Origin: a virus
Direction: 5' to 3' (one strand)
IMG/VR virus record: IMGVR_UViG_3300027892_000003
DNA length: 31,656 nucleotides
Below, one piece after another: positions 1-31,656 of this stretch. Under the pieces are notes generated by a model. It was not told the DNA's origin. It saw only the letters and a list, made by a program, of their open reading frames with translations, and made no database searches. How positions within the stretch are numbered: position 1 is the first letter of the stretch; every line of letters begins with the position of its first letter. A program made the translations under genes and the position numbers.

Positions 1-99
1 CGTGGGCCAAAGAGACGGCTATGCCACTGGCGGCGCTCAACCGTTTTGCCAAAGCGGGCGTCCCTGATGAGTTGGTTTCTGTCCTGACTGAGCCTGGCG
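1..99. repeat. Terminal direct repeat, copy 1 (identical to 31558..31656)
   Basis: Read base by base: cgtgggccaaagagacggctatgcc...gagcctggcg occurs at both window ends, 99/99 identical. Confidence 0.97.
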
Positions 100-287
100 G
101 CAAGGTGATTTACCATGACGGGCCAGAGGGCGATCTGGACGCGCTAGGGGTGGAAGCCGCCGGTTACGTCAACGAGTGGGCTGCTGTTGTAGCTGGCGGC
201 GACACTGGTGCTGACATTTGCCCAGAAGCCCGCGAGAGGCTGTTCAAGCGCCGCACGCGCCTGCTTGCTGCGGCGGGGGTGCGCTGA
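3..287 (+). CDS. C-terminal part of a junction-spanning early ORF (CII-like / HTH regulator candidate). The true start is ATG 31425 at the other end of the window.
   Basis: The frame is open from base 3. The frame of ATG 31425 runs through the 99-bp overlap into 21..287 without a stop, giving 139 aa on the circle. The segment LSFKALHYDTGIPVATLQSWAK looks like an HTH. The gene sits directly downstream of cro. Confidence 0.6.
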   Translation, partial: WAKETAMPLAALNRFAKAGVPDELVSVLTEPGGKVIYHDGPEGDLDALGVEAAGYVNEWAAVVAGGDTGADICPEARERLFKRRTRLLAAAGVR

Positions 288-288
288 C

Positions 289-645
289 ATGCAATGGCGT
301 CAGTGGACACGCGACGAAATCCGCCAAGCTGTCGAAATGCGCAAAGCTGGGCTTTCTGCCGCGTACATCGCCGAGGTTGTCGGCAAATCTGAAAACACTG
401 TGCGCGACAAGATGCGCCGCCTTGGCATTAAGCTCACGCCTGAGCAGCGTGCTGCCGTCAACGCCCGCTGTGGGATGGGTAATGCAGGGGGCATCCGCAA
501 CAACCAGTTTGCGACCGGGCCTGAAGCGGGTGGGTTGCAGACTGCCTGTGAACTTAAACTGGCCTGTGAGGCGTTTGAGCTTCTTTATTGCGATTGGGCA
601 GAACGGCATAATCAGCCGATCTTTGGCTACCGGGCCGCCGCATGA
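289..645 (+). CDS. GcrA-like HTH protein (GcrA N-terminal DNA-binding domain homolog)
   Basis: MQWRQWTRDEIRQAVEMRKAGLSAAYIAEVVGKSENTVRDKMRRLGIK matches the W-T-x-E...G-x-S-A-x-x-I-A...S-x-N-x-V-x-x-K-x-x-R-L-G pattern of the GcrA N-terminus. ATG 289 follows the upstream stop (285..287). The 208 start in the ORF track is an unlikely extension. Confidence 0.65.
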   Translation: MQWRQWTRDEIRQAVEMRKAGLSAAYIAEVVGKSENTVRDKMRRLGIKLTPEQRAAVNARCGMGNAGGIRNNQFATGPEAGGLQTACELKLACEAFELLYCDWAERHNQPIFGYRAAA

Positions 646-938
646 TTGGCCGCACCGCACGCCGCATGGCCATTATCGATGAGGTTGCCGCAGCGCATGA
701 TCTTACGCGCGCCGATCTGTTGAGCAATATCAAGGTGCGCCTGATCGTGCGCGCCCGCGATGAGGCCATTGCACGCCTTCGCGCCGAAACCGGGGACAGC
801 TTGCTGCAAATAGCGGCGTTTCTGGGTCGGCCTGATCACACCAGCATTTGGGCCGCGCTTAACAGGCAGACCAAGCGGGCAAAGAACGCCGCATGGGCGC
901 GCAAGACACACGCTGCAAACACGGAGGCGCAGGCATGA
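642..938 (+). CDS. DnaA domain IV-like (Bac_DnaA_C) HTH DNA-binding protein
   Basis: IIDEVAAAHDLTRADLLSNIKVRLIVRARDEAIARLRAETGDSLLQIAAFLGRPDHTSIWAALNR parallels E. coli DnaA domain IV (...DLLS.RR.R.V...R..AM.L..ELT..SL..IG..FG.RDHTTV.HA..K). ATGA overlap with the upstream stop. Confidence 0.7.
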   Translation: MIGRTARRMAIIDEVAAAHDLTRADLLSNIKVRLIVRARDEAIARLRAETGDSLLQIAAFLGRPDHTSIWAALNRQTKRAKNAAWARKTHAANTEAQA

Positions 939-1069
939 TCGCGCTGCTGCCGTGGCGCTGGCAAGCGCGCATCATGAACTTCTTTGGCAAGCCGGTGTAC
1001 GTCATCGCCATGTTGGTCGAGCAGCCGATTGATGACGTTGCGGCATATCTATTTCGGCGGGCCGCATGA
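935..1069 (+). CDS. Small hypothetical protein (44 aa), not in the ORF track
   Basis: ATG 935 overlaps the TGA of the upstream gene (ATGA) and its own TGA overlaps ATG 1066 (ATGA). It fills the only gap in a chain of coupled genes. Translation: MIALLPWRWQARIMNFFGKPVYVIAMLVEQPIDDVAAYLFRRAA. Confidence 0.5.
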   Translation: MIALLPWRWQARIMNFFGKPVYVIAMLVEQPIDDVAAYLFRRAA

Positions 1070-1509
1070 GCCGCGCCTGGACGCCTGAACAGCTTGCCGC
1101 GCTGGAAAAGCCGGTGAAGCGCACCCGCGTGGGCAAGGCCGTCAAAGGCGGCCCAACTGAGCGCGTTATTCAGCGCGGCATCGTGAAGGGATTGCGGGCG
1201 CAGCATCTGCGCGTGATCCACATCCCTAACGGCGGCCAATACAACGGCGACAACATCGCACGGCTGCGCATGGCGATGGCGAAAAGGATGGATGGCGAGG
1301 TCGCGGGCTTTCCCGATCTGCTGGTGCTGCGTCCACTAAAGCGCGGCGGGCCAGACGTTGGGCTGCTGGAAGTCAAGCGGGCCGGCGGTGTGCTTTCTGA
1401 GCGGCAAGTGGCGACACTGGCGCACCTAGAGGCTGATGGGTTTCGGGCGGCGGTTGTCACGTCACTTGATGAGGCTTTGGCTACGATCAAGCGGTGGGGG
1501 TGGGTGTGA
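1066..1509 (+). CDS. VRR-NUC domain nuclease (PD-(D/E)XK fold)
   Basis: GFPDLLVLRP...GLLEVKRAGGVLSERQVATLAHLEADGFRAAVVTSLDEA is the classic VRR-NUC D...E-x-K...Q core. Confidence 0.8.
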   Translation: MSRAWTPEQLAALEKPVKRTRVGKAVKGGPTERVIQRGIVKGLRAQHLRVIHIPNGGQYNGDNIARLRMAMAKRMDGEVAGFPDLLVLRPLKRGGPDVGLLEVKRAGGVLSERQVATLAHLEADGFRAAVVTSLDEALATIKRWGWV

Positions 1510-1760
1510 GCGGCTTTAGCCAGTTTCGTCCCGATCCGAGCGCCCGTGAAAGCGCACAGATCAAGCTGACCCGCGACCGGGCCAAGCTGGTGGAAGCCCG
1601 CTGCGCCTCGCACGGCGCGGATGATCTGAAGGGCTGGCTGAACGGCATCGGCGTGAACGCCTGGGGCAGCACGGATCGCAGTGAGGCGCTGGCGATTATC
1701 AAGCGCGAACTGGGCGTGACGGCGTGGCGCGATGCGCTTGATGTGGTGGTGCTGTTTTGA
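1494..1760 (+). CDS. Hypothetical early protein
   Basis: ORF with GTG start candidates at 1494, 1500 and 1506; the 1506 GTG overlaps the upstream TGA. Codon third positions are GC-rich. No recognisable motif. Confidence 0.5.
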   Translation: MGVGVSGFSQFRPDPSARESAQIKLTRDRAKLVEARCASHGADDLKGWLNGIGVNAWGSTDRSEALAIIKRELGVTAWRDALDVVVLF

Positions 1761-2353
1761 CCGTGGCCGCCGCCTGGTATGCCGCCCGCCGCGCAATTTA
1801 TAAGCGCGAGGAACGCACCGCTGTGCATGATGCGATGGCCAATGCGCTGCGCTGTGATTGGGCCGATTGGTGGTCAATGCTGCCGTTTGCGCCGATCCAA
1901 GTCGATGGGATGTGGTGGATCGCTGCTAGCGACACGCTCAACATTGACGGCGACATACTGCTGATCGACGGCGTGTCTGGCGCAATGCGCTGGGCCGACG
2001 ATGACCGCGCTGTTGGCTTTTGGGGTGGCAACCGCAGCGCCGGTCATCTGCGCGTCTATGCCGATGGCTTGGCCCTTGCCCGCGCTTGGGTGGTTGAACG
2101 CCGCGCCGCCTGGTCACGCATCAAGGCCGCTGGCGAGGCACACCGCACGCCTGAAATGTTTGAACAGGCCGCGCTGCCCGGTTTTGCCATGATCGGCACA
2201 CCTGAACGCATCGGTAACTTCGCCGCCATCATGGGCGCTGACAGCATTGAAATCGACACGCCAAGCCTGCGCAACCCGCTGGCCGACGCGATCTTGAGGG
2301 CCGCCAGACTGCCGGTTGTGCGCGTGCGCAAGCCGGAACTGGTGGCCGCCTGA
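1757..2353 (+). CDS. Hypothetical replication-module protein
   Basis: 198-aa ORF with a TTG start overlapping the upstream stop, immediately upstream of the helicase gene. No motif I can name. Confidence 0.55.
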   Translation: MTVAAAWYAARRAIYKREERTAVHDAMANALRCDWADWWSMLPFAPIQVDGMWWIAASDTLNIDGDILLIDGVSGAMRWADDDRAVGFWGGNRSAGHLRVYADGLALARAWVVERRAAWSRIKAAGEAHRTPEMFEQAALPGFAMIGTPERIGNFAAIMGADSIEIDTPSLRNPLADAILRAARLPVVRVRKPELVAA

Positions 2354-2354
2354 A

Positions 2355-3884
2355 ATGGATGATGGTGACGATATGAACGCTCATTACAGTCAATGGGGCG
2401 CAGACGCCAAGCAGCAGCCTGTTGGCGGTCTTGACCTTATCGACGTTGGAAGCTGGGAAGGCGTCACCTTGCCAGAGCGCGAGTGGGTGGTGCCTGGCTG
2501 GATTCTGCCGCGCGCTGTCACCCTAATTTCAGGCGCAGGCGGCACCGGCAAGTCGCTGCTGATCCAGCAATGGCTTTCCGCAATTGCGCTGGGCGATGGC
2601 TTTATGGGAACGCGCGGCACTGCCCCGGTGCCGGCGCTGTACGTCAACTGCGAGGATGACGCCGAAGAACTGCAACGCCGCCAAGCCGCCATTGCCAAGA
2701 CGTTTAACCGGCGCATGGCATCCTATGCCGGCCAGCTTCATCTAGTCGCGCGCCTGGGCATGGACAACCCCATTGGCGTGATCGGTGATGACGGCAAGTT
2801 TAAGCCTAACCAGTTCTTTGACGATATCCGCGATGCCGCGTTACTGGTCGGCGCTAAGGTTATCGCGCTCGACAACGCCATGCAACTCTATGTCGGCAAC
2901 CTCAACGATCCGCGCGAAGTGACTGTGTTCTGCAACGCACTCACCCGCTTGGCGATTGAAACCGGCGCGGCGGTGATCTTGGCTGGCCATGTCGCCAAGG
3001 CGCAGGGCAGTGAGTTTGCCGGCACGATGGCATGGGAAAACGCGGTGCGTATGCGCCTGTTTCTCAAGCGCGAACTGGATGAGAAGGGCGAGGAAGTTGA
3101 GGACAGCGACCGCCGCATTCTCACACGCGGCAAGGCCAACAGCGCCCGCAAGGGTGAGCGCCTGACCATGATCTGGCACGAGGGCGCGTTTCACGACGAG
3201 AGCAAGATTGCCGGCACTGAGGGGCGTCTGGTGCAGGAAGATGTGGCGTTCTTGCGGTGCCTGAATGCGGTCACAGAACAGCGCCGTCACGTCTCACACA
3301 TGCCCGCTGCCAACTTTGCCCCCAAGGTTTTTGCCGGGATGCCGGAAGCGTCTGGCGTGTCTCGCAAGGCGCTAGAGCAGGCAATGGAACGGCTGTTTAG
3401 CAGCGGCGAAATTGTGGCCAATCAGAACTTGTGGCGCGACGAAAAGAACCGCCGCTGGGCTGTTGGGATTGCGCTCAAACCCCGCGTAAACCCTGAAAAT
3501 GAGGGCGCGCAAACCCCGCGCAAACCCGAAAGGGCCGAAACGGATGTAGACGCTGTTTTTGAGGATAAAGTGGCCATGTTTCAAGCGTTTGCGCGCGATT
3601 TTTCAAGCGCGCAAACCACTGCGCAAACCCTGCACCAAACCCCGCGCAAACCCCGCGCAAACCCCGCGCAAACCCGCGCACAGACCCCCCTATATACTAC
3701 GTATATATCCGGTGGGGCCGATGGCACCCCCACCGGAGAAGCAGATTACGATTTGGAAGCTGGGCCGCAGCCGTTGCCGGATGATGCTGGCTATCTCGCC
3801 GCAGTGCAGGCCGAGCTTAACGATGTGCCTTGGTATGCACCCGATGACCTGACTGAGTTTAACAACCAAGAGCCGCTGATCTGA
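2355..3884 (+). CDS. AAA_25 / RepA-DnaB-like replicative helicase-initiator with a C-terminal winged-helix-like region
   Basis: Walker A LISGAGGTGKS, followed by ALYVNCEDD and VIALDN (Walker B-like), as in the RecA-fold AAA_25 family. ATG 2355 lies just after the upstream stop at 2353. The C-terminal low-complexity AQTPRKP repeats coincide with DNA iterons. Confidence 0.8.
   Translation: MDDGDDMNAHYSQWGADAKQQPVGGLDLIDVGSWEGVTLPEREWVVPGWILPRAVTLISGAGGTGKSLLIQQWLSAIALGDGFMGTRGTAPVPALYVNCEDDAEELQRRQAAIAKTFNRRMASYAGQLHLVARLGMDNPIGVIGDDGKFKPNQFFDDIRDAALLVGAKVIALDNAMQLYVGNLNDPREVTVFCNALTRLAIETGAAVILAGHVAKAQGSEFAGTMAWENAVRMRLFLKRELDEKGEEVEDSDRRILTRGKANSARKGERLTMIWHEGAFHDESKIAGTEGRLVQEDVAFLRCLNAVTEQRRHVSHMPAANFAPKVFAGMPEASGVSRKALEQAMERLFSSGEIVANQNLWRDEKNRRWAVGIALKPRVNPENEGAQTPRKPERAETDVDAVFEDKVAMFQAFARDFSSAQTTAQTLHQTPRKPRANPAQTRAQTPLYTTYISGGADGTPTGEADYDLEAGPQPLPDDAGYLAAVQAELNDVPWYAPDDLTEFNNQEPLI
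3483..3710. promoter_or_regulatory. Candidate origin of replication: iterons plus an AT-rich palindrome inside the helicase gene
   Basis: Seven perfect GCGCAAACC 9-mers at 3507, 3518, 3609, 3621, 3644, 3655 and 3666, mostly spaced 11 nt apart. Degenerate copies at 3484, 3633 and 3676. One inverted copy (GTTTGCGCGC 3587..3596, pairing with GCGCGCAAAC 3607..3616). These are followed by tatatactacgtatatat (3691..3708), the most AT-rich spot in the gene. Confidence 0.6.
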
Positions 3885-3911
3885 TCGCCAACCAGCTTAG
3901 GAGTTGCACCG

Positions 3912-4445
3912 ATGCCGAAAGCCAAGCGCAAAGCCACGCCGCAGCCGATTGGCGACTTCGTTGATCAGATCAGGGCAGGGGATGGCTTTACCGATGCCCG
4001 CGTGGTGATGATGCCCGGCGAGGTAAAACGGGAGGCGCTGAACACGCGGCGCAAACTTTGCCCGGCAATGCGGTGGTCTTGGCTGTCGCTAGATCAACGG
4101 AGCATCTTGGTGCTGTTCGCCCAGGCAGCCGATGACGCGGGCTATGGCACCGTTCGCAGCGCGCTGTGTGAGCCGACGGGGGAAGGCATGGGCAACAGCG
4201 CAGAACGCTTGTTCGCACGCCGGCAGCGTTACGCTGCGATGCGCAATGCCTGCCGTGACCAGGCGGCCATGATCTTGACGTGCGAGGCGCTTGATCCGCC
4301 AGACCGCGAGACGTTCGATCAGACAGCGCAGCGGCTGTGCATTGGCAGCAGGGATGCGGCACGGTTGCGGGCGCAGATGCAGATCGGCTATGTGGCTGAT
4401 GATCTGTTGGCGTGGAAGGTGATGGGTGAGCGCAGTGCCGCTTGA
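3912..4445 (+). CDS. Hypothetical protein; last gene of the early operon (possible late-gene regulator by position)
   Basis: AGGAG lies 8 nt upstream of ATG 3912. The 177-aa product has a possible C-terminal HTH (ETFDQTAQRLCIGSRDAARLRAQ). A promoter-like element and a strong terminator follow. Confidence 0.6.
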   Translation: MPKAKRKATPQPIGDFVDQIRAGDGFTDARVVMMPGEVKREALNTRRKLCPAMRWSWLSLDQRSILVLFAQAADDAGYGTVRSALCEPTGEGMGNSAERLFARRQRYAAMRNACRDQAAMILTCEALDPPDRETFDQTAQRLCIGSRDAARLRAQMQIGYVADDLLAWKVMGERSAA

Positions 4446-4516
4446 CGCCCCGCGCGGCAGATGATAGGAAACAGCTATTGATTGTAGCTGCGCCTAGCGC
4501 ACTTGATTAAGTGAAG

Positions 4517-4551
4517 CCCCTGCACCTCGCCCGGTGTGGGGGTTTTTCTTT
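4517..4551 (+). terminator. Rho-independent terminator between the early and late operons
   Basis: CCCCTGCACC (4517..4526) pairs with GGTGTGGGGG (4533..4542): 10 bp including 2 G-U pairs. The loop is tcgccc and TTTTTCTTT follows. Confidence 0.8.
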
Positions 4552-4600
4552 AGGCTTCCCCTCACGGGGCGCTGGCCACGACACAAGCCCATAGCATCAG

Positions 4601-4888
4601 ATGGCCAGCGATATGACCGCAGCAACCGAGCGCGTTCGTGGCAGAGCGTGGCAGCGCATCCGGCGAGAGGTGCTGATGGCCGAGCCGCTGTGCCGCATCT
4701 GTCTGGCCAGTGATCGGGTGACGGCAGCCGCTGAAGTCGATCACATCGTGCCGTTGCACCTTGGCGGTCACGCAACCTGGCGGGGCAATCTGCGGGCGCT
4801 GTGTCGTCAATGCCATGTGGACGTGACCAACGAGGCGATGGGGCATCGGGTGAAGGTCGTTGTGGGGTTAGATGGCTGGCCAGCGTGA
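4601..4888 (+). CDS. HNH endonuclease (packaging-associated type)
   Basis: CRICLASDRVTAAAEVDHIVPLHLGGHATWRGNLRALCRQCH carries the CxxC...DH...N...CxxCH HNH motif. It sits just upstream of terS, as in HK97-like cos phages. Confidence 0.9.
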   Translation: MASDMTAATERVRGRAWQRIRREVLMAEPLCRICLASDRVTAAAEVDHIVPLHLGGHATWRGNLRALCRQCHVDVTNEAMGHRVKVVVGLDGWPA

Positions 4889-4992
4889 CCGGGGGGGCAA
4901 AATCTTCCCAGATTTCAAAGCCGGAAACCGGTCGGTTGCACAAAAAATAACGCTAACACAGTTTCTCGCCCATGCGCGCGGAGGGGTCATCG

Positions 4993-5463
4993 ATGCCACG
5001 CAAGCAGAGGGTCGATAGCGCCACCGCACACGTCAAGATCGTGCAAGCGGCCAACTTGGAATTGGCCCCGCCGAAGCATGTTCCGCTGATCAAAAACGAT
5101 ATGCCGTTCTGGCAGACGGTGATCGCTGAAAAGCCAAAAGCTGAGTGGACGCCGCACGATCTGGAGTTTGCCGCGCACCTGGCCGCATCGATGCGCAAGC
5201 TGGGTGAGCAAGAGGCCGAGCTGGAACGCGAGGGGCCGGTTTACACAACCGCTGGTGGCAACATGGCGCAGAATCCGCGTTGCCGTGTGGTTGCCGATCT
5301 GGCCGCGCGGGTGCTGAAATATCGGCAGACGTTGGGCATTCACAACCGTGCCAAGGAAGGCGAGGCGCGTGACGTGGCCAAGCGCCGGGGGCAGGCCAAG
5401 GCGGTTGAGGCTGGCGCATCGGTTGCTGACGATCTGATTGCCCGCGCACCCGCTTTGCACTAA
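4993..5463 (+). CDS. terS: Terminase small subunit, P27 family
   Basis: GGAGGGG RBS before ATG 4993. Motifs: LAPPKHVPL...FWQTVIAE...WTPHDLEFAAHL...NPRCRVVADLAARVLKYRQTLGIHNRAK. Position between the HNH gene and terL. Confidence 0.75.
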   Translation: MPRKQRVDSATAHVKIVQAANLELAPPKHVPLIKNDMPFWQTVIAEKPKAEWTPHDLEFAAHLAASMRKLGEQEAELEREGPVYTTAGGNMAQNPRCRVVADLAARVLKYRQTLGIHNRAKEGEARDVAKRRGQAKAVEAGASVADDLIARAPALH

Positions 5464-5529
5464 AACAGACGAAGCCCGGAAGCGTTGGAGCGCAACCGGG
5501 CCTCTAATCCACAACCTGTAGGAGCAGGC

Positions 5530-6558
5530 ATGGACTACCACCGGATTTACCGCGAATTCATTGCTGACCGCAAGGCCAACTCAAGGCCGGATGGCTACAC
5601 GGAACGACATCACATTTTGCCAAGGTCGCTTGGCGGTGACAATTCATCTAGCAATCTGATTGACCTGACTGCCGAGGATCACGTTTTTGCACACGTCTTG
5701 CTGGCCAAGATGCATGGCGGCGTCATGTGGGCGCCGGTCATTGCAATCTTTGGCCAGACGATAGCGCGGCGCATACCGACGCGGCGCGAAATCAGATTGT
5801 TTGCCCTAGCACGCCAGAAGTCGCGCGAGGCCATGAAGGGGGCGGGCAATCCGTTTTACGGTCGCCGGCACTCAACTGAACTGGTTGAGGCAATGCGCGA
5901 TGGCACGGTTTACGAGTTGTCTGACGGCAAGCGCGTTGTTGGCGGCACCCGGCATGAGCTGGTTGAAATAACCGGAGTGGATTTGCCTAACATAGCCCGC
6001 TTGGTGGTTGGCGCGCGCAAGAATGCTAAGGGTTGGTATTCAACCGCACACAATCCTGATGGGGTCAGAGGGTCGGCCCTACGCAGCCAAATGTGTCGCA
6101 GCAAAGATGTGGTTGCGCTTTGGCATCACGACGGTAGGCGCTGGGCTGGAACACGGGTTGAGTTCCGTGAGCAGTTTGGTGCGAGGCTATACTTTCAGTC
6201 TGGCGATGGCCATGTCCAAGGTTGGTATCGCAGCGCAGAACAAGCTGCGGGGCATGAGGCAAGGGTGAAGCTAAAAGCCATTGCTGCTGCTGAGGCTCGT
6301 GGCTGCATTGCTGGAAGTCGCAATCCGATGGCTGGCGCTGACCGTCGCAAGGACGCTGCCGTGCATCTGATTGGGCCAGGCGGCGCTGAATACAAAGGAT
6401 CGTTGAAGGCTTTTGCCGACAATCTCGGCATTGGCCCTTCACACTTCGCAACGGTCAAAAAAACCTTTGCGGGAAAGCGTTTTGTTGGTGGCTACCAAGT
6501 CAAAAGCTGGAAAGGCTGGCGCGCCGTCGCGTTCCGACAAGGTGATCCGCTTCATTGA
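5530..6558 (+). CDS. Free-standing HNH homing endonuclease with NUMOD3-like repeats
   Basis: AGGAG RBS before ATG 5530. HNH core: HHILPRSLGGDNSSSNLIDLTAEDHVFAH. NUMOD3-like motifs: GAGNPFYGRRHS and GSRNPMAGADRR. Hand counts on 60-nt samples give about 45 to 57 percent GC, below the flanking genes. It lies between terS and terL. Confidence 0.8.
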   Translation: MDYHRIYREFIADRKANSRPDGYTERHHILPRSLGGDNSSSNLIDLTAEDHVFAHVLLAKMHGGVMWAPVIAIFGQTIARRIPTRREIRLFALARQKSREAMKGAGNPFYGRRHSTELVEAMRDGTVYELSDGKRVVGGTRHELVEITGVDLPNIARLVVGARKNAKGWYSTAHNPDGVRGSALRSQMCRSKDVVALWHHDGRRWAGTRVEFREQFGARLYFQSGDGHVQGWYRSAEQAAGHEARVKLKAIAAAEARGCIAGSRNPMAGADRRKDAAVHLIGPGGAEYKGSLKAFADNLGIGPSHFATVKKTFAGKRFVGGYQVKSWKGWRAVAFRQGDPLH

Positions 6559-8032
6559 GCGATACTGCCTCACGCCCGAAGGAGCAGACGTTGGCAAGCC
6601 GCTTAAACTGGCTGATTTTCAGAAGCGGTTTATCAAGGAAATTTACGACAACCCGCACGGCACCCGCCGCGCTTATTTAAGCATCGGGCGCAAAAACGGG
6701 AAGTCGGGCCTCACAGCCGCGCTGTTGCTGGCGCACCTGGTCGGGCCAGAGGCCAAACAGAACAGCCAGATTGCCAGCGGCGCGCGATCAAGAGAGCAGG
6801 CCAGCGTCATCTTTGAACTGGCCAAGAAGATGGTGATGATGTCGCCGGAACTGTCCGGCATTGTTCGCATCATCCCTTCAGGCAAGCGCCTGATCGGCTT
6901 GCCCATGAACGTTGAATACCGGGCGCTTGCGGCTGAAGGCTCTACTGCACATGGGCTTTCTTTGGCGCTGGCCCTGCTGGACGAAGTTGGCCAGATCAAA
7001 GGGCCAAAAGACGATTTCGTTGACGCTATTACCACATCGCAAGGCGCACATGACGCGCCGCTTCTGATTGCCATTTCAACGCAAGCGCCGACCGATGGCG
7101 ATCTGTTTTCCATATGGCTTGATGACGCCAAAAACAGCCAGAACCCGGCGATTGTCTCGCACGTCTACAGTGCGCAGGACGATTGCGATCTGATGGACAA
7201 GGTGGCGTGGAAGGCTGCCAACCCGGCAATGGGTTTGTTTCGTTCTGAGGAAGATATTGCCGATCAGGCAGAGCGCGCGATGCGGCTGCCGTCTGAAGAA
7301 GCTACGTTCCGCGTTCTGACACTCAACCAGCGCGTCAACCCGTTCAGCCCGTTTTTGTCGCGGTCGGTTTGGGAAGCGAACAGCGCCGCGCCGGATGATG
7401 AGGCGTTCAGGTTTGGCGAAGTCTACGGCGGCCTTGATCTGTCGCAGACCACCGACTTGACCGCGTTTGTTTTGGTCGCGCGCTACAATGGCCGGTTTCA
7501 CGTCAAGCCGTGGTTCTTCATGGCCGAGGGGCTGGTGCCAGAAAGGGCGCGGGCTGACCGGGTGCCGTATGATGTTTGGCATAAGCAGGGGCTGATCGAA
7601 GCCACGCCGGGCCGGGTAGTGGCGCTGGATTGGGTGGCGGCCAAGATCGCAGAGGTAACGACCGGGCTGCCGGTAAAGGCCATAGCGTTTGACCGCTGGC
7701 GGATGCCGGGCCTGATGCTTGAGATTGACCGGCTAGGGCTGGCGTTGCCGTTGCAGGAATACGGCCAGGGTTACGCCAGCATGTCGCCGGCAGTCGCGGC
7801 GCTTGAAGAGGCGGCGTTGCAGGAATTGATGCAGCACGGTGGTCATCCGGTGCTGAATATGTGCGCCGGCAATGCGGTTGCGATCCGCGACCCTGCCGGG
7901 AACAGGAAACTCGATAAGGCGCGTTCGACAGGCCGCATTGACGGCATCGTGGCGCTTGCGATGGCAATGGGAGTGGCGGCTATGAACAAGGAAGAGCCAG
8001 CCGCCAGCACGCCCATGCTGCGGGTGCTGTAA
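6488..8032 (+). CDS. terL: Terminase large subunit (HK97 gp2-like, Terminase_1 family)
   Basis: From DKVIRFIERYCLTPEG...LSIGRKNGKSGL...LLDEVGQ...ISTQA...TLNQRV...FDRWR...RKLDK the sequence follows my recollection of HK97 gp2 almost motif for motif. There is no ATG start. Candidates are GTG 6542, GTG 6488, TTG 6482/6485 and TTG 6413, so the start is uncertain. The stop at 8032 is firm. Confidence 0.93.
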   Translation: MATKSKAGKAGAPSRSDKVIRFIERYCLTPEGADVGKPLKLADFQKRFIKEIYDNPHGTRRAYLSIGRKNGKSGLTAALLLAHLVGPEAKQNSQIASGARSREQASVIFELAKKMVMMSPELSGIVRIIPSGKRLIGLPMNVEYRALAAEGSTAHGLSLALALLDEVGQIKGPKDDFVDAITTSQGAHDAPLLIAISTQAPTDGDLFSIWLDDAKNSQNPAIVSHVYSAQDDCDLMDKVAWKAANPAMGLFRSEEDIADQAERAMRLPSEEATFRVLTLNQRVNPFSPFLSRSVWEANSAAPDDEAFRFGEVYGGLDLSQTTDLTAFVLVARYNGRFHVKPWFFMAEGLVPERARADRVPYDVWHKQGLIEATPGRVVALDWVAAKIAEVTTGLPVKAIAFDRWRMPGLMLEIDRLGLALPLQEYGQGYASMSPAVAALEEAALQELMQHGGHPVLNMCAGNAVAIRDPAGNRKLDKARSTGRIDGIVALAMAMGVAAMNKEEPAASTPMLRVL

Positions 8033-9342
8033 TGGGATTGTTTGACGCGATCCGCGATAACGTCTGGCCAACTGTCACGGTTGCCGACAAGCAGGCGGCC
8101 CAGGCTGCCCGCGAGGCGCGCTTGATGAACGCGGTGGTGCCGAGCGGCAGCGTGTCGCGCGGTTCTGAAGTGTTTATGGCCTTCACGGGCGACATGGGCG
8201 GCGGCCTGCCCACCCTGACTGAGCAGACGGCGCAGACGGTTGCGGCGATCAATGCCTGCGTGAAGGTGATCAGCGGCGCGATTGCTGTGCTGCCGATGAA
8301 CACGTTTCGCCGCCAGCAGGATGGTTCGCGCGAACAGATTTACGATGACGCACTTTGGTGGACGCTAAACGAAGAGTTTCACCCGCGCTGGAGTTCTGCG
8401 GCGGGCTGGACGTTTATGGCGCGGTCGCGGCTTCTGCACGGCGATGCGTTTGCCATCATTCAGCGCGATCCGCTGGGCCGCATCCGTCACCTGAAGCCGG
8501 TTCACCCGCGCCGCGTCGAGGTTTACGAAACGCCGCAGGATAGGCTGGTTTATGCGGTCTATCCGGTAAACGCCGCAATGGGCAGCGCCGTTGAGGTCTA
8601 CGACCAGGACGACATGCTGCACGTTCCAGGCGATGGCTTTGACGGCATCCGCACACCGTCGCCGCTTCGGTACGATATGCTTGTGGCCGGCGCTGGCGCG
8701 GTGGCGACACAGGAATACGCGGCCCGGTTCTTTGCCAACGGCGCGCGGCCTGACTTCGTGATTCAATCAACTTCTGGCGCGTCACGCCTGTCTGATGAGC
8801 AGTTCATCAACCTGAAAAAGCAGATCGACGAAGCGCACGGCGGCTATGCCAGGTCGCACCGTCCAATGCTGCTGGAAGGTGGGCTTGAGTTCAAGTCAAT
8901 CACAATGCCGTTTGAGGATGCCCAGTTGCTCCAGACGCGGCAGTTTCAGGTTGAGGAAATCGCCCGCATCTTTGGCGTGCCGCCGTTCATGATCGGCCAC
9001 AACGAAAAAACGACAAGCTGGGGCAGCGGCGTTGAAGCGATGGGGACGGGCTTCGTCCGCTACACACTGCGCACGCACCTCCACGCCTTCACCAACGAGA
9101 TCAATCGCAAGTTCTTCCGGCAAGTCAGCAAGTTTGCCGAGTTCGACACGACCGATCTTGAGCGCGCCGACACCCAAACGCTGTTCAACGCCTTCAGCGT
9201 GGCGCTGGGCGGCCAGGGCAAGCCCGGCTTCATGACCGAAAGCGAAGTGCGCCGGAAGCTCAATCTTCCTGAACTTGAAGGCGGCGAACAGATCGAGCGC
9301 GGCATGACCGCGTTGCAACAGACAGGAGCGGCCAATGCGTAA
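8032..9342 (+). CDS. Portal protein, HK97 family
   Basis: 436 aa with ARFFANGARPDFVI...EEIARIFGVPPFMIGH portal motifs. TAATG overlap with terL. Confidence 0.92.
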   Translation: MGLFDAIRDNVWPTVTVADKQAAQAAREARLMNAVVPSGSVSRGSEVFMAFTGDMGGGLPTLTEQTAQTVAAINACVKVISGAIAVLPMNTFRRQQDGSREQIYDDALWWTLNEEFHPRWSSAAGWTFMARSRLLHGDAFAIIQRDPLGRIRHLKPVHPRRVEVYETPQDRLVYAVYPVNAAMGSAVEVYDQDDMLHVPGDGFDGIRTPSPLRYDMLVAGAGAVATQEYAARFFANGARPDFVIQSTSGASRLSDEQFINLKKQIDEAHGGYARSHRPMLLEGGLEFKSITMPFEDAQLLQTRQFQVEEIARIFGVPPFMIGHNEKTTSWGSGVEAMGTGFVRYTLRTHLHAFTNEINRKFFRQVSKFAEFDTTDLERADTQTLFNAFSVALGGQGKPGFMTESEVRRKLNLPELEGGEQIERGMTALQQTGAANA

Positions 9343-10084
9343 AGGGCTGATGGCCTTCTATCAGGCCAACAAGGGCAAGGGTGCGGCGCTGGCGGTGGTG
9401 CAGGCTGCGGGCGGCGTGACCATTGAGGTTTATGACGTGATCGTGGCCAGCGAGGCTGACGCAGCGTTTTTCGGCGGCGTTTCGGCACAGGCTGTGATCG
9501 CCGCAATCCGCGCTGCCGGTGACGCTGATGTGGCTCTGCGCATCAATAGCCCAGGCGGTGACGTGTTTGCCGGGGTGGCGATGGCGCAAGCCATCCGCGA
9601 GCATCAAGGCCGCGTGACGGCGCATGTTGACGGCTATGCCGCCAGCGCCGCCAGCCTACTTGTCGCTGCCGCTGACGAGGCGGTTATCTCGCCTTCTGGC
9701 ATGGTGATGATCCACAAGGCGTGGACGATTGCGATGGGCAACGCCGACGACATGATGGCGACCGCTGGCCTGCTTGAAAAGATCGACGGTCAGCTAGTGG
9801 AAGCCTACCGCGAAAAGGCCGGCGACACCCAAGATTGGGCGGCGCTGATGACGGCTGAAACGTGGTTCACGGCAGCCGAGGCGGTTGAGGCCGGGCTGGT
9901 CAATCGCGTTGCCGAGAAGGCTGAAAAGAAAATGAACATGGCGTTCGATCTGAGCGCCTACGCCAATGCGCCGGCTGTGATTGCCGACGCTGAACCGCCT
10001 GCCGCTGAAGTTATCGCGCAGGCCGACCCAGAACATGAGCGCCGCCGTGCAATGGCACGTTTGGCACTCGCCACCGCTGCCTGA
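9335..10084 (+). CDS. Prohead maturation protease (ClpP/S49-like)
   Basis: INSPGGDVFAGVAMAQAIREH...HVDGYAASAASLL...MIHKAW is a ClpP-family serine protease signature. Position between portal and capsid genes. Confidence 0.9.
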   Translation: MRKGLMAFYQANKGKGAALAVVQAAGGVTIEVYDVIVASEADAAFFGGVSAQAVIAAIRAAGDADVALRINSPGGDVFAGVAMAQAIREHQGRVTAHVDGYAASAASLLVAAADEAVISPSGMVMIHKAWTIAMGNADDMMATAGLLEKIDGQLVEAYREKAGDTQDWAALMTAETWFTAAEAVEAGLVNRVAEKAEKKMNMAFDLSAYANAPAVIADAEPPAAEVIAQADPEHERRRAMARLALATAA

Positions 10085-10110
10085 GCGCAAGCCGCGCAAA
10101 GCAGACCTTG

Positions 10111-10134
10111 CCCCGCTTCGGCGGGGTTTTTCTT
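10111..10134 (+). terminator. Hairpin with T-tract between the protease and capsid genes (leaky terminator or RNA-stabilising hairpin)
   Basis: CCCCGC-ttcg-GCGGGG followed by TTTTTCTT. An AGGAG RBS for the capsid gene follows immediately. Confidence 0.6.
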
Positions 10135-10148
10135 AGGAGAAGCAAGAC

Positions 10149-11348
10149 ATGAGCATCCAAGCTCTCCGCGAGCAGCGCGCGGCAAAGGCAACCGCTGCAA
10201 ACGAATTGGTTAACAGCACCGGCTACACGCCGGAAGCATTCGACGCTCTGATGGACGAAGTGACGGCTCTTGGCGGTCAGATCAAGCGCATCGAGCAGGC
10301 CAACGCGCTGGTGGTTGAAGCCAACACTCGCGGCAACGTGATCGAAGCTGCTGAACGCACTGCCAAGGACAAGGCATCGCCGGCTTCTGCCGTGTTTGCC
10401 AAGTGGCTGCGCAACGGTGAGCGTTCGCTGTCGGCTGAAGAAGCCGTGACGTTCTACAACACCATGTCCACCACCACCGGCAGCGAAGGCGGCTTCACCG
10501 TCCCGAGCGAAACCGCGTCCACCCTGATCGAAAGCCTGAAGGCGTTCGGCGGGATGCGCGCTGTTGCCAACGTGCTGGTGACCGCCACTGGTGCGCCGCT
10601 GTCGTTCCCGACTGCTGACGCCACCGCTGAAGTGGGCGAAATCGTGGCTGAAAACGCCACTGCGACCGCGACCGATACCGCTTTTGGGACGGTCTCGCTG
10701 CCGGTTTACAAGTACTCTTCTAAGTCTGTGGCTGTGCCGATTGAGCTGTTGCAGGACAGCAACATTGACATCGAAGCCTATGTGAACGCGCTGCTGGTGA
10801 CGCGCCTTGGCCGCATCACAAACACGCACTTCACCACCGGCTCCGGCTCCTCGCAGCCGCGCGGTGTGGTGACGGGCGCTGGTTCGGGCGTAGTTGCTGC
10901 CAACAGCACCACCCAGGTGACGGCAGTGACATACGACAGCCTTGTGAACTTGGCTCACTCGGTCGATCCCGCTTATCGCGACGGCGCGCTGTTCATGATG
11001 AACGACGCAACCGTGGGCGTGCTGCGCAAGATTAAGGACGGCAGCGGTATGCCGATCTTTAACCCCGGCTATCAGCAGGGCGTCCCCGGCGGCGCTCCCG
11101 ATACGCTGCTGGGCTATGGCATCCAGATCAACCAGGATGTTGCCAGCATGGCCGCGTCGGCCAAGTCGATCTTGTTCGGCAACTTCAGCCGCTACACGAT
11201 CCGCGATGCGATGGGCATCACGCTTCGCCGCTTCGACGACAGCGCGTTCATGCTGAAAGGCCAAATCGGCTTCTGCGGCTGGCTGCGTTCGGGCGGCAAT
11301 CTGCTGGACGCTGGCGCGGTCAAGTTCTTCCAGAACGCCGCGTCCTGA
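10149..11348 (+). CDS. Major capsid protein, HK97 fold, with an N-terminal delta/scaffold domain
   Basis: 399 aa. The N-terminus is coiled-coil-like (MSIQALREQRAAKATAANELVN...). Then TTTGSEGGFTVP...YKYSSKS...VDPAYRDGALFMMN..., typical of HK97-family capsid proteins. It follows the protease gene. Confidence 0.92.
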   Translation: MSIQALREQRAAKATAANELVNSTGYTPEAFDALMDEVTALGGQIKRIEQANALVVEANTRGNVIEAAERTAKDKASPASAVFAKWLRNGERSLSAEEAVTFYNTMSTTTGSEGGFTVPSETASTLIESLKAFGGMRAVANVLVTATGAPLSFPTADATAEVGEIVAENATATATDTAFGTVSLPVYKYSSKSVAVPIELLQDSNIDIEAYVNALLVTRLGRITNTHFTTGSGSSQPRGVVTGAGSGVVAANSTTQVTAVTYDSLVNLAHSVDPAYRDGALFMMNDATVGVLRKIKDGSGMPIFNPGYQQGVPGGAPDTLLGYGIQINQDVASMAASAKSILFGNFSRYTIRDAMGITLRRFDDSAFMLKGQIGFCGWLRSGGNLLDAGAVKFFQNAAS

Positions 11349-11356
11349 TCGGCAGA

Positions 11357-11395
11357 CCGGGGCTGGCTGACACTAGCCCCGGTCGCCACTCTTTT
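11357..11395 (+). terminator. Hairpin after the capsid gene (weak terminator)
   Basis: CCGGGGCT (11357..11364) pairs with AGCCCCGG (11375..11382). A short T-run (ctctttt) follows. Confidence 0.45.
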
Positions 11396-11406
11396 GGAGA
11401 AATCCC

Positions 11407-11841
11407 ATGCAGGAAATCAAAACGGGCTACGGCCTTTCGCCCGCCGTGTTGATCGCCTCGGCGCTTTACACCGCTGATACCACGCCGGTTTCAGTGGATT
11501 GTACTGGCTATGACGGCGCGACAATCTCTCTTGCCATCGGCGTGGGCGGCATCACCTTTACCGGCACAAACAAGATTGAGTTTGTGTTGGAACATTCCAA
11601 CGACGGTTCGACATGGGCTGCCGTCACCACTGCTGACATGATCGGCGTCACAATTGCCAGCGGCGGCATCATCCGCGCACTGGTGGCTGCCAAGGCCGCC
11701 GCTGACGTGGTTTTCTACCGCTACCAAGGGCCGCGCCAGTTCCTGCGCCTGACCGCCGACTTCAGCGGCACGCATGGCACCGGCACTGGCATTTCGGCGG
11801 TGCTGATCCGGGGCAACCCGGCCATTCCTGTAATTGCGTAA
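11407..11841 (+). CDS. Hypothetical virion protein (possible capsid decoration/accessory protein)
   Basis: GGAG RBS. The 144-aa product is beta-rich and Gly/Thr-rich. It lies directly after the capsid gene and is followed by a strong terminator. Function is inferred from position only. Confidence 0.35.
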   Translation: MQEIKTGYGLSPAVLIASALYTADTTPVSVDCTGYDGATISLAIGVGGITFTGTNKIEFVLEHSNDGSTWAAVTTADMIGVTIASGGIIRALVAAKAAADVVFYRYQGPRQFLRLTADFSGTHGTGTGISAVLIRGNPAIPVIA

Positions 11842-11847
11842 CTTATT

Positions 11848-11883
11848 GGGCCGGCGTTGGAAGTGCGCCGGCCCCTTTTTTAT
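11848..11883 (+). terminator. Rho-independent terminator
   Basis: GGGCCGGCG (11848..11856) pairs with CGCCGGCCC (11866..11874) across a 9-nt loop. CTTTTTTAT follows. Confidence 0.8.
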
Positions 11884-11894
11884 GAGGCAACACA

Positions 11895-12167
11895 ATGAGC
11901 GCACCTGATACTTTTGCGGCCTATGTTGACCTGGCTTACGGCCCCGCCCGCAAGGGTGCGGCAGTCACTCCGCACGCTACCAACCCTCTGAGCTTTGCTA
12001 CAAAAGGGCTGATTGTTGGCGGTTCTGGCAATCTGACGGTGCGCTTTATCGATGACACGGCAGACACAGTAATTGCTGGCGTGGTTGCAGGCACGATCCT
12101 GCCGATCCGCGTGACGCATGTGCGCGTTGCCGGCACGACCGCCACCAACATTGTGGCTTTCGGCTAA
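11895..12167 (+). CDS. Head spike base protein candidate (RcGTA Rcc01079-like family)
   Basis: The 90-aa sequence VTPHATNPLSFATKGLIVGGSGNLTVRFIDDTADTVIAGVVAGTILPIRVTHVRVAGTTATNIVAFG fits my recollection of the family pattern (PSD...ARALYVGGAGD..V....G..V.F..V.AG.ILP.RV..V.ATGTTA..IVAL). Called from memory, not from a search. Confidence 0.5.
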   Translation: MSAPDTFAAYVDLAYGPARKGAAVTPHATNPLSFATKGLIVGGSGNLTVRFIDDTADTVIAGVVAGTILPIRVTHVRVAGTTATNIVAFG

Positions 12168-12373
12168 TGCGTTTTGGGCTGTCCTTGGCAATTGGTGCGC
12201 AAACCCGCGCATCGGGTGACGGTGGCCAGGAGCCTACGCTGGTCCTAGATTTTGTGGGCGGCAATGAGCGGTATGGGGCAACGCTCAATTTGGACTTCAC
12301 CGGCCAGACATACACCGCCTTCACCGCCGATCCAGCCGGGCAAGGCTTTCCGAACTTCTGGGCTTGGAGCTAA
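12167..12373 (+). CDS. Small hypothetical protein with two LxLDF motifs
   Basis: TAATG coupling to the upstream gene. The 68-aa product contains PTLVLDFVGGNERYG and ATLNLDFTGQTYTA. Confidence 0.5.
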   Translation: MRFGLSLAIGAQTRASGDGGQEPTLVLDFVGGNERYGATLNLDFTGQTYTAFTADPAGQGFPNFWAWS

Positions 12374-12375
12374 CT

Positions 12376-13575
12376 ATGCCTTTGACCAACTACGCCTTCG
12401 CTGATTTGATCACGTTCACGCGCTCCACCACGGCTACGTTTGTGGGTAGCAATGGCCTGATCCAGTCTGCGGCGATCAACGCCCCCCGCTTCGACTTTAG
12501 CCCCGTCACGCTGGCCCCGTTGGGCTTTCTGATTGAGGAGCAGCGGGTCAACTCGGCGTTGTACTCGGAGCAATTTGACAACGCCGTATACATCAAAGTT
12601 CGCTCAAGCATCACCACTAACGCTACGACTTCACCTGATGGAACTGCAACAGCAGATAAATTGGTAGAAGATACAACCGCGACAAACACCCATTTGATCC
12701 AACTGCAAGGCGGGTTTTCATCGTTTGTTTCAGGGACTACGTATGTAATTTCTGGATACGCTAAAGCTGGCGAAAGAACCTCTGCTTCCATAAACCTGGG
12801 GACGGACGGCGGGGTTTTTGCAGGCCAAAGCGCAAACTTTGATTTCAGCACGGGCGCTATTAGCGCGCAATCTGGCGTTGCTACCTTTGCAATGACTAAC
12901 GCTGGCAACGGCTGGTATCGCTGGTCTATCGCCGCTACGGCAGCAGCGTCAGGTGTCGCCTTTCTCCGTTTTTCACTTATTGGGCCATTGGGCAGTAATA
13001 TCTACACCGGAGACGGCACCTCTGGCTTGTTTCTTTGGGGCAACCAACTTGAAGTCGGCGCGTTTCCCACCAGCTACATTCCCACCGTGGCTTCCACGGT
13101 CACGCGCGCGGCTGACGTGGCTGTGATATCGGGGGCAAATTTCACCCCGTGGTACAACCAGAGCGAGGGGACGATTATCGCAAGTTGGTCAACGACCGAC
13201 GCTGTAGTCCCATTGGCTCTCGGCGTATTTAGTGTATCAAACGGAACAACAGCGGAGGGTATTCAAATTCGCCGCATAGCCGGCTCAAATGATGTAAGAT
13301 TTATCGTAATCGACGGCGGCGCTACGCAATATTTTAGCGCAATTGCGGCGTCTTCCGGTGTAAACATAAGCGCGCTTGCATATAGAACGAACGATTTTAT
13401 CGGCGCAAACAATGGGACTCTTGGAACCGCTGACACTAGCGGAACCCTTCCAACAGTTACACAAGCCGAAATTGGTTTTGGGCAAGATCTGACATATCTC
13501 AACGGTCGCCTCCGCAACGTCACCTATTACCCCACCCGTCTCACCGACGCACAGCTACAGGCACTCACCGTATGA
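12376..13575 (+). CDS. Head spike / fibre protein (phage head-spike-fibre-like N-terminus, divergent low-GC distal domain)
   Basis: GGAG precedes ATG 12376. The N-terminus LITFTRSTTATFVGSNGLIQSAAINAPRFDF...GFLIEEQRVN is the conserved anchor I associate with alphaproteobacterial spike/fibre proteins. The remainder is Thr/Ser/Gly-rich and about 48 percent GC. Confidence 0.6.
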   Translation: MPLTNYAFADLITFTRSTTATFVGSNGLIQSAAINAPRFDFSPVTLAPLGFLIEEQRVNSALYSEQFDNAVYIKVRSSITTNATTSPDGTATADKLVEDTTATNTHLIQLQGGFSSFVSGTTYVISGYAKAGERTSASINLGTDGGVFAGQSANFDFSTGAISAQSGVATFAMTNAGNGWYRWSIAATAAASGVAFLRFSLIGPLGSNIYTGDGTSGLFLWGNQLEVGAFPTSYIPTVASTVTRAADVAVISGANFTPWYNQSEGTIIASWSTTDAVVPLALGVFSVSNGTTAEGIQIRRIAGSNDVRFIVIDGGATQYFSAIAASSGVNISALAYRTNDFIGANNGTLGTADTSGTLPTVTQAEIGFGQDLTYLNGRLRNVTYYPTRLTDAQLQALTV

Positions 13576-13871
13576 TCGACCTCTATCTCAAGACCGACAC
13601 CGAAGCGGAAATGCTTGCTGCGCTGACCGCTGCGGGTGTCACCGACGAAGAAGGTTTTCCGGTCGCGGGCGTTTCGCTCGACCACATTGGGCCGTTCAGC
13701 CGCGTGACGGGCTATAGCAAAGCCAACGATAAGGCCGGTGAGCCTATCCCCATCATTGTGGATTACCCTGGCTGGCACACAAATCTGCGCGGCGACTTTA
13801 CCGACGAGCAGATCGCCGCGTTGAAGCCGTTAAGCGTTCAGCCGGCAGTCCCCCACCGCGTCTGGGCGTAA
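13572..13871 (+). CDS. Hypothetical protein downstream of the fibre gene (possible fibre accessory/assembly factor)
   Basis: ATGA coupling to the fibre gene. 99 aa with no motif I can name. Confidence 0.5.
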   Translation: MIDLYLKTDTEAEMLAALTAAGVTDEEGFPVAGVSLDHIGPFSRVTGYSKANDKAGEPIPIIVDYPGWHTNLRGDFTDEQIAALKPLSVQPAVPHRVWA

Positions 13872-13902
13872 AGCTGCACGGAATTAAACGGAAGGTGAGC
13901 GC

Positions 13903-14463
13903 ATGAGTGTAGCACCGCTGACCTTGGCCGAAGCCAAGACGCATCTGCGCGTGGTTGATAGCGCAGACGACAGCTACATTACCGGCTTGATGAGCGCGTC
14001 CGCTGACATGATCGAACGCGACACGGGGCTAGTGCTGCGCCAGCGCGCGGCTAGTGTGGCGTTTGATGGCTGGTCAACCAATGGCCGACAGCGCCTGCCG
14101 TTGTGGCGCGGGCCGGTAGTGTCGGTGACGGGCGTTGCCTACGACGACGAAGCTGGCACTGAACAGGTGCTGGCGGCTAATCAGTATCGGGTGCGTAGCT
14201 TTGCCGGTGCATCGTGGATTGTGCCGGCCAATAGCGTGACGTGGCCTGCTGTAGAGCTTGGCGTTGGCACGGTGCGAGTGACGTATCAGGCCGGCTATGC
14301 CAGCAATGAAGCGGTGCCTGCCTCGCTGCGGCACGCCGCGCTGCTGCTGATTGGCCACTGGTATGAAAACCGCGAGGCCGTTGCCAGCGACAGCACGCCG
14401 GTTGACGTGCCGCTGGCCTATGACGCGCTGATCAGCCCCTATCGCGTTTTGATGGTGGCCTGA
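13903..14463 (+). CDS. Head-tail connector protein (gp6-like / phiE125 gp8-like)
   Basis: LTLAEAKTHLRVVDSADDSYITGLMSASADMIERDTG is the gp6-like connector N-terminal signature. 186 aa. Confidence 0.8.
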   Translation: MSVAPLTLAEAKTHLRVVDSADDSYITGLMSASADMIERDTGLVLRQRAASVAFDGWSTNGRQRLPLWRGPVVSVTGVAYDDEAGTEQVLAANQYRVRSFAGASWIVPANSVTWPAVELGVGTVRVTYQAGYASNEAVPASLRHAALLLIGHWYENREAVASDSTPVDVPLAYDALISPYRVLMVA

Positions 14464-14804
14464 TGCGTATCGGTAGGCTGCGCGACCGCGTGCGGATTGA
14501 TCGCCCCGCACACACCAGCGACGGCGCGGGCGGTCAGGTGACGACCTGGGCAACCGTTGCCACGGTGTTTGCGGAACTAATGCCAACCGGCGGCGGCAAA
14601 GATTTGGAAGGTGGGCTAATCTCAATCGGCCAGCAGCGTTTCAAGCTCCGTATGCGCTACCGTGCAGACGTGCCTGTTGATTGCCGGCTAGTGTGGCTGC
14701 GCTCTGACGGCGATGCGGTTGATTTGCGGATTGATAGCATCGCCGATCCAGACGGGCGGCGGCATGAGTTGGTGGCGTTTGTGACCGCAGGCGTGCCGAC
14801 CTAA
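14463..14804 (+). CDS. Head closure / head-tail adaptor protein (SPP1 gp16-like, Phage_H_T_join)
   Basis: MRIGRLRDRVRIDRPAHTSDGAGGQVTTWATVATVFAEL... is the typical adaptor opening. TGATG coupling. Confidence 0.8.
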   Translation: MRIGRLRDRVRIDRPAHTSDGAGGQVTTWATVATVFAELMPTGGGKDLEGGLISIGQQRFKLRMRYRADVPVDCRLVWLRSDGDAVDLRIDSIADPDGRRHELVAFVTAGVPT

Positions 14805-15289
14805 TGGCACGGAGCAAAAGCCAGTTTGCCACGCGGGATCGGATTCGGGTGAGGCGGCTTTTAACGGGCATCGGGCCGCAAGCGCAGCAAGAGGTTTTGG
14901 CTGCGTATCAACGGCACGCCCCGGCTATCCTAGCCCAAGCGCGCGGTGAGGTGCCGGGCCGCCCAGGCAAGTTACGGGCCGCACTGAATTACAAGATTTA
15001 CCCCAAGACACTGCGCCTTCGTATCGGCCTGCTAACCAAGACGGTGCAAAAGAAGTTTTTCTATGCGCGCATTCTTGAATACGGGCGCAAGGCACAGTCG
15101 GCCACGGTAAAGCGGCGGCGGCCCGTATCGGGCGGCACGGCGCAATACATCATTCGCGTAAAGGCTATCAGCGCCACCCGCTACGATTTCGTTAGAGGCC
15201 GAGCGGTGCAGTTTATGCAGCGCACCCTTGGCGACGATCTGCGGGGCATTTTGGCCAAGGCAATCAAGCGGCTTTCCGCAGGGGGCTGA
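14804..15289 (+). CDS. HK97 gp10-like tail-completion / neck protein
   Basis: Size (161 aa), position and sequence (...LAQARGEVPGRPGKLRAALNYKIYPKTLRLRIGL...ARILEYG) fit the HK97 gp10 family. Confidence 0.7.
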   Translation: MARSKSQFATRDRIRVRRLLTGIGPQAQQEVLAAYQRHAPAILAQARGEVPGRPGKLRAALNYKIYPKTLRLRIGLLTKTVQKKFFYARILEYGRKAQSATVKRRRPVSGGTAQYIIRVKAISATRYDFVRGRAVQFMQRTLGDDLRGILAKAIKRLSAGG

Positions 15290-15293
15290 TCAC

Positions 15294-15707
15294 ATGGCAA
15301 ACGATCCAACTGCCGCAATCGCTGCGGCGGTTTTCGCACGCCTGGCCGGCATCACATACACCGAAGGCGGCGTGACGCTTGCGGTGCCGGTTTACCAGCG
15401 TGCGCCCGATGAAGTGCTGCCGGCAATCGTGGTTGTCGATGGCGTGGATTTGCAGCCCAGCGAGAGCAAGGACGCCACCCCGCGCCGCGCCAGTGTGAGC
15501 ATCGTTACGATCTACCGTGGCCGCAGCAAGCCCAGCGCGCAGGCCATCGTGGGCAGGGTGTTCAACCTTCTGGAAGGCCACAAGCTGACAGTTGCCGGGT
15601 TTTCCGTGTCCGAGTGCAGGCTGCAAGCAAGCGGCGTTGGTGAAGAAGTGACCGATGCCAACCTTGTGCATGTTGGTCGGCAAACCTTTGATCTAATTAT
15701 TCTTTAA
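15294..15707 (+). CDS. Tail terminator-like protein (DUF3168-like)
   Basis: ATG 15294 lies just after the upstream TGA (15287..15289). 137 aa, positioned just before the major tail protein. The N-terminus AAIAAAVFARLAGI... resembles the DUF3168 family. Confidence 0.6.
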   Translation: MANDPTAAIAAAVFARLAGITYTEGGVTLAVPVYQRAPDEVLPAIVVVDGVDLQPSESKDATPRRASVSIVTIYRGRSKPSAQAIVGRVFNLLEGHKLTVAGFSVSECRLQASGVGEEVTDANLVHVGRQTFDLIIL

Positions 15708-15719
15708 GGAGCGTCACTC

Positions 15720-16136
15720 ATGGCCAAGCTGTCATCTAACGATTACCGCGTTTTCATCGACACTGCGTCTGTCTTTAGCGCCGTTGGCGGCCAGATCAGC
15801 ACGACTGTGGATCGCGGCGAGACTTCGTTCAGCGCCATCGACAAGGCGTCTGTCGTTGAAGTGACGGGCCGTGCGATGCGTAACTACAGCGTTGCGCTGG
15901 AATACCGCCCCGATCTGCCAGACACGGCGGGTCATTCGCGCCTCGAAACTGTTTACGCCAGCGGCGCGGCCATTGGCGTTCAAGTCCGCAAGTCACCTTT
16001 TGCCGTGGGTGACGTGGTGTTTGCCTGCTCCATGCGGGTGGCAAGCATGAACACCGGCAGCCCACTGAACGATGTGAACACGATCAACGCGGCATTCACG
16101 CCGGTTGCTGCCCCCACCACTGACACGCTGGCATAA
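15720..16136 (+). CDS. Major tail (tube) protein, paralog 1
   Basis: AAGGAG RBS. 138 aa. It lies between the tail terminator and chaperone genes, and its size and pattern resemble GTA/TP901-1-type tube proteins. Confidence 0.8.
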   Translation: MAKLSSNDYRVFIDTASVFSAVGGQISTTVDRGETSFSAIDKASVVEVTGRAMRNYSVALEYRPDLPDTAGHSRLETVYASGAAIGVQVRKSPFAVGDVVFACSMRVASMNTGSPLNDVNTINAAFTPVAAPTTDTLA

Positions 16137-16148
16137 GGAGCTTTTGCA

Positions 16149-16565
16149 ATGGCTAAACTTTCATCAAACGAATATCGCGTGCGCGTTGACAGCGCCACGC
16201 CTGGCACCTTTGCCGAGGTCGCTGGCCAGATCAGCGTTACGCTGGATCGCGGCGAAACCTCGTTCAGCACTATCGACAAGTCTGCGGTGGTTGAAACCAC
16301 CGGGCGCGCGATGCGCAACTACAGCCTGTCGCTTGAGTATCGCCCCGATCTGCCCGATGCGGCAGGCCACACGCGCCTTGAAACGATCTTTGCCAGCGGT
16401 GCGGCCACGGTCATTCAGGTGGTCAAGACCGGCACGCCTACGGTGGTTTTCGCCTGCTCAATGCGCGTTGCGTCGATGAACACCGGCAGCCCGCTGAATG
16501 ACGTGAACACCATCAATGTTGCGTTCACGCCTGTCGCTGCGCCGTCCACCGATGTGCTGGTCTAA
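16149..16565 (+). CDS. Major tail (tube) protein, paralog 2 (tandem duplicate)
   Basis: AAGGAG RBS. 138 aa, and by eye roughly 70 to 75 percent identical to the 15720..16136 product. Both start MAKLSSN and both end ...VVFACSMRVASMNTGSPLNDVNTIN.AFTPVAAP.TD.L. Confidence 0.8.
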   Translation: MAKLSSNEYRVRVDSATPGTFAEVAGQISVTLDRGETSFSTIDKSAVVETTGRAMRNYSLSLEYRPDLPDAAGHTRLETIFASGAATVIQVVKTGTPTVVFACSMRVASMNTGSPLNDVNTINVAFTPVAAPSTDVLV

Positions 16566-16568
16566 CCA

Positions 16569-16829
16569 GTGATTGATAAGCTGGGCCGCGCGCCTTCAGG
16601 CTATGCCGATGCGGTGCTGGATCGCATCGGCACCACCCCGCGCGATGCACTGACCGGCCCGCTGCCGCCAGGCTTTGGCGTCATGGCCGCAATCGCTGCG
16701 CCGCTGCTTCGTCACAAGGCCACCGTTCCTGAACTGGCCAGCGCAATGGCGGCAGAGGCGGGCGAATGGACGTGGCGCGCGGCGCTGCTTGATGCAATCG
16801 CAACCAACGAAACGGTGATTGATGACTGA
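16569..16829 (+). CDS. Hypothetical protein in the tail module
   Basis: GTG start 3 nt after the upstream TAA. GC-rich third codon positions. No motif. Confidence 0.45.
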   Translation: MIDKLGRAPSGYADAVLDRIGTTPRDALTGPLPPGFGVMAAIAAPLLRHKATVPELASAMAAEAGEWTWRAALLDAIATNETVIDD

Positions 16830-17235
16830 GCCAAACACACGCGGCGAAGTGACAATTGATCTGGACGCCACCTATGTGATGCGCCCGTCTTATGAAGCCA
16901 TTGAGGCGATTGAGACGGCGACCGGGCGCGGTGTGGTGGCGCTGGTCAATCTGGCGGCACAGGGCGAACTGAGCCTGAAAAACGCCGCCATCATCGTGAC
17001 TGAGTGCATCCGCGCATGGGGCAAGCAGCAGGCGGCAAACGGCAACGATCAGCCCGAAGCGCGTTCAGCAACTGGCGCACGGCCTGAAAAGGTGGCGCGG
17101 CTGATCCACGAACATGGGCTGGTGCAGGCCACCGAGCGTTGCGCCATTGTGCTGATGGCAGCCGCGACCGGCGGCGTGACGGCATCGGGGGAGTGGAAGC
17201 CGGTGACGGAAACGGCGACCCCCGTCGCCGGCTGA
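16822..17235 (+). CDS. Tail assembly chaperone (GTA gp10-like, Phage_TAC_11)
   Basis: GEVTIDLDATYVMRPSYEAIEAIETATGRGVVALVNLAAQGELSLKNAAIIVTECI matches the GTA gp10-type pattern (GEV.L.L.G..Y.LRPSF.AL..IE...G.....L......G.LSL.D...). It lies upstream of the tape measure gene. Confidence 0.7.
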   Translation: MTEPNTRGEVTIDLDATYVMRPSYEAIEAIETATGRGVVALVNLAAQGELSLKNAAIIVTECIRAWGKQQAANGNDQPEARSATGARPEKVARLIHEHGLVQATERCAIVLMAAATGGVTASGEWKPVTETATPVAG

Positions 17236-17348
17236 TGGGCATCTGGACGGCAGTGTTTCATCTGCCTCCGTCGTCGTTCTGGCAGGCCACCCCGCATGAG
17301 GCGTGGGCCGCGCTGGAAATCCATAAAGAAATCAACGCACCGAGGTGA
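17235..17348 (+). CDS. Small tail chaperone-like ORF (DUF2376 / Phage_TAC_6-like); may be expressed as a -1 frameshift extension
   Basis: LPPSSFWQATPHEAWAALE resembles the L.P.EFW.LTP.EL motif of DUF2376. The ATG overlaps the upstream TGA (TGATG). The frame stays open upstream to 17139. Confidence 0.5.
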   Translation: MGIWTAVFHLPPSSFWQATPHEAWAALEIHKEINAPR

Positions 17349-17351
17349 TGC

Positions 17352-19286
17352 ATGGCTGAAGATGTGCAGCGCCTGCTTTTGCAGATTGACGCCAGCGCCA
17401 CCCTGTTGCGGCAGGAAGTCACCAAGGCGCGCAACGATATTGATGGCTTTGCTTCCGGTGCCGAACGCCGCCTATCTGGGTTAGAAGGCGCATTTTCTGG
17501 CCTTGGTCGTGGGGCAGGGGTGGCTGCCCGTGCGCTTGGTGGCATGGCGGGGGGCTTTTTGGCTGTAGGTCAAGCCGCCGCTCTTGCTGTGAATGCTACC
17601 CGCGAAATGCAACGTCTAACTGCGCAGCTTGAAGTTGCGACGGGCAGTAGTGCGGCAGCGGGCGCAGCATTCAATGACCTAACTAAGTTTGCCGCAGAAA
17701 CACCCTATACGCTGGCACAGGTAACTGAGGCTTACATTAAGCTGAAAAACCTTGGCATTGACCCAACAGAAGAACGCCTTCGTTCGTTTGGTAACACCAG
17801 CGCGGCGATGGGTAAGGATTTGATGCAGTTTATTGAGGCTGTCGCTGACGCCTCAACCGGCGAGTTCGAACGTCTAAAAGAGTTTGGCATCCGCGCCAGC
17901 AAGGAAGGCGACAAGGTGCGCTTTACCTTCCAAGGCGTGACCAAAGAGGTTCAGTTTAACGCCAACGCCATCACAAACTATCTTGAGGAAATCGGTCGCA
18001 CCAAGTTTGGCGATGCTATGGCGAAGCAGGCCGCTACGATTGATGGCAAACTATCAAATCTTGAAGATGCTACTGCCAAACTAGGCCGCGCGCTGGGCGG
18101 TCTTGGGATCGGCAACGCAACAGGCGCAGGGATTCAATTTCTTACTAACCTGATTAATGACGCCGCCGATGCAACAAAAGGGCTAGGCGATGGGCTAACA
18201 ACGTTGGCAAAAGCTGCGGCTGAGTTGTTTGACCGCGCAGCGGGTGTTGACGCCCCTCGCCAGCGTGGCCCGTCTGCCGAAACTATAGCGGAACGCCGCA
18301 AACGTGAAGAAGGCGTTATTCAGCAATTACCGCGCGGCAGCGCCATTCGCGGCCAGATGGAGGACGAATACCGCACACGCTATGGCCTAAACGCTGATGC
18401 TGCGCTGTTTGAAGAACCTGAAATTGAAGTTGCGTTTAGCCGCAGCAAATTTGCCAAACGGGAAGCCGCCGCCAACAAGGCGAGGATAGCAACGGAAAAG
18501 GCAACGCGGGACGCGCTGAACAATCGCCGCAAAGGCATGACTAACCGCATTGATGTGCTAGAAAGCCTAGGGCTTTCGCCAGAGACAACAAGGCGCGAAA
18601 CTCAACTGGTTAAAGATCAATTTGAGGGCAAGCCAGTTGACTTTGCGACTCGCGCTGTTCGTGGCGATTTCGACAGTCCTATTAGTGATCCCGTTCAAGC
18701 GTTTATGCAGGCACAAATGCCGATTGCACAAATTAAGGTCGATATGACCGCAATCGAAAAGTCTGTGGCTGGCATTAGCTCAGTGAAGTTGATCAGCGCA
18801 GAGTCGGTAGCGTTTGCCGATGATTTTTCCAAAAACCTTACAAGCGGGCTTTCGCAGGCGATTATCTACGGCCAGAGCCTTGGCGATGCGCTGGTAAACA
18901 GCATCAAAGCCGCTGCTGCGGAATTGGTTGCGTCTGGGCTGCTAAATCTGCTGTCAGGTGGGAAGCGTGGCACTAGCTTTGGCGACAGCCTGAGCGCGCT
19001 GGGTAGCATCTTTGGCGGTGCGCGCGAAACCGGCGGCAGCGTCATGCCGGGCAAAGCCTATGTGGTCGGCGAAAAGCGCCCTGAATTGTTTGTGCCATCA
19101 AGCGCCGGTTACATCATGCCGCGTGTGCCGAGCGGGCAGGGCGGCGGCGGGCAGCAGTCGGTAAACGTGACGGTCAATCCGTCGCCGCTGTTCATCACCA
19201 CGGTGGCGCAAGGCGCACAGGCGGCAGCACAAGAGACGCTGCGCAAATCCACGCGCCAGCGGATGCCCATGTCGGCGGGGGTGTAA
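17352..19286 (+). CDS. Tail tape measure protein
   Basis: 644 aa, Ala/Gly-rich and helical. It carries the tape-measure N-terminal domain motif FAAETPYTLAQVTEAYIKLKNLGIDPTEERLRSFGNTSAAMGKDLMQFIEAVADASTGEFERLKEFGIRA. Confidence 0.9.
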   Translation: MAEDVQRLLLQIDASATLLRQEVTKARNDIDGFASGAERRLSGLEGAFSGLGRGAGVAARALGGMAGGFLAVGQAAALAVNATREMQRLTAQLEVATGSSAAAGAAFNDLTKFAAETPYTLAQVTEAYIKLKNLGIDPTEERLRSFGNTSAAMGKDLMQFIEAVADASTGEFERLKEFGIRASKEGDKVRFTFQGVTKEVQFNANAITNYLEEIGRTKFGDAMAKQAATIDGKLSNLEDATAKLGRALGGLGIGNATGAGIQFLTNLINDAADATKGLGDGLTTLAKAAAELFDRAAGVDAPRQRGPSAETIAERRKREEGVIQQLPRGSAIRGQMEDEYRTRYGLNADAALFEEPEIEVAFSRSKFAKREAAANKARIATEKATRDALNNRRKGMTNRIDVLESLGLSPETTRRETQLVKDQFEGKPVDFATRAVRGDFDSPISDPVQAFMQAQMPIAQIKVDMTAIEKSVAGISSVKLISAESVAFADDFSKNLTSGLSQAIIYGQSLGDALVNSIKAAAAELVASGLLNLLSGGKRGTSFGDSLSALGSIFGGARETGGSVMPGKAYVVGEKRPELFVPSSAGYIMPRVPSGQGGGGQQSVNVTVNPSPLFITTVAQGAQAAAQETLRKSTRQRMPMSAGV

Positions 19287-19287
19287 A

Positions 19288-19908
19288 ATGGCAATTATCG
19301 ACTTTCCCGCTGGCATCCCCCTGCGCGCCGTCAACTGGCGGCAATCGGGCGGCGTTGTCCGCAACCGCAGCGAGTTCACCGGCAAGACGCGCGAACTGCG
19401 CATTGGGCCGAGCGCAAGGTGGACGTGCGATCTGGATTTCGTGCCGACGAACAGCGTAAGCGCGCTGAACCTCTTGCGCGAGTTCCTGGCTGATATGGCG
19501 CAGCCCGGTGATGGGTTCCGCCTGCAAGCTGTTGAAGCCGCGCAGGCTGTCTCTCCGGTGCCGGTGACGTGCCTGGTCAATGGTGCCAACCAGCTTGGGC
19601 AAACGCTCAATCTGGATGGCCTGCAAGCCAGCGTTACGAATCTCCCTGCCGGTGCGATGATCTCTGTCCCGATCACGACCGATGACCGACAGCTATTCGT
19701 GCTGCGCAGCGCCTTGACCGCCAATGCCAGCGGGCAGGCGGCGGCAACGCTGGCAACCCCCTTGCGCGGCCCACCGGCTGACAACGCTGTGGTGCAGATT
19801 CATTTTCCGGTTGCGGCCATGCGGCTGAGTGACAGCGCAATCAACTGGGCCGTGTCGCCGGGCGGCGTCTATGACTTCCAGCGTTTGACGGCAGAGGAGT
19901 TTTTCTGA
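19288..19908 (+). CDS. Minor tail / distal tail protein
   Basis: First ORF after the tape measure gene, 206 aa, tightly packed. Called by position; no named motif. Confidence 0.55.
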   Translation: MAIIDFPAGIPLRAVNWRQSGGVVRNRSEFTGKTRELRIGPSARWTCDLDFVPTNSVSALNLLREFLADMAQPGDGFRLQAVEAAQAVSPVPVTCLVNGANQLGQTLNLDGLQASVTNLPAGAMISVPITTDDRQLFVLRSALTANASGQAAATLATPLRGPPADNAVVQIHFPVAAMRLSDSAINWAVSPGGVYDFQRLTAEEFF

Positions 19909-20537
19909 TGCCGTTGGTTGATGCCACGCTGACAGCCACGCCAAACTCGGCCATCCTTTTCTTTGCTGACTTCGTTGATCTGCCGTTGCGCGGTGCCTAT
20001 GCGCCTTGCCCGATCCATGTGCCAACCGGCCTCACTGATAGCGACAGCGATTGCGCCGGCTTCACGTTTGACGTGATCGACAGCAAGGTGTTGCAAGTTG
20101 GCAATGTCAGTCACGATGACGGCGGCAGCGACACGCTTGGCTTCACGCTGCAAGCTGACCCTGCCGACACCGCGCTCATGTCAGCCATTGAAAACCCGGC
20201 GCTTTATGCTGGCCGGCGCGTGAGGGTGTGGCTGGCAATCTACAACACAGCAACCGTGACCAGCGGCGGCGCGACCGTTACTGAACTGCGCCCGCTTTAT
20301 CGGGGCTACATGGCGCAGCCGTCACAAGACGCAGACGCAGGCACCTATGTCATCACTATGTCGGCAGAGAATTATCTGTCGCTGTTAAGTGGCGCGCAGA
20401 ACCGCACTTATGTGCAGTCCAACCTTTACGATGCCGGCGATCTGTCCGGTGCGGTGCGCATGTCTGGCACCACGCCGGGGATGCCGGGTGGTGGCGGCAA
20501 CTTCCCGCAATGGGACGCTAGGGAGCGCGAACTGTGA
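19908..20537 (+). CDS. Minor tail / tail-tip protein
   Basis: TGATG coupling. 209 aa, second ORF after the tape measure gene. Called by position. Confidence 0.5.
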   Translation: MPLVDATLTATPNSAILFFADFVDLPLRGAYAPCPIHVPTGLTDSDSDCAGFTFDVIDSKVLQVGNVSHDDGGSDTLGFTLQADPADTALMSAIENPALYAGRRVRVWLAIYNTATVTSGGATVTELRPLYRGYMAQPSQDADAGTYVITMSAENYLSLLSGAQNRTYVQSNLYDAGDLSGAVRMSGTTPGMPGGGGNFPQWDAREREL

Positions 20538-20956
20538 GGCTGTCCACCCGTCACCCTGATTGGGAGCCGCGCCTTGCCGCGTGCGTCGAGGATTGGACGG
20601 CGCGCGAATACAGCTTTGCTTGGGGCTGCGATTGCGTGGCCTTCGTGCTGGCCGGCATTGAGGCGGTTGCAGATGAGCGGCTGACCTTTGACGGTGCCAC
20701 GCCTTACCGCAGCGCAGCGGGGCAAGGGCGCTGGCTCAAGGAGATGGGCTGGGGTTCACTGCTTGATGCTGCTGATGCCACGCTAGGGTCTCGCATTGGC
20801 CCGTTGCAGGCGCACCGAGGTGACGTGATCAGCGACGGCAGCGCGCTTGGCCTGATGACAGCAGCCGGGCCGCTTGTGTTCAGCGAGGGCGGCATGGTGG
20901 CGATTGAACGCGGCAGCATTGTGGCCGCTTGGCCGGTGGGGCGCTCCGATGGGTAA
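20534..20956 (+). CDS. Tail-associated NlpC/P60-like peptidase (GTA g14-like)
   Basis: FAWGCDCVAFVLAGI (Cys) and LQAHRGDVI (His) are spaced as in small phage NlpC/P60 proteins that precede J-like genes. GTGA coupling. Confidence 0.55.
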   Translation: MRLSTRHPDWEPRLAACVEDWTAREYSFAWGCDCVAFVLAGIEAVADERLTFDGATPYRSAAGQGRWLKEMGWGSLLDAADATLGSRIGPLQAHRGDVISDGSALGLMTAAGPLVFSEGGMVAIERGSIVAAWPVGRSDG

Positions 20957-23627
20957 GGCGGTCAAAGCCATTGTCGGCATTGCCATCACTGCGGTTGGCT
21001 TTGTAACCGGCAACGCCGCGCTGTTCCTCGCCGGCCTTTCAATTACGCAGAGCGGCCTCAAACAGGCGCTTGGCCCCTCTGTAAGGTCAACGCTCACCCC
21101 GTTTGACCCAAAGAGCATTAACCCTGATCCGGCATCACCGCGCAAACTGGTCTTTGGCCAGACCACGTTCCCGGTCGATCTGCGTTATGCCGAGCCAAGC
21201 GGCACCAATCAGGAATATATCGATTACATCTTTGCCCTGGCCGCGCACAAATCGGACGCCATCAGCGAAATCTACATTGAGGATGATCTTGCATGGACAG
21301 TGGGCGGGGGCGCTCAAGGCAAATACGTTGGTTATCTGACTGTCGAGGTCATTCTAGAAGCCGGCAGCGGCGCATATCACACCGTGAACGCCGGGACGAT
21401 CTGGGGCAGCAGCACGCGGATGACGGGCTGCACCACAATGAAGGTGCGCGTGAAGCGCAGCGACAACAGCAAGACAAGCCAATCACCGTTTAGCAGCGGA
21501 ATCAATGGGCGTTGGGCTGTCATCGGGCGCGGCATTCCGGTTTATGATCCGGCGCTTGACAGCACCGTGCCGTATGGGCCGACATTAAATTTAGACTTTA
21601 TTAACCAGACTTACGCTGCCGGTAGTGGCACACAGCGCGCCGCCAATCAAACCACATGGGCTTACACCGCAGGCACAGCGCGCGGCAACAATCCGGCGCT
21701 GCAACTGCTTACATATCTGTTGGGCTGGCGCATTGGCGGCGTTGTGTCGGTCGGCTGCGGCCTGCCTGTTGATACGATTGATTTGCCATCGTTCGCCATC
21801 GCTGCTGCGTTGTGCGATGAAAGCGTTGCGCTTGCCGCTGGTGGTTCGCAGCGCCGCTATGAAGCGGGCCGCGCCTTTGCTGACAGTGATGATCCGCTGG
21901 CCGTGATCCGCACGCTGCTGGACGCCATGAACGGCGAACTGGTTGATGACGGCGGTCGGCTTTCGCTGCGGCTTGCAGTCAACGATCTGACGCCTTCGTT
22001 CACAATTACCGATGATGATTTTGTCAGCGGCTATTCGTGGAAGCCTGCCGCACCGATTGAGCAACAACACACCGTGGTGCGTGGCCGTTACAGCGCACCA
22101 GGCGCAACTCTGTATGGCTTGGTAGATTATCCCGAAGTCGCCATTGCGCGCACGTCGATTGCCCCGCGTCCGCTGACCCTTGAACTTAGCGCCGTTCAAG
22201 ACCCGCGCCGTGCCGAGCGCATCGCCAAACAAGCGGCCCAGCGCAACCTCTATCAAGGCACGTTCGCCGTCACGCTAGGCGTGCGTGGCTGGTTGCTGCG
22301 GCGCAACATGGTGGTTGCTGTAACATCGTATGCGCGCGGGTGGACGGCCAAGCTGTTCCGCGTCCGGTCGCTGGGCTTCAATGCAGACGCGACGGTTGAG
22401 GTTGTGCTGCGGGAAGAAAATGCGGCCATCTATGCGTGGTCGGCCAGCGAGAGCGCACAGGTCACGCCGGTCGCGCCCGTCGTGTTTGACAGCCGGGCGG
22501 CTGCAAGCTGGCTGATGGCGGATATTGAGCCTGGTGCAGATGTTACTAGCGCCAACACTTCCGCCAACAGCAACGCGCTGGGCGGCACGCCAGCGGCAAC
22601 GGTGGCAACAAACATCACCACCGCCGGAACCACTGCGCTCTGGCCAAGTGTCACCGGCACAGGCCGCCCTGCTGATTATGCGGATGTGACCGCCGATGCG
22701 CTGGTGACGCTGCGCCGGGGTGATTGGCAATCCGGCGTCACCTATCTGCGCGGGCAAAGCGTGGTGCGCAACCGCAGCAGTTATGTGTCGCTGGTGAATC
22801 ACAGCAGCAGTGCCGGCAACGGCCCGCCCGGCGCAAACTGGGGCCTGGTCGCCGATGGGGGCGTTGATGGCACAAACGGCACGAACGGGGCAAATGGTGC
22901 GCCTGGGGCCAACGGCACTAACGGCACGAACGGGACGCCCGGAACCAATGGCATTGACGGCATTGACGGCATAGACGGAAAGCTGGTTGAATTTATCTGG
23001 CGGCGCGCGGCGTCGGTTCCTGCCACGCCCACAGGCAACGGCATCCCGGCAGGCTGGAGCGACAACCCGCCCGCTGGCAGCGATCCGCTGTGGATGAGCC
23101 GAGGCAAACAGGAACTTGATGGCACGCTGATCGGCACATGGTCTGCGCCGATCCGCCATGATGGCCCGCCTGGTGCAACAGGTGCAACCGGGCCTGCTGG
23201 GGCCAACGGCGCAAATGGTGCGCCCGGCGCAACTGGTGCAACAGGCGCAACTGGCGCGCAAGGGCCAACCGGCGTTGCAGCTCCTCCGATCAAATCACTC
23301 TCAACCGGCGCGGCACAGCTTGACCCGATCCGCTTGGTGAATGGCCAGACGGTGACGGCAGCGGCTGAACTCTATCTCAACACTGGCGGCGTGTCTGGCG
23401 TGTGCAGCTTAACATTGCAGATCAGTGAATCCGGCGCGGGCAGTTGGGCGACGATGACCAGCGGCACTGTGACCGACAGCCAGCCCACCAGTGAGGCGGT
23501 TGAACTAGTGATCACGGGCGCAACCTTCACCAACAGCGGCGCAGATCGGCTGTTTGATATTCGCGCAATCTCCACGCGGCAGTCTCGTTCAGTGAACGTG
23601 CCGCTGTCCTATGTGCGAGTGATTTGA
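20949..23627 (+). CDS. Host specificity / central tail fibre protein (J-like) with collagen-like repeats
   Basis: 892 aa from ATG 20949. Hydrophobic N-terminal segment (AIVGIAITAVGFVTGNAALFLAGL). J-like core (FGQTTFPVDLRYAEPSG...YIFALAAHKSDAISEIYIEDD). CBM5/12-like motif (WQSGVTYLRGQSVVRNRSSYVSLVNH...PPGANW). Two Gly-X-Y blocks. Confidence 0.85.
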   Translation: MGKAVKAIVGIAITAVGFVTGNAALFLAGLSITQSGLKQALGPSVRSTLTPFDPKSINPDPASPRKLVFGQTTFPVDLRYAEPSGTNQEYIDYIFALAAHKSDAISEIYIEDDLAWTVGGGAQGKYVGYLTVEVILEAGSGAYHTVNAGTIWGSSTRMTGCTTMKVRVKRSDNSKTSQSPFSSGINGRWAVIGRGIPVYDPALDSTVPYGPTLNLDFINQTYAAGSGTQRAANQTTWAYTAGTARGNNPALQLLTYLLGWRIGGVVSVGCGLPVDTIDLPSFAIAAALCDESVALAAGGSQRRYEAGRAFADSDDPLAVIRTLLDAMNGELVDDGGRLSLRLAVNDLTPSFTITDDDFVSGYSWKPAAPIEQQHTVVRGRYSAPGATLYGLVDYPEVAIARTSIAPRPLTLELSAVQDPRRAERIAKQAAQRNLYQGTFAVTLGVRGWLLRRNMVVAVTSYARGWTAKLFRVRSLGFNADATVEVVLREENAAIYAWSASESAQVTPVAPVVFDSRAAASWLMADIEPGADVTSANTSANSNALGGTPAATVATNITTAGTTALWPSVTGTGRPADYADVTADALVTLRRGDWQSGVTYLRGQSVVRNRSSYVSLVNHSSSAGNGPPGANWGLVADGGVDGTNGTNGANGAPGANGTNGTNGTPGTNGIDGIDGIDGKLVEFIWRRAASVPATPTGNGIPAGWSDNPPAGSDPLWMSRGKQELDGTLIGTWSAPIRHDGPPGATGATGPAGANGANGAPGATGATGATGAQGPTGVAAPPIKSLSTGAAQLDPIRLVNGQTVTAAAELYLNTGGVSGVCSLTLQISESGAGSWATMTSGTVTDSQPTSEAVELVITGATFTNSGADRLFDIRAISTRQSRSVNVPLSYVRVI
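22860..22979 (+). repeat. Collagen-like Gly-X-Y block 1 (13 triplets; ends in 3 x ggcattgac-type 9-bp repeats)
   Basis: GVDGTNGTNGANGAPGANGTNGTNGTPGTNGIDGIDGIDG, read from codons in frame with 20949. Confidence 0.9.
23163..23279 (+). repeat. Collagen-like Gly-X-Y block 2 (13 triplets)
   Basis: GPPGATGATGPAGANGANGAPGATGATGATGAQGPTGVA, read from codons in frame. Confidence 0.9.
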
Positions 23628-23687
23628 CGCAGTTACCGACCATGAAAGGTGCAGCGCGGCGCACCTATCCACAACATGGAGAGCGCG

Positions 23688-23891
23688 ATGACGGCACAGC
23701 CCAGCCATGCCGATTTGGCAGTCTCAATTGCGCGCTTGGAAGAACGCCTCGATGCGCTTGACGCCAAGATCACGCCGGTCAGCGAGGTCTATCAAGCGGC
23801 GAAAGTGGGCGGCAATTTGCTGAAATGGCTGGTGGGTATGCTGGCAGCCATTGCGGGGATTGCGGCGTTTATTTGGGGTGCGCCCAAGTGA
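23688..23891 (+). CDS. Small coiled-coil protein with a C-terminal transmembrane helix
   Basis: GGAGAG RBS before ATG 23688. Coiled-coil segment LAVSIARLEERLDALDAKI, then hydrophobic segment LLKWLVGMLAAIAGIAAFIWG. Confidence 0.55.
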   Translation: MTAQPSHADLAVSIARLEERLDALDAKITPVSEVYQAAKVGGNLLKWLVGMLAAIAGIAAFIWGAPK

Positions 23892-25060
23892 GCATTACGC
23901 TTGCGCGCAATTTGACAGAGGTTGATCCAGCGCAGGATGCCGCGATTGCTGATCTGGCTGAACGCCTTGGCAGCATGAACAAAGCCGCTGCCGAGTTGAA
24001 CGTCAGCCGCGCAGCAGTGCAGAACGCCTGCCATCGGCATCAGCGCCGCACTGGTGACTTCACAGGCGGCATCCCTGCCTCGCCGGAACGTGACGGCGGC
24101 GGTGCCTATGTCGTCAAAGGGGTTTCGACCTACTTTGACGCGGACGGCAACCAGCGCGGGCAGTGGGTAAAAACCAGCCTCGATCAAGAGCGCCGTGATG
24201 AGGCAATCCGCGCTGCGTTTGAGGCGATGGCTGCTGACTTGCCGCGCGCCGATCCTGTTGCGTCGCCTAGCGTCACGTCTGCGCTGCTGTGCAACGTCTA
24301 CACTTTTACCGATTACCACATGGGGATGCTGGCCTGGCACAAAGAGGGCGGCGCTGATTGGGATATCGGCATTGCCTCGCGGGTGCTTGACGGTGCGTTT
24401 GCCGCTATGGTTGCCGGTGCGCCTGCTGCTGATACGTGCGTGATCGCACAGCTTGGCGACTTCCTGCATTATGACGGGCTGGTTGCCGCCACCCCTACCA
24501 GTGGCCACCCGCTTGACGCAGACGGGCGCTTTTCCAAGATGGTGAGCGCCACCATCAAGGCGCTGCGTGGGTTGGTTGACCGGGCATTGCTGAAGCATCG
24601 CCGCGTCATTGTTCTGATGGCCGAGGGCAACCACGATTTGGCATCGTCGGTATGGCTGCGGCACATGTTCAAGGCGCTCTACGAACATGAGCCGCGCGTT
24701 GAGGTCATCGACAGCGAACTGCCTTATTACGCCTTTGAGTTTGGCTCGATCATGCTGGGCTGGCACCATACGCACCTTTCCAAAATGGACGGCCTGACAA
24801 GCATATTTGCTGCGCAATTCCGGGCAATGTGGGGGCGGTGCAGCAAGGTTTATCTGCATACCGGGCATCTGCATCACCGCCGCCTGAAGGAAGATGGCGG
24901 GGCGATTGTGGAGCAGCACCCAACGCTATCGGCAAAGGACGCCTACAGCGCGCGCGGCGGCTATCATGCCGAGCGGGCGGCCATTGGCATCACATACCAC
25001 GCACAGTTTGGCGAAGTCGCGCGCAACACCGTGCGGCCCGAAATGCTGGAGGCAGCATGA
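23888..25060 (+). CDS. HTH-fused calcineurin-fold metallophosphoesterase (Mre11/SbcD-like motif set)
   Basis: The GTG start overlaps the upstream TGA (GTGA). N-terminal HTH-like segment MNKAAAELNVSRAAVQNACHRH. The five MPE motifs then appear in order: FTDYHMG, LGDFLHYD, AEGNHD, GWHHTH, HTGHLHH. The long antisense ORF 23792..24919 has no motifs. Confidence 0.75.
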   Translation: MSITLARNLTEVDPAQDAAIADLAERLGSMNKAAAELNVSRAAVQNACHRHQRRTGDFTGGIPASPERDGGGAYVVKGVSTYFDADGNQRGQWVKTSLDQERRDEAIRAAFEAMAADLPRADPVASPSVTSALLCNVYTFTDYHMGMLAWHKEGGADWDIGIASRVLDGAFAAMVAGAPAADTCVIAQLGDFLHYDGLVAATPTSGHPLDADGRFSKMVSATIKALRGLVDRALLKHRRVIVLMAEGNHDLASSVWLRHMFKALYEHEPRVEVIDSELPYYAFEFGSIMLGWHHTHLSKMDGLTSIFAAQFRAMWGRCSKVYLHTGHLHHRRLKEDGGAIVEQHPTLSAKDAYSARGGYHAERAAIGITYHAQFGEVARNTVRPEMLEAA

Positions 25061-25233
25061 ACACGCTCGACGCCCTGGACGCGCTGCACAAAGCGTATGA
25101 AGCCCGCGATGCCGCGCGTGACCGCGCTGTGGCCGAGGTCGAGCGCCAGTTCGCCGGCATTATCAAGCGCAGGCAGCAGGAATTTCAGGACGCCATCAGG
25201 CGCGCGACGGGGGCCGACACATGCAATGGATGA
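25057..25233 (+). CDS. Small coiled-coil hypothetical protein (58 aa)
   Basis: ATGA overlap with the upstream stop. Translation starts MNTLDALDALHKAYEARDAARDRAVAEVERQFAGIIKRRQQEF... Confidence 0.5.
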   Translation: MNTLDALDALHKAYEARDAARDRAVAEVERQFAGIIKRRQQEFQDAIRRATGADTCNG

Positions 25234-25721
25234 CAGAAGCGCGCCGCCACATTGGGCTGCGCGAGGTGCCGGGCGGTGCCAGCAACCCGGTAATCATGTC
25301 GTGGGGCAACCGTCTTGGCGCTAAGGTGCTGGGCATTGCTTACGGCAACGATGGGGTGCCTTGGTGCGGTCTGTTTGTAGCTCACTGCATCACCCAGGCT
25401 GGCTTGAAACCGCCGCCCATTGCGATCCGTGCGAAGGCGTGGGCGTCTTGGGGCGATAGCGTCGGCACGACTGCCACGCGCCCGCCGCTGGGCTGTGTCG
25501 CCGTGTTTGGCCGCGACGGTGGCGGTCATGTAGGGTTTGTCGAAAGCGTCAACACGGACGGCAGTCTGAACATCCTTGGCGGCAACCAAGGCGATGCGGT
25601 CAACGTGCGCCGTTTTCCGCGCGCCCGGCTGCTTGATCTGCGCTGGCCCAAGGGCGTGGCGCGGTCATCGCCTGCACCGTGGGCGGGCGCTGCGGCGGCA
25701 GACACAACGGGAGAAGGCTGA
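25230..25721 (+). CDS. Endolysin, CHAP/NlpC-P60-like (TIGR02594-type)
   Basis: GLREVPGGASNPVIMSW...DGVPWCGLFVAHC...GCVAVFGRDGGGHVGFV...LGGNQGDAV matches the TIGR02594 pattern with catalytic Cys and His. ATG 25230 gives an ATGA overlap with the upstream stop; ATG 25221 is also possible. Confidence 0.85.
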   Translation: MTEARRHIGLREVPGGASNPVIMSWGNRLGAKVLGIAYGNDGVPWCGLFVAHCITQAGLKPPPIAIRAKAWASWGDSVGTTATRPPLGCVAVFGRDGGGHVGFVESVNTDGSLNILGGNQGDAVNVRRFPRARLLDLRWPKGVARSSPAPWAGAAAADTTGEG

Positions 25722-25924
25722 TGATTGAATACATCCGCGCCAGGTTGCGCGAAAAATCTACTTACGCCGGCTTTGTCGCAATTGCGTTGGGCGTCTCGCT
25801 GCTAATCATTCCGATGATCATGCCGGCTGATGCTGCCGCGCTGACCAGCCAAAACGTGCAATGGCTGATCACCGCGCTGTTTGCGTCTGGCCTGGGCGGC
25901 ATCATCTGGCATCGCAAGGTCTAA
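25721..25924 (+). CDS. Holin (two transmembrane helices)
   Basis: GGGAGAAGG RBS. 67 aa with two hydrophobic helices (YAGFVAIALGVSLLIIPMIM and VQWLITALFASGLGGIIW) and a basic C-terminus. It lies between the endolysin and spanin genes. Confidence 0.7.
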   Translation: MIEYIRARLREKSTYAGFVAIALGVSLLIIPMIMPADAAALTSQNVQWLITALFASGLGGIIWHRKV

Positions 25925-25926
25925 CC

Positions 25927-26298
25927 ATGTTCATGCCAGCGTGGGCAATCCGGCTTGCACCATATGCCGCTGGCATCTTGCTGGCGGTGGGGGCGTATTT
26001 CTGGGCATACAGCAACGGCAGGCAGGCAGAGCGGGCGAAGTGGCAGGCGCGTGAGATCGCCGCTGTAGCAGCCGCACAGGCCAAGAGCGCGGCATTGCAA
26101 GCCCAAGTCGATGCTGCGGGCGTGGCACTGTCTGAACAGGCGGCTGCGATTGATCGGATAACCCATGTTCAGAAACTGAACACAAGGACGTTTTATGTTC
26201 AGAATCCTGCTGCCAACGTCGCTTGCCTGTCTGCTGATCGGCTGCGGGCCATCGCGGACAGTGACACCGCCGTTACGGCTGCCAGCACCACCCAATGA
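25927..26298 (+). CDS. i-spanin (Rz-like)
   Basis: N-terminal TM helix (LAPYAAGILLAVGAYFWAY) followed by an Ala/Gln-rich coiled coil. The o-spanin ORF overlaps its 3-prime end. Confidence 0.75.
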   Translation: MFMPAWAIRLAPYAAGILLAVGAYFWAYSNGRQAERAKWQAREIAAVAAAQAKSAALQAQVDAAGVALSEQAAAIDRITHVQKLNTRTFYVQNPAANVACLSADRLRAIADSDTAVTAASTTQ

Positions 26299-26440
26299 GG
26301 CGATGCAGGCGTGCCAGATACCCGCGCTGATGGGCGGGTCTGCTGCTGATGTGGAAGCGGCGCTGATTGAGCGCGGGGCAGCTATTGCGGCGTGCGAGGC
26401 AAGGCGGGCGGCGTTGGTGCGGGCGTGGCCTAAGCCGTGA
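26195..26440 (+). CDS. o-spanin (Rz1-like outer-membrane lipoprotein)
   Basis: Signal peptide with lipobox (MFRILLPTSLACLLIGC), Pro-rich mature part. It overlaps the i-spanin gene by 104 nt in another frame. Confidence 0.8.
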   Translation: MFRILLPTSLACLLIGCGPSRTVTPPLRLPAPPNEAMQACQIPALMGGSAADVEAALIERGAAIAACEARRAALVRAWPKP

Positions 26441-26446
26441 AATTAT

Positions 26447-26478
26447 CCGAGAGGCTCCAGTGGTTCAATATGAACCAC
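26447..26478. repeat. attP arm element P: CCGAGAGG-N-GTGGTTCAATATGAACCAC (perfect 8-3-8 palindrome at 26460..26478)
   Basis: A direct imperfect copy lies at 26646..26675 on the other side of the tRNA-derived core. Confidence 0.6.
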
Positions 26479-26490
26479 CCCGCGCGGGCT

Positions 26491-26556
26491 TCCACGGTGC
26501 ATCCGGCGTTTTTTGCAAAAATCGTCCACGGTAAAGCGGCTTTTCTCCACGGTGCG
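26491..26556. repeat. Three direct TCCACGGT repeats (26491, 26525, 26546): candidate arm-type integrase or accessory-factor sites
   Basis: Read directly. All three lie between the left arm palindrome and the tRNA-derived core. Confidence 0.45.
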
Positions 26557-26573
26557 CGGCGCAGGGACGCCCA

Positions 26574-26618
26574 TTTACACCGAGAGGGTCGGGGGTTCGA
26601 AACCCTCAGCGCCCACCA
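26574..26618 (+). other. attP core: 3-prime half of a tRNA-Val(UAC) gene (anticodon loop to CCA), not a complete tRNA
   Basis: Reading 5-prime to 3-prime: TTTACAC anticodon loop (UAC), CGAGA, variable GGGTC, T-arm GGGGG-TTCGAAA-CCCTC, acceptor AGCGCCC, discriminator A, CCA. Upstream bases cannot form the anticodon stem, D-arm or 5-prime acceptor strand. Confidence 0.75.
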
Positions 26619-26645
26619 ATGCCGCCAGTGACTTAGCCGATTCTG

Positions 26646-26675
26646 CCGAGAGGGGCGGGTGGTTCCAATGAACCA
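26646..26675. repeat. attP arm element P-prime: CCGAGAGG-N-GGTGGTTCCAATGAACCA
   Basis: Imperfect direct copy of 26447..26478, positioned between the core and the integrase stop codon. Confidence 0.6.
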
Positions 26676-26683
26676 AAACCCGT

Positions 26684-27658
26684 CTAAAACTCTAGCGCAT
26701 TGGCCGCAGGAACCATGAAAGACGGGCTGTAGCGACCGTAATGTGTCTCGGTCGTTCTGGTGCTGGTGTGGCCCAGGAATTGCGCAATCAGCTGCATCGG
26801 CACGTTTGCTTGAGCCATCCAGACGCCAGACGTGTGGCGAAGCACATGCGGGCTGCACACTATGCCGGCGCGGCGCGATGCATTGGCAAACGCCTTCTTG
26901 ATGTTGGCCACCGGCTGCCCGGCGTATTCGATGACGTGATCGGTCAACCGGCCTTCGTATGCCTCCTCCAGCGCGGCGCGCGCGCGGCTGTTCATCGGCA
27001 CCACAACCCGGCGTTTGTTCGTCTGGTGACGGCCTGCCGGGCGAAAGTCGATTGTCCCGGTCGCCATGTCCACGCGATCCCACGTCAGGTCCAGGATGGC
27101 CGACATACGCGCGCCGGTCGTTACCGCCAGCACAATGAACAATTGAGCATGGGGCGCGTCGGTCGCGGCAAGCAGGGCGTTCACCTGATCTGGTGTTAGC
27201 CATCGGTCGCGAGGCGGGCTGGCGGGCGGCGTCCACAGCTTCGGCGCGGCTTGGCCGAAGTGAAAGCGCAGGCAGGCGCGCAGTAATTCCAGCTCGGTCT
27301 TGATGGTGCTGGGGCGCTTGCCGGCGCGCTTTCTGACGGCGGCGTATGCACGGCAATCGTCGGGCGTGATGGCTTTGCCCAGGCGGTGGCCGAAATGTGG
27401 CTCTAGCGCCGTCCAGATCGACGTGAAGCGGTCTGTGCGGGCCACCTCTGTCAGCCGGTCGCGGACATAGGCGGGCCACAGATCGGCTACCCGTTCGCTG
27501 GGCGCTGCGTTTCGTGCGTTCCAGATTGAACGAGCGCGGGCCTCTGCGAGGCCCCGGTCATCCGTCCCAAGCGCGACACGAATGCGGCCTCGTTCGCCAT
27601 CGGTGTAGGCGAGGCTCCATTTGTCTCGGTGCTGGACGAGCCTGTATTCTGCTGACAC
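26684..27658 (-). CDS. int: Tyrosine integrase (phage integrase family)
   Basis: Catalytic signature ARMSAILDLTWDRVD...HVLRHTSGVWMAQ...FLGHTSTRTTETHYGRY (R...HxxR...H...Y). The N-terminus YRLVQHRDKWSLAYTDGERGRIRVALGT is typical of the arm-binding domain. Adjacent to the tRNA-derived attP. Confidence 0.93.
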   Translation of the reverse strand: MSAEYRLVQHRDKWSLAYTDGERGRIRVALGTDDRGLAEARARSIWNARNAAPSERVADLWPAYVRDRLTEVARTDRFTSIWTALEPHFGHRLGKAITPDDCRAYAAVRKRAGKRPSTIKTELELLRACLRFHFGQAAPKLWTPPASPPRDRWLTPDQVNALLAATDAPHAQLFIVLAVTTGARMSAILDLTWDRVDMATGTIDFRPAGRHQTNKRRVVVPMNSRARAALEEAYEGRLTDHVIEYAGQPVANIKKAFANASRRAGIVCSPHVLRHTSGVWMAQANVPMQLIAQFLGHTSTRTTETHYGRYSPSFMVPAANALEF

Positions 27659-27810
27659 TCGAACCGCTCCACTTCTTCGGGACGAATGCGATACAGTTTC
27701 TCCGCTAATTTGAAAGCGCGCAACCGCCCGCTCTTAATAAGAGCGCGCACCGTGGTTTCGCTGCACTCCCAGCGTTCGGCTAATGTGGCGGGGGTGTAGG
27801 GGCGGGTCAT
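27487..27810 (-). CDS. xis: Excisionase / MerR-like HTH DNA-binding protein
   Basis: YTPATLAERWECSETTVRALIKSGRLRAFKLAEKLYRIRPEEVERF is an excisionase-family HTH. ATG 27810 overlaps the upstream stop (ATGA). The ORF runs 172 nt into int in another frame. Confidence 0.75.
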   Translation of the reverse strand: MTRPYTPATLAERWECSETTVRALIKSGRLRAFKLAEKLYRIRPEEVERFECQQNTGSSSTETNGASPTPMANEAAFVSRLGRMTGASQRPALVQSGTHETQRPANG

Positions 27811-28052
27811 GGGCATGCTGCCTCTATGTCGTCAGCCAAAATGCCGGCGTGTTGAGGATTGGGCGTCTGGTCGCGCATCACCGCCACTTCGTCGCGTGTG
27901 CAGTCAACTGTTCCACGCCAAGGCGCATCGCAGTCGTAGCTGTTACCGTCTGCCAAAAAGCGAACGGGGTCATAGCCCCTGACCACGGTTCCGCAGCCCT
28001 TCCATCCACAAATAGTCCGCACTTTGAGCCGAACGCGGGTGCCGGCCTTCAT
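27807..28052 (-). CDS. Hypothetical Cys-rich small protein
   Basis: 81 aa, with ATGA coupling at both ends. No motif. Confidence 0.5.
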   Translation of the reverse strand: MKAGTRVRLKVRTICGWKGCGTVVRGYDPVRFLADGNSYDCDAPWRGTVDCTRDEVAVMRDQTPNPQHAGILADDIEAACP

Positions 28053-28717
28053 TCGCCCGCCCCCTCAATTGCCGCCCGCCGATCATTGAACAGCGCCACA
28101 ACGTCCGCATGGGCCTTGGGGAACGCTTCAAGCCGGCCCAGCCCCTTCGCCTTGCCAGCTTGCAGTTCGGCCAGGTCGGTGATCGTCTCGCAGGCAGCGA
28201 CTTGGCGCATCGTCTCAGCGATCCAATCTTGCGCAGTGGCTGGCAGTTCCACCGTTTGCAGCACGACTGGATCGGCGGCACTTGGCGCAGGCGGGGAGGG
28301 CAGCGCAGGCGGGCGGGTGTTCGTCGCCAGCGGCAGAATTTTCATGCCGGCCTTTTTGCCTTTAGCCTTCATGACGACCACATCACGCGCGCCGTCGATG
28401 TGGCTCATGTGGCTGATCCGAAGCCCGCCGACCTTCATCCCGCCGAATTGCACTTCTGCATCGCGGAACAACGTCATTGAGCGGCCAACATACTGGTTGG
28501 CATCAGCGCCCCACATGGCCACCATGACGCGCCTGATGGTCTTGCAGGGGCGAAACACGCGCTCTTCACCTTCCAGCCACACGTTGACCGGCTGTTCGCC
28601 GTCATTGGCCGTTACGCCTCGCACCGTGAAGGTACGCGGGCCGCCGATCAGGTCATCTGCCCCGATCTGGTCGCTCTTGGCCTCAATGAAGCGGCTCATA
28701 TCGACGGGGGCATTCAT
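28049..28717 (-). CDS. Hypothetical protein partnered with the exonuclease (candidate ssDNA-binding/annealing protein)
   Basis: 222 aa, ATGA-coupled directly downstream of the YqaJ exonuclease gene. Its two-domain layout is joined by a Pro/Ala linker (TRPPALPSPPAPSAADP). Function is inferred from position only. Confidence 0.35.
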   Translation of the reverse strand: MNAPVDMSRFIEAKSDQIGADDLIGGPRTFTVRGVTANDGEQPVNVWLEGEERVFRPCKTIRRVMVAMWGADANQYVGRSMTLFRDAEVQFGGMKVGGLRISHMSHIDGARDVVVMKAKGKKAGMKILPLATNTRPPALPSPPAPSAADPVVLQTVELPATAQDWIAETMRQVAACETITDLAELQAGKAKGLGRLEAFPKAHADVVALFNDRRAAIEGAGE

Positions 28718-29418
28718 ATCGTCATTTCCTCTTCAATGGTGCGTTCGGTGGGAATCAGGCGCGGATCGGTCGCCAGCAAATCGTGATATTCAGCCAGGCG
28801 GGCAGACAGACGCGCCTCAAACCCGGCAGCGGCTTCAAGGATCGCGGCCTGCACCTTTTCGTCGGGCCAAACGCGGATCACCGCCATCGGCAAGCCGCCC
28901 GAATAGCTGATCAGGTCAAGCCATTGCCGTTCGCTCACCAGCATCCCGGTGTGGCATTGCAGCAAGAAATCAGGCGGGCAGTCGCCGGCCAGATAGTGCG
29001 TGGTCAGCGTCTCAATCTGAAATTTCTGGCGACGGCTCTTAATCTCAATCAGGCCGCGATCTGCAACCAGCCCATCCGGTGAATAGCCCAGCGTGAAACC
29101 GTGGCGGCTGTTCGTGATGAAGCCGCACTCGGTGACGGGCGCAAACATGTCGGCGTATTTGGCACGGGCCAGGATTTCGTCGCTGTGACCGCGCAGCATG
29201 TCGTCCGTCACATAGAGCGGCTCAACGTGGCCGGTGATGCGCTGGGCCATCAACTCGAACAGGTGACTTTTTTCCTTGTCGTTGTTGGCCATCTTCAGCG
29301 TCGGCGTGATGATCAGTTTGATGTTGCTGGCGGTCAGCACTCCGCAGCGGGCGCGCAACCACTGGTCGCTGCCCTGATCAAACGCATCGTGATAAATGAT
29401 GTGGTCTGGCGCGCTCAC
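28714..29418 (-). CDS. YqaJ-like (lambda Exo-type) PD-(D/E)XK recombination exonuclease
   Basis: GSDQWLRARCGVLTASNI...GHSDEILARAKY...LGYSPDGLVADRGLIEIKSR...Q carries YqaJ viral recombinase motifs (D...E-x-K). Confidence 0.85.
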   Translation of the reverse strand: MSAPDHIIYHDAFDQGSDQWLRARCGVLTASNIKLIITPTLKMANNDKEKSHLFELMAQRITGHVEPLYVTDDMLRGHSDEILARAKYADMFAPVTECGFITNSRHGFTLGYSPDGLVADRGLIEIKSRRQKFQIETLTTHYLAGDCPPDFLLQCHTGMLVSERQWLDLISYSGGLPMAVIRVWPDEKVQAAILEAAAGFEARLSARLAEYHDLLATDPRLIPTERTIEEEMTI

Positions 29419-29618
29419 AGCATTGCCCCGATCTGTGCCAGCAAGATGCCGGCGGTAATGGTGACGGACACCCGCCAGGTGCGCGGGTGCGTGCGGATCG
29501 CAGCGGCCAGCGTCGGCCAGAAACCCGGCTCAGGGCGGCGGTCGATCAGCGCGGCGCGGCTGTCGCGTTCGTGCTGGTTGATGGCTGGCAGCCACGGGCG
29601 TGCGCGGGTGCCGGTCAT
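29415..29618 (-). CDS. Small hypothetical protein with a C-terminal hydrophobic helix
   Basis: 67 aa, ATGA-coupled at both ends. Hydrophobic segment VSVTITAGILLAQIGAML. Confidence 0.45.
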   Translation of the reverse strand: MTGTRARPWLPAINQHERDSRAALIDRRPEPGFWPTLAAAIRTHPRTWRVSVTITAGILLAQIGAML

Positions 29619-29830
29619 GGCCGACCCTCCGTTTCAATCGGGCCGTGGTAATACCCCTCTGGGCGCTCCATCAGGACGGGGCGCATCTTCCGCGCCTCGA
29701 CGCCATAGCGCCAGCCTTCAGCCGCGTCAGCATCGACTGGGCAGGCGCTGCCGCGAAACCCCAAGAACCAACCGTCATGCCAGCGGTCGCAAGCAGCTTC
29801 GTCGAAATCGTCTATCTGGGGCGCGCTCAC
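29615..29830 (-). CDS. Small hypothetical protein with an Rmf/CrpP-like motif
   Basis: DRWHDGWFLGFRGSACPVDADAAEGWRYG resembles the G..AG..G....CP.......W..GW core of Rmf/CrpP-fold proteins. The resemblance is weak and judged by eye. Confidence 0.4.
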   Translation of the reverse strand: MSAPQIDDFDEAACDRWHDGWFLGFRGSACPVDADAAEGWRYGVEARKMRPVLMERPEGYYHGPIETEGRP

Positions 29831-30150
29831 TTGACGCGCTCCATCACATCGCGGGCAGTCATCTGCATCAGCCGTGCAGTCTGAAACCGCACCAACTCAG
29901 CCCGGCGTTCAGCCATCATCCGCAGCAGCGCGTGGGCCAGCAGATCGTCGGTGTAGGCGCGCGCCTGATCGGTGGCAGCTTCGGCTTCGGTTTCGTCGGG
30001 CGCATGATTTTGGATTTGGGCGTCGGCCTCAAACCAATCCATGCCAACGCGGCGGGCGATCTCGTTTAACAGCGCGGCGTCAATAGCCTGGTCGGACGGT
30101 TCGCCATCGCTGACCCACTGCGGGCCGCCCTTATGCGCAAGGTAATGCAT
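29827..30150 (-). CDS. Acidic hypothetical protein, first gene of the leftward early operon
   Basis: GGGAGAGAG RBS upstream of ATG 30150. 107 aa. The longer 30234 start would run through the operator/promoter region. Confidence 0.55.
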   Translation of the reverse strand: MHYLAHKGGPQWVSDGEPSDQAIDAALLNEIARRVGMDWFEADAQIQNHAPDETEAEAATDQARAYTDDLLAHALLRMMAERRAELVRFQTARLMQMTARDVMERVK

Positions 30151-30198
30151 TGTCTCTCTCCCTTGCCGCAGCCCATTGGACTCATGCGGCTTGGGATT

Positions 30199-30253
30199 AT
30201 TCGTATATGCGCATACGCATACCGTCAAGCACAATTATATGCGCCTACGCATG
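30199..30253 (-). promoter_or_regulatory. Leftward early promoter with two repressor operators (OL-like)
   Basis: On the minus strand: TTGACG (plus-strand 30223..30228), a 17-nt spacer, then TACGAA(T). The spacer is the operator TATGCGCATACGCATA (30206..30221). A second operator, TATGCGCCTACGCATG, lies at 30238..30253. Confidence 0.6.
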
Positions 30254-30275
30254 GCGCTGCCATCGGTAGTTTCGG

Positions 30276-30968
30276 TTATTCTAAGCGATAGGAGCCAACG
30301 ACAACTGCGATAATGCGTGTCTCAGAAACCAGCGGATCGCCGTTAAATGCATCAATCGGTGCCTGATATTCGGGGTGGCTGCTTTCAGCTACCAGCCACT
30401 TTTTGCCGTCTTCGCCTACAACCAGCTTTTTTATCGTGGCCTCGACCATGCCGTCCAAGCGCCTGCGCTCCACAATTACGCGCTTACCGTTGGCTGGCTC
30501 ATTATCCAAGGCATAAACAGACACACAATCAAGCAACGTGCCAGGTGGATAGCGCAGATTCATGCTTTCGCCATCCACGCGCAATCCAAAGCGATGTGGC
30601 GACCTTACCCGCGTTGCTTCTGGGCTGCCAGTGAAGGTAAACCGATCTTCCTCGGCCCATTCCCATGCTTCATGCCACACGCCTGCTGCAACAGAACCAC
30701 GCACTTCCACGCTCTCCCCCATTGGCACCGCTTGGTCAGCACGCGGTAGGCCAATGAACTCTTGGATGGAGACGCCCGCAAAGCTGGCCAGGATCGCCAA
30801 GTTTTCAGGTTCTGGCATAGAACCTGTCTCCCAGCGAGATACCGACCCCTGACTGACGCCAAACAGCTTGGCAAACTGCCCCTGCGTGAGCTGCTTGGCA
30901 CGGCGTAGCCCAACTATTTTCGTGGCGACAAGTGTTGTCATACCGGTTGCGTAATCGTTGCTGCTCAT
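30276..30968 (-). CDS. cI: CI/LexA-type repressor (XRE HTH + S24 peptidase autocleavage domain)
   Basis: HTH segment LTQGQFAKLFGVSQGSVSRWETG. LexA-like cleavage site VAAG. Ser/Lys dyad context VDGESM ... TIKKL. The start is probably ATG 30968 or 30941. The 31034 start would overlap cro and the operator. Confidence 0.9.
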   Translation of the reverse strand: MSSNDYATGMTTLVATKIVGLRRAKQLTQGQFAKLFGVSQGSVSRWETGSMPEPENLAILASFAGVSIQEFIGLPRADQAVPMGESVEVRGSVAAGVWHEAWEWAEEDRFTFTGSPEATRVRSPHRFGLRVDGESMNLRYPPGTLLDCVSVYALDNEPANGKRVIVERRRLDGMVEATIKKLVVGEDGKKWLVAESSHPEYQAPIDAFNGDPLVSETRIIAVVVGSYRLE

Positions 30969-30996
30969 ATTCGCAAACTCGCTAACGCATAGGGCG

Positions 30997-31025
30997 TTGA
31001 CATGTCTATGCGCATGCGCATAAAT
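30997..31025 (+). promoter_or_regulatory. Rightward early promoter (PR-like) with an operator palindrome
   Basis: TTGACA (30997..31002), 17 nt, ATAAAT (31020..31025). The perfect 16-bp palindrome TATGCGCATGCGCATA (31007..31022) fills the spacer and -10. The cro ATG is at 31033. Confidence 0.65.
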
Positions 31026-31032
31026 ACGCTCC

Positions 31033-31263
31033 ATGTTTCACGCCCGAAAAATCCGCTGCGACATCCTGAAGATAACGCAGGCCCAACTTGCCGGTTGTCT
31101 CGGTGTTGATCAGGCCGCCGTATCTCGTTGGGAGCGGGCGGAAGGTGCTGGCAGGCCCGTCAACATACGCATTCAACTCGCACTTGATGCGCTGGTTATA
31201 AAAGCCACTGGCCGGTCGATTGTTGAGCATCAGGCTGCCTTAATCGAACAGGCTGCCGCATGA
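31033..31263 (+). CDS. cro: Cro-like XRE-family HTH repressor
   Basis: ITQAQLAGCLGVDQAAVSRWER is an HTH segment. 76 aa, divergent from the CI-type repressor gene. Confidence 0.8.
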   Translation: MFHARKIRCDILKITQAQLAGCLGVDQAAVSRWERAEGAGRPVNIRIQLALDALVIKATGRSIVEHQAALIEQAAA

Positions 31264-31299
31264 TCTTGAACCCGCGCGCCTCTGACCCTGCGCGCCGGT

Positions 31300-31345
31300 C
31301 GGGCCGGTTGAGCGACCCCCAAGGCTCCCGGCCCGTTACTTTTTG
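31300..31345 (+). terminator. Terminator-like hairpin downstream of cro
   Basis: CGGGCCGG-tt-GAGC (31300..31313) pairs with GCTC-CCGGCCCG (31324..31335) across a 10-nt loop. TTACTTTTT follows. Confidence 0.6.
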
Positions 31346-31424
31346 CGCCGCCGATCAGGCGGGAGCGTTTCAAGGTGTTTACGTTTTCCACTGGCAATAT
31401 TTAATACACTAACGGATCAAAATC

Positions 31425-31656
31425 ATGTGCGCTTTTAACAGTATTTTGAGCGATACTTTGCAAGCTCAAAGGCGGTTCTTTCGCCTTTGTGACTCTGCCG
31501 GGCTGTCATTTAAGGCGCTGCACTACGACACTGGCATACCAGTGGCAACGCTACAGTCGTGGGCCAAAGAGACGGCTATGCCACTGGCGGCGCTCAACCG
31601 TTTTGCCAAAGCGGGCGTCCCTGATGAGTTGGTTTCTGTCCTGACTGAGCCTGGCG
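31425..31656 (+). CDS. N-terminal part of the junction-spanning CII-like/HTH ORF (continues at base 100 of the window via the 99-bp overlap)
   Basis: From ATG 31425 the frame is open to the window end and in phase with 21..287. Translation starts MCAFNSILSDTLQAQRRFFRLCDSAGLSFKALHYDTGIPVATLQSWAKETAMPLAALNRF... Confidence 0.6.
   Translation, partial: MCAFNSILSDTLQAQRRFFRLCDSAGLSFKALHYDTGIPVATLQSWAKETAMPLAALNRFAKAGVPDELVSVLTEPG
31558..31656. repeat. Terminal direct repeat, copy 2 (identical to 1..99)
   Basis: Exact 99-nt identity with the window start. Confidence 0.97.

Follow-up and report, generated by a model that had tools for sequence, protein, structure and literature searches.

Phage tail tubes are usually viewed as homopolymers of one protein, and the locus described here raises the question of why a phage clade would keep two nearly equal tube subunits over a very long time. 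The locus lies in a stretch of viral DNA of 31,656 nucleotides (IMG/VR virus record IMGVR_UViG_3300027892_000003), hereafter referred to as the window, from a temperate long-tailed phage (siphophage), whose host is probably a Sphingomonas-like bacterium and whose tail module is similar to the one in the Rhodobacter gene transfer agent (RcGTA). The pair is a natural system for asking whether siphophage tubes can be heteropolymers, could show the effect of one surface-turn change on tail mechanics, stability, and host interaction, and bears on how T5 and P74-26 may have acquired their fused two-domain tubes; the same question applies to actinobacteriophage clusters with several major tail protein genes. 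The system is also tractable: the paralogs are small (138 aa), solved structures are available for the family (RcGTA and monocin), and the fixed sites amount to a handful. If the second copy is a mere spare, the case is ordinary.

The gene pair and its place in the tail module

Copy 1 occupies positions 15720-16136 and copy 2 positions 16149-16565, both on the plus strand; each begins with ATG, encodes 138 aa, and opens with MAKLSSN. The ribosome-binding site AAGGAG of copy 1, a reading of the sequence, is located at 15706-15711 (plus strand), 8 nt 5′ of the ATG, and overlaps the TAA (15705-15707) of the tail terminator gene, while that of copy 2, located at 16135-16140 (plus strand) in an intergenic gap of 12 nt, overlaps the TAA of copy 1 (16134-16136); the site of each copy thus overlaps the stop codon of the gene 5′ to it. 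This TAAGGAG arrangement is kept in the related loci (13 lineages), and the motif and its spacing are essentially alike for both genes in most of them, the copy 2 site being weaker (AAGGA only) in three (L066, L068, and L069). A sequence-only reading of the locus had described two head-to-tail paralogs of 138 aa, each with its own AAGGAG and with MAKLSSN in common, and all of this agrees with the present annotation; the loop differences that it named (VFSAVGG versus TPGTFAEVAG and VRKSPFAVGD versus VKTGTPT) are correct in the alignment. The two proteins are identical at 102/139 aa (73%; BLASTP E = 3e-74) and the two genes at 296/408 nt (72.5%), so the likeness of the copies is well above chance. 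The start-to-start distance in the window is 429 nt, which places both genes in the same frame, and the duplicated unit consists of ribosome site plus gene, approximately 429-435 nt. A promoter scan found no promoter-like site in the region, terminator-like matches occur at chance (6 found versus 5.2 expected, the sole plus-strand match lying inside copy 1), and tRNA and Rfam scans revealed nothing relevant.

The surrounding genes, all on the plus strand, are ordered as adaptor, head closure, Neck1, terminator, copy 1, copy 2, chaperones, tape measure, and distal tail protein, such that the pair is flanked by the tail terminator on one side and by the tail assembly chaperone and tape measure genes on the other. 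The terminator (15291-15707; 138 aa from the ATG at 15291) matches PF11367 Tail_completion_gp17 (E = 1.2e-5, 25.8 bits, cut-off 24.5) and phrog_176 “tail terminator” (E = 5.8e-8), is distinct from either copy of the tube gene, and is conserved as a dedicated gene in all related loci. Two overlapping chaperone open reading frames follow the pair (16569-16829 and 16819-17235), positioned as in related loci, and the second matches PF11836 Phage_TAC_11 (GTA-gp10; E = 5.5e-8). The tape measure protein (17352-19286; 644 aa) is identified by PF20155 TMP_3 in its orthologs, by tblastn synteny, and by DNA matches to annotated tape-measure genes; at approximately 1.5 Å of tail per tape-measure residue, its length corresponds to a tail on the order of 100 nm. 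The distal tail protein, which forms the tube-to-baseplate ring, has its own gene (19288-19908; 206 aa; phrog_1302, E = 1.7e-21), and a distal-tail role for either tube copy was rejected on this ground.

By profile, predicted fold, and gene position, both copies are tail-tube proteins of the TP901-1/RcGTA g9 family. Copy 2 scores above threshold against PF06199 Phage_tail_2 (E = 3.7e-5, 24.2 bits, cut-off 23.8) and matches phrog_1407 “major tail protein” (E = 0.0018), while copy 1 alone reaches 13.2 bits against PF06199, below the same cut-off. A family profile in which both copies are included matches RcGTA g9 over its full length (E = 2.4e-16), the monocin tube protein MttP (E = 1.4e-21), and SPP1 gp17.1 (E = 2e-5). 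The tube fold is taken here as a β-sandwich in which four long inner strands are combined with a long hairpin loop and a single flanking helix; AlphaFold2 models of copies 1 and 2 (pLDDT 81.0 and 83.9, respectively) have the same order of strands and helix, with strands 27-41, 50-64, 98-113, and 121-128 and helix 74-83 in both, i.e., the tube fold. A Foldseek search, run with the copy 2 model only, returned the monocin tube (E = 7e-10, TM 0.78), lambda gpV (3e-7), and the RcGTA tube (1e-6), with a probability of 1.00 and TM of 0.70-0.79 for the RcGTA and monocin tubes; weaker matches were 6RAO, 6J0N, and 9QGL, with Afp and PVC baseplate chains included.

Age, selection, and distribution of the pair

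The pair arose when the major tail-tube gene was duplicated in tandem long ago, and both copies have been kept by purifying selection. Over the whole gene, copy 1 and copy 2 differ by 63.7 synonymous and 48.3 non-synonymous changes (pS 0.61, pN 0.16), corresponding to a dS of 1.24, which is near saturation, a dN of 0.18, and a dN/dS of 0.14. In the last 39 codons, where the sequence-only reading had counted about 20 synonymous against 4 replacement differences, 4 residues are replaced and 19 synonymous codon differences are found among 34 identical residues, and the Nei-Gojobori method yields 20.5 synonymous and 7.5 non-synonymous nucleotide differences with a dN/dS of 0.054. A dN/dS between paralogs cannot tell which copy is constrained, and the orthologs of each copy were therefore compared across related loci. 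Values were 0.07-0.27 for copy 1 orthologs (type A) and 0.08-0.26 for copy 2 orthologs (type B), and close, unsaturated pairs gave 0.19 and 0.19 (window versus L012) and 0.11 and 0.08 (L016 versus L015) for types A and B, respectively; within the same genome pairs, type B evolves more slowly (dN 0.15-0.21) than type A (0.20-0.30). These low values indicate that both copies are constrained, neither being near 1 in the dN/dS comparison that the earlier reading had proposed, and they bear out its claim of long purifying selection. A recent duplication and an assembly artefact are both ruled out by the synonymous divergence, which is close to saturation, and by the repeated finding of the pair in independent assemblies. 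No selection for extra synonymous divergence was detected, the codon mismatch between the copies being at, not above, random expectation.

The order terminator, type A, type B, and chaperone is common to approximately 13 related lineages, which include phages and prophages. Wherever type B has upstream context (the window, L001-L004, L008-L019, and L065-L069), type A lies 11-12 nt 5′ of it, and type B without type A was found in none of the loci with context. By contrast, type A stands alone in L005 and L020-L026, where the tail module is otherwise syntenic and 48-76% identical and where the same set of other tail genes is present, indicating that type B is not needed for such a tail. The A-only condition is either ancestral or a secondary loss; segment-wise distances gave no clear signature of A/B deletion chimeras in these relatives, and the backbone of the neighbor-joining tree is poorly supported (bootstrap 8-57). 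The TARA contig L070 carries one tube gene of chimeric A/B make-up, a possible deletion recombinant. Among cultured phages, a tblastn search of 50,697 phage records returned one match, which is single-copy and 36% identical, and blastn matches of the tail module to phages are limited to short tape-measure segments.

Columns that separate the two types were analyzed in 21 type A, 20 type B, and 40 outgroup sequences. Arg12, Val92, and a shortened turn occur in 20/20 type B and 0/21 type A sequences, and at six of the seven strictly type-specific columns the outgroups match the type A state. Codon 12 is Phe in copy 1 (15753-15755, plus strand), as in type A and the outgroups, and the derived Arg in copy 2 (16182-16184, plus strand). 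The hairpin turn of copy 1 is RKSPFAVGD (residues 90-98; 15987-16013, plus strand), an ancestral motif: RK[SA]PFxxGD is shared by every type A sequence and is also found in outgroups, e.g., as RKSPFAVGD in L006. In copy 2 the turn is VKTGTPT (residues 92-98; 16422-16442, plus strand), conserved in type B as VK-x-GTPT; it is two residues shorter than the ancestral turn, whose Arg and Asp it lacks. The derived changes of type B are thus F12R, R92V, and the shortening of the turn by two residues. By the type A states of the outgroups at six of these columns, the turn of L006, and the A-only loci with their otherwise syntenic tail module, type A is the ancestral form, able to be the sole tube gene, and type B the derived form.

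The A-B distance within a genome is smaller than that across genomes in all three segments of the gene (permutation p < 0.001; 13 genomes, kinship ignored), identity between types A and B remains 60-79%, and L012 shows a recent gene-conversion tract, with 45 and 29 identical nucleotides. Type-specific sites persist despite this homogenization of the copies.

Candidate roles of the second copy

The explanation we favor, tentatively and at somewhat less than an even chance, is that both proteins are co-expressed and built into one tube; the heteromeric, segmented, and alternative tubes listed by the sequence-only reading are all candidates. The shared TAAGGAG sites, together with the lack of a promoter-like site in the region, point to co-expression of types A and B: from one operon, with equally strong and translationally coupled ribosome sites, both proteins would be made in bulk and would polymerize around one tape measure protein, in mixed rings or as a copolymer. 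Type B would then alter the outer or rim surface of some subunits and leave the lumen and the stacking contacts unchanged; the benefit may be a stiffer or more stable tail, a binding surface on the exterior, or escape from host factors that recognize the tube. The placement of the type-specific sites was derived from secondary structure and from alignment to two solved homologs. [quoted passage not shown] The segments corresponding to these contacts are nearly alike in copies 1 and 2 of the window, and the fixed A/B differences are limited to one residue pair in strand 9-14 and to the hairpin turn 92-98. [quoted passage not shown]

Some points weigh against the one-tube explanation: separate tubes that fit the same partners would give concerted evolution too, the copy 2 ribosome site is weaker in the three lineages named above, and single-copy relatives appear to build this type of tail without type B. 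The co-assembly is a prediction from the genes. A stricter form, to which we assign a low probability, would have A3B3-type obligate mixed rings and would make the clade a two-gene intermediate between homohexameric tubes and the fused, pseudo-hexameric tubes of T5 and P74-26. Within-genome co-variation of the proteins, which persists with synonymous sites fully randomized, would then reflect a co-evolving shared interface and not gene conversion. If such obligate rings exist, they would be a living step on the path to the fused tubes.

Unlikely to a similar degree is that each paralog makes a homotypic tube, one infection then yielding virions of two types, or a mixture governed by expression, whose tail exteriors hedge against differences in host surfaces or against tube-recognizing defenses. 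The location of the fixed differences, away from the segments responsible for axial contacts in RcGTA, and the strong ribosome sites of both genes agree with such alternative tubes, and the likeness of the copies within a genome would be expected as well if both fit the same partners. However, phages with type B only would be expected if type B were sufficient, and among the loci with context A-only genomes occur and B-only genomes do not; furthermore, no regulatory element for switching was found between or around the genes.

Slightly less probable is a specialized role for type B as a minor component, confined to one or a few rings that adjoin the distal tail protein or the terminator, with type A making up most of the tube, much as with the tube-initiator paralogs of contractile tails. 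Tails often contain tube-fold paralogs that each serve a particular ring (in RcGTA, the stopper, terminator, tube, and distal tail protein share the fold), the Afp and PVC baseplate chains among the Foldseek matches suit such a role, and the dependence of type B on the presence of type A would follow from it. Nevertheless, the terminator and the distal tail protein have genes of their own, and the long loop that touches the distal tail protein in RcGTA is nearly alike in both copies. In most lineages the ribosome sites of types A and B are of equal strength, and type B, at 60-79% identity, is still exchanging sequence with type A, whereas the specialized paralogs of RcGTA share <19% identity. 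The tip-proximal ring suggested by the sequence-only reading is further weakened by the A-only relatives, which keep the same remaining tail genes and need no second tube-fold ring; it retains a small share of the probability.

Dosage alone is also improbable, and a little more so. Under this explanation, two genes with interchangeable products supply more of a protein needed at >100 copies per virion, which accords with the tube protein being the most abundant tail component, with the tail length implied by the tape measure, and with the occurrence of gene conversion between the copies. However, the type B states at residues 12 and 92 and in the turn are fixed despite saturated synonymous divergence and conversion, indicating selection for difference and not for amount, and more protein could be had more simply by strengthening the promoter or the ribosome site.

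A role outside the virion, in which type B acts in the cell as a decoy for a tube-sensing host defense or as an assembly regulator, is very unlikely. Tail-tube proteins are reportedly triggers of at least one defense system, DSR2, and the type-specific changes are few and probably located on the surface; by contrast, type B keeps the contact segments, the lumen strands, and the full length of a tube subunit, is strongly constrained, and evolves more slowly than type A, and no defense or anti-defense context was seen around it; such a role is speculative. Finally, the proposal of the sequence-only reading that one copy is the tail terminator has a negligible chance: terminators share the tube fold, but neither copy matches terminator families, and the PF11367 and phrog_176 gene lies directly upstream, as in all related loci.

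Comparison with known tail tubes

The closest characterized relatives by profile and predicted fold are RcGTA g9 (Rcc01691; PDB 6TBA) and monocin MttP/FtbG (8QHS and 9J1J), which belong to the same family, are of similar length (137 aa), and share the gene order terminator, tube, chaperones, tape measure, and distal tail protein. RcGTA and monocin have one tube gene and homohexameric rings, whereas the window has two adjacent paralogs, known here from their genes.

A tube with two subunit species is reportedly found in SPP1, where, as Auzat et al. are said to have described in 2008, gp17.1 and gp17.1* arise from one gene and are co-assembled in one tube. SPP1 gp17.1 is a distant homolog of the present pair, and its second species carries a C-terminal extension added by a +1 frameshift, whereas the pair here consists of two genes of equal length. 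A frameshift origin of the SPP1 type was rejected for this locus, as both genes are complete and each has its own start codon and ribosome site.

Extra tube-fold paralogs beside the main tube gene are also present in contractile systems as the tube initiators of T4 (gp48 and gp54), Afp5, and Pvc5, but these are deeply diverged, low-copy ring formers of contractile baseplates, whereas the copies here are similar, still exchanging sequence, and part of a non-contractile tail that has a distal tail protein of its own. JBD30 and Sf11 were considered as precedents for tandem tube genes and rejected, each having a single tube gene.

Duplicated tube domains occur in fused form in pb6 of T5 (PMC5717097) and in the tube protein of the Thermus phage P74-26, whose two fused domains share 16% identity (PMC10034513); both proteins arose by duplication and fusion of the tube domain and form trimeric, pseudo-hexameric rings, and in both, the domains are far more diverged than the separate genes described here. 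In the window and in nine of the 12 further lineages, types A and B are in frame and split by TAA plus four codons, such that one base change would yield a two-domain protein. A search of 1.84 billion representative proteins revealed no relative with two fused tube domains, the sole two-stretch match (P0063) being a single domain with an insertion. Programmed readthrough or fusion of the pair was rejected: the genes are in frame in the window, but an 11-nt gap breaks the frame in three of the 13 lineages, and that protein search gave no fused homolog.

Literature searches returned neither heterohexameric siphophage tubes nor tandem tube paralogs. The statement of the sequence-only reading that siphoviruses normally encode one tube protein is broadly right, but it does not extend to several actinobacteriophage clusters. 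In clusters AU, AM, BI, CC, DJ, and EL, two to three paralogous genes are annotated as “major tail protein,” e.g., gp18/gp23 of Giantsbane, gp17/gp19 of Damascus, and gp17/gp19/gp20 of DizzyRudy (PMC11080557; bioRxiv 10.1101/2020.01.10.891226). A tandem tube pair is uncommon but has precedents. As here, the paralogous tube genes of these clusters lie in one tail operon and are kept across whole clusters; the likeness is one of arrangement and not of family. The actinobacteriophage tube proteins appear to belong to a different protein family, in phages of Gram-positive hosts, and their genes are sometimes non-adjacent. A Pfam search with the DizzyRudy major tail proteins, which are at least twice the length of the present ones, gave no match. 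On direct check, the DizzyRudy paralogs share an N-terminal domain of approximately 215 aa at 42-51% identity and differ mainly by long C-terminal extensions (286, 586, and 255 aa). The members of the present pair, by contrast, are of equal length and differ in one turn and a few residues.

The tandem tube genes and their tail module

Two 138-codon open reading frames (ORFs) with ATG start codons lie in tandem on the plus strand, at 15720-16136 (copy 1) and 16149-16565 (copy 2), with an intergenic gap of 12 nt. Both proteins open with MAKLSSN, and each gene follows an AAGGAG motif on the same strand, one (15706-15711) overlapping the TAA of the preceding gene and the other (16135-16140) the TAA of copy 1. 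The proteins are identical at 102/139 positions (73%, E=3e-74) and the genes share 72.5% DNA identity. The sequence-only reading had described this pair, including the starts and AAGGAG sites, and all of it was borne out; the segment differences that it quoted were all found between the copies. The copies stand in one reading frame, and the spacer (16134-16151) holds only TAA and the four codons GGA GCT TTT GCA. This same-frame spacing occurs in 10 of 13 lineages, and an 11-nt gap in 3 of 13. As judged from the sequence, changing one base of the TAA would, in the ten lineages, yield a fused two-domain tube protein; no such fused relative was found among 1.84 billion representative proteins.

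Both copies belong to the TP901-1 / RcGTA g9 tube family. Copy 2 matches PF06199 (Phage_tail_2) at 24.2 bits, above the Pfam threshold of 23.8, and copy 1 alone scores 13.2 bits, under it. A profile of the family and its relatives matched three tubes of solved structure, namely the tube protein g9 of the Rhodobacter gene transfer agent (RcGTA) over its full length (E=2.4e-16), the monocin tube MttP (E=1.4e-21), and SPP1 gp17.1 (E=2e-5). The AlphaFold2 models are confident (pLDDT 83.9 for copy 2 and 81.0 for copy 1), and both comprise four long and four short strands together with one helix and a long hairpin; in Foldseek, the best matches of the copy-2 model were the solved tail tubes of monocin, phage YDC107, lambda gpV, and RcGTA.

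The gene neighborhood is a GTA-like or HK97-like tail module. Upstream of the pair are the head-tail adaptor (13903), head closure (14463), Neck1 (14804), and, directly before copy 1, the tail terminator (15291-15707); copy 2 is followed by two chaperone ORFs (16569-17235), the tape measure (17352-19286), and the distal tail protein (19288-19908). A terminator role for one tube copy, which had been proposed earlier, is ruled out because the terminator and the distal tail protein are encoded by other genes. Further downstream, a 917-aa host-specificity-type tail protein (20874-23627, plus strand; PF13550) contains collagen triple-helix repeats at approximately residues 764-800 (PF01391, E=1.2e-10).

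Distribution and selection

Protein and locus searches yielded 70 related loci. Wherever a tube protein is at least 74% identical to copy 2, the locus has a pair of tube genes, and across approximately 13 distinct lineages the order, the 11-12 nt gap, and the TAAGGAG junctions are unchanged; the survey of related phages thus shows an old and conserved tandem duplication. Copy 1 (type A) has the turn RK[SA]PFxxGD and copy 2 (type B) the turn VK-x-GTPT, which is two residues shorter; position 12 is R in type B and F in type A, and position 92 is V in type B and R in type A. Type B is the derived form, because outgroups carry the type A state in 6 of 7 strictly type-specific alignment columns and RKSPFAVGD is present in one outgroup, from Sphingomonas immobilis. 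Eight loci (L005 and L020-L026) have a lone type A gene in a tail module that is otherwise syntenic and 48-76% identical, and a single tube gene is found in 40 of 40 more distant relatives (29-41% identity). Type B was seen only directly downstream of type A, and among the related loci none has type B alone. The neighbor-joining tree, with a weakly supported backbone, is compatible with a single type B origin inside a type A grade.

Over the whole pair, the Nei-Gojobori method gives 63.7 synonymous and 48.3 non-synonymous differences (pS 0.61, pN 0.16, dS 1.24, dN 0.18, dN/dS 0.14). For the last 39 codons, in which the sequence-only reading had counted some 20 synonymous against 4 replacement differences, it gives 20.5 synonymous and 7.5 non-synonymous differences with four residues replaced (dN/dS 0.054), in agreement with that count. 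Since the paralog ratio is silent on which copy is constrained, orthologs were compared: dN/dS is 0.07-0.27 for type A and 0.08-0.26 for type B. In close pairs with small dS, it is 0.19 for both types (the window and its close relative L012) and 0.11 and 0.08 (loci L016 and L015). Compared across the same genome pairs, dN is lower for type B (0.15-0.21) than for type A (0.20-0.30), and type B is thus the slower-evolving copy. Neither copy approaches a dN/dS of 1, the value that the sequence-only reading had named as telling against its claim of purifying selection on both, and both genes are functional. The window holds a real, conserved, and selected tube-gene pair.

Exchange between the copies

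Types A and B are more similar within one genome than across genomes in every third of the gene (13 genomes; permutation test, p<0.001, with the genomes treated as independent of shared ancestry), and lineage-specific residues are often common to both copies, such as EVNFSNIDK and MNFG (L066/68/69, three related loci) and ATMNAGKPLNDVVNVTAAF (the Sphingomonas paucimobilis prophage L001). In L012 (an IMG/VR contig, 513-1358), the copies match exactly over stretches of 45 and 29 nt and pS falls to 0.35 in the middle third, which marks a recent gene-conversion tract; its copy 1 has gained the copy-2 residues STIDKSAVVETTG and TRLETIF. Type-specific sites escape this homogenization, which points to selection for difference there.

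In the last 40 codons (16014-16136 and 16443-16565; L001:9570-10417), the paralogous proteins of the window and L001 are nearly identical (pN 0.08-0.09), whereas their codons are fully randomized (mismatch 0.56-0.61 against a random expectation of 0.61-0.63). Orthologs between lineages show more protein difference (pN 0.15-0.27) and less synonymous difference, and in L001 seven derived residues are common to both copies. Gene conversion followed by clock-like decay predicts the reverse order of paralog and ortholog divergence. Co-evolution of a shared interface could be a cause of the contrast, which comprises only approximately 30 synonymous sites and is no more than suggestive. Separately, a 582-bp TARA metagenome contig (L070:1-582; cf. 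15671-16690), present in two samples, has a lone 136-aa tube gene between the terminator-gene end and the chaperone-gene start. Type A makes up the first ~57 codons of this gene and type B the remainder, with the crossover inside the common GCGATGCG.AACTACAGC stretch; the contig represents either a recombinant that arose naturally by deletion between the paralogs or a chimera of the assembly.

Proposed function, precedents, and other genes

According to the RcGTA paper, the long loop of g9 spans residues 35-57, the central helix 72-82, and the short loop 113-117; the terminator is bound by the tube N-terminus, short loop, and β2-β3 loop, and it is through the long loop that rings contact one another and the distal tail protein. 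These segments align with residues 1-8, ~36-58, and 114-120, which in the window are identical or nearly so between the paralogs. The turn that distinguishes the types (92-98) aligns with a tight turn in the g9 core sheet (residues 95-99), and the preceding strand with the monocin strand bearing Cys104, which is described as belonging to the outer sheet where one ring meets the next. From these alignments, the paralogs appear alike in stacking and lumen elements and unlike at the turn, which probably lies on the ring's exterior or rim.

The ribosome sites of both genes are equally strong and coupled in most lineages. No promoter-like site was found around the pair and terminator-like matches there were not above chance; co-transcription is therefore likely. 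In the reading we tentatively prefer, at somewhat under an even chance for its steps jointly, both proteins would be produced in bulk and would polymerize into one tube, in which some of the subunits, those of type B, would have a changed outer or rim surface. Alternative homotypic tubes, each of one type, are unlikely; a specialized minor ring is a little less probable, a mere dosage effect of two genes less probable again, and a role outside the virion very improbable.

Other systems of the TP901-1 / RcGTA g9 family have a single tube gene, whereas two are found here. SPP1 has two tube species in one phage, although its second arises by frameshifting and not from a second gene. In T5 pb6 (PMC5717097) and P74-26 (PMC10034513), duplicated tube domains are fused, in contrast to the separate genes of the window. 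Major tail protein paralogs encoded by separate genes have been annotated in actinobacteriophage clusters AU, AM, BI, CC, DJ, and EL (PMC11080557; bioRxiv 10.1101/2020.01.10.891226). In the cultured Microbacterium phage DizzyRudy (MK814756; L071:5783-9803), gp17, gp19, and gp20, all annotated as major tail protein, are true paralogs with a ~215-aa N-terminal domain 42-51% identical, differing C-terminal extensions, and no Pfam match. Owing to these cases the arrangement has precedents, and no mechanistic explanation of it was found in the literature examined. Siphophages with paralogous major tail proteins are thus known; what is new is the arrangement in this protein family and host group, from which it was previously undescribed.

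The element is temperate, given a CI/LexA-like repressor (30276-31034, minus strand; HTH_3 and Peptidase_S24), and its closest genome match is to a prophage within a metagenome-assembled genome of Sphingomonas paucimobilis. An HNH / homing-endonuclease-like ORF (5485-6558, plus strand; phrog_655, E=1.6e-36) separates the genes of the small terminase (4972-5463) and the large terminase (6413-8032). Downstream of the tail genes are a DNA repair exonuclease-like gene (23825-25060, plus strand; phrog_704, E=5.5e-119) and a CHAP-domain lysin (25221-25721). A 403-aa ORF (12364-13575, plus strand), with the capsid region on one side and the head-tail connector genes on the other, matches the phrog_5939 "tail protein" (E=8e-87) and no Pfam family; this position is odd for a tail-fiber-like gene, and the product could therefore be a head fiber or decoration. 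At the same place, L001 and the related locus L003 have several large unannotated ORFs. Between the window and L001, identity is 44-78% in the tail module that includes the tube pair but only 27% in the major capsid protein, and head and tail modules have therefore been exchanged independently.

Follow-up and report, generated by a model that had tools for sequence, protein, structure and literature searches.

The central protein of a three-gene block in the late region of a temperate siphovirus is, judged from its sequence, a typical full-length representative of PHROG 704, a large family of phage proteins. The block, here termed ORFs A, B and C, lies in the window (the whole stretch of viral DNA that was analysed, 31,656 nucleotides, IMG/VR record IMGVR_UViG_3300027892_000003). 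The preferred reading, to which we assign a probability of about 0.55, is that ORF B is a DNA-tethered, metal-dependent nuclease or phosphodiesterase acting as an accessory factor of the lytic cycle, with ORFs A and C as lineage-specific neighbours that accompany it by synteny. A first-pass annotation of this DNA had described an accessory cassette in a slot typical of exclusion and defence genes; its overall interpretation is partly supported.

Organization of the locus

Three ORFs of 67, 390 and 58 amino acids, flanked on one side by a tail fibre gene and on the other by lysis genes, are translationally chained through overlapping start and stop codons (GTGA at 23888-23891, ATGA at 25057-25060 and ATGA at 25230-25233), and both the coordinates and the overlaps agree with the first-pass annotation. 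The gene order is tail fibre, ORF A, ORF B, ORF C, endolysin, holin, spanins, attP-like site and integrase, and the features of the locus are as follows.

20946-23627, plus strand: tail fibre / host-specificity protein, directly upstream of the trio (Pfam Phage-tail_3, Collagen, CBM_5_12)
23688-23891, plus strand: ORF A, 67 aa, with GGAGAG 5 nt 5' of the ATG
23888-25060, plus strand: ORF B, 390 aa, GTG start
25057-25233, plus strand: ORF C, 58 aa, with GGAGG 4-5 nt upstream
25221-26440, plus strand: lysis cassette, directly downstream of the trio
25221-25721, plus strand: CHAP/TIGR02594 endolysin
25721-25924, plus strand: holin-like ORF with two TM segments
25861-26298, plus strand: Rz-like protein
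26195-26440, plus strand: Rz1 lipoprotein

The trio consists of real, translationally coupled genes within the late operon of a temperate HK97-like siphovirus. Comparison with close relatives gave pN/pS values of 0.04-0.23 for ORF A, 0.10-0.28 for ORF C, and 0.02 and 0.21 for the catalytic and N-terminal domains of ORF B, respectively; all three are therefore under purifying selection and are genuine genes. On the minus strand, 23792-24919 also spans an open frame of 375 aa, most probably a shadow ORF, since homology support lies entirely in the plus-strand frame. For the endolysin, the ATG at 25221 is a more likely start than that at 25230, because the predicted N-terminus MQWMTEARR matches the MRWLTEARQ of relatives.

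Neither a plus-strand sigma-70-like promoter nor an intrinsic terminator was found in 23000-26800, as judged by the E. coli consensus, from which the GC-rich host may differ, so that transcription of the trio in lysogens is conceivable. The GC content of the trio (58-63%) lies inside the range of its flanks. The overlapping start and stop codons, the lack of a GC shift and the lack of visible internal promoters or terminators count in favour of the preferred reading. An intergenic hairpin at 23646-23665 was rejected as a regulatory element because it is no better than shuffled sequence (z 0.78). A tRNA-like fragment beside the integrase was recognized by neither ARAGORN nor Rfam, and megablast of 20000-27000 against phage records returned no match.

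Domain architecture and fold of ORF B

ORF B is an N-terminal helix-turn-helix (HTH) domain fused to a calcineurin-fold metallophosphoesterase (MPE). Alignments, an AlphaFold2 model and Foldseek agree on this architecture, including the five Mre11/SbcD-style motifs that had been read from the sequence at first pass.

23927-24052, plus strand: HTH of three helices, residues 14-55 (AlphaFold2 helices 14-27, 30-37, 41-55)
24107-24235, plus strand: family-specific beta-hairpin and long helix, residues 74-116 (AlphaFold2 strands 76-83 and 89-96, helix 97-116)
24278-25033, plus strand: MPE catalytic domain, residues 131-382, alpha/beta sandwich
24311-24319, plus strand: motif I, D142xH144
24455-24469, plus strand: motif II, GDFLH (G190-D191-F-L-H194)
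24626-24637, plus strand: motif III, GNHD (within E246-G-N248-H249-D250)
24764-24775, plus strand: motif IV, HHTH (H293/H294/H296)
24863-24874, plus strand: motif V, GHLH (G326-H327-x-H329)

The AlphaFold2 model (mean pLDDT 82.9) resolves a helical bundle (14-55), a hairpin with its helix (76-116) and an alpha/beta sandwich (131-382). The HTH has a weak Pfam HTH_1 match and weak profile matches to the GerE and MarR HTHs, and homologues of ORF B carry precomputed HTH Pfam matches. Invariant columns in the hairpin and helix comprise K77-G-x-S-T81, G87, Q92-W93-x-K95 and D99, and the MPE domain also carries a conserved loop, T202-K217. All five motifs are invariant across 15 diverse homologues, and in a 74-sequence alignment the motif residues are invariant except for H293 and H327, each of which is conserved in at least 90% of sequences; the metal ligands, on whose conservation the first-pass annotation had staked its reading, are thus retained. 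The set of dinuclear-metal ligands is complete (DxH, GDxxH, GNHD, H, GHxH, including the histidines of motifs II and III) and corresponds to what we take to be the archaeal Mre11 pattern, and H194 and H249, invariant in both alignments, are presumably equivalent to the nuclease-type histidines of Mre11.

When the model was compared with the PDB using Foldseek, a check proposed with the original annotation, M. jannaschii Mre11 ranked first (E 5.6e-8, TM 0.38/0.45), followed by Vps29, YfcE, PolD DP1, Rv0805 and LpxH; there were 129 matches at E <= 1e-3, and the 50 listed are all MPE-fold proteins. Structure matches in BFVD are labelled phosphoesterases or DP1-like proteins. The presence of nucleic-acid nucleases (Mre11 and PolD DP1) among the best fold matches favours the preferred reading. 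However, non-nuclease MPEs (Vps29, YfcE, LpxH, Rv0805) score near Mre11 and the TM values are low. The MPE nature of ORF B is visible through motifs, fold and PHROGs only, and not through Pfam: PF00149 (Metallophos) has no match in ORF B and stays below threshold in family members (Era103 gp26, E 0.0089; CPX, E 0.0026), Pfam and NCBIfam gave nothing above threshold for any of the three ORFs, and searches of PDB sequences, whether started from ORF B or from the family profile, recovered weak HTH matches but no MPE.

Although Mre11 leads the PDB fold matches, ORF B shows no sequence similarity to Mre11/SbcD by Pfam or PDB profile search. It also differs in lacking a C-terminal capping domain, as the modelled protein ends after the MPE core, and in carrying the additional N-terminal HTH and hairpin, and no gene for a Rad50/SbcC partner was found among the ~20 window ORFs scanned. 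A characterised parallel that favours the preferred reading comes from another MPE family: Gp48 of mycobacteriophage A10ZJ24, toxic to its host, has been shown to act as a DNA nuclease, breaking down host DNA and countering defence (PMC12287305). Gp48 and Bxb1 gp47 resemble ORF B in being phage-encoded, stand-alone MPEs, but they belong to a cluster A family (PHROG 221, not 704), measure ~255 aa, lack an HTH and are expressed early; hhalign of the ORF B family against Bxb1 gp47 gave a probability of 9%, covering 18 columns around GNHD only.

ORF B and the PHROG 704 family

The first-pass annotation had not recognized ORF B as part of any named system; it nevertheless aligns with PHROG 704 over its full length (E 4.5e-119, residues 18-387 on profile positions 10-389 of 390) and is of the T1 gp16 / Rtp61 / Bas01_0050 type. 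The family is labelled 'DNA repair exonuclease', and its members include T1 gp16, Rtp gp61, Era103 gp26, Bas01_0050 and the 'metallophosphoesterase' of Rhodobacter RcD phages. This family name is itself a prediction. Identity between ORF B and named members is 39-46%, with tblastn coverage of 93-99%, and length, HTH-hairpin-MPE architecture and invariant motifs are shared. Nothing essential sets the window copy apart; it resides in a temperate siphovirus, in the fibre/lysis slot, with two lineage-specific small ORFs at its sides.

Family matches by tblastn occur in 2,089 of 50,697 phage records (~4% of sequenced phages), and the family comprises 5,969 cluster representatives at 50% identity, with protein lengths of ~380-400 aa. 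The phages among the matches listed are mostly Drexlerviridae, Jerseyvirus, Autographiviridae and Campylobacter myoviruses, all of which we take to be virulent groups. ORF B would therefore be an ordinary lytic-cycle gene rather than part of a new prophage defence cassette.

The window locus, as one more copy of a common gene, carries little weight in itself. PHROG 704 merits attention, being very large and conserved in architecture; no published biochemical activity was found in the literature for any member, and the experimental data found are genetic only (DRT7 escape and toxicity). On these data the family is newly implicated in determining whether a phage is sensitive to the DRT7/UG10 reverse-transcriptase defence. 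Handles on its function are provided by adjacency to lysis cassettes, by end-processing neighbours in T7-like phages (HAD_PNKP phosphatase, ligase, endonuclease VII) and by a precise exchange of the catalytic domain.

The genetic evidence concerns Bas01_0050, which is 39.9% identical to ORF B over 93% of its length. Mutants of Bas01 that escape DRT7 have missense or frameshift changes in bas01_0050, a gene toxic in E. coli, and lambda evades the same DRT7 system via gam (bioRxiv 10.64898/2026.02.16.706125). The frameshift escape mutants are viable and form plaques, which supports an accessory status for ORF B, as the first-pass annotation had held for the trio.

Fold, motifs and neighbours together suggest DNA as the substrate of ORF B. 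The protein would act on DNA as a metal-dependent phosphodiesterase, either as a nuclease or as an enzyme that processes DNA ends, and its HTH would hold it there. It would be produced in lytic growth alongside the late and lysis genes and serve as an accessory, non-structural factor in phage DNA metabolism, possibly by processing DNA ends or intermediates of replication and recombination, or by attacking the DNA of the host. It probably both harms the host and is detectable by host immunity (DRT7).

ORFs A and C and exchange of the catalytic domain

A Kyte-Doolittle scan of ORF A revealed one hydrophobic segment, C-terminal at about residues 43-66, consistent with the TM helix assigned at first pass; the protein is predicted to be tail-anchored, with an N-terminal helical/coiled segment and a single C-terminal TM helix. 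ORF C is small and, on inspection of its sequence, predicted to be helical. Relatives of ORF A occur in the phage lineage of the window and in L133 and L034 only, and those of ORF C in the same lineage, L133 and L090/L175 only. By tblastn, neither has a match at E <= 0.1 in the 50,697 phage records, and a metagenome scan with ORF A recovered one short contig. A neighbourhood survey, which the first-pass annotation had called for, found that A, B and C are kept together within the lineage of the window; A and C are present at only ~3-4 of 116 non-redundant MPE loci (missing from ~97%), and the genomic matches all lie in prophage-like contexts, none in defence islands. The rarity of A and C at MPE loci and their absence from phage records indicate that the trio reflects lineage synteny rather than a conserved mobile system. 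ORFs A and C are accordingly regarded as small lineage-specific proteins that lie beside ORF B by synteny and form no recognizable defence or exclusion system with it.

The sister phages L176 and L178 retain ORF A, the HTH and ORF C, and the catalytic domain between them has been exchanged.

24040-25051, plus strand: swapped segment, whose counterpart in the sister phages encodes an MPE domain from an unrelated family, PHROG 7339

Nucleotide homology with L176 ends at 24039 and restarts at 25051 (blastn), and the central proteins of L176 and L178 match PHROG 7339, also 'DNA repair exonuclease', at E 6e-28 and 1e-30. This protein occupies the same slot between A and C and carries MPE-like motifs (GDPH, GD, GNHD, HxH), and its N-terminal HTH is 58% identical to that of ORF B. 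However, its catalytic domain shows no similarity to that of ORF B by BLASTP, in which similarity is confined to residues 1-57, or by hhalign, in which the HTH alone was aligned with the ORF B family profile.

The persistence of A and C across this exchange could mean that they are functional partners after all. ORF A, the HTH-MPE protein and ORF C might form a functional unit in which C, membrane-anchored A or both restrain or localize a toxic nuclease through the HTH, the exchange being driven by sensors like DRT7 and PHROG 704 being a widespread effector acting on host DNA or RecBCD. Action of A and C through the conserved HTH would account for the retention of A, the HTH and C while PHROG 704 and PHROG 7339 catalytic domains are exchanged, and PHROG 704 would then play a role like that of lambda Gam, but enzymatic. 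We consider this possible but unlikely. Small, translationally coupled ORFs downstream of the MPE at other loci were discounted as evidence for an inhibitor partner, because chance overlapping ORFs abound in GC-rich DNA.

Gene neighbourhoods and alternative functions

In virulent phages, genes of the ORF B type are found either among DNA-metabolism genes or directly upstream of the lysis cassette. Era103 and Bonnellvirus encode in order an exonuclease, endonuclease VII, the MPE, a HAD_PNKP-type phosphatase and a ligase; in MEW1 the MPE is followed by a HAD_PNKP phosphatase domain, and in Campylobacter CPX a ligase precedes the MPE. In Rtp and Bas01, helicase and VRR-NUC genes are followed farther downstream by the MPE, holin and endolysin. 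An endolysin gene lies within 3 kb of the MPE in 57 of 116 non-redundant loci, representing six endolysin clusters, which is consistent with late co-expression. Adjacency to the lysis cassette recurs in unrelated groups (Rtp and Bas01, Rhodobacter RcD phages), whereas in Autographiviridae and Campylobacter phages the MPE gene lies away from lysis genes.

The genes for a HAD_PNKP-type phosphatase and for an ATP-dependent ligase that adjoin the MPE gene in several virulent phages would also suit a role in nucleic-acid end healing. ORF B would then act as a 3'-phosphatase or 2',3'-cyclic phosphodiesterase on the termini of DNA or RNA (for example, tRNA cleaved by anticodon nucleases) and ready them for religation, like the MPE domain of bacterial Pnkp. 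End healing by Clostridium thermocellum Pnkp is reported to depend on a dinuclear MPE domain (PMC2190708). However, the ~20 window ORFs scanned include no ligase or kinase gene, an HTH is unexpected in an RNA repair enzyme, and toxicity in E. coli is not obviously expected of a repair phosphatase. Motif II of ORF B is moreover GDFLH and not GDxxDRG, which we take to be the lambda-phosphatase/Pnkp-type form. End healing is unlikely.

Degradation of immune signals, in which ORF B would hydrolyse cyclic (oligo)nucleotides or other nucleotide messengers of CBASS, Pycsar, type III CRISPR or Thoeris, is improbable. The MPE superfamily does include cyclic-nucleotide phosphodiesterases, with Rv0805 among the fold matches, and a trade in catalytic domains from unrelated MPE families inside a single lineage is typical of arms-race genes. 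However, a DNA-binding HTH is conserved family-wide at lengths of ~380-400 aa, the neighbours are DNA enzymes, toxicity in E. coli is unexpected for a signal degrader, and loss of the Bas01 gene helps the phage against DRT7 rather than hurting it.

More improbable still is a prophage-expressed exclusion or defence module, in which ORF B would be a DNA-binding nuclease that A keeps at the membrane, that C controls and that attacks superinfecting DNA. The chained and syntenic trio, the retention of A and C despite the catalytic swap, the predicted membrane anchor of ORF A and a position near the prophage end would fit such a module. However, PADLOC 2.0 gave no match for any of the three proteins at E <= 0.01, A and C are missing from most MPE loci and from the phage records, and the genomic matches occur in prophage-like contexts instead of defence islands. 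A moron or superinfection-exclusion role, suggested at first pass by the slot, is likewise disfavoured: the dominance of virulent phage families among the matches listed argues against it, and there is neither a GC signature nor, by the E. coli consensus, which may not be that of the host, a promoter or terminator of its own.

A regulatory role, with ORF B as a transcription factor timing lysis or controlling late genes and its MPE domain as sensor or effector, is very improbable, for the recurrent adjacency to lysis cassettes and the annotation of some homologues as sigma-70 region 4 proteins stand against the distance from lysis genes in Autographiviridae and Campylobacter phages, the plaques still formed by Bas01 frameshift mutants, and invariant catalytic ligands in an MPE domain far more constrained than the HTH (pN/pS 0.02 vs 0.21).

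Coding status of the cassette

The three chained genes between the tail fibre and the lysis genes are arranged as follows:

23688-23891, + strand: ORF A, 67 aa
23888-25060, + strand: ORF B, GTG start, 390 aa
25057-25233, + strand: ORF C, 58 aa

The positions, lengths and overlaps reported in the first-pass annotation were confirmed, with start/stop overlaps at GTGA 23888, ATGA 25057 and ATGA 25230, and a purine-rich Shine-Dalgarno-like stretch lies 5' of every start codon. A single hydrophobic helix was found at the extreme C-terminus of ORF A, in agreement with the transmembrane helix proposed there. Computed against close relatives differing at 15-50% of synonymous sites, pN/pS was 0.04-0.23 for ORF A, 0.10-0.28 for ORF C, and 0.02 and 0.21 for the catalytic part and the N-terminal HTH domain of ORF B, respectively; therefore, all three are real protein-coding genes. 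The long ORF on the opposite strand (23792-24919) is most likely a shadow, because homology support falls entirely in the plus-strand frame. The endolysin had been placed at 25230, overlapping the end of ORF C, but its start is probably ATG 25221, since endolysins of relatives begin MRWLTEARQ and the window reads MQWMTEARR from this codon. An endolysin starting at 25221 would overlap ORF C by 13 nt (25221-25233).

ORF B belongs to a widespread phage family

ORF B matches phrog_704 of PHROGs ('DNA repair exonuclease') end to end (E 4.5e-119). Pfam returned no Metallophos domain and only a weak HTH_1 match (residues 26-47), and searches against NCBIfam and PDB sequences gave nothing useful. In an alignment of ORF B with 14 homologues (44-79% identity), all metal-ligand motifs are invariant: D142xH144, G190-D-F-L-H194, E246-G-N-H-D250, H293/H294/H296 and G326-H-x-H329. 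They are also invariant among 74 sequences, save H293 and H327, each conserved in at least 90%. Two further elements are conserved and family-specific, namely a pre-domain element (K77-G-x-S-T...G87...Q-W93-x-K95...D99) and a loop from T202 to K217. This loop, T202-P-x-x-x-H207-x-L-D210-x-D-x-R214-F-x-K217 (window 24491-24538), is near-invariant across the family, may be a family-specific substrate-binding element, and includes the poorest-confidence part of the AlphaFold2 model (residues 203-211, pLDDT < 50).

The AlphaFold2 model of ORF B, built from the 74-sequence alignment (mean pLDDT 82.9), starts with an N-terminal three-helix bundle (14-55), which a disordered linker joins to a beta-hairpin and long helix (76-116); the alpha/beta sandwich (131-382) follows. 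The top Foldseek match in the PDB was M. jannaschii Mre11 (E 5.6e-8, TM 0.38/0.45), closely followed by Vps29, YfcE, PolD DP1, Rv0805 and LpxH, and matches among viral models included many phage 'calcineurin-like phosphoesterases' and 'DNA polymerase II small subunit'-like proteins. A PDB profile search matched the N-terminus, and no other region, to GerE, MarR and Lrp-type HTHs, and many homologues have precomputed HTH Pfam hits. Judging from the conserved ligands, the model and its structural matches, the earlier call of an HTH fused to an Mre11-style calcineurin-fold metallophosphoesterase (MPE) is correct in motifs and fold. Unlike Mre11, modelled ORF B lacks a capping domain. No SbcC/Rad50 gene was present among the window ORFs scanned.

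The domain call of the first-pass annotation thus stands, whereas its description of an unrecognised accessory or defence cassette does not: ORF B is a further member of a known, very common and functionally uncharacterised phage family. Matches by tblastn occur in 2,089 of 50,697 phage records (1,668 spanning at least 80% of its length), with organism names led by Escherichia (559), Klebsiella (468), Salmonella (373) and Vibrio (254) among many others. When 1.84 billion cluster representatives were searched with a profile, 5,969 clusters matched at E <= 1e-3, and among the clusters listed, nearly all proteins are 380-400 aa long. Among the named members are Rtp gp61 ('highly similar to gp16 of phage T1'), Era103 gp26 ('similar to p16 of T1'), Bas01_0050 and the 'metallophosphoesterase' of Rhodobacter RcD-type phages; most of these phages are virulent.

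Gene neighbourhoods

Gene contexts of the MPE in other phages:
Era103 and Bonnellvirus: exonuclease, endonuclease VII, MPE, 'polynucleotide kinase', ligase
MEW1: MPE, then the same 'kinase' as in Era103/Bonnellvirus
Campylobacter CPX: ligase followed by MPE
Rtp and Bas01: helicase and VRR-NUC, with MPE, holin, endolysin and spanin farther downstream
RcD phages: holin, endolysin, spanins, MPE

The public 'polynucleotide kinase' annotation of these neighbours is probably misleading. The genes (Era103, L002 6196-6693; Bonnellvirus, L003 6279-6806; MEW1, L007 4948-5442) carry an N-terminal DxDGT HAD motif, and the part of the MEW1 protein tested matched the PNKP phosphatase domain (HAD_PNKP, PF25109), not a kinase.

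From genomes and viral contigs, 160 related loci were retrieved and collapsed to 116 groups at 85% identity. In this sample, in which relatives of the window protein are over-represented, the MPE gene has an endolysin within 3 kb in 57 of the 116 groups, and in 42 of the 87 with full flanks. These endolysins form six clusters, four confirmed by Pfam (Phage_lysozyme, GH108, GH19 and Peptidase_M15_4), one (CHAP) based on the window's own endolysin and one (amidase) assigned by eye. Linkage to a lysis cassette thus recurs in about half of the loci (116 loci, L011-L169), as well as in the T1-type phages Rtp and Bas01 and in Rhodobacter RcD phages (L001, L005, L170). Other recurrent neighbours are DUF3310, dNMP kinase, HD hydrolase, terminase and integrase genes.

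Proposed function of ORF B

No published biochemistry for PHROG 704 was found in the literature. In a 2026 preprint, spontaneous Bas01 escapers of DRT7/UG10 are reported to carry missense or frameshift mutations in Bas01_0050, whose product was termed 'a nucleic acid-targeting phosphoesterase' and was toxic in E. coli, precluding co-expression with DRT7, and Lambda is reported to escape this same system via gam (bioRxiv 10.64898/2026.02.16.706125). ORF B shares 39.9% identity with Bas01_0050 over 93% of its length. These results indicate that plaque formation does not require the family, that it harms the host and that it is tied to host DNA-end and RecBCD biology. A10ZJ24 Gp48, a stand-alone mycobacteriophage MPE, is a motif-dependent phosphodiesterase and DNA nuclease that is toxic and degrades host DNA, thereby blunting host defence (PMC12287305). 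The Gp48 family (Bxb1 gp47, phrog_221) is separate from PHROG 704 (hhalign probability 9%). In the Bxb1 RefSeq record, gp46 is labelled the recombination directionality factor (RDF) and gp47 (L181 8021-8788) a 'metallo-phosphoesterase'. The published Bxb1 RDF is gp47, the phosphoesterase-like protein, and a second, non-catalytic function in a phage MPE would then have a precedent.

The evidence above directly shows the architecture, family membership, gene context and conservation of ORF B. As to substrate, expression timing and physiological role, the DRT7 genetics, the Gp48 analogue, the Mre11-type ligands, the DNA-binding HTH and the DNA-enzyme neighbours combined lead us to infer, with a probability of about 0.55, that ORF B would be tethered to DNA, act as a metal-dependent nuclease or phosphodiesterase, be made in lytic growth, and serve as an accessory factor either in phage DNA metabolism or in attacking host DNA. 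End healing of RNA or DNA, which the ligase and PNKP-phosphatase-like neighbours could accommodate, is an unlikely alternative. Degradation of nucleotide immune signals is slightly less likely again.

The first-pass proposal of a prophage exclusion module drew on the position of the trio, in a temperate phage, between fibre and lysis genes, and we regard it as improbable. Contexts among the fetched loci were all phage or prophage, with 0 defence islands, and PADLOC returned no match for ORF A, ORF B or ORF C. Within 23000-26800, neither an intrinsic terminator nor a plus-strand sigma-70-like promoter was found, the promoter model being E. coli-like and possibly not that of the host; cassette GC (58-63%) lies inside the range of the flanks, and the sole intergenic hairpin did not outperform shuffled sequence. 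The cassette thus resembles a late-operon segment rather than a moron with its own, autonomous expression. Regulation of late or lysis genes by ORF B, which its HTH and the lysis linkage might suggest, is very improbable.

The window is, to all appearances, the complete genome of a temperate HK97-like siphovirus. Its genes are ordered repressor; RecE/YqaJ-like exonuclease; integrase and Xis-like gene; primase/helicase; VRR-NUC-like gene; TerS, HNH, TerL; portal, protease, major capsid protein; tail genes, tape measure, Dit, fibre; ORFs A, B and C; endolysin, holin, Rz/Rz1; tRNA 3'-end fragment; integrase. The HNH/homing-endonuclease-like gene (5485-6558; phrog_655, E 1.6e-36) separates the terminase small and large subunit genes. 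The fragment TTTACACCGAGAGGGTCGGGGGTTCGAAACCCTCAGCGCCCACCA (~26574-26618, + strand), 66 nt from the integrase gene, resembles the 3' portion of a tRNA gene, with T-arm, acceptor strand and CCA, and probably represents the attP core; neither ARAGORN nor Rfam called it. Because the full tRNA is absent, the window may represent the attP form of a phage genome, not an integrated prophage.

Lineage restriction of the trio and exchange of the catalytic domain

ORFs A and C are small genes with a lineage-restricted distribution. Neither matched the phage collection by tblastn, even at E 0.1. Iterated HMM searches of the 116 non-redundant MPE loci showed that A-like proteins (coiled segment and C-terminal TM, directly upstream) are confined to the window's lineage, L133 and L034, with L155 marginal, and that C-like proteins are confined to this lineage, L133 and L090. 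At the other loci, the genes directly beside the MPE vary (holins, spanins, GNAT-like proteins, small Cys-rich proteins, portal, DUF3310, endolysins and terminase), and viral contigs searched with A and C yielded close relatives of the window phage only. The trio is thus syntenic within one lineage and nonexistent outside it.

The most interesting result came from these contig searches. In two sister phages (L176 and L178), ORF A is 97-99% and ORF C 79-97% identical to the window; the endolysin and holin of L176 are 97.5% and 100% identical, respectively, whereas L178 has a different endolysin and an 81% identical holin. Their middle gene shares only the first ~57 residues (the HTH) with ORF B, at 58% identity; the remainder is a phosphoesterase of another kind, matching phrog_7339 (E 6e-28 and 1e-30) and carrying GDPH, GD, GNHD and HxH motifs of its own. 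Aligned by hhalign to the PHROG 704 profile, the L176 protein matches in the HTH alone, and the two phrog_7339 alleles are mutually 51% identical. Nucleotide homology between the window and L176 ends at 24039 and restarts at 25051, and therefore the replaced piece is exactly the catalytic domain:

Window, 24040-25051: swapped segment
L176, 3353-4249: swapped segment
L178, 3354-4259: swapped segment

With ORF A, the HTH and ORF C conserved around the exchanged domain, the middle gene is a domain-level recombination hot spot within this lineage. The locus itself is ordinary; the PHROG 704 family, the exchange of catalytic domains inside conserved flanks and the repeated association with lysis cassettes merit experimental work.

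Mosaicism extends to the endolysin slot. A CHAP/TIGR02594 endolysin is present in the window (25221-25721), L176 and another related contig (L179), and the same slot in L009 (11388-11765), L178 (4474-4851) and L133 (5450-5827) holds a 125-aa Tlde1_dom/phrog_24118 protein adjoining related holin and spanin genes. The tail fibre (20946-23627) has collagen-like repeats and a CBM_5_12-like segment, and its C-terminal part is mosaic relative to the sister phages, with patchy nucleotide homology beyond ~22690.
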